Of a stretch of DNA of 64,000 nt, positions 1-64,000 are shown in pieces. Numbering within the stretch: position 1 is the first letter of the stretch; every line of letters begins with the position of its first letter. The stretch is from contig MU057375.1 in assembly GCA_013265495.1 (NCBI GenBank), positions 1 to 64,000 on the forward strand. Direction: 5' to 3'. The stretch is from Vicugna vicugna (Eukaryota). The translations under genes were made by a program, and so were the position numbers. The notes under the pieces were generated by a model. It was not told where the DNA came from, did not search any database, and saw only the letters and a list, made by a program, of their open reading frames with translations.

Positions 1-99
1 GAAGTGAATAAGTAGCATTATTTTAGATCTAATAAATGGTGTAAAAGGAATAGGGAGAAGTGATATGAGGGGTTGCCTATTTTAGCTCATGTGAGCCAG

Positions 100-560
100 T
101 AAACCTCCTCAGAAGAGGAGCTGAATTGTTCATGTAAAAAATGAGTCATACCAAGATGAGCAAGCAGAGCAAGTGAGGCTAGGATCCCAGCCACGGTGAA
201 GGCCCCGAGGTGGGGGTGGCTGCAGCATATTCAAAGCAGGAAGGAGACCTGGTGGTGGGGATGGCATGAGTGAGGGATGCAGTAGGAGATATGTAGGGAG
301 GATTGGGGGCCAATGTTATTCAGAGCAAAGGTACGGAGTCTGGACTTTTTTTGAAGCACAAATGAGAAGGCACTGAGGGTAGTGAGCAGGGAACCAGAAT
401 GTCTCCTGCTCTAGAGCAAACATTCAGCTGTGTGGAGACTGAAGCAGAGCACACAGGGTGGAGCTAGGAGACCAGTCTGGAGGTGCTGGCAAGAAATGAT
501 GGTCGATGGGACCATAGTGCAGCAATAGAGCACTTACCAGGTGCCAGGTACAGGGCACAG
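100..560 (+). mobile_element. Old L2-like LINE fragments
   Basis: Purine-rich degenerate sequence with L2-type phrases (ggagaccagtctggaggtg...gaaatgatggt). Boundaries approximate. Confidence 0.4.
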
Positions 561-1530
561 ACTGAAATATTTAATCCAGAAAGACAAGGTCTCTGTTCTC
601 AAAGAGGAAGCAGTCTCTCTGTGTGTATTTGTGGATATGGGTGTGGTGTGTTGTGTTTCTGTGAGTATTTCTGTGTGTGTGAGTATGTATGGTATGGGAA
701 TACTGGGGACATGGTTCTTCTATGACAGGGAGAGTTACTGACACACTAGCAGGCACATCCTACACAGTGAAGATAGGGTCCATCCAAAATGCCTGTAGAC
801 TTCTGCTGAGAAACACTGTACCAAGTAATTACAAATATATTTGCTTTTTCCACCTAATTACGCACCATAAGCATTTCCCCAAACCATAAGCAGTCCTCTC
901 TTTAATAAAGACTCTTGCTCACAAGTCTTTGCCTATATTTCTCCTTTTTCAATCTTAAAACACTCAAAATTTTTCCTGCATTATTCAGTTCACCTAATAA
1001 GCCTACAAAGTAGATAGCTGACCTGGGTTGGGAGAAGAGCAAAGCAGGCTTCAGGGAGGTCAAACACTCTTAAGTCATAATAATTCTAACTTGATCCTGC
1101 AGGCTCAGAGGTCAGAGGTCATAAATGTGCTTTCTCTCCACTCTTCCCAAGAGCCTCCTATAGCAACGGGAAATCAGTGTGTCGGTGGCCTGGAACAAAC
1201 CAGTCCCCAATCAAGACTTCTGAGTTGAATCAAGTCAACTCACATCCATGGTTGATTAAAACCTTAGAGTCAATAGTCAGAAAGACTCCAAGAACCCAAT
1301 TCTTGATTCCAAAAGTCAAAGATTTCCAAATTTTCAGAGATCTGGACTTAGGGAACACTGAATCTTTAGAATCACACACTTTCACAACTAGGACATCAGT
1401 CCAGTCCTTTTGATATGAGGCACGGCAAGCCAAGGACCAGTGGCCACTTTGCCTGGGGACTCCTCTGTCCTCCTCCCTTTCTCCTCCTCCCTGCCTCATC
1501 TGTCCCTCAGCCTCTCCTATGCCCCCTTAC

Positions 1531-1807
1531 TTTCCTCATTGAACACCCCCCAGCCAGATATTGCAGGATGTGTTACTGGGTAGCTGCATGTCAGCAGCTG
1601 GGAGGCAGGCGGGGATGACATAGGAGATGAAGTTCACAGGAAAGAGCAGCTGCAACACGGCTATGTCATTCCCAAAGGTTGAAATTTGTCAAAGTCTGGG
1701 TACATGATAATCCAACTCATGCATATATTCTGGGTGTGCCTGGTGTGCTGGTACAGCTGGGGTGTTTCCAAACAAAACCCGGTAGTTCTCCAGGATGTGA
1801 GATTTTT
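1531..1807 (-). pseudogene. PRSS47: PRSS47-like catalytic-Asp exon (frameshifted)
   Basis: cctcctccag|...|gtaagg. With small indels it reads KSHILENYRVLFGNT/QLYQHTRHTQNICMSWIIMYPDFDKFQ/FGNDIAVLQLLFPVNFISYVIPACLPAADMQLPSNTSC/SGWGVFNEE, containing the DIAxLxL, PxCLP and GWG motifs. Confidence 0.88.
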
Positions 1808-2077
1808 CTGGAGGAGGAAGGGTGTATTTTCACCATCATATCTGAGTGTGGGCTATCTCTCTTTCTTTGCATCCTCATCTAACTGCCCACAACCCTCTGC
1901 GCCCCTCTGCCCCCTATGATGCCAGGCAGCTTTTGTCTCCCCATTTCTAATGATAAGGAGCCCTTCTTTCTTGAGGCTAATTGATATTCTACTTACAACC
2001 ACAGCATATGGCTTCCCCATCACACACTAGAATTGGAGGAGCATTGAATCTTAGGGCTGGATGGTGGAATAGGGGGA

Positions 2078-2315
2078 GTCATCAAATGAAGGCCTTTTTG
2101 ATTGTACACAGAAGGAGTTCTGGTTCAATTCCAGCTCTAACATCAACCTTCTGAAGGCTCCCTACATCCCCCCTTCTGGCACCACACTTTTCCAGAGGGG
2201 GTCATCAAATGAAGGCCATTTGATTGTACACAGAAGGAGTTCTGGTTCAATTCCAGCTCTAACATCACCCTTCTGAAGGCTCCCTACATCCCCCCTTCTG
2301 GTCCCACACTTTTCC
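2078..2315. repeat. Tandem duplication of ~122-123 bp (2 copies)
   Basis: gtcatcaaatgaaggcc...ccacacttttcc starts at 2078 and again at 2201; the copies are nearly identical. Confidence 0.95.
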
Positions 2316-3381
2316 TGACCCCTCCTTTCTTTAAACATCTTCCTGTCCAAGGGCTGCTTGTCCACACGTTATAAGCACTTAGAACAGATTTGTTAAATGA
2401 GCAAATGAGCACAGGAAATGGGACCTTGCCTTGTTCCCTGAATACAAGTGGTGAAACTTCCCACCTCCCTGAGGTTGCATGCATAGCTCATCCATCCAGA
2501 CACCCTCCCCCTTGCTCCCCTCCAGCAAGCCCCTCCCTCTCCACACCAACTGGAGCACAGAGCTTCTCCTGACCTCCCCCCACCACTATGTGGTCTGCCC
2601 TTCTCACCCATGTTGGGCTTTCTCTTCTGGCAGGATGGAGTCATGGTGAGGTGGGGGCTTGCCACCCTTAATGCCACAGAGGAGCATGCATGGAGTGTGG
2701 TACAAAGTAGGTATTGGCAGGACTCTAGGTTCTCAAAGCTCCAGCTCCTGGACCTGGGCTGTGATGCCCCTGCTCCCTCGAGAACCCTCTTCATCTGTTC
2801 AGAAGCTGGACACTGAGCCAAGCCCAGGACGAACAGTAAGTTAGACACCTGAGCAGCTGTGTCACTTTCCCAGGGAGGCCCATCTCCCATTTATGCAACC
2901 TGGCAGCAGGGTTCCCCCCATTCACACCAGTGACCACAGCTCCTTCTGGGAACTCAGTTTTGCACAAGTAAGAAGAAGAATGGCCCAGCTGCTGGCCATA
3001 CACACAGTTCCAACTTCCTGCCTAGAGTCTGATACCCAGGAATGTGGGGACACTGAGAAGAAGCTGTGGTCTGAGGTTGGCACACACCTCATGGCAGCCA
3101 AGACCAACACTATCAGTCTCCTGGGTGCATCTGTGTTGGGGGACAGGTACAAGGGCTGAAGGCAGAGCATGAGGAGGATCAGACAGGTGAGTGGGGAGGA
3201 TAGTCCAGGTGGAGGGTACACAGGTCAAAGGCAGGGATTACATGCATTTGAAAACCACAGACTGCCCCAGAGAAAAGCCCAGAAGACTGTTGTGGGATGC
3301 CCATCACCGCTGTTCTCCCCTTCCCCTGCAAGCCCCTCCCCTGCCAGCACCTCTGCTGGCACCCTAGGAGGGAGGACTCAC

Positions 3382-3569
3382 TTGAGAAAGCAGTGGGCAG
3401 CAGAAACCAGCCAGTGGGAGTTGATGAGGGTGGCTCCACAGACATGCAAGCCTTGTTTGGCATAGTAGGCTGGCTTGTCAAGGCCACTGGCCCACCACCA
3501 CATCCAGGTCACCATAGATATTCCCTATCACCTTGGGTTTCCCGCACACTGTGGAGATGCCCCTGCCTC
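3382..3569 (-). pseudogene. PRSS47: PRSS47-like activation-site/catalytic-His exon (stop + frameshift)
   Basis: catag|...|gtgagt. Reads GRGISTVCGKPKVIGNIYGDLDVVVGQWP*QASLLCQ[+4 nt]GLHVCGATLINSHWLVSAAHCFL, with the AAHC motif. An alternative acceptor at 3548 is also possible. Confidence 0.9.
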
Positions 3570-4390
3570 CTATGACAGAGACACTGGTAGTACCTCAGAT
3601 GCCACTACTAGGGAGGGCCTGTCCACTTCATAGATAGGAAAACCAAGGCCAAGCAACCAGAGGCCTAGCCAAAATGACAGGGTGCCACTGAGAACTGGAC
3701 AGCAGAGGACAACTGAGCAAGGCCTTTGGAGATGAGGCCACAGTGGTCTGGTGGGTGGAGCAGGGGGACCAAAGGCAGCCACAGCAGCTGACACAGCAGC
3801 ATCTCCATTGTGACGGATATCCCTGCATGAGCCTGTGAAGGGCTGGGCCATCACAGCCATTATTCCCTCACTTAGCACACCTCAGTGCCTACTCTGCAGA
3901 TCCAAGAGCTGCAGGCCTCAGAGGCTGCCAATATTACTTGCTCAAGGTCATGGTTGCTAAGTGCTTCTGCCCCCTCCACTTCATCCCAGTATCTCAGGGA
4001 AATAGGTTCATAGGCAGAAGTGTGTGGTGCTGTGTGACCTCAGGAAAGTCACTCCCCCTCTCTGACTCAGGACCCTCCATTTCTAAAAGAGGGAGCGGGC
4101 TAATGAAGACAGCCCTTGTTCTAGGACTCACACTTGGAGGGCAGGGGTGTGCCCAGGCCCCCTGAAAGTGGGCATCCCGGTCTAGAGCTTGTGCTCCCAG
4201 GGCCTCAGGGAGGGAAGTGAGACCCCTGGGCCCCAGACTAAGGGCCACTTATTCAGCAGTCCTGGTGCTTTCCTCCAGCCAGCCTCACAGCCTCAGGGCC
4301 AGACCCTGCTACCTGACCCATTCCACAGCCCCACAAAGGTCCTGGGGCAGTTCTCTCCCAGAGGCTCCACGGTGGGGGCCTGTGACTCAC

Positions 4391-4416
4391 CTGTGTTGAG
4401 GTGACCTCTGGGCTGC
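4391..4416 (-). pseudogene. PRSS47: 26-nt microexon of the PRSS47-like pseudogene (GSPEVTSTQ)
   Basis: Strong polypyrimidine acceptor ctcctctctgtccttgcctccaaacag and donor gtgagt. Resembles the recalled PRSS47 propeptide VAPETTSSK. Confidence 0.55.
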
Positions 4417-4904
4417 CTGTTTGGAGGCAAGGACAGAGAGGAGATGAGATACAGTGACTCAGGTCACCCAGGCCCTGGTCACAGCGCATCCCACTGAGGC
4501 CCTCTTGTGTAACCGGTCTCAACTCCGCCCTGAGGCCCCAGTTGCACCTGAGGCTCCAGGAGCCAACCACTGCCCATCAGGAGTCAGTGCACCACTCTTC
4601 ACTGGCCTCTTCACACCTGGAGCCTGACCAGGGGTGGCCAAGTCCCTGTTGGAGGACCCCCACAGCTCCAGGGTGGCTGGGGGAAGCAGCAGCATCCAGA
4701 GGAGGGCCACAGGCTGGCTTTGGACTTCAAAGATCCACACCCTCATGCCCATTATCAAGCTTGCTGACCCCTGCCTGATCCCCAATTAACCCCTGCCTGA
4801 CCCTGGCCTGATCCTGGTCTTAACCAGCCTTGAGTCTGGCCCCTAAGCCTGGGCTCTGACCCTTCCCTGACCCTGCCCAAGCCCAGCCCTGCTCCCATTC
4901 TGGC

Positions 4905-7210
4905 CTTATTAACTGTTTAAACAGCTCTGTTGAGGTGTGATTTATATACCATGAAGTTCACTTATTACAAGGGACAATTCAATGATTTTCAGTACATTTT
5001 TATTTCTTTATTTTTATTTAAATAAATTTTGTATTTTAGAGTAGCTTTAGATTTCTGGAAAAGATGCAAAGACAGTGCAGAGTTCACATAACCCCCTCAC
5101 CCAGTTTCACATAATATTAAAATCTTCTATTTGTATGGCTCATTTGTCACAACTGGTGAGTCAATAGTGACACATTAGTATCAACTAAAGTCCATTCTTC
5201 ATCTCTTTCATTTCTTAAAGTTTAAAGTGTACATTGATGGTGAAATCAAAAGCTTCACAGATGAACAAGAGCTAAAACATTTCAGCACCACCAAAGCAGC
5301 TTAATAACAAATACTAAAGGAACTTCTCTAGTCATCAAATAAGAAAAGAGAACAAAAAGAAGAAAGATTAAAAAATAAAAAGACCTAGAAAAGATTGCTT
5401 TGGCTGTTCAGGGATTTTGTGTTTCCTTAAAAAATCTGGAATTATTTTCTCTAGTTCTGTGAGGAACGTTGTGAGTATTTTGATGGGGGTTGCATAGGAT
5501 TTGTGGATTGATTTGGGTAGTGTGGCCATTTTGGAGTGTTTATTCTTCCAATCCAAAGCACAAGAATTCTTTCCATTCCTTGTGTCATTTTGGTTTTCGG
5601 AGTATAGGTAACCCCCTTGGTTAAGTTTATTTCTAGGTATTTTGATGTTTTCAATGTAATGTAAATGTTTCTGCTGGTTGTAAAATTCTGGTTATTGAAA
5701 TTAAAAAAAGAGAATGAAGGACCACAAATGGCAAATATCCTTCTTTCTCATGGGTGAGATTTATTCCATTACATATGTATGTATATGCTGCATCTTTATT
5801 ATCTATTTAAATATTGGTGTACACTAAGGAGGCTTCCATATCTGGGCAATTATAAATAATGTTGCTGTTAATAGCAGAGTTTATGTATCTTTTTGAATTA
5901 ATTCTTGTTTTGTGGTTGGCTTTATTTCTTTGATAACTATGTAATTTTAAAAAGCTAAAGCCCTAAACATTCTTAGAAACACTGAACAGTACATACATGT
6001 AAATTAAAAAATATATGTGCAGTAAAAAAATAAAAGAAGAAGAAGAAAAAGAAATGAGCTATCAAGCCATGGAAGACATGTAAGAAACTTAAAAGACATA
6101 TCACTAAATGAAAGAAGCCAGTCTGAAAAGGCTACCAACTGCACCATTCCAACCAAATAATAATCTGGAAAAGGCACAGCTACAGAAACAATAAAAAGAT
6201 CATGGTTTCTAGGTGTTTGGGGAGAGCGAGAGAGGGAGGAATAAATGGAGCACAAGGGATTTTTAGGGCAATGAAGTTATTCTGTATATTACAATGGTGG
6301 CTACACGTAATTACGCATTTGTCAAAACCCATAGAATGTACAACATTAAGAGTGAACCATTATGTAAACTGTGGCCTCTGATTGATAATAATGTGCTCAT
6401 GTTGATTCTTCAATTGCATCAAATATGCCTCATTGATGAGTGATGTTGAGGTTAGGGGAGTATATACGGTTGAGTGGGGAGGGCTATGTGTGAACGCACT
6501 GTATTTTCTGCTAAATTCTGCTGTGAACCTGAAAGTGCTCTAAAAAAGTAAAGCCTATTAATTGAAAATACATATGTAAACAAAACAAAACAAAACAAAA
6601 AAGAAAGTTCGCTGACATTTCCATATCAATTGCTGTAAACCTATGATTAGTATAAGGAAAATTGGCATCTTTACTATGCTGAGCCTTCCAAATCATAAAA
6701 ACAGTGACTCTTCATTTATTTAGAACCTCTTGCTTTCTTTCATCAGCACTTCATAGTTTTTAGTATACAAGTTCTATATGTATTTTATTAGATTTACAAC
6801 TACGTACTTCATTTTTTTCAGTAATTACAATTGGTATTTTATTTTAAAAGTATGCCTTATGAATATTTGTTTTTATTATTTAAAAGTGCAGTTGAGTTTT
6901 GAATGCTGGTATTGCAATGTTAATGAACTCACTTATCAGTTCTAGAAGTTTTTTGTAGATTCTTTTTTTTTTGGATTATCTCCAGCTACATAGATAAACA
7001 TGTCACCTGCAATAGCAATAATTTTATTTTATTTCTTCCTTTAGGACTTTTCCTTGTCTTTTGCAGTATCTATAATTTCCAGTACTATAAAGAATAAGCA
7101 TAGTAAGAATGAACACCTTGCCTTGCTCCCAGTCTTAGGGAGAGAGAATTCAGTCTTTGATCATAAGAAATAGTTTTAATTGTGGGTTTTTGTAAATATT
7201 CTTTATCTGC
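4905..7210. mobile_element. Cluster of nested L1 fragments in both orientations
   Basis: Old L1M 3' ends (4905-5200 -, 6040-6570 +), an ORF1 C-terminal piece (5230-5350 +), ORF2 pieces (5390-5670 - WIGRIN..KMATLPK; 6610-7210 -) and a 3' piece (5720-5900 -). Confidence 0.75.
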
Positions 7211-7212
7211 TT

Positions 7213-9230
7213 GAGTTGACTTCATCCAAGGAACACAAGGATGGTTCAACATACAGAAATCAATCAATGTAATACACCACATCAACAAGACAAAGGACAA
7301 AAATCACATGATTATCTCAATAGATGCAGAAAAAGCATTTGATAAAATGCAACACCCATTTATGATAAAAACCCTCACCAATGTGCGTATAGAGGGAACA
7401 TATCTCAACATGATGAAAGCTATTTAGGACAAACCTACAGCCAGCATAGTACTCAATGGTGAAAAATGGAAAACATTCCCAATAAAATCTAGGACAAGAC
7501 AAGGTTGTCCCCTCTCATCACTTCTATTCAAATAGTCTTGGAAGCCCTAGCCACAGCATTCAGGGAAGAAAAAGAAATAAAGGGGATCCAAATTGGAAAG
7601 GAAGAGTTAAAATTGTCTCTATATGTAGATGACATGATACTGTATATAGAAAACCCTAAAAACTCCACACAAAAATTACTAGAATTAATAGAAGAATTCA
7701 GCAAGGTAGCAGGATACAAGAATAATGTAGAGTAATCAGTTGCATTTCTTTATGCTTATGATGAATCAATGGGAAAAGAAAGTAAAGAAACAATCCCTTT
7801 TAAAATAGCACCCAAAGTAATAAAACACCTAGAAATAAATCTAGCCAAGGAGGTGAAACACATATATGGAGAACTACAAAACATTGATTAAGGAAATTAA
7901 AGAAACTTTAAAAAATGGAAAGATATCTCATGCTCCTGGATTGGAAGAATGAATAGTGTTAAAATGGTCATACTGCTCAAGGCAATCTACAGACTTAATG
8001 CAATCCCTATCAAATTGCCCAGGACATATTTCACAGAAGTGGAACAAATCATAATGAAATTTATATGGAATCACAAAAGACCCAGAATTGCCAGAGCATT
8101 ACTGAATAAAAAGAATGAAGTTGGAGGAATAACTCTCCCAGACTTCAGACAATAATACAGAGCGACAGTTACCCAAACAGCATGGTATTGGTACAAAAAC
8201 AGGCATATGGATCAATGGAACAGAATAGATAGCCCAGAAATGAACTCACAAACTTTGGGTCAATTAATCTTTGACAAAAGAGGCAAGAACATACATTGGA
8301 ATAAAGGTAGACTCTTTAGGAAATTGTGTTGGGAAAACAGGACAGCAGCATGTAAATTAGTGAAGCTAGATCACTCCCTCACACCACACACAAAAATAAA
8401 CTCAAACTGAATTAAAGACCTACAAAAAGATAAAACACAATAAACCTCCTAGAAGAAAACATAGGCTGTGGAGAAATGGAAACCCTCCAACACTGTTGGT
8501 GGGAATGCAGTTTGGTGCAACCATTGCAGAAATTACTATGGAGATTCCACAAAAGATTAAGAATAGACTTACCATATGAACCCAGCAATCACATTCTTCA
8601 GCATATATTCAGAAGGAACCCTAATTCAAAAAGACACCTGCATCCCAATATTCACAGCAGTACTATTCTCTGTAGCTAAGACATAGAAACAACCTAAATG
8701 TCCATCTAGAGGATGACAGTATGAAGAAGTTGTGGTATATTTATACAATGGAATTACTATTCAGCCATAAAAAAATGAAAACATAATGCCATTTGCAGCA
8801 ACATGGATGTCCCTGGAGAATGTCATTCTAAGTGCAGTAAGCCAGAAAGAGAAAGAAAAATACCATATGATATCAGTCATGTGGAATCTAAAAAAAAAAA
8901 AAAGACAAATGAACTTAAAACAGAAACAGACTCATACACATAGAATACAAACTTGTGGTTGCCAAGGGCAATCGGGATGGGAAGGGACAGACTGTGAGTT
9001 CTAGATTTGTAGATAATGACAGGTATATATAGAATAGATAAAGAAGTTAATAGAGTATAGCTCAGGGATATATATTCAAGATCTTGCAGTAAGTAGTTCA
9101 CGGGGATATAGAATATGAAAATGAGTATATATGTATATATTCACATATGACTGAAAAGTTGTTCTATATGCCAGAAATTGACACAGCATTGTAAACCAAC
9201 TACAACTCAATAAAAATAAATTTGAAAAAT
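7213..9230 (+). mobile_element. 5'-truncated L1 (ORF2 RT to 3' UTR/polyA) with internal deletion
   Basis: Contains [27 protein letters not shown] and MPFAATWMSLENVILS, plus AATAAA and an A-rich tail at ~9209-9230. Stops and frameshifts present. Confidence 0.95.
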
Positions 9231-10607
9231 ATATGAAGGTCTTTGATATTTATTTATTCAAGTCATATCCATTGAGCACAATTTATTGAGTTATGCCAGA
9301 AACTGTTCTTGACTGGGAAGCCACTGGCATTACAGCTAGTATGTTGGAGGGCACAGCACCAGTATGTGTCACACCTTGGAGAAGAAAGACATTGCCAGAT
9401 TAATACATTTCACGTGTTGGCAAGAAGCAGTTCTGCTAAAATATAACCAGTTAAGAAATGCCTTATTGTAGGATATAGCAATGTTATGAAGGAATGTAGT
9501 GACAGAAGTTTCAGGCTCAATCTAAAAATGACTTAAAAGGGAGAGAGGAAGAATGATATTTCATCAGGGCTTACCCAAGGATGATATTACTTTTGGGAGT
9601 TATAGTCATTAGAGAGTTATACTCTGTAGTGAGTTGGCAGAGTTGTACTATGCAATGAGTTGGTGGTAATATCCCAAATGTAGGAAATATTCTGTAAAAT
9701 GATCCAATTCCATTTGGGATTATCCACTCACATTTCTCAGTAGTCTAGGTTCTTTTTCTGGTATCAAATTAGAACACATTATCTTCACCCACTATGAAAC
9801 TGCCTTCATTGAATTATGCCTAAGGGTAATGTCCTCAGCATTTAGTGAGGGGTAGCCTTATGAATTTCATTGCCACATCTGTCACGGAAGTAAGGACACT
9901 GTCTAACATCACTCATCCCTCCCTCATGTGACATTCCCTCCAAAAACTTCCCCCTTCCCTCATCCCTTCTTTCACTTGCTTCCTTTGTTTTTACTTCTGA
10001 ATGCAGTAAATGTAATTAAGTTCTAATGCTATTAACTACATGGAGCCCTGGCCATCCTCTCTCTTTGACTTCCTACTCCTTTTTATAATTCCTTAGTTCT
10101 AATTTATTTTCACTTGTGTTATTTTATTTCTTCCTTGTATTATCTGGTAATGGGTCTTTTGCTCTGATTTCAAATAATATTGACAAATTATTACTTCCTA
10201 AGCATTTTGCTATTAGGAAGAACAGTAGTGGCAGGAGGATTTGATCTTGCATGCCAGCACTGGGCAATGGCGATGGCTGCCTGGAGCCTGGTGTGAAGAA
10301 GGAAAGGCGTGCTCTGCTTGATTAGTAATGGCTGTGGTGAGCATGTTAGGAGAACTCGATGGCACTTCTACCAGGTGTTTGACATCTATGCCTTAAGTCG
10401 AATACATGACTATTCTAGTAACAAGAAAGCATAAACAAGTGAACTAATGGCTTTCTGACTTATAAACCAGTGATTTGTAAGTTTTATTAGCCCACACCCA
10501 CTGTCCAAAGCATGATTATACCTATGTAAAATAAAATTTAAAGAAATTGGGATCCTTAACTGCGATAAAAAAACAATAGTACAACACCCCCCCCCCCCCC
10601 CCCCCCG

Positions 10608-11553
10608 NNNNNNNNNNNNNNNNNNNNNNNNNNNNNNNNNNNNNNNNNNNNNNNNNNNNNNNNNNNNNNNNNNNNNNNNNNNNNNNNNNNNNNNNNNNNN
10701 NNNNNNNNNNNNNNNNNNNNNNNNNNNNNNNNNNNNNNNNNNNNNNNNNNNNNNNNNNNNNNNNNNNNNNNNNNNNNNNNNNNNNNNNNNNNNNNNNNNN
10801 NNNNNNNNNNNNNNNNNNNNNNNNNNNNNNNNNNNNNNNNNNNNNNNNNNNNNNNNNNNNNNNNNNNNNNNNNNNNNNNNNNNNNNNNNNNNNNNNNNNN
10901 NNNNNNNNNNNNNNNNNNNNNNNNNNNNNNNNNNNNNNNNNNNNNNNNNNNNNNNNNNNNNNNNNNNNNNNNNNNNNNNNNNNNNNNNNNNNNNNNNNNN
11001 NNNNNNNNNNNNNNNNNNNNNNNNNNNNNNNNNNNNNNNNNNNNNNNNNNNNNNNNNNNNNNNNNNNNNNNNNNNNNNNNNNNNNNNNNNNNNNNNNNNN
11101 NNNNNNNNNNNNNNNNNNNNNNNNNNNNNNNNNNNNNNNNNNNNNNNNNNNNNNNNNNNNNNNNNNNNNNNNNNNNNNNNNNNNNNNNNNNNNNNNNNNN
11201 NNNNNNNNNNNNNNNNNNNNNNNNNNNNNNNNNNNNNNNNNNNNNNNNNNNNNNNNNNNNNNNNNNNNNNNNNNNNNNNNNNNNNNNNNNNNNNNNNNNN
11301 NNNNNNNNNNNNNNNNNNNNNNNNNNNNNNNNNNNNNNNNNNNNNNNNNNNNNNNNNNNNNNNNNNNNNNNNNNNNNNNNNNNNNNNNNNNNNNNNNNNN
11401 NNNNNNNNNNNNNNNNNNNNNNNNNNNNNNNNNNNNNNNNNNNNNNNNNNNNNNNNNNNNNNNNNNNNNNNNNNNNNNNNNNNNNNNNNNNNNNNNNNNN
11501 NNNNNNNNNNNNNNNNNNNNNNNNNNNNNNNNNNNNNNNNNNNNNNNNNNNNN
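10608..11553. other. Assembly gap (946 N)
   Basis: Run of N flanked by poly-C on the left and a G-run plus CpG-rich sequence on the right. Confidence 1.
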
Positions 11554-12786
11554 GGGGGGCGGCAGCGACCTGAAGGCAGCGCGGAAGGAAGTAGAGCCGC
11601 ACGTGCTGGAGGTGGCAAGAGCGGTGACCTGGACTTCGGTATTCCCGCGCTCCCAGCTGTGTCCCTTGAGGCAAGTCACTCAGCCTCTCAGAAACCTGGT
11701 GAGATAGGAGGGGGAAGTGATTCCCACCACCAGGAAATCCTTTCCAACAACTGCGGAGCGCCTTGTGTTCTGGGCCAGCTCTCTTCCTCACGTGGGTACC
11801 CGAAAGCTGGGAGGGGACTTCAGAATCTGGGGAATTGAGCCGGGGGGGGGGGCAGGGGAGCAGCCCAGAGGCAGTGACAAGGCTTCCCTGTCCCCACCCC
11901 CAGAGTCTTTTGGTCCCTGGGATAACACCACCCCAGACCCTGAAAGGGGGCTGTGTGCCCTGGCAGCTGCTGAAAGGGAGGCAGCCTGGTGACCAGATGG
12001 GCTGGTGGCCTCTAAGGTGACCTGGCTGGAAAAATTCCAGCAGGACCCAAATTCCTCAGAGGAGATAAGGGAGCTAATGGATATGCAAACTTGCACCTGA
12101 TCATCTGGGGGAGGGGCTGGATTCCTTGGGAGCAATTGGCTATTAACTGTGAAGGAAAAAGCAGTCTGCCCCATCTCCTGCTTCCTCAGACCCTTCCTCC
12201 AAGAGCCAACACAGGAGCCATCATCAATCAGAGTCAGGAACTGCAAGAATCTAACTTTGTAAGTTGGGGAAACTGAGGCCTACAGCTAAGCCTTGGGAAG
12301 AATGAGCCAAGTGCCTGAATTGCCAGCCGTCTTTTAACACGTTGATTTTCAGGCCAAGCCTTTCCCTGCTAGCCTCGGGTCCTCTGTGTTGCCCCCTCCC
12401 AACTCTATCCTCCTGAACGGTAGCACCCCTAGCCCCATTCCCATTTCCCAGGTACAGAGAGGGAAACCAAGAGTGCCCAGCCTGGGGAAACTGCTTTGTT
12501 CAAATCTGGCAGGACAAGCCATGCAGATCCCACCCTGGGCCTCCCTGGAGAGTAGGGGTGGAGGGCTGGCCAGTCAGGTGGCTTCTTCCCTCCAAAGTGA
12601 AAGGGTGGGTGGTAAAGGGAGGGAACTTTTGCCAGATCTTGTCCTGAATTTGGAGAATATTGTGCTAGATTCTGAGCAGACTCCATAGTGACTCTGGGGC
12701 AGGAAGACATCTGGAGCAGGAAGCCCTGCCAGCAGGAATGCAGTGTCTCAGCATGAGGCTTGGTGTGTGCTGAAAACACACATTCA

Positions 12787-12806
12787 CACACACACACACA
12801 CACACA
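12787..12806. repeat. (CA)n microsatellite
   Basis: Direct dinucleotide run. Confidence 0.9.
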
Positions 12807-14180
12807 CCCAATGTACACTCCACTCTGGGCACCTACCCCCTCCCTGTGCAGATAAGCCTGAGCCCTCCAGTGAGGGGATTGGGATCCCCCTTTCCAGGGG
12901 CCACGTGTTGCCCTTCCTTTTGCCTTCTGCTGCCCTGACTGTGGCAGCCGTGTCACCACCCACAGGGTACTGTGCCCTTCATGACCCCCTCTGCAGTCCC
13001 TTCTTCATCCTGCCTTCCACTGCGGGAGAATCATCTTCCTTTGAGTGATGCTTGAAGGAGTGGAAGGGGCCACACAGCCACCCCATCACTGCCTACCTGA
13101 GGAGGGAGCAGCTGTGGTGAGTTCCTGAGACACATGACAGCCCCAGCAGAGTCATCCCTCAGGCTGAGGCCTGCAGCTCTCAACCTGCATGGGGAAGTGC
13201 CAGTTTCAGGAAGCACATTTCCTGCAAGCTCAGCAGTGAGTGAAGCCCTGTGGGAGGAACACTAAAGCCAAGAGCCTGGGGCAGCTCCTGCCAGACTAGA
13301 GATGGCTGGAAGCTGTGGGGAGGAGACATCTCTTGTGGCCTGGAAGGCTGCCTCTGGGGATGGAGGGTCAAAAGCACCCCAGGACAAGCGAGAAATCTAG
13401 GAGTCAGCTTCCTGGTTCCACCCTCAGCCTAATAACTACAGCTTCTGAAGAAATTCACCCCCGAGGTGGGGCTGGCTGTGTGGCTGCAGAGGGCTCTGAT
13501 GTTGAAACCCTCGGGCCCCAGGGCAGAGAGCTGGCTGCCACAGAGAGATGGATTTTAGCTTGAACTCATCCAGCCTTGGAACGATATTCAACAGCTCCCT
13601 GGCCTGCCTGTTTCACATGTGTCTCCACTCCTGGTTTGTTCTGCATTCCTTAGAGCACTGCTGGCCCTGCATGGTTGTCACAGGTGGGATCTGACCATAT
13701 CAATATTCCAACCCACCCTTGTTCAACCTGTCACTTCCCTTCTGAAAATTTTCAGTGTCCCCGGAACTTCAAGGTGAACTTCAAACTATATCTTCCAGCT
13801 TTCAAGGCTCCCATCTTCCTTTCCAGTCTTATCTCAGTTTCCCCTTCAGCCACTGCCCTAAACTGAGCACCCCACTTGCATTCACCCCCTCACTCTGCAT
13901 TTCTCTCCTCCATCTACCCATGTCTTGTTCATCCTCTCACACCCATGGCCCCTGCTCTGAACTCTCAGCATGCTCCTGTGTGTTCCCCATGAGCTCTTTG
14001 TGCTCACTACCATGTAGCATTATTTGATTCATGCCATCTCAGTCACTGCCACTTGACTATTATCTTTAGGAAGAAAGAAAAATGTTTTACCTGTACTCCC
14101 ACTGTGCCAGGATCCAAAAATTTAAGTAGGGATGGGTGAATCCCCTTTTGTGAGCATTCTCCCCACCAAGGGTTATGTCT

Positions 14181-14197
14181 GACACTAGGTGGCGCCA
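14181..14197 (+). promoter_or_regulatory. Candidate CTCF site
   Basis: GACACTAGGTGGCGCCA closely matches the CCASYAGRKGGCRS core and retains its CpG. Motif match only. Confidence 0.4.
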
Positions 14198-15150
14198 AGG
14201 AGCCTATTCCAATTGGAACCAGATGTTCTGACCTGACAACTCCTGAGCCACAGATACCCTTGATCTTTCCTATGAAAATAAAGGCAGCCATTCAGGCAAA
14301 AGGTGAGACAATTATATCAAGGTGTGAATTATATCCTGGTGCCTGAGGAGGCAACACACAGTCTCTGCCAAGATTCCTTCCAAAAGACACAGCACAAAAG
14401 CACCCGATGAAGCCCAGCTTTGATCTTTCCCTCAGGCTGCCTGGGAGACAGGGTGGGTCCAGGGCACCTAGCAGCACCCATGCCCCTTTCTGACATGGCC
14501 TCTGGGATCAGGACTAGGGGTGATTGGTGAATCAAGGCAAAAATCTGGCAGGGGTCCACTGCCCCCTGCGTGATTCAAACATACCCCCAGGGCAGGCAAG
14601 TCTAGCACCAACTTTCAAATCAACCACCAATGAAGCCTGATGGAGATCCCAGGGAAGGGGCAGACAGATCATACCTTGCTTGGAGGGGAGGCCCATGGTG
14701 GGTGGTTGTCCTCAGGGTGGGTGAGGTGCTGGGTTATCCCTCTCAGGCAAGGCTAACTTGCAGCCCTGTCCAAGGTTATTCCTGGGGGTGATCTTTCTCA
14801 AATGGGTGCAGAAAACCTCAGGTGAGTGCAGGAAATCATCTGGCTGTGGTCCCCTCTCCTGCCCACCCAGCTCCTCTGGGTAAGTCAGCACGGAGTCGTG
14901 GCAGCATCCATACCTAGTAGAGCAAGGGGCACAACACACTAGCCCAGCCAGTGCTGGCAGAGCATGAATGTCTCACCAAGACAGGCCTGCACAGAAGGGG
15001 ACTCGGAGCCTATCTCCTGTTTACTTCTGGCCCTCTAGCATCCCTTCCCCTGTCCAGGCTTCCTCTACCAGGGATCATCCCAATAAAATAGGTATCTTTA
15101 CAAAAGGGTCCAGGAACAGCATGACCCTCCAGTAAAAGGAGCAAGTCTCA

Positions 15151-15255
15151 GGGGGTGGGAATAGCTCAGTGATAGAGTGTGTGCTTAACATGCACAAGGT
15201 TCTGGATTCAATCCCCAGTGTCTCCATTAGAAAAAATATAAATAAGTAATTTTAA
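15151..15255 (+). mobile_element. tRNA-Ala-derived SINE (camelid vic-1-like)
   Basis: GGGGGTGGGAATAGCTCAGTGATAGAGTGTGTGCTTAACATGCACAAGGTTCTGGATTCAATCCCCAGTGTCTCCA has degenerate A and B boxes and is followed by an AT-rich tail. Confidence 0.8.
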
Positions 15256-15800
15256 AAAAGAATAAAATAATGCCATTTGCAGCAACATGTATGGACCTGG
15301 AGATCATCATTCTAAGTGAAGTAAGCCAGAAAGAGAAAGAAAAATACCATATGAGGTATCTAAAAGGAAGGAAGGACGGAAAGAAAGAAAGGAAGGAAGG
15401 AAGGAAGGAAGGAAGAAAGAAAGAAAGAAAGGGAAAGAAAGAAGGAAAGAAAAGAAAGAAAGAGAGAAAGAAAGAAAGATAAAAGAGGACACTGATGAAG
15501 TTGTCTATGGAACAGACTCTCAGACATAGTGAACAATCTTATGGGTTACTAGGGTAAAGAGGGTGGGAGGAGATAAGTTTGGGAGTTTGAGATTTGCAGA
15601 TGTTAACCACTATATCTAAAAATAAAGAACAAATTTATTCTGTATAGTGCAGGGAACTATATTCAATATCTTGTAGTACCCTTTAATGAAAAAGAATATG
15701 AACACAAATATGTGTATGTATATGCATGACTGGGACACTGTGCTATGCACCAAAAATGAACACATTGTAACTGACTATACTTCAATTAAAAAAAAAAAAG
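15256..15800 (+). mobile_element. L1 3' end fragment containing an expanded (GAAA/GGAA)n tract
   Basis: ORF2 end MPFAATCMDLEIIILSEVSQKEKEKYHM, purine microsatellite 15362-15485, 3' UTR and poly-A at ~15787-15799. Confidence 0.92.
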
Positions 15801-18041
15801 AAAGCGAAGGAAATATTACAATGCAGAACAACAACAACAAAAAGAGATGGGCCCTTTTTCATAATTCTTACTAACACTGCTTCATACATAGGTAAAATGG
15901 GGTTCTTCCTAGAAGGGGAGATTTAAGGAACCTGATCCCTAAATCTCTCTCCCACTGGCTTTTAAATATATGAAAGTGTACAATTAGAGATAATTTTTTT
16001 GGATTCTAAAATCTAGCTCTAAATGACTTTTTCGCTAAAAGACAAATAGTCCTATTGAGGAGTAATACTTTAGCTCTTCCCAGCTAATTAATTGGTTGGC
16101 TACCAGTTAAGAATAAGCTGGAAAAGTGCGTACAGGAGATACTTTAGGAGGGTATGAACAGCCAGAGGAAGGAGGGGCCACAGAGCTAGATTTTGCTAAT
16201 TTCACAGTCTTGCCTGGCTTGGTCCAACAGCCCACTTGAGATAAGCAATGAGTAAGCTTATAGACGCATCATCACTGGTCCTAAAGAACGAGGCATGCAG
16301 TAATTTTCTAACTAGGAGTTGAAAGGAAGGTACAGGCAACCATTAATGATGCAAATAGCATCTTATATACAGGTGGAAAATTCTTACATTTTTTAGTAAA
16401 TAATTTGTTACCCAAATTCTCTCAAATCCAGCAGACATTTTTCTGGGGGGAGTTTTTTTTTTTAATTGGTATAATAGGAGAAATGGACAATGCCATTCAT
16501 TTATTCATTCATTCATTCTGTGAATAAATTGACCAATGTTTCTTCTGTGCTTACAGGGGTCTGGTACAGGGATTCAGGATACAAAAGTAATGGAAGGCAC
16601 AGTTCCTGACTCTGAAAAAGTTACATCTGTGTTGGGAGATGAATGATACATACACGAAACAACTGGGGAAAGCACAATACTCGTTAAAATCAGATGTTCA
16701 GGTGCTTGGTTCAGACTGCAAGCACTATGGAAATTGAGAAGCAAGAAAGATCACACAAAGGAGAGAAATCAAATAGCAGTTACTTTGAAAGGGATTGCAT
16801 GAAGCTGCTCTTCCTGTCTCAGATGTCAGCAGTAAACTGTGCCTTTTATCACCCTGGGAAAGGCTGAAATCAAGGCTGTGTGATATTCCACACCTGCCTT
16901 GGACAAATCCAGCACATCCCTCTCTGAGAATAGCCTATCAACCACCTAGACAAGGAAACCAATCATGGACTCCTGAAAGTTCTAAAATAATTTAAAAAAA
17001 TAAAAAGAAACAATTTCTATTCTTGGTGTGTAAGTTCTTTGTGATGCATTATGAGCTTCATTATTCTGGTATGTGGATTGCAATTTGGACCTGCTACATC
17101 CACAAAGTCAGGTTCATTTTTGTTCAGATTTAGGAAACTGTTGCCACAGTTCCATAATCTAACATGCAGTACATATTTGAATGTACAAGCCAGCTGTTTG
17201 GTAGAATGTCCCTCAGTTTGAGTTTTACCAATTATTTCTTCATAATTATCCATTTTATGTCTTTGAGCCCAACTTAATTTGTATTTTATGCCTCCACCAG
17301 GCCAGTCCCTTGGGTTGGGCAACAGAGGCAGTCATTTCAGGTCCAAGCTTGAGGGCTTATCATTAGGTGCTGCACCTTATCCATGTTGACAAAGCATTAT
17401 TGGAATTAAATTTCAAGTTTTCTATCTTTAACAGCCTTTCAAAGAGCCTATGAAAGACACTAACAACATGGACCCTTTCAAATGTTCTATCTTGGCTGTA
17501 AACCTCTGGATCCCTCACCCTTTCAGGGATGGCCCTGGCCCTATTCATACATGGTGGTGAAAACAGTCTAAGTCCATTTGGACATGTCACAACTTTTCCT
17601 CAATTCTGGTTCAGTTCTGGAGGCTTCTTAGGTGCTAATTTGTCAGAGTCTGAGGAGGAGACTCTGCGTGATGAACTCATCTCTCCACACAGGTATCTAC
17701 TGACCTGTGACCACCATGGTTGGTGCTTGAGCCTTGGTTCATGCAGGCCCCTTGGAAGATTGTCTCCCTGGTACTTTCTGGACTGCTGGCTCTTTCTACT
17801 ACTTTCCTACTACTCTCAAGCATGGACAGCAAGACACTTGATGAGTGAAATGAAATCCCTAACTTCTTAGGATTTGCTGACTCCTCAGAGAACAAGCAGA
17901 CAGAGCCATTCTCAGTGTAAATCACTGACATGTTATGTAGTCATAACCTCTTCTCCCATCCGCCACCCATCCCCAACTCTTCAGTTCAGAAAATCCTTTT
18001 CTAACCTGAAGTCTTGCCTTTACTCAAATCTTGTATGTAGA

Positions 18042-18210
18042 CCAGTGGTTCTCAAAGCATGATTCCTGGTCCACCAGCATCAATATCACCTAGGAACATG
18101 TTAGCATGCAAAATATCTTCCACTTCAGTTAGCCCTAATAAATCAGGAAAACTTCTTAGAGTAAGATCTGGTAATCTTTGTTTTAATAAGCTCCCCAGAT
18201 GATTTGGGTG
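18042..18210. mobile_element. MER5A-like hAT-Charlie DNA transposon relic
   Basis: cagtggttctcaaa...ccagcatcaatatcacctag...ttttaataagctccccagatgatt. Confidence 0.7.
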
Positions 18211-18271
18211 CTATATAAAGAGGTTTTAAAACTACATATTTACACTTTGAGCTCTTTTTCTTTCCCTCATG

Positions 18272-18460
18272 CATTGGTTCTCAAATTTTAACATACATCA
18301 GAATCACCTGGATGGCTTGTTAAAACAGATTTTTGGGTCCTACCTGCAAAATTTCTGATTCACCAGGTTTGAAGAGAGGCCTGACAATTTGCATTTCTAA
18401 CAAGTTTCCAGGTGATGCTGATGCTGCTGGCCAGGGAACCACATTTCAGAGAACTGTTCT
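18272..18460. mobile_element. MER5A-like relic in opposite orientation to its neighbour
   Basis: tggttctcaaa...catcagaatcacctgga..gcttgttaaaacaga...tttgcatttctaacaagtt.ccaggtgatgctgatgctgctgg...ccacattt.agagaac. Confidence 0.8.
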
Positions 18461-21079
18461 CCACATAAATGGTTTTAGCTCCATAATTGTCAATTCTCCT
18501 CCTTCCATATCTCCCAGTAGGATCCATCTAATTATTATTGCTAATGTAATCAGATGTATTCTCTAGAAATCTTCTTATATGTAGCTTTTTCCAATCCAGA
18601 ACCATCTATCACAACTTTGCCAAGTTTACTTCTATTTTTGAAAGCCAATATTTGATGTTAGACCAGCAGTGCTTAAGGGTTTTCATCCTAAGTTCCTCTC
18701 CAATTCAAGGGCTCCCATAGCTAATCCATCTGTAGGACATCCCACAAGATTCAGAAAGAGGAAAAATGCCTACTGTTCACCTTGTAAGATCTGTTTTACA
18801 AATAGCAGATTAGAGTTTCATTGGCTTCTCTGCAGAACCCAGAGACTGAGCAAAACTTGCTTCTTGGGGAATATACAGGAATCAGAGAAAAGGGGATGGA
18901 CAGGCAGGTTGGGGGGAGCAAATGCTTTGAGAGTAATTTAGTTACTCTTTCAGATGAAGGTTTTTTGTCATGGTTTGGGGCAGAAGAGAGAAGCAATTTA
19001 ACCGCATGACATCTTGCAGTTTAATTTTTGGCTCCAGTATCCCCAGATTTAAGGAGAATAAAAAGTGGCCACCTCCCCCCTTTCCTGCTTAGTTGTGTTT
19101 AAATCCACTTCTCCCCTGCAGCGTCATCAGGGTCCCCAAAGCCCCTGATCCCACTTATTTTTCACCTGGCCTCCTGAAGAGATGCCAAGTCTTTTTTTGC
19201 CTAATTACCACAGAACAATTACTTTAAGTCTGCAGAGCACAGTCACATTCTCAGCTAGGCAAGGAACCACTTCAGAGAACTGTTTCTTCTAATTTTATTT
19301 TTTTCCCCCATGAAATCCTGTTTTGTTAAGTGAGCCACATGGTTCTGAATGAAAGCACTAAAAAGAACACACTGAGTATTAGTTACCACAATTATTTGGA
19401 TGGTTCAGCATCATTTATTAATAATTCCAAGCATTGTTATTATTAGGGCAGTCTTGAGGGTTCCCTGAACATGAATAGGACTGTTGCACTTAAAGCAAAG
19501 TTGCAGAGACTTTTCTGCTGAAACAACACTCCTATCAGCACAACATGGACAGATGTGGATTTCTTTCCTTATACTTGTGTCCAAAAGAATGGGATTGCTT
19601 GTGTTTTTCAGATGTTTGCTATGGTTTTCTACCTCAATCTTCTTACCCTTCCTGGCATTAATCACAGCACCTTATTTCTCATGGCATTCAGTAAATATTT
19701 ATTGAGTTGAACTGTGGAGACCGCCAATTAAAGATTGGAATCAAGGCTTTTCTACTTCACTCTTCTTTGTGAAGCCAGCAATTCCAAAACAACAATAGCA
19801 ACCCACAGAGAAGAACATGAGATAATGAAGGAGCAATGCCAAGGAACAACAGTCTATGAGGGATACCTGTAAACTGTATTAATATGTGGTCCAAACACAG
19901 GGACATGGCAAGAATGAGCACAAACCTTGACAGGTCTTGAGGAGCACATGGATTTATTCTAAGAAGCTGGCCATGTTGAGGGCCACACCATTATTTACTT
20001 TCTTGTTATCAGTAGGTCTGGCAGGGTGGAGGTAGGCTTTTGGGAGTATCCCAAACCTGGGTTAGCACCATAGGGTGGCAGGAGATACAAGGTTAAATGA
20101 AAGTCTGTGTGGACCTACCATTTCTACAAGAGGCTGTCAATTTAATGGGGTAAATGAGTGAATGAGCCTAAGTGACAATGAGCTCCACTGCTACTGATAC
20201 TAGATAAAGAAAATAATCAGGAACAATAAACACTAAATTATCATACCAAAAAACCATTGAATACAGGAGACACGTGAACATTCTGCTTACCCCAAAACTG
20301 GTTTCAGAACATTAGACTTTGAGAACATGCAATGTGGACATGTATATGGTACAAAAGAGTGAGGAAGTCCTAAGTTCAAGCTACCTTCTTTCTCTACTCA
20401 GTTCACAAACCCTCCCTACACAATATTTTATAAGTAACTGATCCAGAGGGAATTGGTCCCATTCAAAGTTGACTAATCACCAAATAACAACCAGAAAGAA
20501 AAAAAAAAGTACATGAGAAGCAAAAATCAGGTGAAGAATATTCACCAGATGAAGGCATGCCATGGAATATGTTTCCCCTTAATTATCAACTTAACTAAAG
20601 ACAATGTGGTCTCTAGAAATAAGAAATTAAAGGAGAGAAAATTATTCAAGTGTATGAAGAAAGGAGCTGATGAGTGAGTAGTCAAAGCTTTGGGAAAGGA
20701 TGAAAGAGTAAAAATAAAACCATTATAGATCCAGAAGCCACAAGGAATCAATAATAAGGCAAAGAAGGCAAGAGAGAAGCAAATGTGAAAGAACATAATT
20801 AAGCAGACTCTAAGACAAAAAGAAGCATACAGAAGACAAAGGAAAACTATCCTTACTGCATTAGAGGAAAAGAACAGGTTAAATAGAAAAAAGTGCTAAA
20901 GTTATAAGAAAAAGCTTTGGAGGTTGCTGAAGACTTGACTCTCTTGACCTCACCTCCTTCAGGACTTTGCTCAAATCTCACTGTATCAATAAGATTTTCC
21001 CTAATGACCATAGTTAAAATATCCACCTGGATTCTATCTCCCTTCCCTACCTTATTTTTCTCAGTGCAATACCTGAAGT

Positions 21080-22340
21080 ATAAATTACACTAAATGGGAT
21101 TAACAGTAGCTTAGACACCACAGGGAAAAGACATAACATCAAATAAAATGCAGATTGGGAAAAACCTTGAGAACACATTGAATGGAACATCAGTGTTGTG
21201 AGATCATATCAAGCAGTTAAAATATGTGTAATTGGAATCCTGGAATGGGAGAGGAGAGAGAAAAAATGTTTGAGGAATTAATGTCTGAAAAATGTCTAAA
21301 TTTGATGAATACTCTAAACTTGCAAATATAAGAAGCCCAATGAACCACAAAGAAAGAACAAAGAAAATCACACCAAGACACATCATGATCAAATTGTTGA
21401 AAAGCACTGGCTATAAGAAGAAAATTGTAAATGCAGGTGGGGGTGAGGGAGGACACAGTAATAGAAAAGTAAAAAGGCAGACAGCAGACTTCTGGTCAGA
21501 GCCAGAGGACAATGAGATAGTATCTTTAAAGCACTGAAAGAAAAAGCGCCAGCCTCAAATTCAGTAAACTACAAACATCTCCTTCAAAAATGAAAGTTAA
21601 GTACAGACTTTTTAAAGGTGAATGAAAACTGAGAAAGTTTATTGCCAGCAGGCCTATGCTACAAATAATGTTTAAATGTACAAAGAAATTCTTCAGACAG
21701 AATGTGATACTAGAAGAAATTTGGATCTACACAAAAGAATAAAGAGCACTGAAATTGGTAATATGTGATTAAATATAAGATACATTTTCCTCATTTAAAA
21801 AAAATCTCTTTAAAAGATATTTGTTCAGAGAAAATAAGCACATATTGTGAGATTTATAACATATGTAGAACTAAAATAAAAGACAATAATGTACTTTTTT
21901 CTTTTTTGGAGGGGAGAAGTGGTAGTACCCTGTTGTAAGGTTCTCAAAATATATAGGAAGTGTTATAAAATTATTTAAAGGTAGACAATAATAAAATACT
22001 TATCTTATAAACTGTAGAACAACTACTACAAAAGAAAAAGAGGGTGTATCTACTAAGCTGATAGTGGAATGGAATACTAAAATATTTTTTTAAGTAGAAA
22101 AGGGAGAAAAAAGGAGCAAAGAATAGATGGGACAGAGAGAAAACAAATAGCAAAAGAATATATCTTAATCCTAATATTACTCATAGCATTACATGTAAAT
22201 GACATCAGAGGTTTCTACAAGCAATCCGCCTTGTATATAAAGATACAAATAGGATAGAAATAAAAAAGATGAAACACACTGATCTTAAGAATTCTGGAGT
22301 GACTACATTAATACCAGACAAAAGAGATTTCACAACATGG
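21080..22340 (+). mobile_element. Old L1M fragment (ORF1 C-terminus to ORF2 start)
   Basis: ORF1-like KITPRHIMIKLLK...KRQTADF, followed by degenerate endonuclease-start sequence at ~22170-22340. Confidence 0.7.
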
Positions 22341-22349
22341 AATGTAACC

Positions 22350-23200
22350 AGGAGTAAATAATACTTTTTAATTTGTTGTGTGCTTTGGTTAATTTCTAGA
22401 GTTTGAAATCATAGTTTTTGACAATTTTGTTAAGTTTTATCATTGTTTTCTGGGGATAATATTTTCTGAACTCCTCATTCAGGCGTTCTGGAAGCTACAG
22501 CCCCTACCTGGAACTTTATAGGAATGATTATTGAATTTGTTGTGTCTTTTTACTCATTTTTGGTATGATCAGATTTTTCCCTTGTTGCTCTAATGAATTA
22601 CCCTGATATATTTCCTAATGTACAGCAGCCTTTGCACTCTTTGAATAAATCCTGATTATCCATGTTGTTTTATTCTTTAGTTACACTGCTAGATTCTATA
22701 TGCTTTTTGGAAAAGAGATTACAGTTATCTATTTCTTCTTAACAAGGTTTTGGTGTAAAACTTTGTGCAGTAATGTTGTGCAGGCTTTGTCAAATGAATC
22801 AGGAGCTTCTGTATTTTTTTTTCCGTGGCTTAGAATCATTCAGATTACATAGGAACTATCTGTTCTTTAAAGGTTAGATAGATTTTGGATATAAAACCAG
22901 TACGTAACTTTTTAGTGAAAGGTCTTTTTTGACTTTTCCAATGTCTTCTGTGGTAATTGGTTTATTCAAAATATTTTCTATTTTCTTCCTGGGTTAATTT
23001 TGGTTATTTATATTTTACTGAGAAATTACCCATTTCCTCTGGATTTGCAAATTTGTTGCCATGAAGCTTCATATAATTCTGTCTTATAATAATAATTAAA
23101 AAAACTCTGATATTGTAATTTGTCTCTTTTCTCATTCCTAATTATTCAGATGTTTACTTTCTCTTCTATTTTCTTAATCAAGTTTGCACTAGGCTATGTA
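22350..23200 (-). mobile_element. Old L1M fragments
   Basis: T-rich degenerate antisense-L1-like sequence; boundaries approximate. Confidence 0.5.
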
Positions 23201-23213
23201 TTTTATTGTTGAT

Positions 23214-26003
23214 TTTATTTTATTTTATTTTACTTTATTTTATTTTATTTTATTTCTGAAACTTTTTTTATTGAGTTATAGTCATTTTACAATTTGTGTC
23301 AAATTCCAGTGTAGAGCACAATTTTTCAGTTATACATGAACATACATACATTCATTGTCAGAATCTCTTTCGCTGTGAGCCACCACAAGATCCTGTATAT
23401 ATTTCCCTGTGCTACACAGTACAATCTTGTTTATCTATTCTACATTTTGAAATCCCAGTCTGTCCCTTCCCACCCTCTATCCCCTTGGCAACTACAAGCT
23501 TGTATTCTATTCTATGTCTAAGAGTCTGCTTCTGTTTTTTTTTTTTTTAATATTCCACATATGAGCGATCTCATATGGTATTTTTCTTTCTCTTTCTGGC
23601 TTACTTCACTTAGAATGACATTCTCCAGGCACATCCATGTTACTGCAAATGGTGATACATTGTCAGTTTTTATGGCTGAATAGTATTCCATTGTATAAAT
23701 GTACCACTCCTTCTTTATCCAGTCATCTGTCAATGGACATTTAGGATATTTCCATGTCTTGGCTATTGTAAATAGTGCTGCTATTGGGGTGCAAGTGTCA
23801 TTTTGAAGTAGAGTTCCTTCTGGATATATGCTGGGGAGCAGGATTCCTCAGTCAGATGGTGAGTTTATTCCTAGTCTTGAGGAATCTCCATACTGCTTTC
23901 CACAGTGGCTGCACCAAACTGCATTCCCACCAGCAGAGTAGAAGGTTCCCTTTTCTCCACAGCCTCTCCAGCATTTGTCGTATGTGGACTTTTGAATAAG
24001 GGCCGTTCTGACTGGTGTGAGGTGATACCTCATTGTAGTTTTAATTTGCATTTCTCTGATAATTAGTGATATTGAGCATTTTTTCATGAGCCTATTGATC
24101 ATTTGCATTTCTTCCTTGGAGAATTCCTTGTTTAGGTCTTCTGCCCATTTTTGGATTGGGTTCTTTGTTTTTTTCTTATTAAGTCATATGAACTGTTTAT
24201 ATATTCTGGAGATCAAGCCTTTGTTGTTTTTATTTGCAAAAATTTTCTCCCATTCCGTGCATTGTCGTTTTGTCTTACTTATGGTTTCCTTTGCTGTGCA
24301 GAAGCTTGTAAGTTTAATTAGGTCCCAATTGTTTATTCTTGCTTTTATTTATATTTCTTCAGTAGACAGCCCTAGGGGAACATTTTTGAGATGTATGTCA
24401 GATAATATTTTGCCAATATTTTCTTCTAGGAGGTTTATTGTATCTTGTCTTATGTTTATGTCTTTGATCCATTTTGAGTTTATTCTTTTTATAGTGTAAG
24501 GGAGTGTTCTAGATTCACTGATTTATATGATGCTGTCCAGTTTTCCCAACACCATTTGCTGAAGAGACTGTCTTTATTCCATTGTATATTGTTGCCTCCT
24601 TTGTCAAAGATTAGTTGACCAAAAGTTTGTGGGTTCATTTCTGGGCTCTTTATTCTGTTCTATTGGTCTATATGTCTTTTTTTGTACCAATAACATGATG
24701 TTTGATTACTGTAGCTCTGTAGTATTGTCTGAAATCTAAGATAGTTATTCCTCCAGCCTCTTTCTTTTTCTTCAGTAATGCTTTGGCAATTCTAGGTCTT
24801 TTGTGGTTCCATATAAATTTTATTATGATTTGTTCTAGTTCTGTGAAATATGCCCTGGATAATTGGATAGGGATTGCATTAAATCTGTAGATTGCCTTGG
24901 GCAGTATGACCATTTTAACAATATTGATTCTTCCAACCCAACAGCATGGGATATCTTTCCATTTTTTATATCTTCTTTAATTTCCTCAATCAATGTTTTA
25001 TAGTTCTCCATGTATAAATTTTTCACCTCTTTAGTTAGATTTATTCCTAGATATTTTATTACTTTGGGTGCTATTTTAAAGGGGATTGTTTCGTTATTTT
25101 CTTTTCCTATTGATTCATTTTTAGTGTAAAGAAATGCAGCTGATTTTAGTATGTTAATCTTGTAACGTGCTACCTTGCTGAATTCTTTGATTAGTTCCAG
25201 TAGTTTTTGTGTGGACCTTTTAGGGTTTTCTATATATAGTATCATGTCTTCTGCATATAATGACAATTTTACCACTTCTTTTCCAATTCGGATCCATTTT
25301 ATTTCTGTCTCTTGCCTGATTGCTGTGGCTAGGACTTTCAAGACTATGTTGAATAGGAATAGCGAGAGTGGTCAGCCTTGTCTTGTTCCAGATTTTAGTT
25401 GGAAGGCTTTGAGTTTTTCACCATTGAGTACTATGCTGGCTAAGGTTTGTCATATATAGCTTTTGTTATGTTGAGCTATGTTCCTTCTATACCACTTTGG
25501 TGAGAGTTTTTATAATAAATGGGTATTGAATTTTATGAAATGAGTTTTCTGCATCGATTGAGATGATCATGTGGTTTTTGTCCTTTCTCTTGTTAATGTG
25601 ATGTATTACATTGATTGATTTGGGTATGCTGAACCATTCTTTTGTCCCTGAGATGAACCCAACTTGATCATGGTCTATAACCTTTTCTATGTGCTGTTGG
25701 ATTCTATTTGCTAATATTTTGGTAAGGATTTTTGCATCTATGTTCTTCAGTGTTATTGGTCTGTAATTCTCTTTTTTGGTAGTGTATTTGCCTGGTTTTG
25801 GTTTCAGGGTTATGGTGGCTTCACAGAATGAGTTTGGGAGTATTCCCTCCTCTTCAAACTTCTGGAAGAGTTTGAGAAGGACCGGTATGAGTTCCTCTTT
25901 GTATATTCGGTAGAATTCCCTGGAGAAGCCATTCGGTCCTGGAATCTTATTTGTAGGGAGTTTTTTTATTGCTAATTCATTTCATTTTTAGTGATTGGTT
26001 TGT
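23214..26003 (-). mobile_element. 5'-truncated L1 (ORF2 RT to 3' end)
   Basis: Minus-strand ORFs [43 protein letters not shown] and WYIYTMEYYSAIK; (TTTTA)n tail at 23214-23255. Confidence 0.97.
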
Positions 26004-29000
26004 GAGGAAGGATGGGTTTAAGGATGAAGTGAAAGGATCCAAGAAGAAATGAGTAGAAAGTGAGACTCAGAGGGAGGAAATGGATGAGTGCAGATCTCTA
26101 CAAAAGTCATAACTGTGTAAATCAACAATCAGGGGTTAGTAATAACGCTTACCATGACTAATCAGAAGGCACAAACCTCTATGTTTTAGTGTTGTGTCCT
26201 GGCCACCATACCAGGACTCAGGAAGCCTGAATTGAGGTTGGAAGTTCAGAAAAATACTTATATATTAGTCATTTATATCTATCTATATAAGAAGAATTGT
26301 ACATGCACACCATGAACAAGTGGGAGTTATTCCTGGAATGCAAGAAGGCTTTAACCTAGGAAAATACATCAGTGTAATACACTACACTAACAGTGTGAAA
26401 AGAACCAGGATCGTCTCAATTAATGCAGAGAGAGAAATTTAAGAATTCACCACCATCTTCTGAATTTCATGTAAACATCAGAAATTTAAAGGGTAATATT
26501 CACACAATTTTTTTAACATGACTCTAGCACAACTGGATAACAGTAGTATTTAGACATATCACATCATTGTATATTGCAATATAGCACAATGTAACTTCCT
26601 TCTGTTCCTCTTACTCTGTGTCAGGCTTTTAAAAACATCATCAGAGAAAGGATAACATTCATCAGGGATGGTCATTGCAAAGAAAAACATACTTGTTTTA
26701 TGCCATTGAGTTTAACATTGATTTCAAGGGAAACCACCCATTACAATACTCATACAAAGCTGTTTTTCTCCATGTGGCTACTGATTAATAAATTCAGTCC
26801 CATCATGAAACTTTAGGTCCATAGGATATAATATTCTGATATTGGATCCCCAAGGAAATCGAAAGTGTCTCCTGAGACCTAGAATGGAGAGCCACACAGT
26901 AGGACAATCAAGAGGGCTGAAGTGAGAGCAGATGGTGAGATGTGTCTTGGGACACATCTGGGATCAAGTGGTCCTGGCTGAGGGGCGCTGTGGGAAAGTT
27001 ATCAGGTGTAAAGGGCCTGGCAGATGAGGAAGGTGCCTATTTATGATGACCTCCTGTCAGGACAGCTCCAGGAGAGTCCCCATTACAAATACATTTGCAA
27101 ACCTGTCATATCTTCCCTCCTAAATGTTTTCATTCAGCAATATGAGCACATCCTGTTGGCCAAGTGCTGGGCTACAGATCTGTAATATACTTGAAACCAA
27201 GGTGTAGACTCTGCTCCCAGGTGGCTGAGTGTTCATTATAATATAATACAATACAGGGACTGTTGTTAGTCAGAGGACCAGGTAATTAAAATCATAACCT
27301 ATCCCTCTCCCACAATTTCTATCATCACTATTCATTATTCTGACCCTCATGCTCCTTCAGGATACACAGGATTTTAGCAGAGCTCCCCGGGGGAAAGCAG
27401 ATTCAGTGCTCTGGGGTTAGGACAGTTTGGACCTCACTTTGGATGTGCTGAGCAGATCTTTCCCTTTGAGTGACTCCCAATGAGACCTACTTCCCACCTT
27501 CAAATATCTCCTAGGGATTCAGGGATAATTGCACTGCCCTGTGAGCAAACCAGTTGCTACTCGAATCTACATCACACACACACACACACACATACACACA
27601 CAAAAGGCAACATGATTTAAAAATATATGTACAACATTACAAAGTGTTTTACTTAAATGGATATTTACAGATGATTGAAGTGAGAGAGGAAGGGACAAAG
27701 GTGGACACAGATGAGGGCTGGACACAATTATACATGTCTAGGTGTCACAAGGGAAAACTTCCACTCAGTAGCTCACCTGTATATTTGGAATTGTAGTGTA
27801 TTTACATTAGATCCCAAATGAGATTGAAGAAGAAAAGCAAACCTATATACCTTAAAGAAATCCTTAGTTTATAAAACATGTTCTGATGAAGGCTAAATTG
27901 GAAAGGACCACTTATGATTGGAGCAGAGTGCTTGTCATAAGCAGTTACACACCTCCCTCTGGTGGCCATATGCGGAATGGCATGTGTGATGCTGGCTCCA
28001 TGGATGTCAGACAAACAGGCAACACTCACACATACACGACATCAGACTTGCTGTTAGGAAAAACCAAATCCATAAGATCAAAGTCCTGGGTGTGCCTTCT
28101 AGTCTAAGTCCTTATCTTGCTCATGACATGACCAGGCTCTTCCCAAGGGTCTCAGGGATTGTTGATGGAGCCCCTGAGCTGGGCCCTGGCTCCACAGCAG
28201 AGAACAGAGAGGAGGTTTCTGCCTCACAGGACCTGCAGGGAGAGAGTGGGAACGTGCTGGGGTCACTTGTCCACATCCCAGCCCTGTGTGTCTGGTGCAC
28301 AGAAGTTAGTATATCCAAAGACATGTATGGCCCTTTGCTGTTTATATTAACAATAAAATGTAAATGCAAAATAGAAATGTATCACACAGCATATTTATCT
28401 CAGTTCATCTAAATTTATGTAGAACCTGAAAAAAAATGAGATTACCCTATATTACTGGTTACTTTTTCAATTAACATGAGTCATTACCCTATCCATTGAA
28501 AACTTTAGAAAACATGAATTTCAAAGCTGCATCATGTTCCTTTTGATCCCTTGTCCTTAAAGGACCTGCTTCCATTTTTCCTGCTGCCAGCTTCCTCCAC
28601 AACTATGTCTTGTTTGTCTCTGAAAGCAGAGCTCAATCCTATCCTCCCCAGGCAGCTTCTAAATCTAGGATCTTTCCCTGAACTTCCTGAGCACAAGCCC
28701 TGTCCATTTTCCTATGATGGCAGGCACTTCCCAGCATGTCTTCTCTCCTTCTCCTTCTCTCCTTCTCTCCTTCAGAGCTTCTCCCAGACCAGGAACTTCT
28801 TCAGTCAGTTCTGTCTACTCTCTGTTCAGTGCTTGACTTACAGTAAATACTCAATCAAGATTTAGAAATAATTAATCTAAATAAGTTATGCACTGTTTCT
28901 GGTTCATCCTAAAATTAGAATTAAATCCCAGAAAAGAATCAGGATGTCTTGATGCAAAAGGACTGGCTTGTTGTTTGCAAGGTTTGCAAACCAGGAAGAC

Positions 29001-30251
29001 ACAGCTTTCACCTGTAATTGACAGTATGAACTCAGGGGGTTGACAGGTTGAAGAAATTCTAAAAGCCAAACCACAGAATGTATAGGTAGGTGACTTGTAA
29101 GGGCCTTGGTTGGCTCTTGCAGCCTGACTACAGGACCTCACAGCTGAACCACAGGTATTCCATGACTGGCTGATATAAGAGCATCTCCTGAGGGGTTTTA
29201 CCAGGTGGGGCCCTTAGCAGAATCAGAAGTCTGACAGGTGTTGTTTGCGCTTTTCTGAGAACTCGGGAGTGTGTTACTTAACTCCAGGTCTGTCGTGAGC
29301 TACACAGCATCTCAACCTTCCAAAACCTCCAAGTAGAAAGACGATGTCTGGGGTTCTGTACTGAAGGTGTTTTCTAGGGTTGAATTTGGTTTTACATTCA
29401 GACTTCCATGTGATCAGTTCTAGCCAAGTCCTACAAACCAACACTGAGCCTGTGCTCCTAAGCATCAAGGTCGAGCCTCAGCCCAGGCAGCCCTTCTCCT
29501 GGGTCCTCTGATCTCTCCTTTGCCTGCTCCCAGTTGAATCAGGGGCTTCTATCTTCCCCCCTCCAGGAAGAGCCCAGAATCTCCTCCCTGTGAGGACCTA
29601 TGTTGTGTGCATGGGCACATCCATCTTCAGGCAGAGAAGATAGAGGACGCTAACCATGGCCTCTCTCAGTTACCTCAGACAGTGGGATTCCATGACTGTA
29701 CTTTGATGCACATCAACAGCATCCCACCCCCTCTTTGTGGTCTTGGGGGAAAGGCAGATCTCCATCCCCTGCAGAAGCTGAATGCAAGGATGCCAGTCCT
29801 GGGGGCTGGACCAGGGGCAGGGCAGTGGGTCACTGCTGGGGGAGCCTGAGGGGTGGGAGGGCCTGTGAGCACCTCCCAGGACCCCTGGTCTGAGGCGCAG
29901 AACTTCCTGAAGCTTCTCTGGCACCTGATATGTTTTGGAAAGTCTCTTTCTGTTCATCTGAGCTCAACATCTGAGCTATTGTTGCAAATCAAAATTTCCC
30001 TAGGTGGAACATATCCAGGACCCAGCCTTAATGCGAGGTCCTGCCTTAGTTTTAATTTTTAAAAGTTTAAAATTTTAACCAAAAACCAATGATTATCATC
30101 CTCTTCATTCATTACTCAGCTAGACACAACAGGTCACAAGTATTAGGTTAACACTGTAAAGAATAACCAGGAATTGTAAATTCATAGACACATCAGAAAC
30201 TGGGTGTCCCGGCTCTGAAGGTGAGGGGAAGCAGGAGAGACTGACTGATAC

Positions 30252-30361
30252 TTACAGTGCGTCCCTCTGCTCTGGCTCTGGCTCTGGCGCTGTCGCAGGC
30301 AGGAGAGCTGGAGCTGGCTCTCCATCCAAAGGGGTTTCCCCAGCGGGTTCTGGAGCTGGTG
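30252..30361 (-). CDS. RALGDS-like: Copy A coding exon 6 (truncated Pro/Ala/Glu linker, then stop or donor)
   Basis: ctacag|APAPEPAGETPLDGEPAPALLPATAPEPEPEQRDAL*. The TAA sits inside a GTAAGT donor consensus. Confidence 0.75.
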
Positions 30362-33300
30362 CTGTAGATCCAAGAAGGGAAACTCTCATCAGTAGGACTG
30401 CTTTCCCACAGGTCTCCCAAAGCCAGGGGAGCCCTCACTGCTACTCAATCAAATCTCACTCCAGGATTCCACCCCCAGGGAGTCTTTCCAGCCTCTGCTC
30501 TGTGGGGTCCAGTGCCTTCCCCTCACCACCCACCAGATCCCCCACCCTGCATCCTCCTCACCATCACTGTCTGCCTCTGGGAGTTCGAGTTGCTCCAGCT
30601 GTGCCAGGAGGAGGTGGGCCTGCCGCTCCAGGTCTGAGCCAGGCATGCTCATCTCTATATAAGCGAGCATGTTCTTTAGGCAGGGAAATTCTGGAGACTG
30701 GTGGAAGTCGTCTGGGTACTGGAACAGCCAGGTGCCCAGGATGGAGGACATGGCCCTGGGGGTAGTCAGGGGGACACCAGAGGCTTGGCCTTTCCTTCCC
30801 GGCTGGGCTCCCAGGGTAGCCCTGCAGGGACCTGGGCCTCTTTGCCTCTGGCTGCTGACCATTCAGAGACTGGCTCTGCTCCACGTCCCATCTCACCTGG
30901 CAGTCTGGCCAGAGTTGGGCTTGGACACAGAGAGGGGTCTGCTGCAAGCTTTCTGAAGAGGCAGCCCTTGGTCAGTGGTGTGACTACCTCTACACCTCTT
31001 CAGGGATGACTATCACACTGCTCTTTCCTTCTCCCTGCCCCACTCCCCCCACTGAATGTCACCTCTGTGAGGACAGGCAGGTTATCTGCTCTGGACACTG
31101 CCCTCTCGGGAACACAGGATCTGCTCTACGATTGACCCAGGAGGGAACAGAAGGCTGTGTCTGCCACCCAGGCTTCCTGAAAGGCTCCTCACACCCCAGA
31201 CTTTAGCTGCTGTACCTGCCTGCTTTCTAACCCTCTAGGGACCCTGCCTGAGTCTCCTCCTGCCTCTGGCACTCACCTCCCATAGGATGCCACAGGTGTC
31301 CTCTGAGACTCACTGGGTCCATTGAGCACCAGCTGAGTCCCCACCAGATTGTGAACAGGATGCTCTCCACCCTTGCGTTCTGGGTCCAGGAAGGGTGTCG
31401 GGGTAGGGCTGGGGTGGAGAAGGGATGGCTGTGAGTTCTCTTAGAAGCTGACTCTGTCCAGTGACCTCCCATATGCCCCTCATTGCACCACAGCCCTGTC
31501 CACAGCTCTCTGGGTCTCCTTTCCTCTTATTCAGGGTAAGCCCTAAGACTTCTCTCAAGCCACAATCAGAAGATGTGTGGGACCCAGGATTCTGCCCACC
31601 CCTGCCCATCCAGAAAGCCCACAGCTCCACATAGTCTTTGGGGGAAGGAAGTACATTTCTCTTCAATCAAAGAAACTCACTGTTTCAGCTGGTGCAGGGG
31701 TCCACCGTCCTCATCACTATAAGGGAGGACACATTCGTATCTAAAGGAGACCAGGAAGGTGTCACATAGCCTGTCCTGAGAACACTACCAGGATGTGATA
31801 TCTAGTGTGACAGTGTGACTCCCGGGAGGATGGAAGCCCTGGAGGGCAGGGCTGTTGTCTGCTCGATGCATTAAATGATGGTTATTATTAGAAAAGCACC
31901 TGTCCCTAGGGGACCTTCCTATATATTTGAGTAATGAATGAACCCAACCCACCCCATAGCACAGATCTGAGTGGACCTGGGACAACACTTCTACCTCCCA
32001 AGGATCCCTGCTCTCACTCTTCTAGGACAGGGACAGCTAATGACATCACAAATCCCCTTTGAAATGGGAAACAGTTCCAACCAAGGCCAAAGTCCCAATG
32101 ACACAGGAGGCAGAGGCTTCCTCATGGGCAGGAGGACGATGACCAGTTAGCCCCAAAACAGCCCCTCCAGCTGAACTTTCTGGGAGTCAGGTCCCCAGAA
32201 ATCACTTTGCATGAAGGGCCCACTTTGCTCCTACCCTCCTAGGGCCTGATCCTCTCTTGACCCAGTGTGCAGAGGGGCAAACCGATGCTCAGATAGGTAA
32301 AGTGACAATCCCACATGTCACTGCTAGTAGGTGGCTGAGTCACCAGTGTCCCATGAGGACAGAGTGCTCACCTTTGGAACAGAAGTTCCAGCACCTGCTG
32401 TGCAGTTGTGAAAGCTCTATAGTTGCCCAGGAATGTATGCAAGTAGGAGGGGTAGCCGCCCAGGATGGCAGGAACTAGGTTTGCCACCAGCTTCTCCAGC
32501 CTGTGTTGCTGGAGGCTCCACACCATGTAGTTCTCATCCCTGCTTCCTGATGATACATCTTTCCCCTGGGTTGGAAAGAGGAGAGACAGGAGTCAGAGGC
32601 AGCACTGAGGACCAGCAGGGTGTTGGGGCTGGAGAACAGACTGAAACCCCAAGCCTCAAGGTCTTGTGCCAGTACTGGAACAGGGGAGCCCCGAGCAGAT
32701 TCAATGTTCTCAACATCACCAGTACAAGGGGCAGTGGGTGATGATTAAATGCATTAGTGTCTCAGGACATTGTGTCAGCACCACAGTGCCAGCACCTCCC
32801 TGCATGAACTACACTATCCCTGTGATTGCTGTCACAACATCCCATTCTAGAGATGGGAACACAGAGGCTGATCCTGGGGTGGGAGGGAGCAGGATTGTCA
32901 GGCCAATGTGGACACGTGGAGATGGAAGAAAAACAGGACAATCCATAGAAAAATGCAGAAACATCCTTGACTGAACATGAACTGAAATTCTGTCATAAGT
33001 CTATTTCTAAATTTCTGACTCATTGACTTCACATCTGGCCAAGGCAGGGCCTGGTCTGTGAGGGCAGGTGGGAGAGATGGGGAATCAATTTCCTTTGCCA
33101 GCAATTCTCTAACAGGGAGCCAAGGGGAGGAGTGGGGCAGCTCTGGGACCCAGGGTATCCTGGGTGTGGAGTCCCCTAACTCACACTCACCTTGAGCCCA
33201 TTCTGAGCTCTGTTGTTTTCGTGGGGCACCTGCCCTTCCTGCAGGGAGATGGAGCAGGGGACTCCATGGGCCAGGTCTTGTCCCATGTCCTGTGTGGAGT

Positions 33301-33852
33301 CATGCAAACACAGTGCTCAGCAGCCAGGCAGAAGCCTCAGAGCCCTGTCTGGTTGTATTGACTGGTCCTCAGACCCATAAGACATCTCCCCTTCAGCCAC
33401 ACACAGTCAACCCTCTGCACAGACCTCCATCAGGGGCAAAAAAGCTGACAACCTGAGGGCTTTGGATTCCCACTGGCACAGATAAGAGGCCCCTCAGGAG
33501 TCCTCTTTACCCCCTGCCAGCCCTGTCCTCAGGTGTGGACATGACAGGACCACCAGGTTACCATGTGTTCAATAACCCATTCCTGCCCAAAGGGGACACC
33601 TCCCTTCACATCCCCCTTGCCTCACATGGAGATGTGGGGAATTGGCCGTGCCAAGGGAGGGCTCCCAGAGGTGGCTGGTCCCAGACTGGCCTGCTCCAGG
33701 CCACCCTGTGTTACCTTAGGTGACCTCTGCGTAACACACCAGTGGCATCGGGATTGAGGGTTCAACCAACGCTTACAGATTCTCAGAAATGTCTCACTCC
33801 AGGGTTTTCTGAAGGAGAAGTCCCAGGAGGTTGTGAAAAAGGAGGAGAACAT
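30252..33852 (-). CDS. RALGDS-like: RALGDS-like REM-domain-only protein, copy A (six coding exons, 268 aa if all are used)
   Basis: Exons 33715-33852, 33191-33301, 32372-32565, 31681-31740, 30562-30755 and 30252-30361 sum to 807 nt with no stop or frameshift. Exons 2-5 match the recalled RALGDS N-terminus. The exon-2 acceptor is AT instead of AG. Expression is unproven. Confidence 0.75.
30562..30755 (-). CDS. RALGDS-like: Copy A coding exon 5 (REM domain)
   Basis: cccag|AMSSILGTWLFQYPDDFHQSPEFPCLKNMLAYIEMSMPGSDLERQAHLLLAQLEQLELPEADSD|gtgagg resembles RALGDS AISSILGTWLDQYSEDFCQPPDFPCLKQLVAYVQLNMPGSDLERRAHLLLAQLE. Confidence 0.92.
31681..31740 (-). CDS. RALGDS-like: Copy A coding exon 4
   Basis: tttag|YECVLPYSDEDGGPLHQLK|gtgagt resembles RALGDS YGCILPYSDEDGGPQDQLK. 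Confidence 0.9.
32372..32565 (-). CDS. RALGDS-like: Copy A coding exon 3 (REM domain)
   Basis: cccag|GKDVSSGSRDENYMVWSLQQHRLEKLVANLVPAILGGYPSYLHTFLGNYRAFTTAQQVLELLFQR|gtgagc resembles RALGDS AGTLEKLVEHLVPAFQGSDLSYVTIFLCTYRAFTTTQQVLDLLFKR. Confidence 0.9.
33191..33301 (-). CDS. RALGDS-like: Copy A coding exon 2
   Basis: DSTQDMGQDLAHGVPCSISLQEGQVPHENNRAQNGLK resembles RALGDS SSTQEIGEELINGVIYSISLRKVQLHHGGNKGQRWLG. Donor gtgagt; acceptor tttgcat (mutated). Confidence 0.75.
33715..33852 (-). CDS. RALGDS-like: Copy A coding exon 1
   Basis: cacag|agaaacATG...aag|gtaaca; MFSSFFTTSWDFSFRKPWSETFLRICKRWLNPQSRCHWCVTQRSPK; 138 nt, also open in copy B. Confidence 0.72.
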
Positions 33853-36800
33853 GTTTCTCTGTGAAATGTCTCCAGCCAAGTGAGCTGGCTCTGGGGCCAT
33901 CACTAGAATGTGGGTGTCTGGTAACCAGGTTCCATTTCTGTTTGGGTCTGCTAAGGAAGTGATGTCACTTCCTGGGGTCCACTTCTTTGAAACCCTTCCT
34001 CAGACAACATCTCCACACACAGCCCTCTGGGCTGCTATCTGCTCACCCTCTTCTCCATGCAAACCCACATCTTCCACAGTTACAGCTATCCTGCCCTCGC
34101 AACAGCTCCCGGGGATAGTCTGTGTGCAGCTGTGAGGAGACGACCTGTCTTCCAGACTCAACTCCTCATCCTTACCTGTTCTCCATCTTGGATTTATCCT
34201 GGTGTTTCTCCAGGATAGTCTCCTCATCTGCACAGTAGAGGTGATTCTAGCTCGTACTTCTAGGGATGTCCTTAGGTACATGTGGGATAAGACCTGAAAA
34301 GTGTGGGAGTGGTGACACTTGTAGATGATGCCTCCAACCTGTGTTTTTTTTGTCTTATTACCACTCTCACATCTGTTCCTCTTCTGATCCCACCATATAG
34401 TTCTTAATGTCACTGTGCACCTGTGTCTATGTGTTTGTGTTTTTGTGTGTGTAATTGTCCACATGTGTAAGCCAGGGGTCACTCTCTGTGTGGCCAGCAG
34501 AAAACTGCCCTCACATGGGAGGGTTGGGCAAGAGCTTCCTGGTCTGAGTGTTTCTTAATTTCAAAGCAAATCTGAGGAAAGGGGTTCAAGCCTTGGCCAG
34601 CAGGTCAGAGCAACGTGACCCCAGGCCATTCAGGCAGCAGGGGCTGGAGCTGGGATCACAGACTCACACAGTCTGGTTCCACTGTCCACACTCAGAAGCA
34701 CAGTGCTGGGGGCAGGGAGACTGTCCCCTTCATGGGCACACAGCCAGGCAGGATCACCTTCTCTGGTTGGACACACAGTGGTCCAGGGACAGACGGGCAG
34801 TTGAAGGGTTGCTGTCACCAGAGAGATTTGACAGTCTCATTTGGTGTTCCCTCTATGTTCCTGTCCTCACATGCCTCTCCCCAAGTTCCAGCTCCAGTAT
34901 AAACGGTCACCTTCCCCAGGAATAATAGGATTTTTATCTGCTGGAGTAAGAAGACCCTCAGCTTCCATGGAAAATCCCCAGGAACCATTTTCTCCCTGTG
35001 ATTTCATGAGGAAAATATATCAGATTTGATCTAATCTCATAAGTATCCGAGGTTCAGTTGGCCCCAAGCTGCCTTCTGGAACTTACTTCCCATCCCTCCC
35101 CCATCCATGCAGCAGCTCCATCTCCCCACATGCTCAAACCAGAACCTGGGGCTCTGTCTGCTCCTTCTTTCTTCCTCACCCCACATGCAGTCTGCTCCTC
35201 CCCTGTCCCTGGGTCCCAACTCCAAATGCATTCACCACTACTCTGTATCTCCCTCCCTCTCCTGTCCAGGCCACCACTGACACTTTCCTGGATTCATGCT
35301 CTTTGCTTCCCTTTCTCACTTTTTCTGGCCTAAGGGAAGGATCTTTAAAAGACAAATCTGTTCTGTCACTCTGCTAACACACAGGATATCTCTCACAGGC
35401 ACTTTGGGAAAAGCCCCAATCCTAGCCAAGTCCTCAGAAGCATCCCCAGGAGGTAGCACCTTCATCCTTTGGGTTTACACAGTGCTAAAATGCCGTGATA
35501 CCCAGACAGAATAAATCAATCAAAATTTCATTTCATTACTGCATGAAAGAAATTTACAGGGAAGAAAAACTGCACATGTAGATGGGCATGTCCGTGAACT
35601 GGGTGATATGATTCATTAGGGGTTGTGTCTAAGTGGGTACCAGGGTCTGGGGAAGGAGTTATCTGCCAGGTGAACAAGGGCTCAAGGCAAATGCAAGTCC
35701 CCTAATCCCTGCCGCTGGGAAAGGGGGGATTCAGCTTGAAGAGGCTTTACCTGATGTAGGATGGGATGATTTGGGAAGGGCTTAGCCTCTCACATTCATT
35801 TCACAGAGTGTCTGGGGTCTCCACTTTGTAGCTCTTACCTCAGTAGGAATGGTGACACTTGGGTATCCCATCACCGAAGTGGAGCAGATGTGAGTCTGCG
35901 GTCCAGTGAGACCTGGGACCACACCTCACTTGTGGACACCTGAATCCCCATCCCTCATGAGGGCAGAAGATATGCCACTGGCACAGAGTGTGGTGTGCAG
36001 AGTCAGGGTGGGTAAGCCTCCTGTGAGCTCCCTGGTGGCCAAGGGGACAAAGGCTTCACCCTTCAGTCTTGACTCTATTGGGAATCAGTGGCCCTCCGGC
36101 TAAAACTTGATGCCAACTAAAGACATAATGGCTTACATGTCTCTAGCTGCCCAAGGCCACTTTAGGCCCTTGCTCTGTAGATGTCTGAAAAGTAGTGAAC
36201 TGGCCTCAGCTTTCTTCCACCTGGACCCTTCTGGGAAATTCCATCCTGGCCCCTCCACCGACTCCTCCTTCACATCTTGCGCTCCTCCCCTCTGTGTTTC
36301 TATATGTGCTTCTACCTCCACACTTTACCTTTTGCTATTTTCTCAGTTTGAGATGTGCGCTTTCTTCCTTGACTCAGCTCATGGGCTCACCTCAGCCCAT
36401 GTGGCACCCACTGCAGGGACCTACTGCAGCAGATGGCAGGGGCAGGGAGGCCTCTGGGCAGTGGTGGGAAGGGAAAGGGGCCCCTGTGGTGCTCCACATC
36501 CTGGGTGTAGAGCCTTGGCAGTGACTGATCAGGGTGTGAAATCCTGAGTTTTGCTCTGGAAAAAGATAGCCTGGGGTTTGGTTTCCTGCTTCTTGGTCTT
36601 CCCTGGAGGAATTGGGAGCTCCCTCAGTGCAAAAAGGCCAGAGTCACAAAAGGGCCAAGTGCAAAAAGACCCACGGGCTGGGGAGAGAATGGAGAAGCCT
36701 CCCCAGGCCTTGTAGTGGGGAAGCAGGGATCCCAACATGTAAACTGGAAAGGGACTGGGGCAGCCTTTGGGCTCCAGAGAGATTAATCAGGGAAGAGGTT

Positions 36801-39800
36801 TTCAAACTTTGGACTCAGCAGCTGAACCCATTCCTTGCATACAACAGACTTAGAGCACTCAAGTTCAAGCCTGAGGGAAGTGGGGTGGGGCTAGAGCCCT
36901 GGGAGCCAGGACCTCCTCTGAAAAACACCCTGGATCCAGGCTGAGGGACACTCACACCTGGAGGACCACTGCTCTAGGAGGAAGCTGGGACACAGGCTGC
37001 CCCAGGAGGCCTGGGACTGAGATGACAGCTCAGGGTTCTTCCCGGTAATGAAACCCTCCTTCTTTTTGCTCACCTTTGGTATTTTGTAATGCCTTTGTGC
37101 AAACTCTGGCCTGCCTGTTCTGCCCTTCAGAGAGGCCTACAGAAAGGATTGATGTTGCTGGATTCTATGGGGCCAAAGGGAGCCCTGGATGTCAGCATGA
37201 GAGCCACAGGTCAACTTGAGCTGGCATTTGGTCCTGCCACCTAACCTGTCAGGGAGGCCTGGGTCAAGGGACCAGATCTCTGAATTTACAGACTGTTTTT
37301 TTTTTTTTGCGGTGGAAGCAACTTCTCACACAGGTAACATTTCAGACTATCCTGGTTTTAAGCAGACTGCACTCTCTGAATAGGGCCCCAGTTTCCTGAT
37401 AATAGAATGGGGATAAAGAGAGGCCCCTGCCCTGCAGAAAGGGGGTGCTCCTGTCTGGGGAGGATACACTGTGTGTGATTTCCTTCCTCTTAATTGTCTG
37501 TGGGATGTGGCTCCAGCAAATGGAAGCCTCCTTACCTGGGTTGCGAGGCATGGGCTGCTACCCAGTGCCATTGGCAATGAAGTAGAAAGAGTAGCTGGGA
37601 GGCAGGGTGTGGCCAGGGGTTTAGGGACAACCATTGGGTCCTACCTTGGAGGATACGGTAAGATGGGTGCAGGGAGGGAACCTTCAGTTTCACTTGCCCA
37701 AACCCCTAGGTGGAGAAAAGCCAAAGAATAGAAGTCTCAAATAATGGAATGAGGGCTGAAAAAGATTGCCAGCCTGGGAAATTGAAAAGTAAAAACCCAT
37801 GAGGCTAACCAGAGTAATAATAAAGCAAAAAATACAGTAATATAAAAAGAGGTGAAATCAAATAAATACATGCTGAGAAACAGTAAAAATGAGATGAAAG
37901 AAGTTGGCAAGAAGGGGTAAGGAAGTCAAAGTAAAGATGGACAATTAATGTACAACAGAAGACCAAAGACAGTGACTGAGGGAAAGGATGAAATAAGAAA
38001 TTAATGAAAAAAATGTTTAAGAAAAACTCAGTCGGTTAAGAGAGGAAAATAGCAGTGGGGTTTTCTGAGCTCAGATTCTGGCAGATGTGGGTTCTTTGGA
38101 GCCACTGTGTAGAGCCCAGCTTGAAAGTGATACAGGGCATACAGCTTATAATATGCTGGCTGACCTCTCCCTGGGGGATTGATCTCAGTACTTGAGTACA
38201 GGAGAGTTCCCATTTCAAATACATTCCCAAACCTGTCACGTCGTGCTTCCCAAAAGTATTGATTCAGCAAAAGAAGCAGTTTTTCTTGGCCAAGTGCTGG
38301 GCTAGAGACCTGTAATATTCTCAAAACCAAGGCATAGACTTTGCTCTGAGGTGGCTCGGCATTCGTTATAGTACAATACAGGGAAAGCAGTTGTAGTTAG
38401 ATGACCAGGTAATTAAAATCATAACCTGTCCTTCTCCCACATTTCATATAATCACTGTTCATTATTCTGACCCTTTAGGATACACAGGATTTTAGCAGAG
38501 CTTACCAGGGGAAAGTAGACCCAGTACTCTGGGGATAGGAGAGAGTGTGGACTCAGCTTGGCTGTGCTGAGCAGGAGACCTTTCCCTTTGAGTGACTCCC
38601 ACTGAGACCTACTTCCCCTCTTCAATTGTCTCCTAGGGATTCTGGGGCGATCCTGCTATCCTGTGAGCAAATCATTTTCTACCCAAATCTACATTACACA
38701 CACAAAAGACAACATGATTTAAAATATCTCTACTACATTACATTGATTGTAAAAGTGTTTTATTTGAATAGATATATATGGACAGTTGGAAGGAGGCAGG
38801 AAGGGACAGAGCTGGACACAGATGGGGGCTGGACACAGAATTATAAATGTCTAGGTGTCACAAGGGAAAACTTGCACTCAGTGTCTCACCTTATATTTGT
38901 GACTTATAGTGTATTTACATTAGCTTCCAAGAGGGATTGAAGAAGAAGAGCAAATCTATATACCTTAAAGAAATTCTCAGTTTATAAAACGTTCTGATGA
39001 AGGCTAAATTGGAAGGACCATATTTAAATGGAGCAGAATGTTTGTCATAAGCAGTTACACATCCCCCTCTGATGGCTGTATGAGGAATGGCATGTGTGTT
39101 GCTGGCCCCATGGATCTGTCAGACAAACAGGTAACTTTCACACACACATCAGTCTTGCTTCTAGAAGAAAACAAATTCTATAAGATCAGAAGTTGAGGGT
39201 TGCCTTCTATTTGAATTCCTCCTCTTGATCATGGCATGGCCGGGCACTTCCCAAGGGCAGGGTCTCTGAGTGTTGATGGAGCCCCTGACTCAGGCCCTGT
39301 GTTCACAGCAGAGAACAGAGAGGAGGTTGCTGCCTCACGGGAACTGCACAGAGAGGGTGGGAATGTGCTGTGGTCACTTGTTCACATCCAGCCCTGTGTG
39401 GTTGGTGCAGAGAAGTTATTATAGCCAAACAAAGACATGTATGACACTTTGATGTTTATATTAACAATAAAACATAAAAGCAAATAAGAAGTCTATCACG
39501 CAGCATATTTATTTCAGTTCATCTAAATTTATGTAGAACTTGAAAAAAATGAGATCACCATATATTACCAGGCACTTTTCCACTTCACATGAGTCATTAC
39601 CGTATCCATTGAAAACTTTAGAAAACATGAATTTCAAAGCTGCATAATGTTCTTTCTGATCCTTTGTCCTTAAAGGACCTTCTTCTATTGCTCCTGCTGC
39701 CAGCTTCTTCCACAACCATGTCTTGTTTGTGTCTGATAGTGGAGTCCAATCCTGTAATACCCAGGCAGCTTCTAAATCTAGGATCACTTCCTGAACTTCC

Positions 39801-41103
39801 TGAGCACGATCCTTATCCTTTTCTCCTAGGATGGCAGGCATCTCCCACCATGTCTTCTCTCTTTCTGTCCATTCAGAGCTTCTCCCAGACCAGGAAGCTC
39901 TTTAATCAGTTCTCAGGCTGCTCTCTGCTCAGTGCTTGATGTATAGTAAATACTCAGTAAAGATTCGGAAACAGTAAATCTAAATGAGTTGCACATTACT
40001 TCTGATGTCATCCTAAAATCAGAATTAAATACTGGAAAAGAATCAGATGTCTTGAAGCAAAAGAACTAGTTTATTGTTTGCAAGGTTTGCAAACCAAAAA
40101 CAAAAGCCTTGGCTTATAACTGAAAGTATGTATCCAGCGGGTTGATGGGTTGAAGGATTTTTAAAAGCAAAACCTCAGAATATATAGGTGAGAGATTTGT
40201 AGGAGGATTGGAAAGCCCTTGCAGCCTAACTGCAGGTCCTCAAAGTTGGACCACAAGTTTTCTATGATTGGCTGACGTGGAAGCAGCTCCTTAGCGGTTT
40301 TACCAGGTGGGACCCTTAGCAGAATCAGAAGTCCTTAGAGTTTTTGTTTGTGGTTTTCGAAGACCTCGGGAATATGTTACTGAAGCCCAGTTCTGTGATG
40401 AGCTATATAGTATCTCAAGCTTCCAAAACCTCCAAGTGGCCAATAGACGTCTGGGGCTCTGTACTGGAGGTGTTTTCTGGAGATGAATTTGGTTTTGTGA
40501 TCAGATTTTGATGTGCTCATTTCTGGTCACATCCTAATAACCCACACAGAGCCTGTGCTCCTGAGTATCATGGGAGAGGCTCAGCCCAGGCAGCCCATCC
40601 CCTGGGTCCTCTGATCTCTGCTTCACCTGCTCCCAGTTTACTCAAGGACTTCCTCCTCCAGGAAGAGCTCAGAATTTCCTCCCTGTGAGGACCTATGTTC
40701 TTCTGTGCATCGGGGGCTCAATCTCTAAGCAGAGAAGAGAGAGGTCGCTAACTGTGGCCTCACTCAGTTGCCTCAGACCATGGAATCCTCTGGCCTTACT
40801 TTGATGGGCATCATGGCTCCTCCTTCCTCCTCATTTGTGGTTTTGAGCAAAAAGCAGAGCTCCTTCCCTTGCAGAACCTGAATGACATGTCCTAGGGGCT
40901 GTACCAAGGGTGCAGCAGTGGGTGTCTGCTGAGGGAGCCTGATGGGTGCTTGGCCCTGTGAGCACTTCCCAGGCACCCTGACTTCCTGCAGCTTCTCAGG
41001 CACCTGATATGTTTTAAGACTCTTTCTGCTCATATGAGCTCAAGTGGGTGCCGCTTTTGCAATTTGAAATTCGCCTGGATGGAACACATCCAGAGCCCTG
41101 CCT

Positions 41104-41826
41104 TTTTTATTTATGTATTTAGTTTAAGTACAGTCAGTTACAGTGTGTCAATTTCTGGTGTACAGCACAATGTCCCAGTCATGTGTATATATACATATAT
41201 TCATTTTCATATTCTTTTTCATAAAAGTTATAAGAAAATATTGAACATCATTCCCTGTGCTATACAGCAGAAATTTTTTTAAAAATCTATTTTTTTTATC
41301 TAATGACTAACATTTGTAAATCTCAAACTCCCAAATTTAACCTTTCCCACCAACTTTCCCCAGTAACCATAAGATTGTTTACAATATCTGCAAGTCTGTT
41401 TCTGTTTTATAGATGAGTTCATGGTGTCATTTCCTGTCACTCCTTTTTTTAGATTCCACATATGAGTGTTACCATATGGTATTTTTCTCTTTCTGGCTTA
41501 CTTCACTTAGAATGACAGTCTCTAGGTCCATCTATGTTGATGAAAATGGCTTTATTTTATTCTGTTTTATACTTGAGTAGTACTCTGTTGTATAACTATA
41601 CCACAGCTTCTTTATCCAGTCATCTGTCCATAGACATTTAGGTTGTTTCCATGGCTTGGTGTGCATGTATCTTTTCGAAATAGAGTTCCTCTGGATATAT
41701 TGTGGGATTGCTGGATCATACAGTAAATCTATGTTTAGGTCTTTGTTTTTTTCCTTAGTAATCTCCATATGGTTTTCCATAATTGCTGCCCCAAACTACA
41801 TTCCCACCAGCAGTGTAGGAGGATTC
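41104..41826 (-). mobile_element. L1 3' fragment inserted in unit B only
   Basis: Minus-strand KPWKQPKCLWTDDWIKKLWYSYTTEYYSSIK plus 3' UTR. Absent at the matching unit-A position (~30027). Confidence 0.92.
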
Positions 41827-42065
41827 TAGGGATTTGCCTGTAACTTGATGACATCCCTTATTTTTAATTTTTAAAAAATTTTTAACTTTAAACCAAAACA
41901 CAATGATAATCAATGTTCTCATATATTAGTCAGCCAGACACAACAGGTCACAAGTAACATGTTATCACCTCAGAATAATCAGGAATTGTAAGTTCACAGA
42001 CATATCAAGAACAGTAGGTGTCCCAGCCCTGAAGGCAACGGGAGGCAGCAGAGCCTGAATGATAC

Positions 42066-45000
42066 TTACAGCACGTTGCTCTGCTCTGGCTCTGGCGCTG
42101 TCGCAGGCAGGAGAGCTGGAGCTGGCTCTCCATCCAGAGGGGTTTCCCCAGTGGGTTGTGGAGTTCACGCTGTAGCTCCAAGAAGGGAAACTCGCATCAT
42201 TAGGACTGTTTTCCTACATGTCTCCGAAAGACAAGAAAGCTGTCACTGCCAATCAATAAACTCAGTCCAAGATTTCACCCCTAGGAAGTCTTCCCAGGCT
42301 GTTCTCCAGGGGATGAATGTTCTGAGCCTCATCATTGCTCCTGGCCATTTCCAACTCCAAGAGGCTCTGCTCTGTGTGGGCCAGTTCCTTCCCCTCCCCA
42401 CTCACCCCATCACCCACCCTGCATCCTCCTCACCATCACCCTCTGCTTCCCAAAACCCCAGATGCTCCAGCTCTGCCAGGAGAAAGTGGACCCAGTGCTT
42501 CAGATCTGAGCCAGGTATGTTCAGCTCTAAGTAAGTGAGCACAGTCTTTAGGCAGGTAAATTCTGACAGCTTATGGAAATCCTCTGGTTACTGGAGCAAC
42601 CAGGTGCCCAGGATGGAGATCATGGCCCTGGGGGTAGTCAGGAGGACACCAGAGTCAGAGACCTGGCCTTGCCTAACACAAGGAGCTCCCAGAGTAGCCC
42701 AGCAGGGAACTGGGCCAATTAGTCTGTAGCTACTCTCTATCTAGAGGGTGGTTCTGCTCCACATCTCATCTCACCATACAGTCTGGGTAGAGGCGGGCCT
42801 GAATACAGAGGAGGGGCTGCTACAAGCCTTCTGAAGGGACAACCCTTGGTCAGTGGTGTGACCACCTCTCTACCTCTTCAGGGACACCTGTCAAACTGTT
42901 CTGTCCCTCTCCTTGCCCCTCCCTACTGGATGACACCTTTGTGAGGACAGGCAGGCTGTCTGCTCTGGGCACTGCCCTCTCGGGAACACAGGAGCTGCTC
43001 TATAAGTGTCTGACCTAGGAGGGAATAGGCTGTGTCTGCCACCCAGGCTTCCCCTGGACCTCCTCACACCTGAGGCTTTAGCTCCTGCACCTGTCTGCTG
43101 ACTAATCCTCCAGGGACCCTGCTTGGATCTCGTCCTGCCCCTGTCGCTCACCTCCCACAGGGTGGGCTCATGAATCCCCTGAGGCTCCCTGGGTCCCCTG
43201 AGCACCAGCTGGTCCTCACCATTGAGAATCCACCAGATGGTGAGCAGGATGCCTGCCTCTGCCCACCTACAGAGCCTACAGCTTCACACAGTATTTAGGG
43301 GAGTCCTTCCCTCTTCAATTAAAGAGACTCACTGTTTCAGCTGTTCCAGGGATCCACCGTCCTCATCACTATAAAGGAGGACACATCCATATCTAAAGGA
43401 GACAAGGAAGGCATCACAAGGACTGTCCTGAGAACACTACCTGGATGTGATGTTGTCTGTGACAGTGTGACTCCTGGGAGAAAGGAAGACCTGGAAGGCA
43501 GGGTTATTGTCTGCTCTATGCATCAAATTATGGTTGTTATTAGAAAAGCACCTGTCCAAAGGACCCTTCCTATATATTTGAGGAATGAATAAGCCCAACC
43601 TACCCCATCATACAGATCTGAATTGGCCTGGGACCACACTTCTCCCTCCCAGGGATCCCTGCTGTCACTCTCCTAGGACTGAGACAACTAATGGAATCAC
43701 CCAACCCCTTTGAAATGGGAAAACACTTCCAACCAAAGCCAAAGTGCCAGTGACACAGGAGGCAGAGGCTTCCTCATGGGCAGGAGGACAATGACCATTT
43801 AGCCCAAAAACAACCCTTCCAGCTGACCTTTCCAGGAGTCAGGTCCCCAGAAAGCACTTTCCATGAAGGACCCACTCTTTCCTTACTCTCCTAGGGCCTG
43901 ATTCTCTCTTGACCCCTGTGTGCAGAGGGATAAACTGAGGCTCAGAGAGGTACAGTGATAATCCCACATGTGACTGCTAGTAAGTGGCTGAGTCACCAAT
44001 GTCCCATGAGGACACAGTGCTCACCTTTGGAACAGAAGCTCCAAGAATAGCTGGGTGATGGTGAAATCTCTTTAGTTGTCGAAGAATGTGTGCAAGTAGG
44101 AGGTGTTGCCGCCCACGACAACAGGCACCAAGTTTGCCACCGGCTTCTCCAGCCTTTGTTGCTTGAGGCTCCACACCCTGTAGGTCTCATCCTTGCTCCC
44201 TCATGGTCCAGCTCCCCCCTGGGGTGGAAAGAGGACAGACATGAGTCATAGGGAGCACCGGGGACCCCCAGGGGGTTGGGGCTGGAGCTCAGGCCGAATC
44301 CTCAAGCCTCACGGTCTTGTGCCTGAGGTGGAATATAGGAGCCCTGAGCAGATTCAAGGTTCTCAGCATCACCAGTAAAAGAGGCTGTGGGCTATGATGA
44401 AATGCATTAGTGTCTCAGATCATTGTGTCAGCACCGCAGTGACAGCAGCTCCCAGAATGAACTACCTCATCCCTGTGACTGCTGTCACAACATCCCATTC
44501 TAGAGATGAGAATACAGAGGCTGATGCCGGGGTGGGAGGGATCAGGATTGTCAGGCCAATGTGGACGCATGGGTATATAGGAGAAACAGGATAATCTGTA
44601 GAAAAATGCAGAAACACCCTTGACTGAACATGAACTGAAATTCTGTCAAATCTTTCTGAGGTTCTGACTCATATGTAGTCATTGACTTTGCATCTGGCCA
44701 AGGCAGGGCCTGGGCTGTGAGGGCAAATGGGGGAGATGGGGAATCAGAATTATTTGCCAGCAGGTCTCTAAGAGGGAGCCCAGGGGAGAAGCTGGGCAGC
44801 TCTGGGACCTGGGGCTTCCTTGGTGTGGCGTCTCCTCGCTCGCACTCACCCTGAGCCCATCCTGGGCTCTGCTGGTGTTGTGGGGCACCTGACCCTCCTG
44901 CAGGGAGATCATCACGGAACTCCATGGACAAGGGCCTGTCCCATCTCCTGTGTGGAGTCCTGCAAACACAGTGCCCCACAGCCAGGCAGAAACCTGAGAG

Positions 45001-45516
45001 CCCTGTCTGGCTGTTTTCACTGGTTCTCAGACCCATGAGACATCTCCAGTCCAGACACACACACACACACACAACCCTCTGCACAAACCTCCACCAAGTC
45101 CAAAAAAGCTGATAACCTGAGGGCCTTGGATTTCCATTGGTACAGATAAGAGACCCCTCAAGAGTTCTCCTTCCCCTCTGCCATCTCTGTCCTCGGGTGT
45201 GGCCATGACAGGACCACCAGGTTACCACGTGTTCAATAACCCATTCCTGCCCAAAGGGGACAACACCCCTCACGTCCTCCTACACCGAGATGGAGATGAG
45301 GGGAAGTGGGCCTGCCCTGGGAGGGCTCCCAGAGGAGACTGGGCCAGAACTGGCCTGCTCCAGGGTACCCTGTGTTACCTTAGTTGACTTCCTCATAATA
45401 GACCAGAGATGTTGGGGTTGAGGGTTCAACCAATGCCTACAGCCTCTCAGAAACCTCTCATTCCAGGGTTTCCTGAAAGAGAAGCCCCAGGAGTTCATGA
45501 AACAGAAAGAGAACAT
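42066..45516 (-). pseudogene. RALGDS-like: RALGDS-like copy B pseudogene
   Basis: Exons 45379-45516 (open), 44850-44959 (TGA plus 1-nt deletion), 44025-44218 (two stops), 43333-43392 (open), 42434-42627 (TAA) and 42070-42169 (TGA). All of these splice sites are canonical GT-AG. Confidence 0.9.
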
Positions 45517-48500
45517 GTTTCTCTGTGAACTGTCTCCAGCCAAGTGAGCTGGCTCTGGGGCCGTCACTAGAATGTGGGTGCCTGGTAACCAGGTTCCATT
45601 TCTGTTGGGGTCTGTTGTCAAGGAAGAGACATCACTTCCTGGGGCCCACTTCCTTGAACACTGTCCTCAGACAACACCCCTACACACAGCCCTATGGGCT
45701 GATGTCTACTCACCCCCTTCTCCATGTAAACCCACATCTTCCACAGTTACAGTAGCCCTGACCTCTCCGCTGCTCCCAGGGAGGGTCTGCATGCAGCTGT
45801 GAGGAGATGACCTGGCTTCCAGTCTCAAATCCTCATTCTTACCTGTTCTCCACCCTGGATTTATCCTGGTGTTTCTCCAGGATGGTCTCCCCTTCTGCAC
45901 AATAGGGGTGATTCTAGCTCGTACTTCTAAGGATGTCCTCAGGAGCATGTGGGATAAGATCTGAAAAGTATGAGACTGGCGACACTTGTAGGTGATGCCT
46001 CCAACCCATGTTTTTTGTCTTATTGCCACCCTTAACATCTGTTCCTCTCCTGATCCCACCCCATAGTCCTTATTTAATGTCACTGTGCAAGTGTGTCTGT
46101 ATGTTTGTGTTTGTGTGTTGTGATTGTCCACACGTGTAAGCCAGTGCTCACTGTGTGGCTAGTAGAAAAGTGCCCTCACAAAGGAGGGTTGGGCAAGAGC
46201 TTCCTGAGGTCTGAGGGCTTCTAATTTCCAAAGCAAACCTGATGAAAGGGGATCAAGACTTTCCTAGCAGGTACGACCACCATGACTCCAGGCCATACAG
46301 GTAGCAGGGGCTGGGGCTGGGATCACAGACTCACATAGTCTGGTTCCACTGTCCACACTCAGAACCACAGTGTTGGGGGCAGGGAGGCTGTCCCCTTCAT
46401 GGGCACACAGCCTGGCAGAGTCATCTTCTTTGGCTGGAAACACAGTGCTGCATGGACAGATGGACAGTTGAAGAGTTGCTGTCACCAGAGAGATTTGACA
46501 ACCTCATATGGTGCTGCCTCTATGTTCCTGTCCTCACATGCCTCTCCCCAAGTTCCAGCTCCAGTATAAACAGTCACTTCTCCAGGAAAAATTGGATTTT
46601 TTTCCACAGAAGTACGAAAACCCTCAGCCTCGGTGGTAATTTGCTGGGAATCATTTTTTCCCTGTGATTTCATGAGGAAAATGTATCAGATTTGATCTTA
46701 CCTCCTAAGTGTCTAAGACTCATTTGGCCCCAGGCTGCCTTCTGGAACTATCTTTCCACCCCTCTTCCATCCAAGAAGCAGCTCCATCTCCCCAGGCTCA
46801 AACCAGAACCTGGGGCTCTTTCTGCTCCATTTCTTCCTCACCCCACATGCAGTCAGCTCCTCCCCTGTCCCTGGGTCCCAACTACAAATGCATTCATCAC
46901 CTCTCTGTATCTCCCTCCCCCTCCTGTCCAGGCCACCACTGACACTGTCCTGGATTCATGCCCTTTGCTTCCCTTTCTCACTCCCTCTGTCCCAAAGGAT
47001 GAATGCTTGTAAGAGAAATCTGTTCCTGTCACTCTGCTAACACAAAGAAATCTCTCAGAGGCACTTTGGGAAAAACCCCAATCCTAGCCAAGTCATCAGA
47101 AGCGTCCCCAGGAGGTAGCACCTTCCTCCTTTCAGTTTACACAGTGCTAAAATGCTGTGATACTCAGACAGATTAAATCAATCAAAATTTCATTTCATTG
47201 CCACATAACAGAAGAGGTTTGCAGGCAAGAAAAACTGCTCATGGAAACGGGTGTGTCCATGAACAGGGTGATCTGATTCGTTAAGGGTTGTGTCTAGCTG
47301 GACGTCTGAGTCTGGGGAAGGAGTTATCTTCCAGGTGAGCAAGCACTCCAGGCAAATGCAGGTCCCCTAATCCCTGACTCTGTGAAAGTGGGGGTTCAGC
47401 TCTGAGAGGTTGCAGGCAAAGCTGTACCTAACATAGGATGGGATGCGGTGGGAATGGCTGAGCCTCTCACAGTCATTTCACAGAGTGTCTGGGGTCTCCA
47501 CTTTGTAGCTCTTACCTCAGGAGGAATGGTGACACTTGGGTATCCCATCACCAAAGTGGAGTGGACGTGATCTGGGGTCCAGTGAGACCTGGGACTGCAC
47601 CTCACTTGTGGATCCCTGAAGCCCCATCCCTCATGAGGGCAGAAGATACACCACTGGCACAGAGTGTGGTGTGCAGGGTCAGGGTGTGTAAGACTCCTGT
47701 GAGCTCCCTTGTGGCCAAGGGGACAAAGGCTTCACCCCTCAGTCTTGACTCTATTGTGAATCAGTGGCTCTCTGGCTAAAACATGATGCCAACTAAAGAC
47801 ATAATGGCTTAAATGTCTCTGGCTGCCCAAGGCCACTTTAGGCCCCTGCTCTTAGAGACATGTCTGCAAAGTAGTCAACTGGCCTCAGCATTCTCCCACC
47901 AGGATCCTTCTGGGAAATTCCATCCTGGCCCCTTCACCAACTCCTCCTTCACATCTTGCGCTCCTCCCCTCTGTGTTTCTATATGTGCTTCTACCTCCAC
48001 ACTTTACCTTTTGCTATTTTCTCAGTTTGAGATGTGCGCTTTCTTCCTTGACTCAGCTCATGGGCTCATCTTAGCCCGTGTGGCACCCACTGCAGGGACC
48101 TACTGCAGCAGACGGCAGGGGAGGGAAGGCCTCTGGGAAGTGGTGGGGAGGACAAGGGGGCCTCTGTGGTGCTCCACATCCTGGATGTACAGCCTTGGCA
48201 GTGACTGATCAGGGTGTGAAATCCTGAGTTTTGCTCTGGAAAAAGATAGCCTGGGGTTTGGTTTCCTGCTTCTTGGTCCTTCCTGGGGGAATTGGGAGCT
48301 CCCTCAGTGCAAAATGGCCTTAGTTGCAGGTCCTAGGGACCGAGGAAAGAAAGGAGAAGCCTCCTCAGGCCTTATCGTGGGGAAGCAGGGATCCCAACAT
48401 GTAAACTGGGAAGGGCCTGAAGCCAGCTTTTGGGCTCTGGAGAGATTCATCAGGTCAGAGGTTTTCAAACTTTAGACTCTCAGCAGTAGAACCCTTTCCT

Positions 48501-49216
48501 TGCACACAAGGGGTTCAAACCTGAGGGAAGTGTGGTGGGGCTAGAGCCCTGGAAGCTAGGACCTCCTCTGAAGAACATCCTGGATCCAGGCTGGGAGACA
48601 CACACACCTGGAGGATCACTACTCTAGGAGGAAGTTGGGAAACAGGCCGCCCCAGGAGGCCTGGGACTGAGATGACAGCTCAGGTTCTTCCTGGTTATGG
48701 AACCCTCCTTCTTTTTGTTCACCTTTGGTATTTTGTAATGTCTCTCTGCAAACTCTGGCCTGCCTTTTCTGCCCTTCACAGGAGCCTATGAAAATAATGG
48801 ACCTTGCTGGACTCCATGGGGCCAAGGGGAGCCCTGGATGTTAGCATGAGAGCCTCAGGTGGGCTTGAGCTGGCATTTGGTCCTGTCACCTACCATGTCA
48901 GGGAGGTCTGGGTCAGGGGACCAGATTTCTGAGTTTCTAGATTGTTTTTTGCAGAAGAAGCAACTTCTCACACAGGTAACATTTCAGATTATCCTGGTTC
49001 TAAGCAGGCTGAACACTCTGAATTGGGCCCCAGTTTCCTGACAATACAGTGGGGATAAAGGGAGATCCCTGCCTTGCAGAAAGGGGGTATTCCTGTCTAG
49101 GGAGTATACACTGTGTGTGATTTCCTTCCTCCTCATTGGCCTGTGGTGCGTGGCTCCAACAAATGGAAGCCTCCTTACCTGGCTGCCAGGCATGGGCCCC
49201 TGTACTGTGCCACTGG

Positions 49217-49750
49217 TGTTGCCGAGTCCAAACTCATTCTGCTAGCCACACAACAGGCCAATAAATTGGAAGACAAGTTGTTGTGGCAAGGAATAGCGAC
49301 TTTATTCAGAAAGCTGACAGACGGAGCGGAACGGCTGACTAATGTCTTGGAGAACCACCCTGCTCTAGTCAGAATATAGGCTCCTTTTATACAAGAGAAA
49401 AAAAATAAAGGGGGGAGGGGTGTGGTTGTGTTTTGCAAACTTCTTGCTGCAGGCATTCTTTGTTCTTGCAGCTGCCCATGTGGGCCAGGTCCTGGTGTCC
49501 CTGTAAACTTCCAACCAAACAAAGGTCATTCTCTATTTTGCACCTTGCCATCTCCACATAAGTGCAGAAGTGCTAACATCCTTCAAGGTCAGATCCCTGA
49601 GAATAGGCTCTCTGTGAATTTCGGGCTAAAGGCAACATTATTTCATGAAAGGTGCAGAGCTATCAGGACTGAGCCTAGAAAGCAGGGCACAGTGGTTGAA
49701 ACTAAAGAGAAAGATCCAACATAGAGTCTGATTTGTTCCCCTCTATTGCA
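49217..49750 (-). mobile_element. Solo ERV1-like LTR (534 bp), unit B only
   Basis: TG...CA ends with an imperfect 4-bp TSD (ctgg/ttgg); the empty site gccattggcaatg is at ~37567 in unit A. On the minus strand: TATAAAA at 49385-49391 and AATAAA at 49301-49306. Confidence 0.9.
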
Positions 49751-50918
49751 TTGGCAATGCAGTAGAAAGAGTACCTGGGGGGCAGGATATGGCCGGGGTG
49801 GTGGGGCCTACCAGTGGGTCCTGCCTTGGAGGCTGCCACAGGGTGGGTGCCTGGAGGGCACCTTTAGTTTCACTTGCCTAACCCCCAAGGTGGAGAAAAT
49901 CAAAGGTTAAATGAATAGAAGCCTCTAATAACGGAATGAGGGCTCCAAAAATTGCTGTCCTGGGAAAATGAAAAGTAAAAACCCATGAGTCTAACCAGAG
50001 TGAAAATAAAGCTAAAAGTACAGTTGTACAAAAGAAGATGAAATCAAACTAACATATGCTGAGACACAGTATAAATGAGATGAAAGAGTTTGAGAAGAAG
50101 GAGTAAGGAAGTCAAAGTGGAGACAGACAATTAAGTATAACAGAAGACCAAAGGCAGTGACTGAGGGAAAGGATGAAATAAGAAATTAACAAAAATATTT
50201 TAAAGAAAAACCCAGTGGGATAAGAGAGGAAAATAGCAGTGTGGTTTTTCTGAGCTCAGATTCTGGGAGATGCAGGTTCTTTGGAGCCACTGTTTAGAGT
50301 CCACCTTGAAAGTGGGGATACAGGGCATAAAGTTTCTAAGACACTGGCTGACCTCTCCCTGGGGGGTTGATCCCAGTATTTGGGTTGGCTTCCTCCTCAT
50401 GTTCTCAGGAGCACTTGTCTTCTGTCCCAAAGCCTGCAGAGAACACCCCATGGCTGTGTCTTGCCCTCTCTTGCATGTGGTAACCTTCATGCAAGTCTGG
50501 GCTGAATTAGTTTAGAAATCCTGGGTACAGGGCTCTATGCTGAGGAGGGAGGGGGGAAGGCAGTCTTTCATGGTACAGCATCTCATCTGGTTTGGGAGCT
50601 TGCTTAAAGGAGCATGATTTGGGAGGGGGAACCTCTTCAGGGCTTGGGCAGTGGTGGTTCTATGTGGAGCAGACAACTCCCCAGGGAATGTGCCAGGGCA
50701 AGAGGCTCCTGGGAAGGTCAGGATTCCAGCTGGTGCTCCCTCAGTCCAGTTATTGACTGGGATGAGATATGAGATGACAGAGAAAAGAGAGGTCTGCTTT
50801 ATAGGATGACAAAACTTTAAGTGATGATGATTGTGGTTTCCTAGTGGACCACCATGTTTTCTTTGCCTTGACATTTCATCTGCAGGTTTCATGGTAAACT
50901 ACAGGCTTACAGCAGTGT

Positions 50919-51938
50919 TCCAGTTAAGATTCTTTTTTAAAATATATTTATTGATTTATAATCATTTTACGATGTTGTGTCAAATTCCAGTGTTCAGCAC
51001 AATTTTTCAGTCATTCATGGACATATACACACTCATTGTCACATTTTTTTCTCTGTGAGCTACCATAACATTTTGTGTATATTCCCCGTGCTATACAGTA
51101 TAATCTTGTTTATCTATCCTGCAATTTTGAAATCCCAGTCTACCCCTTCCCACCCTCCGCCCCCCTGGAAACCACAAGTCTGTATTCTCTGTCTATGAGT
51201 CTATTTCTGTCCTCTATTTATGCTTTGTTTTTGTTTGTTTGTTTTTGTTTTTGTTTTTTAGATTCCACATATGAGCGATCTCATATGGTATTTTTCTTTC
51301 TCTTTCTGGCTTACTTCACTTAGAATGACATTCTCCAGGATCATCCATGTTGCCGCAAATGGCATTATGTTGTCGGTTTTTATGGCTGAGTAGTATTCCA
51401 TTGTATAAATATACCACATCTTCTTTATCCAGTCACCTGTTGATGGACATTTAGGCTGTTTCCATGTTTTGGCTATTGTAAATAGTGCTGCTATGAACAT
51501 TGGGGTGCAGGTGTCATCCTGAAGTAGGGTTGTTCTCCAGAATATATAAGCAGCTCATATGACTCAAAAAAAAAAATTAAACAACCCAATCCAAAAATGG
51601 GCAGAAGACCTAAACAAGCAACTCTCCAAGGAAAACCTGCAAATGATAAAAAGGCACATGAAAAATGCTCAGTATCACTAATTATCAGAGAAATGCAAAT
51701 CAAAACTACAATGAGGTATCACCTCACACCAGTCAGAATGGCCATCACTCAAAAATCCACAAATGACAAATGCTGGAGAAGCTGCGGAGAAAGGGGAACC
51801 CTCCTACACTGCTGGTTTGAATGCAGTTTGGTGCAGCCACTATGGAAAACAGTGTGGAGATTCCTCAAAAGACTAGGAATAGACTTACCGTATGACCCAG
51901 GAATCCCACTCCTGGGCTTGTATCCAGTTAAGATTCTT
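50919..51938. mobile_element. 5'-inverted (twin-primed) L1 with 16-bp TSD
   Basis: TSD tccagttaagattctt at 50919-50934 and 51923-51938. The 3' end is on the minus strand (50935-~51530); the inverted ORF2 segment is on the plus strand (~51535-51927). Confidence 0.93.
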
Positions 51939-52605
51939 GATGGGCTCAGGTTATCACTTTGCACCTCCTTTCCCAAGTAAGATGTAGGTGCTGAGCACAC
52001 TGTCTACATATGGCAAATATTAAATAAATACAGCTAGAATTGGTAAAACTGAAGATTGTTTTAGAAAAAACAACCACCTCTGTTGGCTAAACTCTGTTCA
52101 AATGAAGGATTTATTGACACACTTTTAATTTCTGTGACTACATCTTTGTGTAGTGAGGAGCAAACCAAGAGGATTGAGTCCTGGTTCTGCCAGCAACCCA
52201 CCAGGTACCTTGGGCCAATTACTCCTCTGAGCCTCAGTTTTCCCTCTGTGTATTGGATTTACATCATATAACCCAGAGATTGCTAATCTCTCTTCTCCAG
52301 CTGGGTTATTAGAGTTGGGGTGAACTTGTTCATCGGGTAGGGTTGCTTCCCCAGGACTCTAGGTTGGTGGAGACAGCTTTTGCAGTCCCAGAGGTTATCA
52401 GGGCTTAAAGTGACTGGGTTGGCCAGGATCAATAAGTAATTAAGGACTTGATGGACCCAATAAAGCCCCAATAATAGCCAATGTCCTTGGAACCTGGTAA
52501 TCCCAACTTCAGGTGGCAGAGAGGATTCAAAGATTCTTGCCTAGAGGCAGGGGGCATAGCACCCCAGTGATCTCTGGGCCATCCTCCCAGCTCTAGGAGA
52601 AATGG

Positions 52606-53131
52606 TGTAATAGCGGAGAACAAATCTGACTCTGTATTGGATCTGTTCCTTTAGTTGTAACAACTGTGCCCTGCTTTCTAGGCTCAGTCTTGCTAGCTCT
52701 GAACCTTTTGTGAAACAATGTTACCTTTAGCCTGAAGTAGACAGGGGGGGCCTGTTCTTGGGGCTCTGACCTTTAAGGATGTTAGCGCTTCTGCACTTAA
52801 GTGAAGATGGCAGGTTGCAAAATAGAGAATAAACTTTGTTTTGTTGGAGGTTTACAGGGGAACCATGCCCTGGCCCACGTGGACAGCAGCAAGAACAAAG
52901 AATCCCTGCAGCAAGAAGTTTGCAAGGACCAACCACACACCCTCCCTTGTTTTTCTGTATAAAAAGAGCCTGTATTCTGACTAGAGCAGGATGATTCTCC
53001 AAGACATTAGTCTGCCTTCCTCTGGTTCTGCTGACTTTCTGAATAAAGTGACTATTCCTTGCCCCAACACCTCATCTCCCAATTTATCACCCTGTCATGC
53101 TGTGAGTAGAACAAGTTTGGACTTGACAACA
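52606..53131 (+). mobile_element. Solo ERV1-like LTR (526 bp), same family as 49217-49750
   Basis: tgtaatag...gacaaca flanked by a perfect 4-bp TSD (atgg); TATAAAAA at 52958 and AATAAA at 53042; reverse-complement similar to the other LTR. Confidence 0.92.
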
Positions 53132-54186
53132 ATGGGACTTGTGCAGAGTGCCCATCTGACTGGTTAAGGGCTCCCTAGTCCTTTCCAGTCTAGCTGGGAA
53201 AGCTGGCTTGACTTGGGAGTGTAGGAGGATGAGTGTTAAGAGATAAGCATCTTGGAATGGTGAAGGACCCCACACCATTGAAGATGGAGAGAAAGGTGGT
53301 ACTCAGGGCAGGAGGTGAGGTTTACTCAGGCCAAGAACTTCCAGAGGAATGCCAACCTGAGTCATAGCCCTCCAGGGCACAAACTAGTGGGATCCACTTC
53401 ATCCAAACTAGAAATTGATAGAAGTCCCCTCAAAACTGTGTTTGTCAGTTGACTTGTTAATATTTGAAAGAGGGTCTTGAGATTGGTCTCACTGTAATCA
53501 TGCTACCTCTACCTAGCATAATAAATATCAAGAAGAAGTTCTAACTGGATTAGAATTATCACATGCCTACTTTACTAACATAATGCAGGGGTCCAAACAA
53601 GTGTCTTTGGGCAATCCCTGCCCCTGTGGCTATTGATCTCAAGTCTGATCCCAAGAGGGTGAATATACTACCATGCTTCTGAGGTGGAGACAGTCCCCAT
53701 AGGAACCAAGCTGTTACATAATGAAACCCACCCTTTATTTCATATCTCTCTACAACTGTTCAGCCAGTGCATGGTAGAATTTTCAGGGAATGAGAATGGA
53801 GACATGGAGTTTTGTAGAACCTGAGTGGGGCATGTTTTACAATTCAAGACCCCTAAAATGGATTTCTTGTGGAAGTGCCTTTGTGTGAGCACTACACACA
53901 CACTCAGCTGCACAGCTCAGCCTCCTGCATGCCTTGTGATTTTTCTCTTTCTGCCCATGGGCCCCTCATCCTGGAAGTCACTGTGCCAGCCCATGCAGCT
54001 CCCTGCTGTTTCTCCAAACCATGTTCTCCTCTCACCTAGACTCCCCCTTCTCAACTGAGTCAGTCCCATCAGTCATTGCAAGAGTTGCCTCACTGCTCTC
54101 CAATCCTGCTCTGGACCCCTCTGCACAGCCTCCTCCCACATCTTTTCAAAGTAAAATTTTCCAGTGTCTTCCGTGGCAGGCAGCTT

Positions 54187-54190
<4 letters not shown>

Positions 54191-54226
<36 letters not shown>
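54191..54226. repeat. (CA)n microsatellite
   Basis: Direct dinucleotide run. Confidence 0.95.
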
Positions 54227-54228
<2 letters not shown>

Positions 54229-56342
54229 TATTTTTCTTTGTCTTCTTGCCTTGGCTGGCTAACCAGCATTCAATACCTGAAAGCCTCCCTTCCTTCTCCC
54301 TTGGTAACCCCCACTTAGAACTGTCACCTCTTCCAGGCAGCCATCCCCTGGCTCTCCATCCCAGGCTGGGTCACATCCCAGGATGTGCCTGTGCATATAT
54401 GCCACTTGGGGTCCTTGATACATCTTTTAATGATCTGTTTAGGTGTCTGCCTCTCTTCTGAGTGGGGAGTTTCAGGAAAACCTCTCTTAATCTCTCACAC
54501 CCAGCACATGGCCCTGATTAAAGCCTGGCCTTGGGGCCAGGCCAATGACAGTGTTAAGAGGTGCTCCTGGGCTTAGGGGAGCAGCTCCTCATAGGAGGCT
54601 CTGCTAGGTGGTCCCAGACCTAGTTTCTACGGAATCCCTGTTCAGGAAGGCTCAGCTCTCTCCCTGAAATCTTGGGTGTTGCCATGAGGAGCCCAGTCTT
54701 TCTTAAACTTATGAAGGTTTGGGGGGGTGAAGGTGGCTATGCATCAGGCTTGTTACCTCCTCCCAGGCTGGAGCCCAAACAGCTTAATGCTACATCTAGT
54801 GGTGGTAGCTGACTAGAGGCAGTCATCCGGTGGTGGAGACAGCCCAGCTCTCTGCTGGCTACAAGATGCTAGCTCTCCACCTGGGCTCATGTGTAAAGGC
54901 TTCATGCAGTGTAGGAGTCTGAGCATGCTGGCCCCTTGGAAGGCTCTTCATGTCCAGGCGCCAAGGTCAGGGATGCACTGGTTTCCAGCCATGAATTGGG
55001 CTTCAGAGTCTGAGCCTACTGCCTGAATCCAGGCTGAGCTGTGGGCAGAGGGATGGGGGATGGACACCCACCAAGGTCCATGGGGCCAGCTAGGGTTCAA
55101 GCCCACAGCCAAGGCTCTGCTCTGGAATGTTTGGCCATGGCGAGTCCCCCTTGACTCCCTGTCAGCCAAGGGAGGCTGAAGAGGGATTCAAGGAGGTGAG
55201 CTGCCCAACTGGAAAAATGTGAGGAGCTGACTTTCTGTGAAATAGACTGCACCAGGAGCTGACATGGAGTGAAAAAACATTTTATTCTATTGCCGCAAGG
55301 TGGTGTTTGCGCTCCGGGGTGCACTTGTCCTGCTTTTATCTCTTTTCTGCCTGCACATGCTGTGTTCATTTCTTTGTTCATGAGGCTTACATAACACCAC
55401 TAGCTCATGGGTACTTCTACTTTATTTTTTCTAAAACTTATATAAGTGCGTATGCATACAAACATCATTTACCTTATACTACAAGCATGTTGTTGTGGCC
55501 TTGGCCTTGAGTCCCACGACCTACTCATTCAAGGTCACTAACATTCCCCTTGTATCCCAATGCCTGGCTCAGTGTCCCTCCCCATCTTTCTCCCAGCTGT
55601 CCTTGGCCAGGCTCCATGAAGTGCTCTCTGCCCAGGGCACGGGGTCACGGCATGAGATACTCAGCAGCTGAGGTCAGCAGGCACCAGGGTCTCTAGGAAC
55701 CTCTGAAATCAGTCCAAGGCCAATACTTTTTTCATCCTCTTGTCCCTGGTGAACACGAGGAGTGAGGCCCCGGGCTGCCAAGTCTCTGAGCGCCGCAGCC
55801 CAGGCAGTTCTCTACCACCCTGCTGGCCTGCCTCCAAGCGTCCCTCCAGCTGGGAGTGAGGGGCACCCAGTGCCCTCTCTGAGCCATGAACAGGAGAGCA
55901 CTACACGGCAAGGTTGAGACCCTGCAGTTACCCGGTTGAGAGGAGGGTAGAGGAAGGGAGTCAGGCAGGTATGGGAGGGGGCATCCTCCACAGTTTGCTC
56001 CTCATGGGGGCTCAGACACACAGTGACCCTGGAGCCACTGTGCCTGCCCAGGCTGCTGCTGCCACAACCTCTGCTGCCTCCAAACAAGCTTCCTGAGCCA
56101 TGGGAAGTGCCCCCACTGCACTGGCCTGGGCTTGGGCTGCCAACAATGCTACAGCCACAACCAGAGTAGGAGCAGGGGCCTGACAGCTGGACTGGGCTGG
56201 GATGGGGTGGGCGCACGACACAGAGGTTGGCATGCAGGGGAAGATGCACTGATGGCCTTGGCTCTCCAGGGGAGCAGCCTGGGACTGCACCCAAACCTGC
56301 GCCTCCCCATTCGGTGCTGCCCTTGGCACACACCCGGGGGAC

Positions 56343-56431
56343 ATGCAAGCACCTGGAAGAGCTAATGCTGTGGCTTCTACCCTTGATATGCCAATGCATG
56401 TCGGTGCAGGCCAACTCCATCATCCACATCG
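56343..56431 (+). pseudogene. GRID1: Degenerate copy of GRID1 (glutamate receptor delta-1) coding exon 1
   Basis: 56353-56431 reads LEELMLWLLPLICQCMSVQANSIIHI(G)|gtgaat versus recalled GRID1 [27 protein letters not shown], ending in a phase-1 donor. Most changes are CpG-type transitions and the start codon is disrupted. Confidence 0.85.
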
Positions 56432-57023
56432 GTGAATGTGGAGGGCAGTGGGGCTGAGGCTGGGTGGAGGCCCCAGTGGCTCACCCGGTGTGCAGAGTCC
56501 AAACATGGCTGTTCCCTGGGCTGAGGGGCTCAGCAGGTGGTTCTCCCCCAAAGGGCTGTGCCACACTGCCTGGCAGAGGAGATGTGCATGGGCCATGCTG
56601 CTGTCCCACTGGTTCTCACTGTTTCCCAGGATTCAAATCCCCACTCGGGGCCCTGAAGCCTCTGCCACCACATAGGGCCCAGGCTTTGAGGAACCTCTGG
56701 CTAGACGCACCTCCAGACCTGTGCCCCTGGCAGGGCTGTTGGCTGGATAGAACTAGCCCTTACCTTCAGTTAGAGCAGCGTGGGATGGGGGCAGACAGGA
56801 CCTGGGGTTTCCCCAACTTGGCAGGGCAGGATCAAAGTGTCACATGCTGCTATGCATGAATGTATGTCAGTGGGTGTTTTCAGCATGTCACTGTGTACAT
56901 GCCTGGCACCGTGTTGGTGTCACTGCAAGAAGGTGTTGGGGTGCGTGGGGCCATCAGAGCCTGTGTTGGTGTACACACTAGTGTCAGCATTTTAGAGTGG
57001 ACAGTGTCTGCCTGTTTCCCTGG

Positions 57024-57045
57024 TGTGTGTGTGTGTATCTCTCAA

Positions 57046-57077
<32 letters not shown>

Positions 57078-57080
57078 TGT
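57024..57080. repeat. Interrupted (TG)n microsatellite
   Basis: Direct dinucleotide runs. Confidence 0.9.
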
Positions 57081-59540
57081 ATCTGTTTGTGGCAACAACA
57101 GCCCAATCCTGGACAGGACAGTCCCAGAGTTTCCCAAGGCCCAAATGTTGGGGGCAGGCAGATGGTCTGGGTGGTGGGAGCCAGGGGAGAAGCCTGAGTA
57201 GTGATGTGTTAGGGGAATGTGTGTGTGTGTGGAGGAGATGAGCAGGATGAGACCAATGGACAGAGAACCAGGAGAGGAAAGAAGAGGAGAGGAGGAGGGG
57301 GCCTGGGGATAAGAAGTGTGGGGGAGTTGGTAACAGCAAGGGAGAAAACCCAGAAAGTTGGGTTGGGTTGGGGGACTAACAATGGTTGCTTTAGGGGAGC
57401 TCCTCTGCAGTAGCTTTTCAGGAAGTTGGGAAAGACCAGCAAGCCCAGAGAAACTGGGGGTTGGGAGCTATGAGAAGGCAGGAATGATGGGACTGATCAG
57501 GCAGGGGTGTGAGGGGCTAGGGGTGTGCTTGGTGTGCTGCAATCCCCAGGAAGAGACCAGGGCCAAGTCTGATTCCCAGTGGTGGGTGGTGGTGGCTCGG
57601 GTCTTGAGATCAGCCTCATGGCTCTGGGTATAGCATGGAAGGGGATCCCCCTCCTCCTGCCCAGCAGCCAGGTCCGGGGGTCATTGGGTCCAGCCCTGGG
57701 ACTGTGGTGAACCTCATGGCCTGAAGAGGAGGGAGAAGTCTGGAGTTGTCCAGGCTGCACAGCCAGGCTCTGATGAGTCTGACTGATCTCAGGTGGAAGT
57801 GCACAGAGTCTGCCAAGGTGGTGCTAAGAATGCAAAGGGCCAGCTGGAGGCCATCCTGGAGGAGCTGTTCATGGTTTAAGAGCAGCACATTCTGAGGAGG
57901 GGCCAAGATGGCAGAGTAGAAGGACACTCATAGCTCAGCGTCTCCCACAAATACACCAAAGCTCACTTCCACGGACCCACCCAGCCAACCGGAGCACCTG
58001 CTGAACTCCAACAGAACATCGCCCTCTTCAAAAGACAAAGACACCACGAATCTGGTAGGAGAATAGGAAAAAAGAAAGAAGAAAAAGCAAAACAGTGCAG
58101 ACCAGTCCTGTGGGGAGGAAGTAACAAAGGAGGAATAACGCTTGTTCACTGGGCCTCTCCCTCTCCAATGGAGAGGTCAGCAGGAAGGAAGGGGAACCTC
58201 CGAGGCTTGGATCTGTACAGATCAGAACTAAGTTAAATGGGCACAGAGGGTCTCTGCTACTCCCAGCCCTAGAGGCAAAGTGGCAGGTGGGGGACAGGAC
58301 AGGCTACCTGAGCCAGGAAGAGGACTGGGGCAGTTGCACTGAGACATCCCCAGGGGAATGCAGGGTGCTATGCGCTGTGGATGAGTGGGTACACAGGGCA
58401 GAAAAACCTGGGCCCTCCATAAAACAACATGGCTGATGTGCCCTGGGGGGGAAGGGTGTATACCCCCATCTCTGAAAACCCACGGAAAGTTTTCAGGGGA
58501 AGAGAGGCAGGCCTTGGGCACAGCCGCCATATCCTCCAGTGCTTAGCATCCAGGTGGGGGCGGGAGCAAAACCTGCATCTGCACCGAAGGGCTTAGCAGC
58601 CTCAAAGGCCAGATGGAGACTTGTCTACAGCCCAAGGCAGATAGAATCCTTCCATCCTGGTCCCTCAGAGAACTTGCTCCACCAAGACAAACAAGGAGCT
58701 GTGTTTTGGCCTGGAGCAAGGACAAGGCTGTTCCTCGGTCTTCCCGGAGCCCACCTGTGGAGCCCCAACCTGAGGCGGAGCACGCAATGGCACAGAGCAG
58801 CAGAGCGACAGGCGCCAGGAGAGGGAGGGTGGCCTCCCGCCCTTCAGGCAGGAACACAGCCCCTGGCCATGGTGCTGGGAGGGGGCGCGACCCGTCCTCC
58901 TACCTGGCCAGTCTGCAACATTTGACTGCGGCAACAGGAGGGGCAGTGACCCGCCCGCCCACAGCAAAGGAGAGCTACACCTGACCCAGTGTTGGGAGAA
59001 GATGCGATCTGCTTGCCGACAGGCACTGGGGGCAGCAAAGTTGAGGGCAACAACGGAGGACCTCTGGAAACAGCAAGCTGAGCTTCCAAAACAGGACAAA
59101 GACAGAAAGACTTCACACTAAAAGCACACAGACTCCAGGAGAACACCGACCCCCCTTTTTTTAAATCTGTTTTTACCTGTTCTATTTTCTATTACCCTCT
59201 TAATTTTTACTTCTTAATTCATTTTTATTTCTCTTGGGTTTTGATGTCCTGTTATTGATTAGACACAGGTTTCAAATACATCTTTTCACTTTTTACCCTT
59301 TTTAAAAAGATTTTAAAAGGATGTCTCAACCCGATTGATATTCTGCTTCAACTCGCTCTTCTATTATTCATTATACACTGTTTTCAAACCTTTTTTCTCC
59401 CTTCTTTTAAAATCATTCTCTCTCTCTCTTTTTTTTTCTTTTTTTCCTAAGTCTTATTCCTAAATAGGCATTAGATAGATAAACTCCTTAAGGACCACAA
59501 TAGATAACTGATACTCCATAAAGCACAGTGCCAGAGAGGT

Positions 59541-60442
59541 ATGAGCAAGATGAAGAAGCAGAGAAACCATTCCCAATTAAAAGAACAAGAGAAATCCCCT
59601 GAAAGAAAGATCAATGAAAAAGACATCGATAACCTACTAGATCAAGATTTCAAAAAAGGAGTGATCAAAGTGCTGAAGGAATTAAAAGAGATAGTGTTTA
59701 GAGGTATAAATATATCAAAAATGAAATTGAGGCTATAAAGAAGAGCCAAGTAGAATGGGTAAACTCATTGACTGAGATGAGGAATGATCTAATAGCTGTG
59801 CTAAGCTGACTAGATAATGCAGTGGAATGAATTAGTGACCTAGAAGACAGGACAATAGAAAGCACCCAATCAGAAGAGCTACAAGAGAAACAAATAAAAA
59901 ATAGTGAAAATAGCATAAAGAGGCATATATGGGGTAATATAAAGTGTGCCAATCTACACATAATAGGGATCCCAGAAGGGGAAGAAAGATCAAAGGGGAT
60001 TGAAAAGGTTTTTGAAGAAATCATGACTGAAAACTTCCCAAACTTAAAGAAAGAATAGGATATCCAAGTACAGGAAGCTCAGAGGGTCCCAAACAAGAAG
60101 AACCCAAATAGACCCACACCAAAACATATAATCAAGATGGCCAGAGTCAAGGATAAAGAAATGATTCTAAAGGCAGCAAGAGAAAAGCAAAAAGTAAGTT
60201 ACAAGGGAACCCCCATAAGGCTCTCAGCTGATTTTTCTACACAAACACTACAGGCCAGAAGGGAGTGGCAAGATATATTCAAAGTCCTGAATGAAAAAAA
60301 GATGCAGCCTAGGATACTTTATCCAGCAAGGCTATCCTTTAGGATAGAAGGAGAGATAAAGAGTTTCACAGAGAAGAAAAAGCTGCAGGAGTTTAGCAAC
60401 ACTAAACCCATGCTAAAAGAAATATTGAAAGGTCTATTCTAA
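59541..60442 (+). pseudogene. L1 ORF1p (disrupted)
   Basis: MSKMKKQRNHSQLKEQEKSPE... and ...ILKAAREKQKVSYKGTPIRLSADFSTQTLQARREWQDIF; broken by frameshifts and stops. Confidence 0.92.
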
Positions 60443-60842
60443 ATAGAAAAGCAGCAGGATGCTATAGAAATGAGAAACTCACAACTGGAAAGGTGTTAAC
60501 TAATGAATTACAAATAAAATAAACATGAAATTATAAAAGAAGACATGCAAATCATTGAGAGTGGGAGAGGGAGGCAGGGAAATATAGAAGATTTTTTTTC
60601 TTTCTTTTAAAAAATTTTTTATCGGTAGGATGGTTTTGAGATCATGTTACTATCAGTTTAATAAAAACAGTTATAGTAATGGGCTAATAGATTTACGAAA
60701 AAGGGTAACCACAAGCCAAAACTTACAAGGGAGTCACAAAAATTAAAATCCATGATAATACAAAGGAAAATTACCAAACCACAAAAGGAAGAAGAAAGGG
60801 ACAAAGAGGAAATACCAAATCAACAGCAGAAATAAGTTCAAA

Positions 60843-63800
60843 ATGGCAATAAACACACATCTATCATTAATTACTGTAAATTTTAATGGACTAAATGCTC
60901 CAGTCAAAAGACATAGAGTGGCAGACTGGATAACAAAGCAAGAACCTTCAATATGCTGCATATAAGAGACCCACTTTAGGGAGAAGGACATATACAGATT
61001 GAGAGTGAAAGGATGGAAAAGGATATTCCATGCAAATGGAAAAGCCAAAAAAGCAGGTGTTGCAGTACTGATTTCAGACAAAATAGACTTTAAAACAAAG
61101 GCCATAAAGAAAGATAAAGAAGGACATTTTATAATGATTGAAGGAGTGATACAAGATGAGGATATTACACTCGTCAATATATATGCACCCAATATAGGAG
61201 CACCTAAGTACATAAAACAATTACTAACAGAGATAAAGGAGGATATTGATGGGAATACAATCATAGTTGGAGATTTTAACACTGCATTAACATCACTGGG
61301 CAGATCTTCCAGACAGAAAATAAAGCAACAGAGAAATTAAATAATACAATAAAAAACCTAGATTTGGTGGATATTTTCAGAGCATTACACCCACAAAAAA
61401 TAGGGTATACATTCTTTTCAAGTGCACATGGAACATTTTCCAGGATTGATCATGTACTTGGGCACAAAAGAAGCCTCAACAACTTTAAGAAGATAGAAAT
61501 TATCTCAAGCATCTTTACTCACCACAATGCCACAAAACTAGAAATCAACAACAGAGAAACAAAGGAGAAAAAAAGAAAAGCATGGAGATTAAACAATATG
61601 TTATTGAAAAAACAATGGATCAATGAGGAAATCAAAGCTGAAATTAAAAAATACCTTGAGACAAATGATAATGAAAGCACAACCACTCAAAACCTATGGA
61701 AAAAAAGAAGAACAATCTCAAACAATTTAACCCACTAGCTGAATGAATTAGAAAAAGAAGAACAAAAAGCCCCAAAAGGCAGCAGAGGGAAGGCAATTAT
61801 AAAGATCAGGGAGGAAATAAATACAATAGAGATTAACAAGACCACAGAAAAGATCAACCGAACCAAAAGCTGTTTTTTTGAAAAAGTAAATAAAATTGAT
61901 AACCCTCTGGCAAAACTCACAAACAAGAAAAAAGACAGCACAAATTAGCAAAATAAGAAAGAAAAATGGAGAAATTACAGCAAATAAAATAGAAATACAG
62001 AATACCATACGAGAATATTATGAAAAACTATATGGAACAAAAATGGATAACCTAGAGGAGATGGACAAGTTTCTGGAAACATACTGTCCACCAAGACTGA
62101 ATCAGGGAGAAACTGACCACTTGAACAATCTGATCACTAGAAAGGAAATAGAAACAGCAATTAAAAACCTCCCTACAAATAAAAGTCCAGGGCTGGACCA
62201 CTTCACCAGGGAATTCTACCAAACACACAAAGAAGAACTCATACCAGTCCTTCTCGAACTCTTCCAGACGATTGAAAAGGAGGGAATACTCCCAAATTCA
62301 TTCTATGAAGCCACCATCACCCTGATACCAAAACCAGGCAAAGACACTACCACAAAGGAGAATTATAGGCTAATATCACTGATGAACATGGATGCCAAAA
62401 TCCTCACCAAAATATTAGCAAATAGAATCCAACAACACATAAAAAAGATTAGACATCATGACCAAGTGGGGTTCATCCCAGGGACACAAGGGTGGTTCAA
62501 CATATGCAAATCAATCAAGGTAATACATCACATCAACAAGAGAAAGGACAAAAACCCATGATCATCTCAATCGATGCAGAAAAAGCATTCGATAAAATTC
62601 AACACCTATTTATGATAAAAAACTCTCGCCAAAGTGGGTATAGAGGGAACATATCTCAACATAATAAAAGGTATATATGACAAACCTACAGCCAGCATAG
62701 TACTCAATGGTGAAAAACTCAAAACCTTCCCACTAAAATCTGGGACAAGACAAGGATGCCCACTAACACCACTCCTATTCAACATAGTCCTGGAAGTCCT
62801 AGCCACGGCAACCAGGCAAGGGAGAGAAATAAAAGGTATCCAAATTGGAAAAGGAAAGGTAAAGGTGTCACTATATGCTGATGACATGTTACTATATATT
62901 GAAAACCCTAAAAGTTCCATACAAAAACTACTAGAGCTGGTTAAAGAATCCAGCAAAGTAGCAGGTCACAAGATTAATGTTCAAAAATCAGTTGCATTTT
63001 TTTACAGTAACGATGAATCAACAGAAAAAGAAAGTAAAGAAACAACCCTCTTTAAAATAGCATCCAAAGTAATAAAATACCTAGGAATAAATCTAACCAA
63101 GGAGGTGAAAGAATTATACACAGAAAACTATAAACCATTGATGAAGGAAATTAAAGAAGACTCTAAAAAATGGAAAGATATCCCATGCTCTTGGATTGGA
63201 AGAATAAATATTGTTAAAATGGTCACAATGCCCAAGGCAATCTACAGATTTAATGCAATTCCGTTTCAAATCATACTGGACATATTTCACAGAACTAGAA
63301 CAAATCATAATAAAATTTATATGGAATGATCAAAAGACCTAGAATTGCCAAAGCATTACTGAAGAGAAAGAAAGAGGCGGGAGGAATAACTCTCCCAGAC
63401 TTCAGACAATATAGAGCTACAGTCATCAAGACAGCATGGTATTGGTACAAAAACAGACATATAGACCAATGGAACAGAATAGAGAGCCCAGAAATGAACC
63501 CACAAACTTTCGGTCAACTTATCTTCGACAAAGGAGGCAAGAATATACAATAGAATAAAGACAGTCTCTTCAGCAAATGATGTTGGGAAAACTGGACAGC
63601 AGCATGTAAAACAATGAAGCTAAAACACTCCCTTACACCATATACAAAAATCAACTGAAAATGGATCAAAGACTTAAACACAAGACAAGATACAATAAAA
63701 CTCCTAGAGGAAAACATAGGCAAAACATTATCTGACATACATCTAAAAAATTTTCTCCTAGAAGAAATAAAAGCAAGAATAAACAAATGGGACTTAATGA

Positions 63801-64000
63801 AACTTACAAGCTTCTGAACAGCAAAGGAAACCATAAGTAAAACAAAAAGACAACCTACAGGATGGGAGAAAATTTTTTCAAATGAAAACAACAAAGGCTT
63901 GATCTCCAGAATATATAAGCAGCTCATATGACTCAATAAGAAAAAAATAAACAACCTAATACAAAAATGGGCAGAAGATCTAAACAAGCAATTCTCCAAG
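60843..64000 (+). pseudogene. L1 ORF2p endonuclease/reverse transcriptase (disrupted)
   Basis: Contains [32 protein letters not shown] and SLYADDM; an early TAA (~60963), frameshifts and a small deletion near 61700. Confidence 0.95.

What the first reader, a model, noticed from the sequence alone, without database searches (positions are those of the whole stretch)
30252..33852. Hidden, apparently intact gene for a catalytically empty (REM-only) RalGDS paralogue
Seen: six exons join into an 807-nt open frame (268 aa) that the ORF track cannot show. It consists of a novel exon 1, the REM domain and 36 aa of Pro/Ala/Glu linker, then a stop. I found no CDC25-start motif (VAEQFTLMDAELF type) or RA domain downstream in the unit. 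Known: RALGDS is REM-CDC25-RA, and RALGDS-like gene expansions are annotated in several laurasiatherian genomes with little functional data. Inference: staying open while its sister copy gained five stops and a frameshift suggests constraint. A REM-only product cannot act as a GEF and could be a decoy, scaffold or germline-specific protein.
Basis: partly seen in the sequence, partly recalled or inferred. Interest (0 to 1): 0.75.

Follow-up and report, generated by a model that had tools for sequence, protein, structure and literature searches.

The report
Truncated RalGDS-like gene, multi-copy family
This is one still-readable copy of a many-copy mammalian gene family that kept only the non-catalytic front end of a signalling enzyme; databases already list the family, although what it does seems unstudied.

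Summary
The open, REM-only gene is real, but the model needs three corrections. (1) The 'stop' lies inside a GTAAGT splice donor. A seventh exon (28232-28121) follows, as in RefSeq camelid paralogues, giving 903 nt / 300 aa. (2) The 807-nt model uses an exon-2 acceptor that is dead in this copy (CAG>CAT); an in-frame AG 12 nt on, or skipping, keeps the frame. (3) Exon 1 is not novel: 27 of the 150 best database representatives carry this leader, in carnivores, horses, rodents, rabbit, elephant and tamandua. No CDC25 or RA remnant occurs in the 64 kb. Past constraint is supported: neutral survival is 0.001-0.005, and 32 of 33 family-conserved REM positions are kept, against 24 in the dead neighbour. 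Present function is unproven: no RNA test was possible, and the acceptor, poly(A) signal, promoter CRE and leader cysteine are all altered. Verdict: a new, possibly eroding member of a pipeline-annotated but apparently unstudied placental family. It is most likely a non-catalytic germ-cell REM adaptor or decoy (inferred).

The parts
33955..33972 (-). Palindromic ETS/CRE-like promoter element about 100 nt upstream of the ATG; the CRE CpG is deaminated (CA here, TG in the neighbour, so an ancestral TGACGTCA is inferred)
   Evidence: 2 matches in the window, 0 in 100 shuffles (pattern taken from this site, so only the second match is informative)
33898..33900 (-). In-frame upstream ATG (would add 16 aa); the neighbour has ACG here
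33715..33852 (-). Exon 1 (46 aa): family leader, basic and aromatic; this copy lacks the Cys at position 4/5 typical of the family
   Evidence: (leader HMM E 6.8e-17)
33302..33304 (-). Ancestral exon-2 acceptor, mutated to CAT (CAG in the neighbour); this is the acceptor the 807-nt model needs
   Evidence: zero-mismatch contigs over 33058-33468 in runs X1 and X3
33191..33289 (-). Exon 2 from the next in-frame AG; homologous to the pre-REM exon of RALGDS; phase 0-0, so skipping keeps the frame
32372..32565 (-). Exon 3: first half of REM (RasGEF_N)
31681..31740 (-). Exon 4: REM
30562..30755 (-). Exon 5: second half of REM
30256..30361 (-). Exon 6: Pro/Ala/Glu linker
30250..30255 (-).
   Evidence: same donor in the neighbour
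28121..28232 (-).
   Evidence: tblastn 77% to P0003; RefSeq paralogues splice here
27648..27653 (-). Poly(A) signal variant AGTAAA (AATAAA at the aligned site of the neighbour), followed by a GU-rich stretch
27069..38197 (.). Tandem unit A, holding the open gene
38199..50385 (.). Tandem unit B: pseudogene copy (exons 45516-45379, 44959-44850, 44218-44025, 43392-43333, 42627-42434, 42169-42070, exon 7 from 39343) with 5 stops and a 1-nt deletion in exon 2

Best explanation
A seven-exon member of a placental-wide, tandemly amplified family that derives from the 5' half of RALGDS placed behind a separate promoter and leader exon. Shown: open frame, intact REM, no CDC25 or RA, purifying selection on REM along its lineage. 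Inferred: transcription in male germ cells from an ETS/CRE promoter. The product is leader + folded REM + disordered Pro/acidic tail. It cannot exchange nucleotide and most likely works as a membrane-associated non-catalytic adaptor or decoy, offering a free REM surface to partners of RalGDS-type GEFs. In the family the leader probably tethers by S-acylation plus basic residues. This copy has lost the N-terminal Cys and carries weakened cis signals, so it may be a weak or eroding member.
For: Open 903-nt frame with GT-AG introns. RefSeq camelid full-length models have the same exon junctions, 69-73% identical. No CDC25 or RA in 64 kb. Neutral survival 0.0007-0.005 at about half of the A-B divergence, with 5.4-8 lesions expected against 6 seen in B. 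In REM plus tail, 14 changes are unique to A against 36 to B (p=0.003). REM end branch 0.093 against 0.27. 32 of 33 conserved positions kept. AlphaFold of paralogue P0013: residues about 91-230 mostly pLDDT>90, flanks mostly <55; best fold matches are Rlf/RGL2 (weak E 0.026). Germline hints are indirect: a hamster member is named after RIKEN 4930596D02 (testis origin of that clone series is recalled), and human CDRT15L2 is among genes down in Sertoli-cell-only testis (PMC10406544, one passage; its link to this family rests on one rabbit protein name and recall).
Against: No transcript evidence for this copy. No orthologue among database proteins (best 73-77%), although many camelid paralogues are annotated. 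Copy-specific lesions: exon-2 acceptor, AATAAA>AGTAAA, leader Cys, new upstream ATG; the CRE CpG is lost in both copies. Leader plus exon 2 show more changes in A than in dead B (14 against 6, p=0.12; heterogeneity against REM+tail p=0.002). Pairwise dN 0.185 equals intron divergence 0.184-0.19, and dN/dS is 0.70. An open frame survives with p 0.23-0.48 if the gene died within the last 1-2% of divergence. No partner and no membrane anchoring were tested.
Confidence: 0.55

Rival explanations
1. A recently silenced or decaying copy: it was constrained until lately and is now a young pseudogene that has not yet collected a stop.
For: Dead ancestral acceptor, variant poly(A) signal, altered CRE, lost leader Cys. 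Faster change in leader and exon 2. Not found among annotated proteins. Survival p 0.23-0.48 for recent death. The family shows presence/absence variation in rat strains (PMC13477028 Table 3).
Against: Each lesion has an in-frame or known-variant rescue. REM is almost fully conserved (32 of 33). None of the 11 exonic variants listed from two further DNA samples makes a stop and no exonic indel is listed, though coverage is fragmentary and mixed with paralogues.
Confidence: 0.3
2. The first reader's six-exon form, ending at the TAA after exon 6, is the main product.
For: The TAA is in frame; two fetched models (P0002, P0007) end at that point.
Against: The TAA is inside a consensus donor kept in both copies. 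Exon 7 has a strong acceptor, an open frame and a downstream poly(A) site. RefSeq models P0013, P0159, P0162, P0164, P0167 and P0003 splice on to it.
Confidence: 0.07
3. A split GEF: the free REM docks in trans on a CDC25 domain, either completing a CDC25-only paralogue such as RGL4 or displacing the REM of RALGDS.
For: All 33 family-conserved REM positions equal the RALGDS residue (that alignment includes several near-RALGDS rows). REM and CDC25 form one catalytic core (PMC3762125 passages).
Against: RGL4 is listed as absent from mouse and rat (PMC3141262 passages), yet rodents have the REM-only family. The conserved positions may simply be fold core.
Confidence: 0.12
4. The 5' part of a longer gene whose CDC25 exons lie further downstream.
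For: Some relatives keep CDC25 (tamandua P0152 with leader; manatee P0056, beaver P0052).
Against: No CDC25 or RA trace in the 27 kb downstream (a 946-nt N gap at 10608-11553 is unread). Exon 7 ends in a stop with a poly(A) site. All 10 camelid hits lack RasGEF.
Confidence: 0.03

Closest known systems
[quoted passage not shown]
   Same: Same leader, same seven-exon junctions, REM only, Pro-rich tail; 69-73% identity over nearly the full length.
   Different: A divergent paralogue in a two-unit array, with a dead ancestral exon-2 acceptor and no Cys at leader position 4/5; not found as an annotated protein.
Placental leader+REM proteins (horse 63-member cluster, cat, ferret, fox, hedgehog, reindeer, rabbit, guinea pig, hamster 4930596D02Rik-type, mole-rat, tree shrew, elephant; rat Ralgdsl genes by name only)
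   Same: Leader + RasGEF_N without CDC25 in 26 of the 150 best representatives; multi-copy.
   Different: Tails vary; 3 of 27 leader-bearing representatives end in a hydrophobic segment, this one does not.
RALGDS (REM-CDC25-RA)
   Same: Exons 2-5 are homologous (40-68% identity to mouse-type RALGDS P0024), with the REM fold.
   Different: Different first exon; no CDC25 and no RA, so no Ral exchange and no RA-type Ras-GTP effector binding.
RGL4/Rgr and CDRT15/CDRT15L2
   Same: Mammal-specific RALGDS derivatives (recalled). One rabbit protein named 'CMT1A duplicated region transcript 15 protein-like' carries the same leader and a partial REM.
   Different: RGL4 keeps CDC25 (recalled). The human CDRT15 proteins could not be fetched, so their sharing the leader is recalled, not tested.

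Membership tests
RalGDS-family GEFs | REM (RasGEF_N) domain | tested here: met
RalGDS-family GEFs | CDC25 (RasGEF) catalytic domain | tested here: not met
   best E 1.7 over six frames of the window
RalGDS-family GEFs | C-terminal RA domain | tested here: not met
   best E 1.8
Placental leader+REM-only RALGDS-like family (pipeline-annotated) | Basic/aromatic leader exon in front of RALGDS exon 2 | tested here: met
   (E 6.8e-17; HMM built from 64 fetched leaders, camelid ones among them, window copies not included)
Placental leader+REM-only RALGDS-like family (pipeline-annotated) | Cys at leader position 4 or 5 (usual, not universal) | tested here: not met
   22 of 23 pattern-selected representatives have it (the pattern favoured Cys at position 5)
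Placental leader+REM-only RALGDS-like family (pipeline-annotated) | REM followed by a Pro/acidic tail and stop, no CDC25 | tested here: met
Placental leader+REM-only RALGDS-like family (pipeline-annotated) | Nested among family members in a REM tree | tested here: met
   inside a 13-row clade of camelid-type sequences, SH-aLRT 96 (quick tree)
Placental leader+REM-only RALGDS-like family (pipeline-annotated) | Tandem multi-copy arrangement | tested here: met
Functional protein-coding gene | Spliced transcript | tested here: inconclusive
   0 reads in 2 RNA runs, which the tool marks as no test
CDRT15 family | Homology to human CDRT15/CDRT15L2 | tested here: inconclusive
   searches returned no CDRT15; only the rabbit name

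The most novel reading that the evidence does not exclude
The locus belongs to an undescribed placental-wide family of free, membrane-tethered REM domains. The family arose by putting RALGDS behind a germline ETS/CRE promoter and lipidated leader, lost CDC25 repeatedly, and was amplified separately in many lineages. Its members would tune Ral/Ras signalling in trans in spermatids, and the amplification could reflect conflict among haploid gametes, as with the small-GTPase regulators of the mouse t-haplotype (recalled analogy).
Probability: 0.15. Interest if true: 0.7.

Novelty: new member of a known kind. Interest (0 to 1): 0.35.

Why it matters
The single locus matters little: it adds one apparently unannotated, divergent camelid paralogue. 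The family matters more. REM is normally treated as a structural part of a GEF core, yet here it is kept alone under purifying selection and amplified in many placental lineages. Eight literature searches (CC-licensed PMC and bioRxiv only, listings read, mostly top 10-40) showed no study of the family. If a free REM has partners, that is a testable new regulatory role in germ cells.

Tried and rejected
Whole genome not held, so no paralogue or orthologue DNA and no branch dN/dS. RNA: no RNA holder listed; 2 of the 6 listed RNA-type runs were laid and gave 0 reads, no test. Word-index search with exon 1 found nothing; this was a sensitivity limit, since HMMER-derived relatives carry the leader. 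Complex prediction of family REM with the RALGDS CDC25 region: no answer, score 0.00, no evidence either way. Human CDRT15 link: 7 of 7 hits were felid proteins; Atlas search of the leader gave no usable hit. Flanking genes: 147 of 148 flanking ORFs had no Pfam family and one had a sub-cutoff DUF809 hit, so synteny is unresolved. A weak tblastn hit at 14930-14682 (E 4e-4, filters off) has no DNA-level support and was rejected as a third copy. A candidate exon at 29769-29672 was dropped: its acceptor and donor are both changed in the neighbour. No paper tied TGACATCA to CREM in spermatids. The careful tree did not finish; the quick tree was used. Read depth (single contigs 11-26, summed bins up to about 1600) suggests many paralogues, but the tool states it is no copy number. 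Paper supplements were not consulted; expression tables there could bear on tissue specificity.

Full report
Setting. Self-comparison shows a head-to-tail duplication: unit A 27069-38197 and unit B 38199-50385, 79-85% identical. Each holds a minus-strand RALGDS-derived gene, and nothing else in the window matches the coding sequence. All ten hits of an exon-3 search are camelid proteins. No whole genome was available.

Observation check. Exons lie at 33852-33715, 33289-33191, 32565-32372, 31740-31681, 30755-30562 and from 30361. With GT-AG introns the six-exon form is 795 nt / 264 aa. The lesion is not fatal: the next AG is in frame, and skipping exon 2 gives an open 267-aa form. Six of the nine RefSeq camelid models in the alignment (P0013, P0159, P0162, P0164, P0167, P0003) splice at this junction in the same frame; P0005, P0009 and P0165 end differently. 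A poly(A) site follows at 27653 (AGTAAA; AATAAA in B). B carries five stops and a 1-nt deletion.

No catalytic domain. HMMs for CDC25 (28 fetched sequences) and RA (15) give nothing better than E 1.7 in six frames of the whole window, while the REM HMM finds exons 3-5 of both copies. Tblastn with eight CDC25-bearing proteins hits only exons 2-5 at E<0.1. The REM-only reading holds.

The family. A profile search found 683 representatives. Of the best 150, home-built HMMs class 26 as leader+REM without CDC25, 1 as leader+REM+CDC25, 88 as REM without leader or CDC25 (many look like partial models), 19 as REM+CDC25 and 16 as REM+CDC25+RA. I looked up names for 30 of them. Leader-bearing ones come from alpaca and camel, cat, ferret, fox, horse (a 63-member cluster), hedgehog, reindeer, hamster, field mouse, guinea pig, mole-rat, rabbit, tree shrew, elephant and tamandua; two are unnamed. 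Exon 1 is therefore an old family leader. The ESM Atlas likewise returns RasGEF_N-only chordate clusters of 108-192 members. Rat has a gene numbered Ralgdsl11, absent from several strains (PMC13477028, passages and part 1 of section 9). One earlier scan note reports a decayed copy elsewhere in this genome (a lead only). No orthologue of copy A was found: the best identity is 73-77%. In the quick REM tree, CDC25-bearing and CDC25-less rows are interleaved (at least 5 changes forced by well-supported branches). This hints at repeated loss but is confounded by partial gene models.

Constraint. Pairwise dN is 0.185, dS 0.265 and intron divergence 0.184-0.19, which on its own is unimpressive. But a neutral simulation at about half of the A-B divergence expects 5.4-8 lesions and gives survival of 0.0007-0.005; B has six. 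Polarised against six camelid paralogues, REM plus tail has 14 changes unique to A against 36 unique to B (p=0.003). Leader plus exon 2 has 14 against 6 (p=0.12; heterogeneity p=0.002; 24 ambiguous columns left out). A keeps 32 of 33 family-conserved REM positions, B 24. A and B fall in different camelid subgroups (support 80 and 93), so B is not a strict sister. The frame would survive with p 0.23-0.48 if death came in the last 1-2% of divergence, so present function is not shown. The copy-specific changes in acceptor, poly(A) signal, leader Cys and upstream ATG all fall outside REM and fit either erosion or remodelling of the N-terminus.

Mechanism. AlphaFold of the alpaca paralogue P0013 gives a confident helical REM (about residues 91-230) between low-confidence flanks. 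The nearest solved relative by sequence and by fold is Rlf/RGL2. REM and CDC25 form the catalytic core of RasGEFs, and in SOS the REM region holds an allosteric Ras site (PMC3762125, passages). A free REM cannot exchange nucleotide, and the simplest retained function is protein binding. The leader is basic and aromatic, usually with Cys at position 4 or 5 (22 of 23 pattern-selected representatives). It resembles N-terminal S-acylation signals such as that of GAP-43 (recalled), and 3 of 27 members end in a hydrophobic segment. I infer a membrane-associated adaptor or decoy; copy A lacks that Cys. About 100 nt upstream of the ATG lies a palindrome that matches the overlapping ETS-CRE motif (PMC4555227, abstract start and one passage) with the CpG deaminated on opposite strands in A and B. 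That bin has the highest (X1) or second-highest (X3) summed contig depth, suggesting it is shared by many copies. CRE-driven spermatid expression is my inference from recalled CREM biology. Support is indirect: the hamster 4930596D02 name and CDRT15L2 being down in germ-cell-free testis (PMC10406544, one passage). PMC10403009 was searched for four terms and gave nothing. A split-GEF role with RGL4 is weakened by RGL4 being listed as absent in rodents (PMC3141262, passages).

Verdict. Real and open, REM-only, seven exons. It is a new and possibly eroding member of a family that pipelines already annotate, and for which eight searches showed no dedicated study. Interest 0.35: low for the locus, moderate for the family.

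Noticed in passing
window 34125-34068 (-): Sequence matching the N-terminus of database model P0061, a possible alternative upstream exon; its ATG is present in unit B and absent in unit A.
   Followed up: partly
protein P0026 (spotted hyena): A leader-like N-terminus joined to a REM almost identical to RALGDS (end branch 0.018); it was not picked by my leader HMM. It may mean that the leader exon sits near RALGDS itself or that the family is re-seeded from RALGDS.
   Followed up: no
protein P0001 (C. ferus): A gene model fuses an RA-domain protein (looks like RASSF4, recalled) to this family, suggesting that one camelid cluster lies next to that gene; the RA part has no match in the window.
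   Followed up: partly
proteins P0050, P0059, P0152: C-terminal hydrophobic, possibly membrane-spanning tails in cat, a carnivore-type and tamandua members; P0246 (clouded leopard) has the leader and no listed Pfam domain.
   Followed up: no
window 49217-49750 and 52606-53131: A 530-nt insertion in unit B with an inverted 81% copy nearby; a dispersed repeat, type not tested.
   Followed up: no
window 41105-41855; 7214-9231; 23250-26003; 59700-64000: LINE-1-like fragments (recognised from recall), one inserted in intron 6 of unit B.
   Followed up: no
window 14682-14972 (-): A short Cys-containing open stretch with a weak protein-level match to family members, no DNA or Pfam support.
   Followed up: yes
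window 10608-11553: A 946-nt assembly gap beside a GC-rich stretch.
   Followed up: no
window 27700-27899 and 35900-36700: Non-coding stretches more alike between units A and B (91-94%) than the introns are (78-88%); possible regulatory elements or gene conversion.
   Followed up: no
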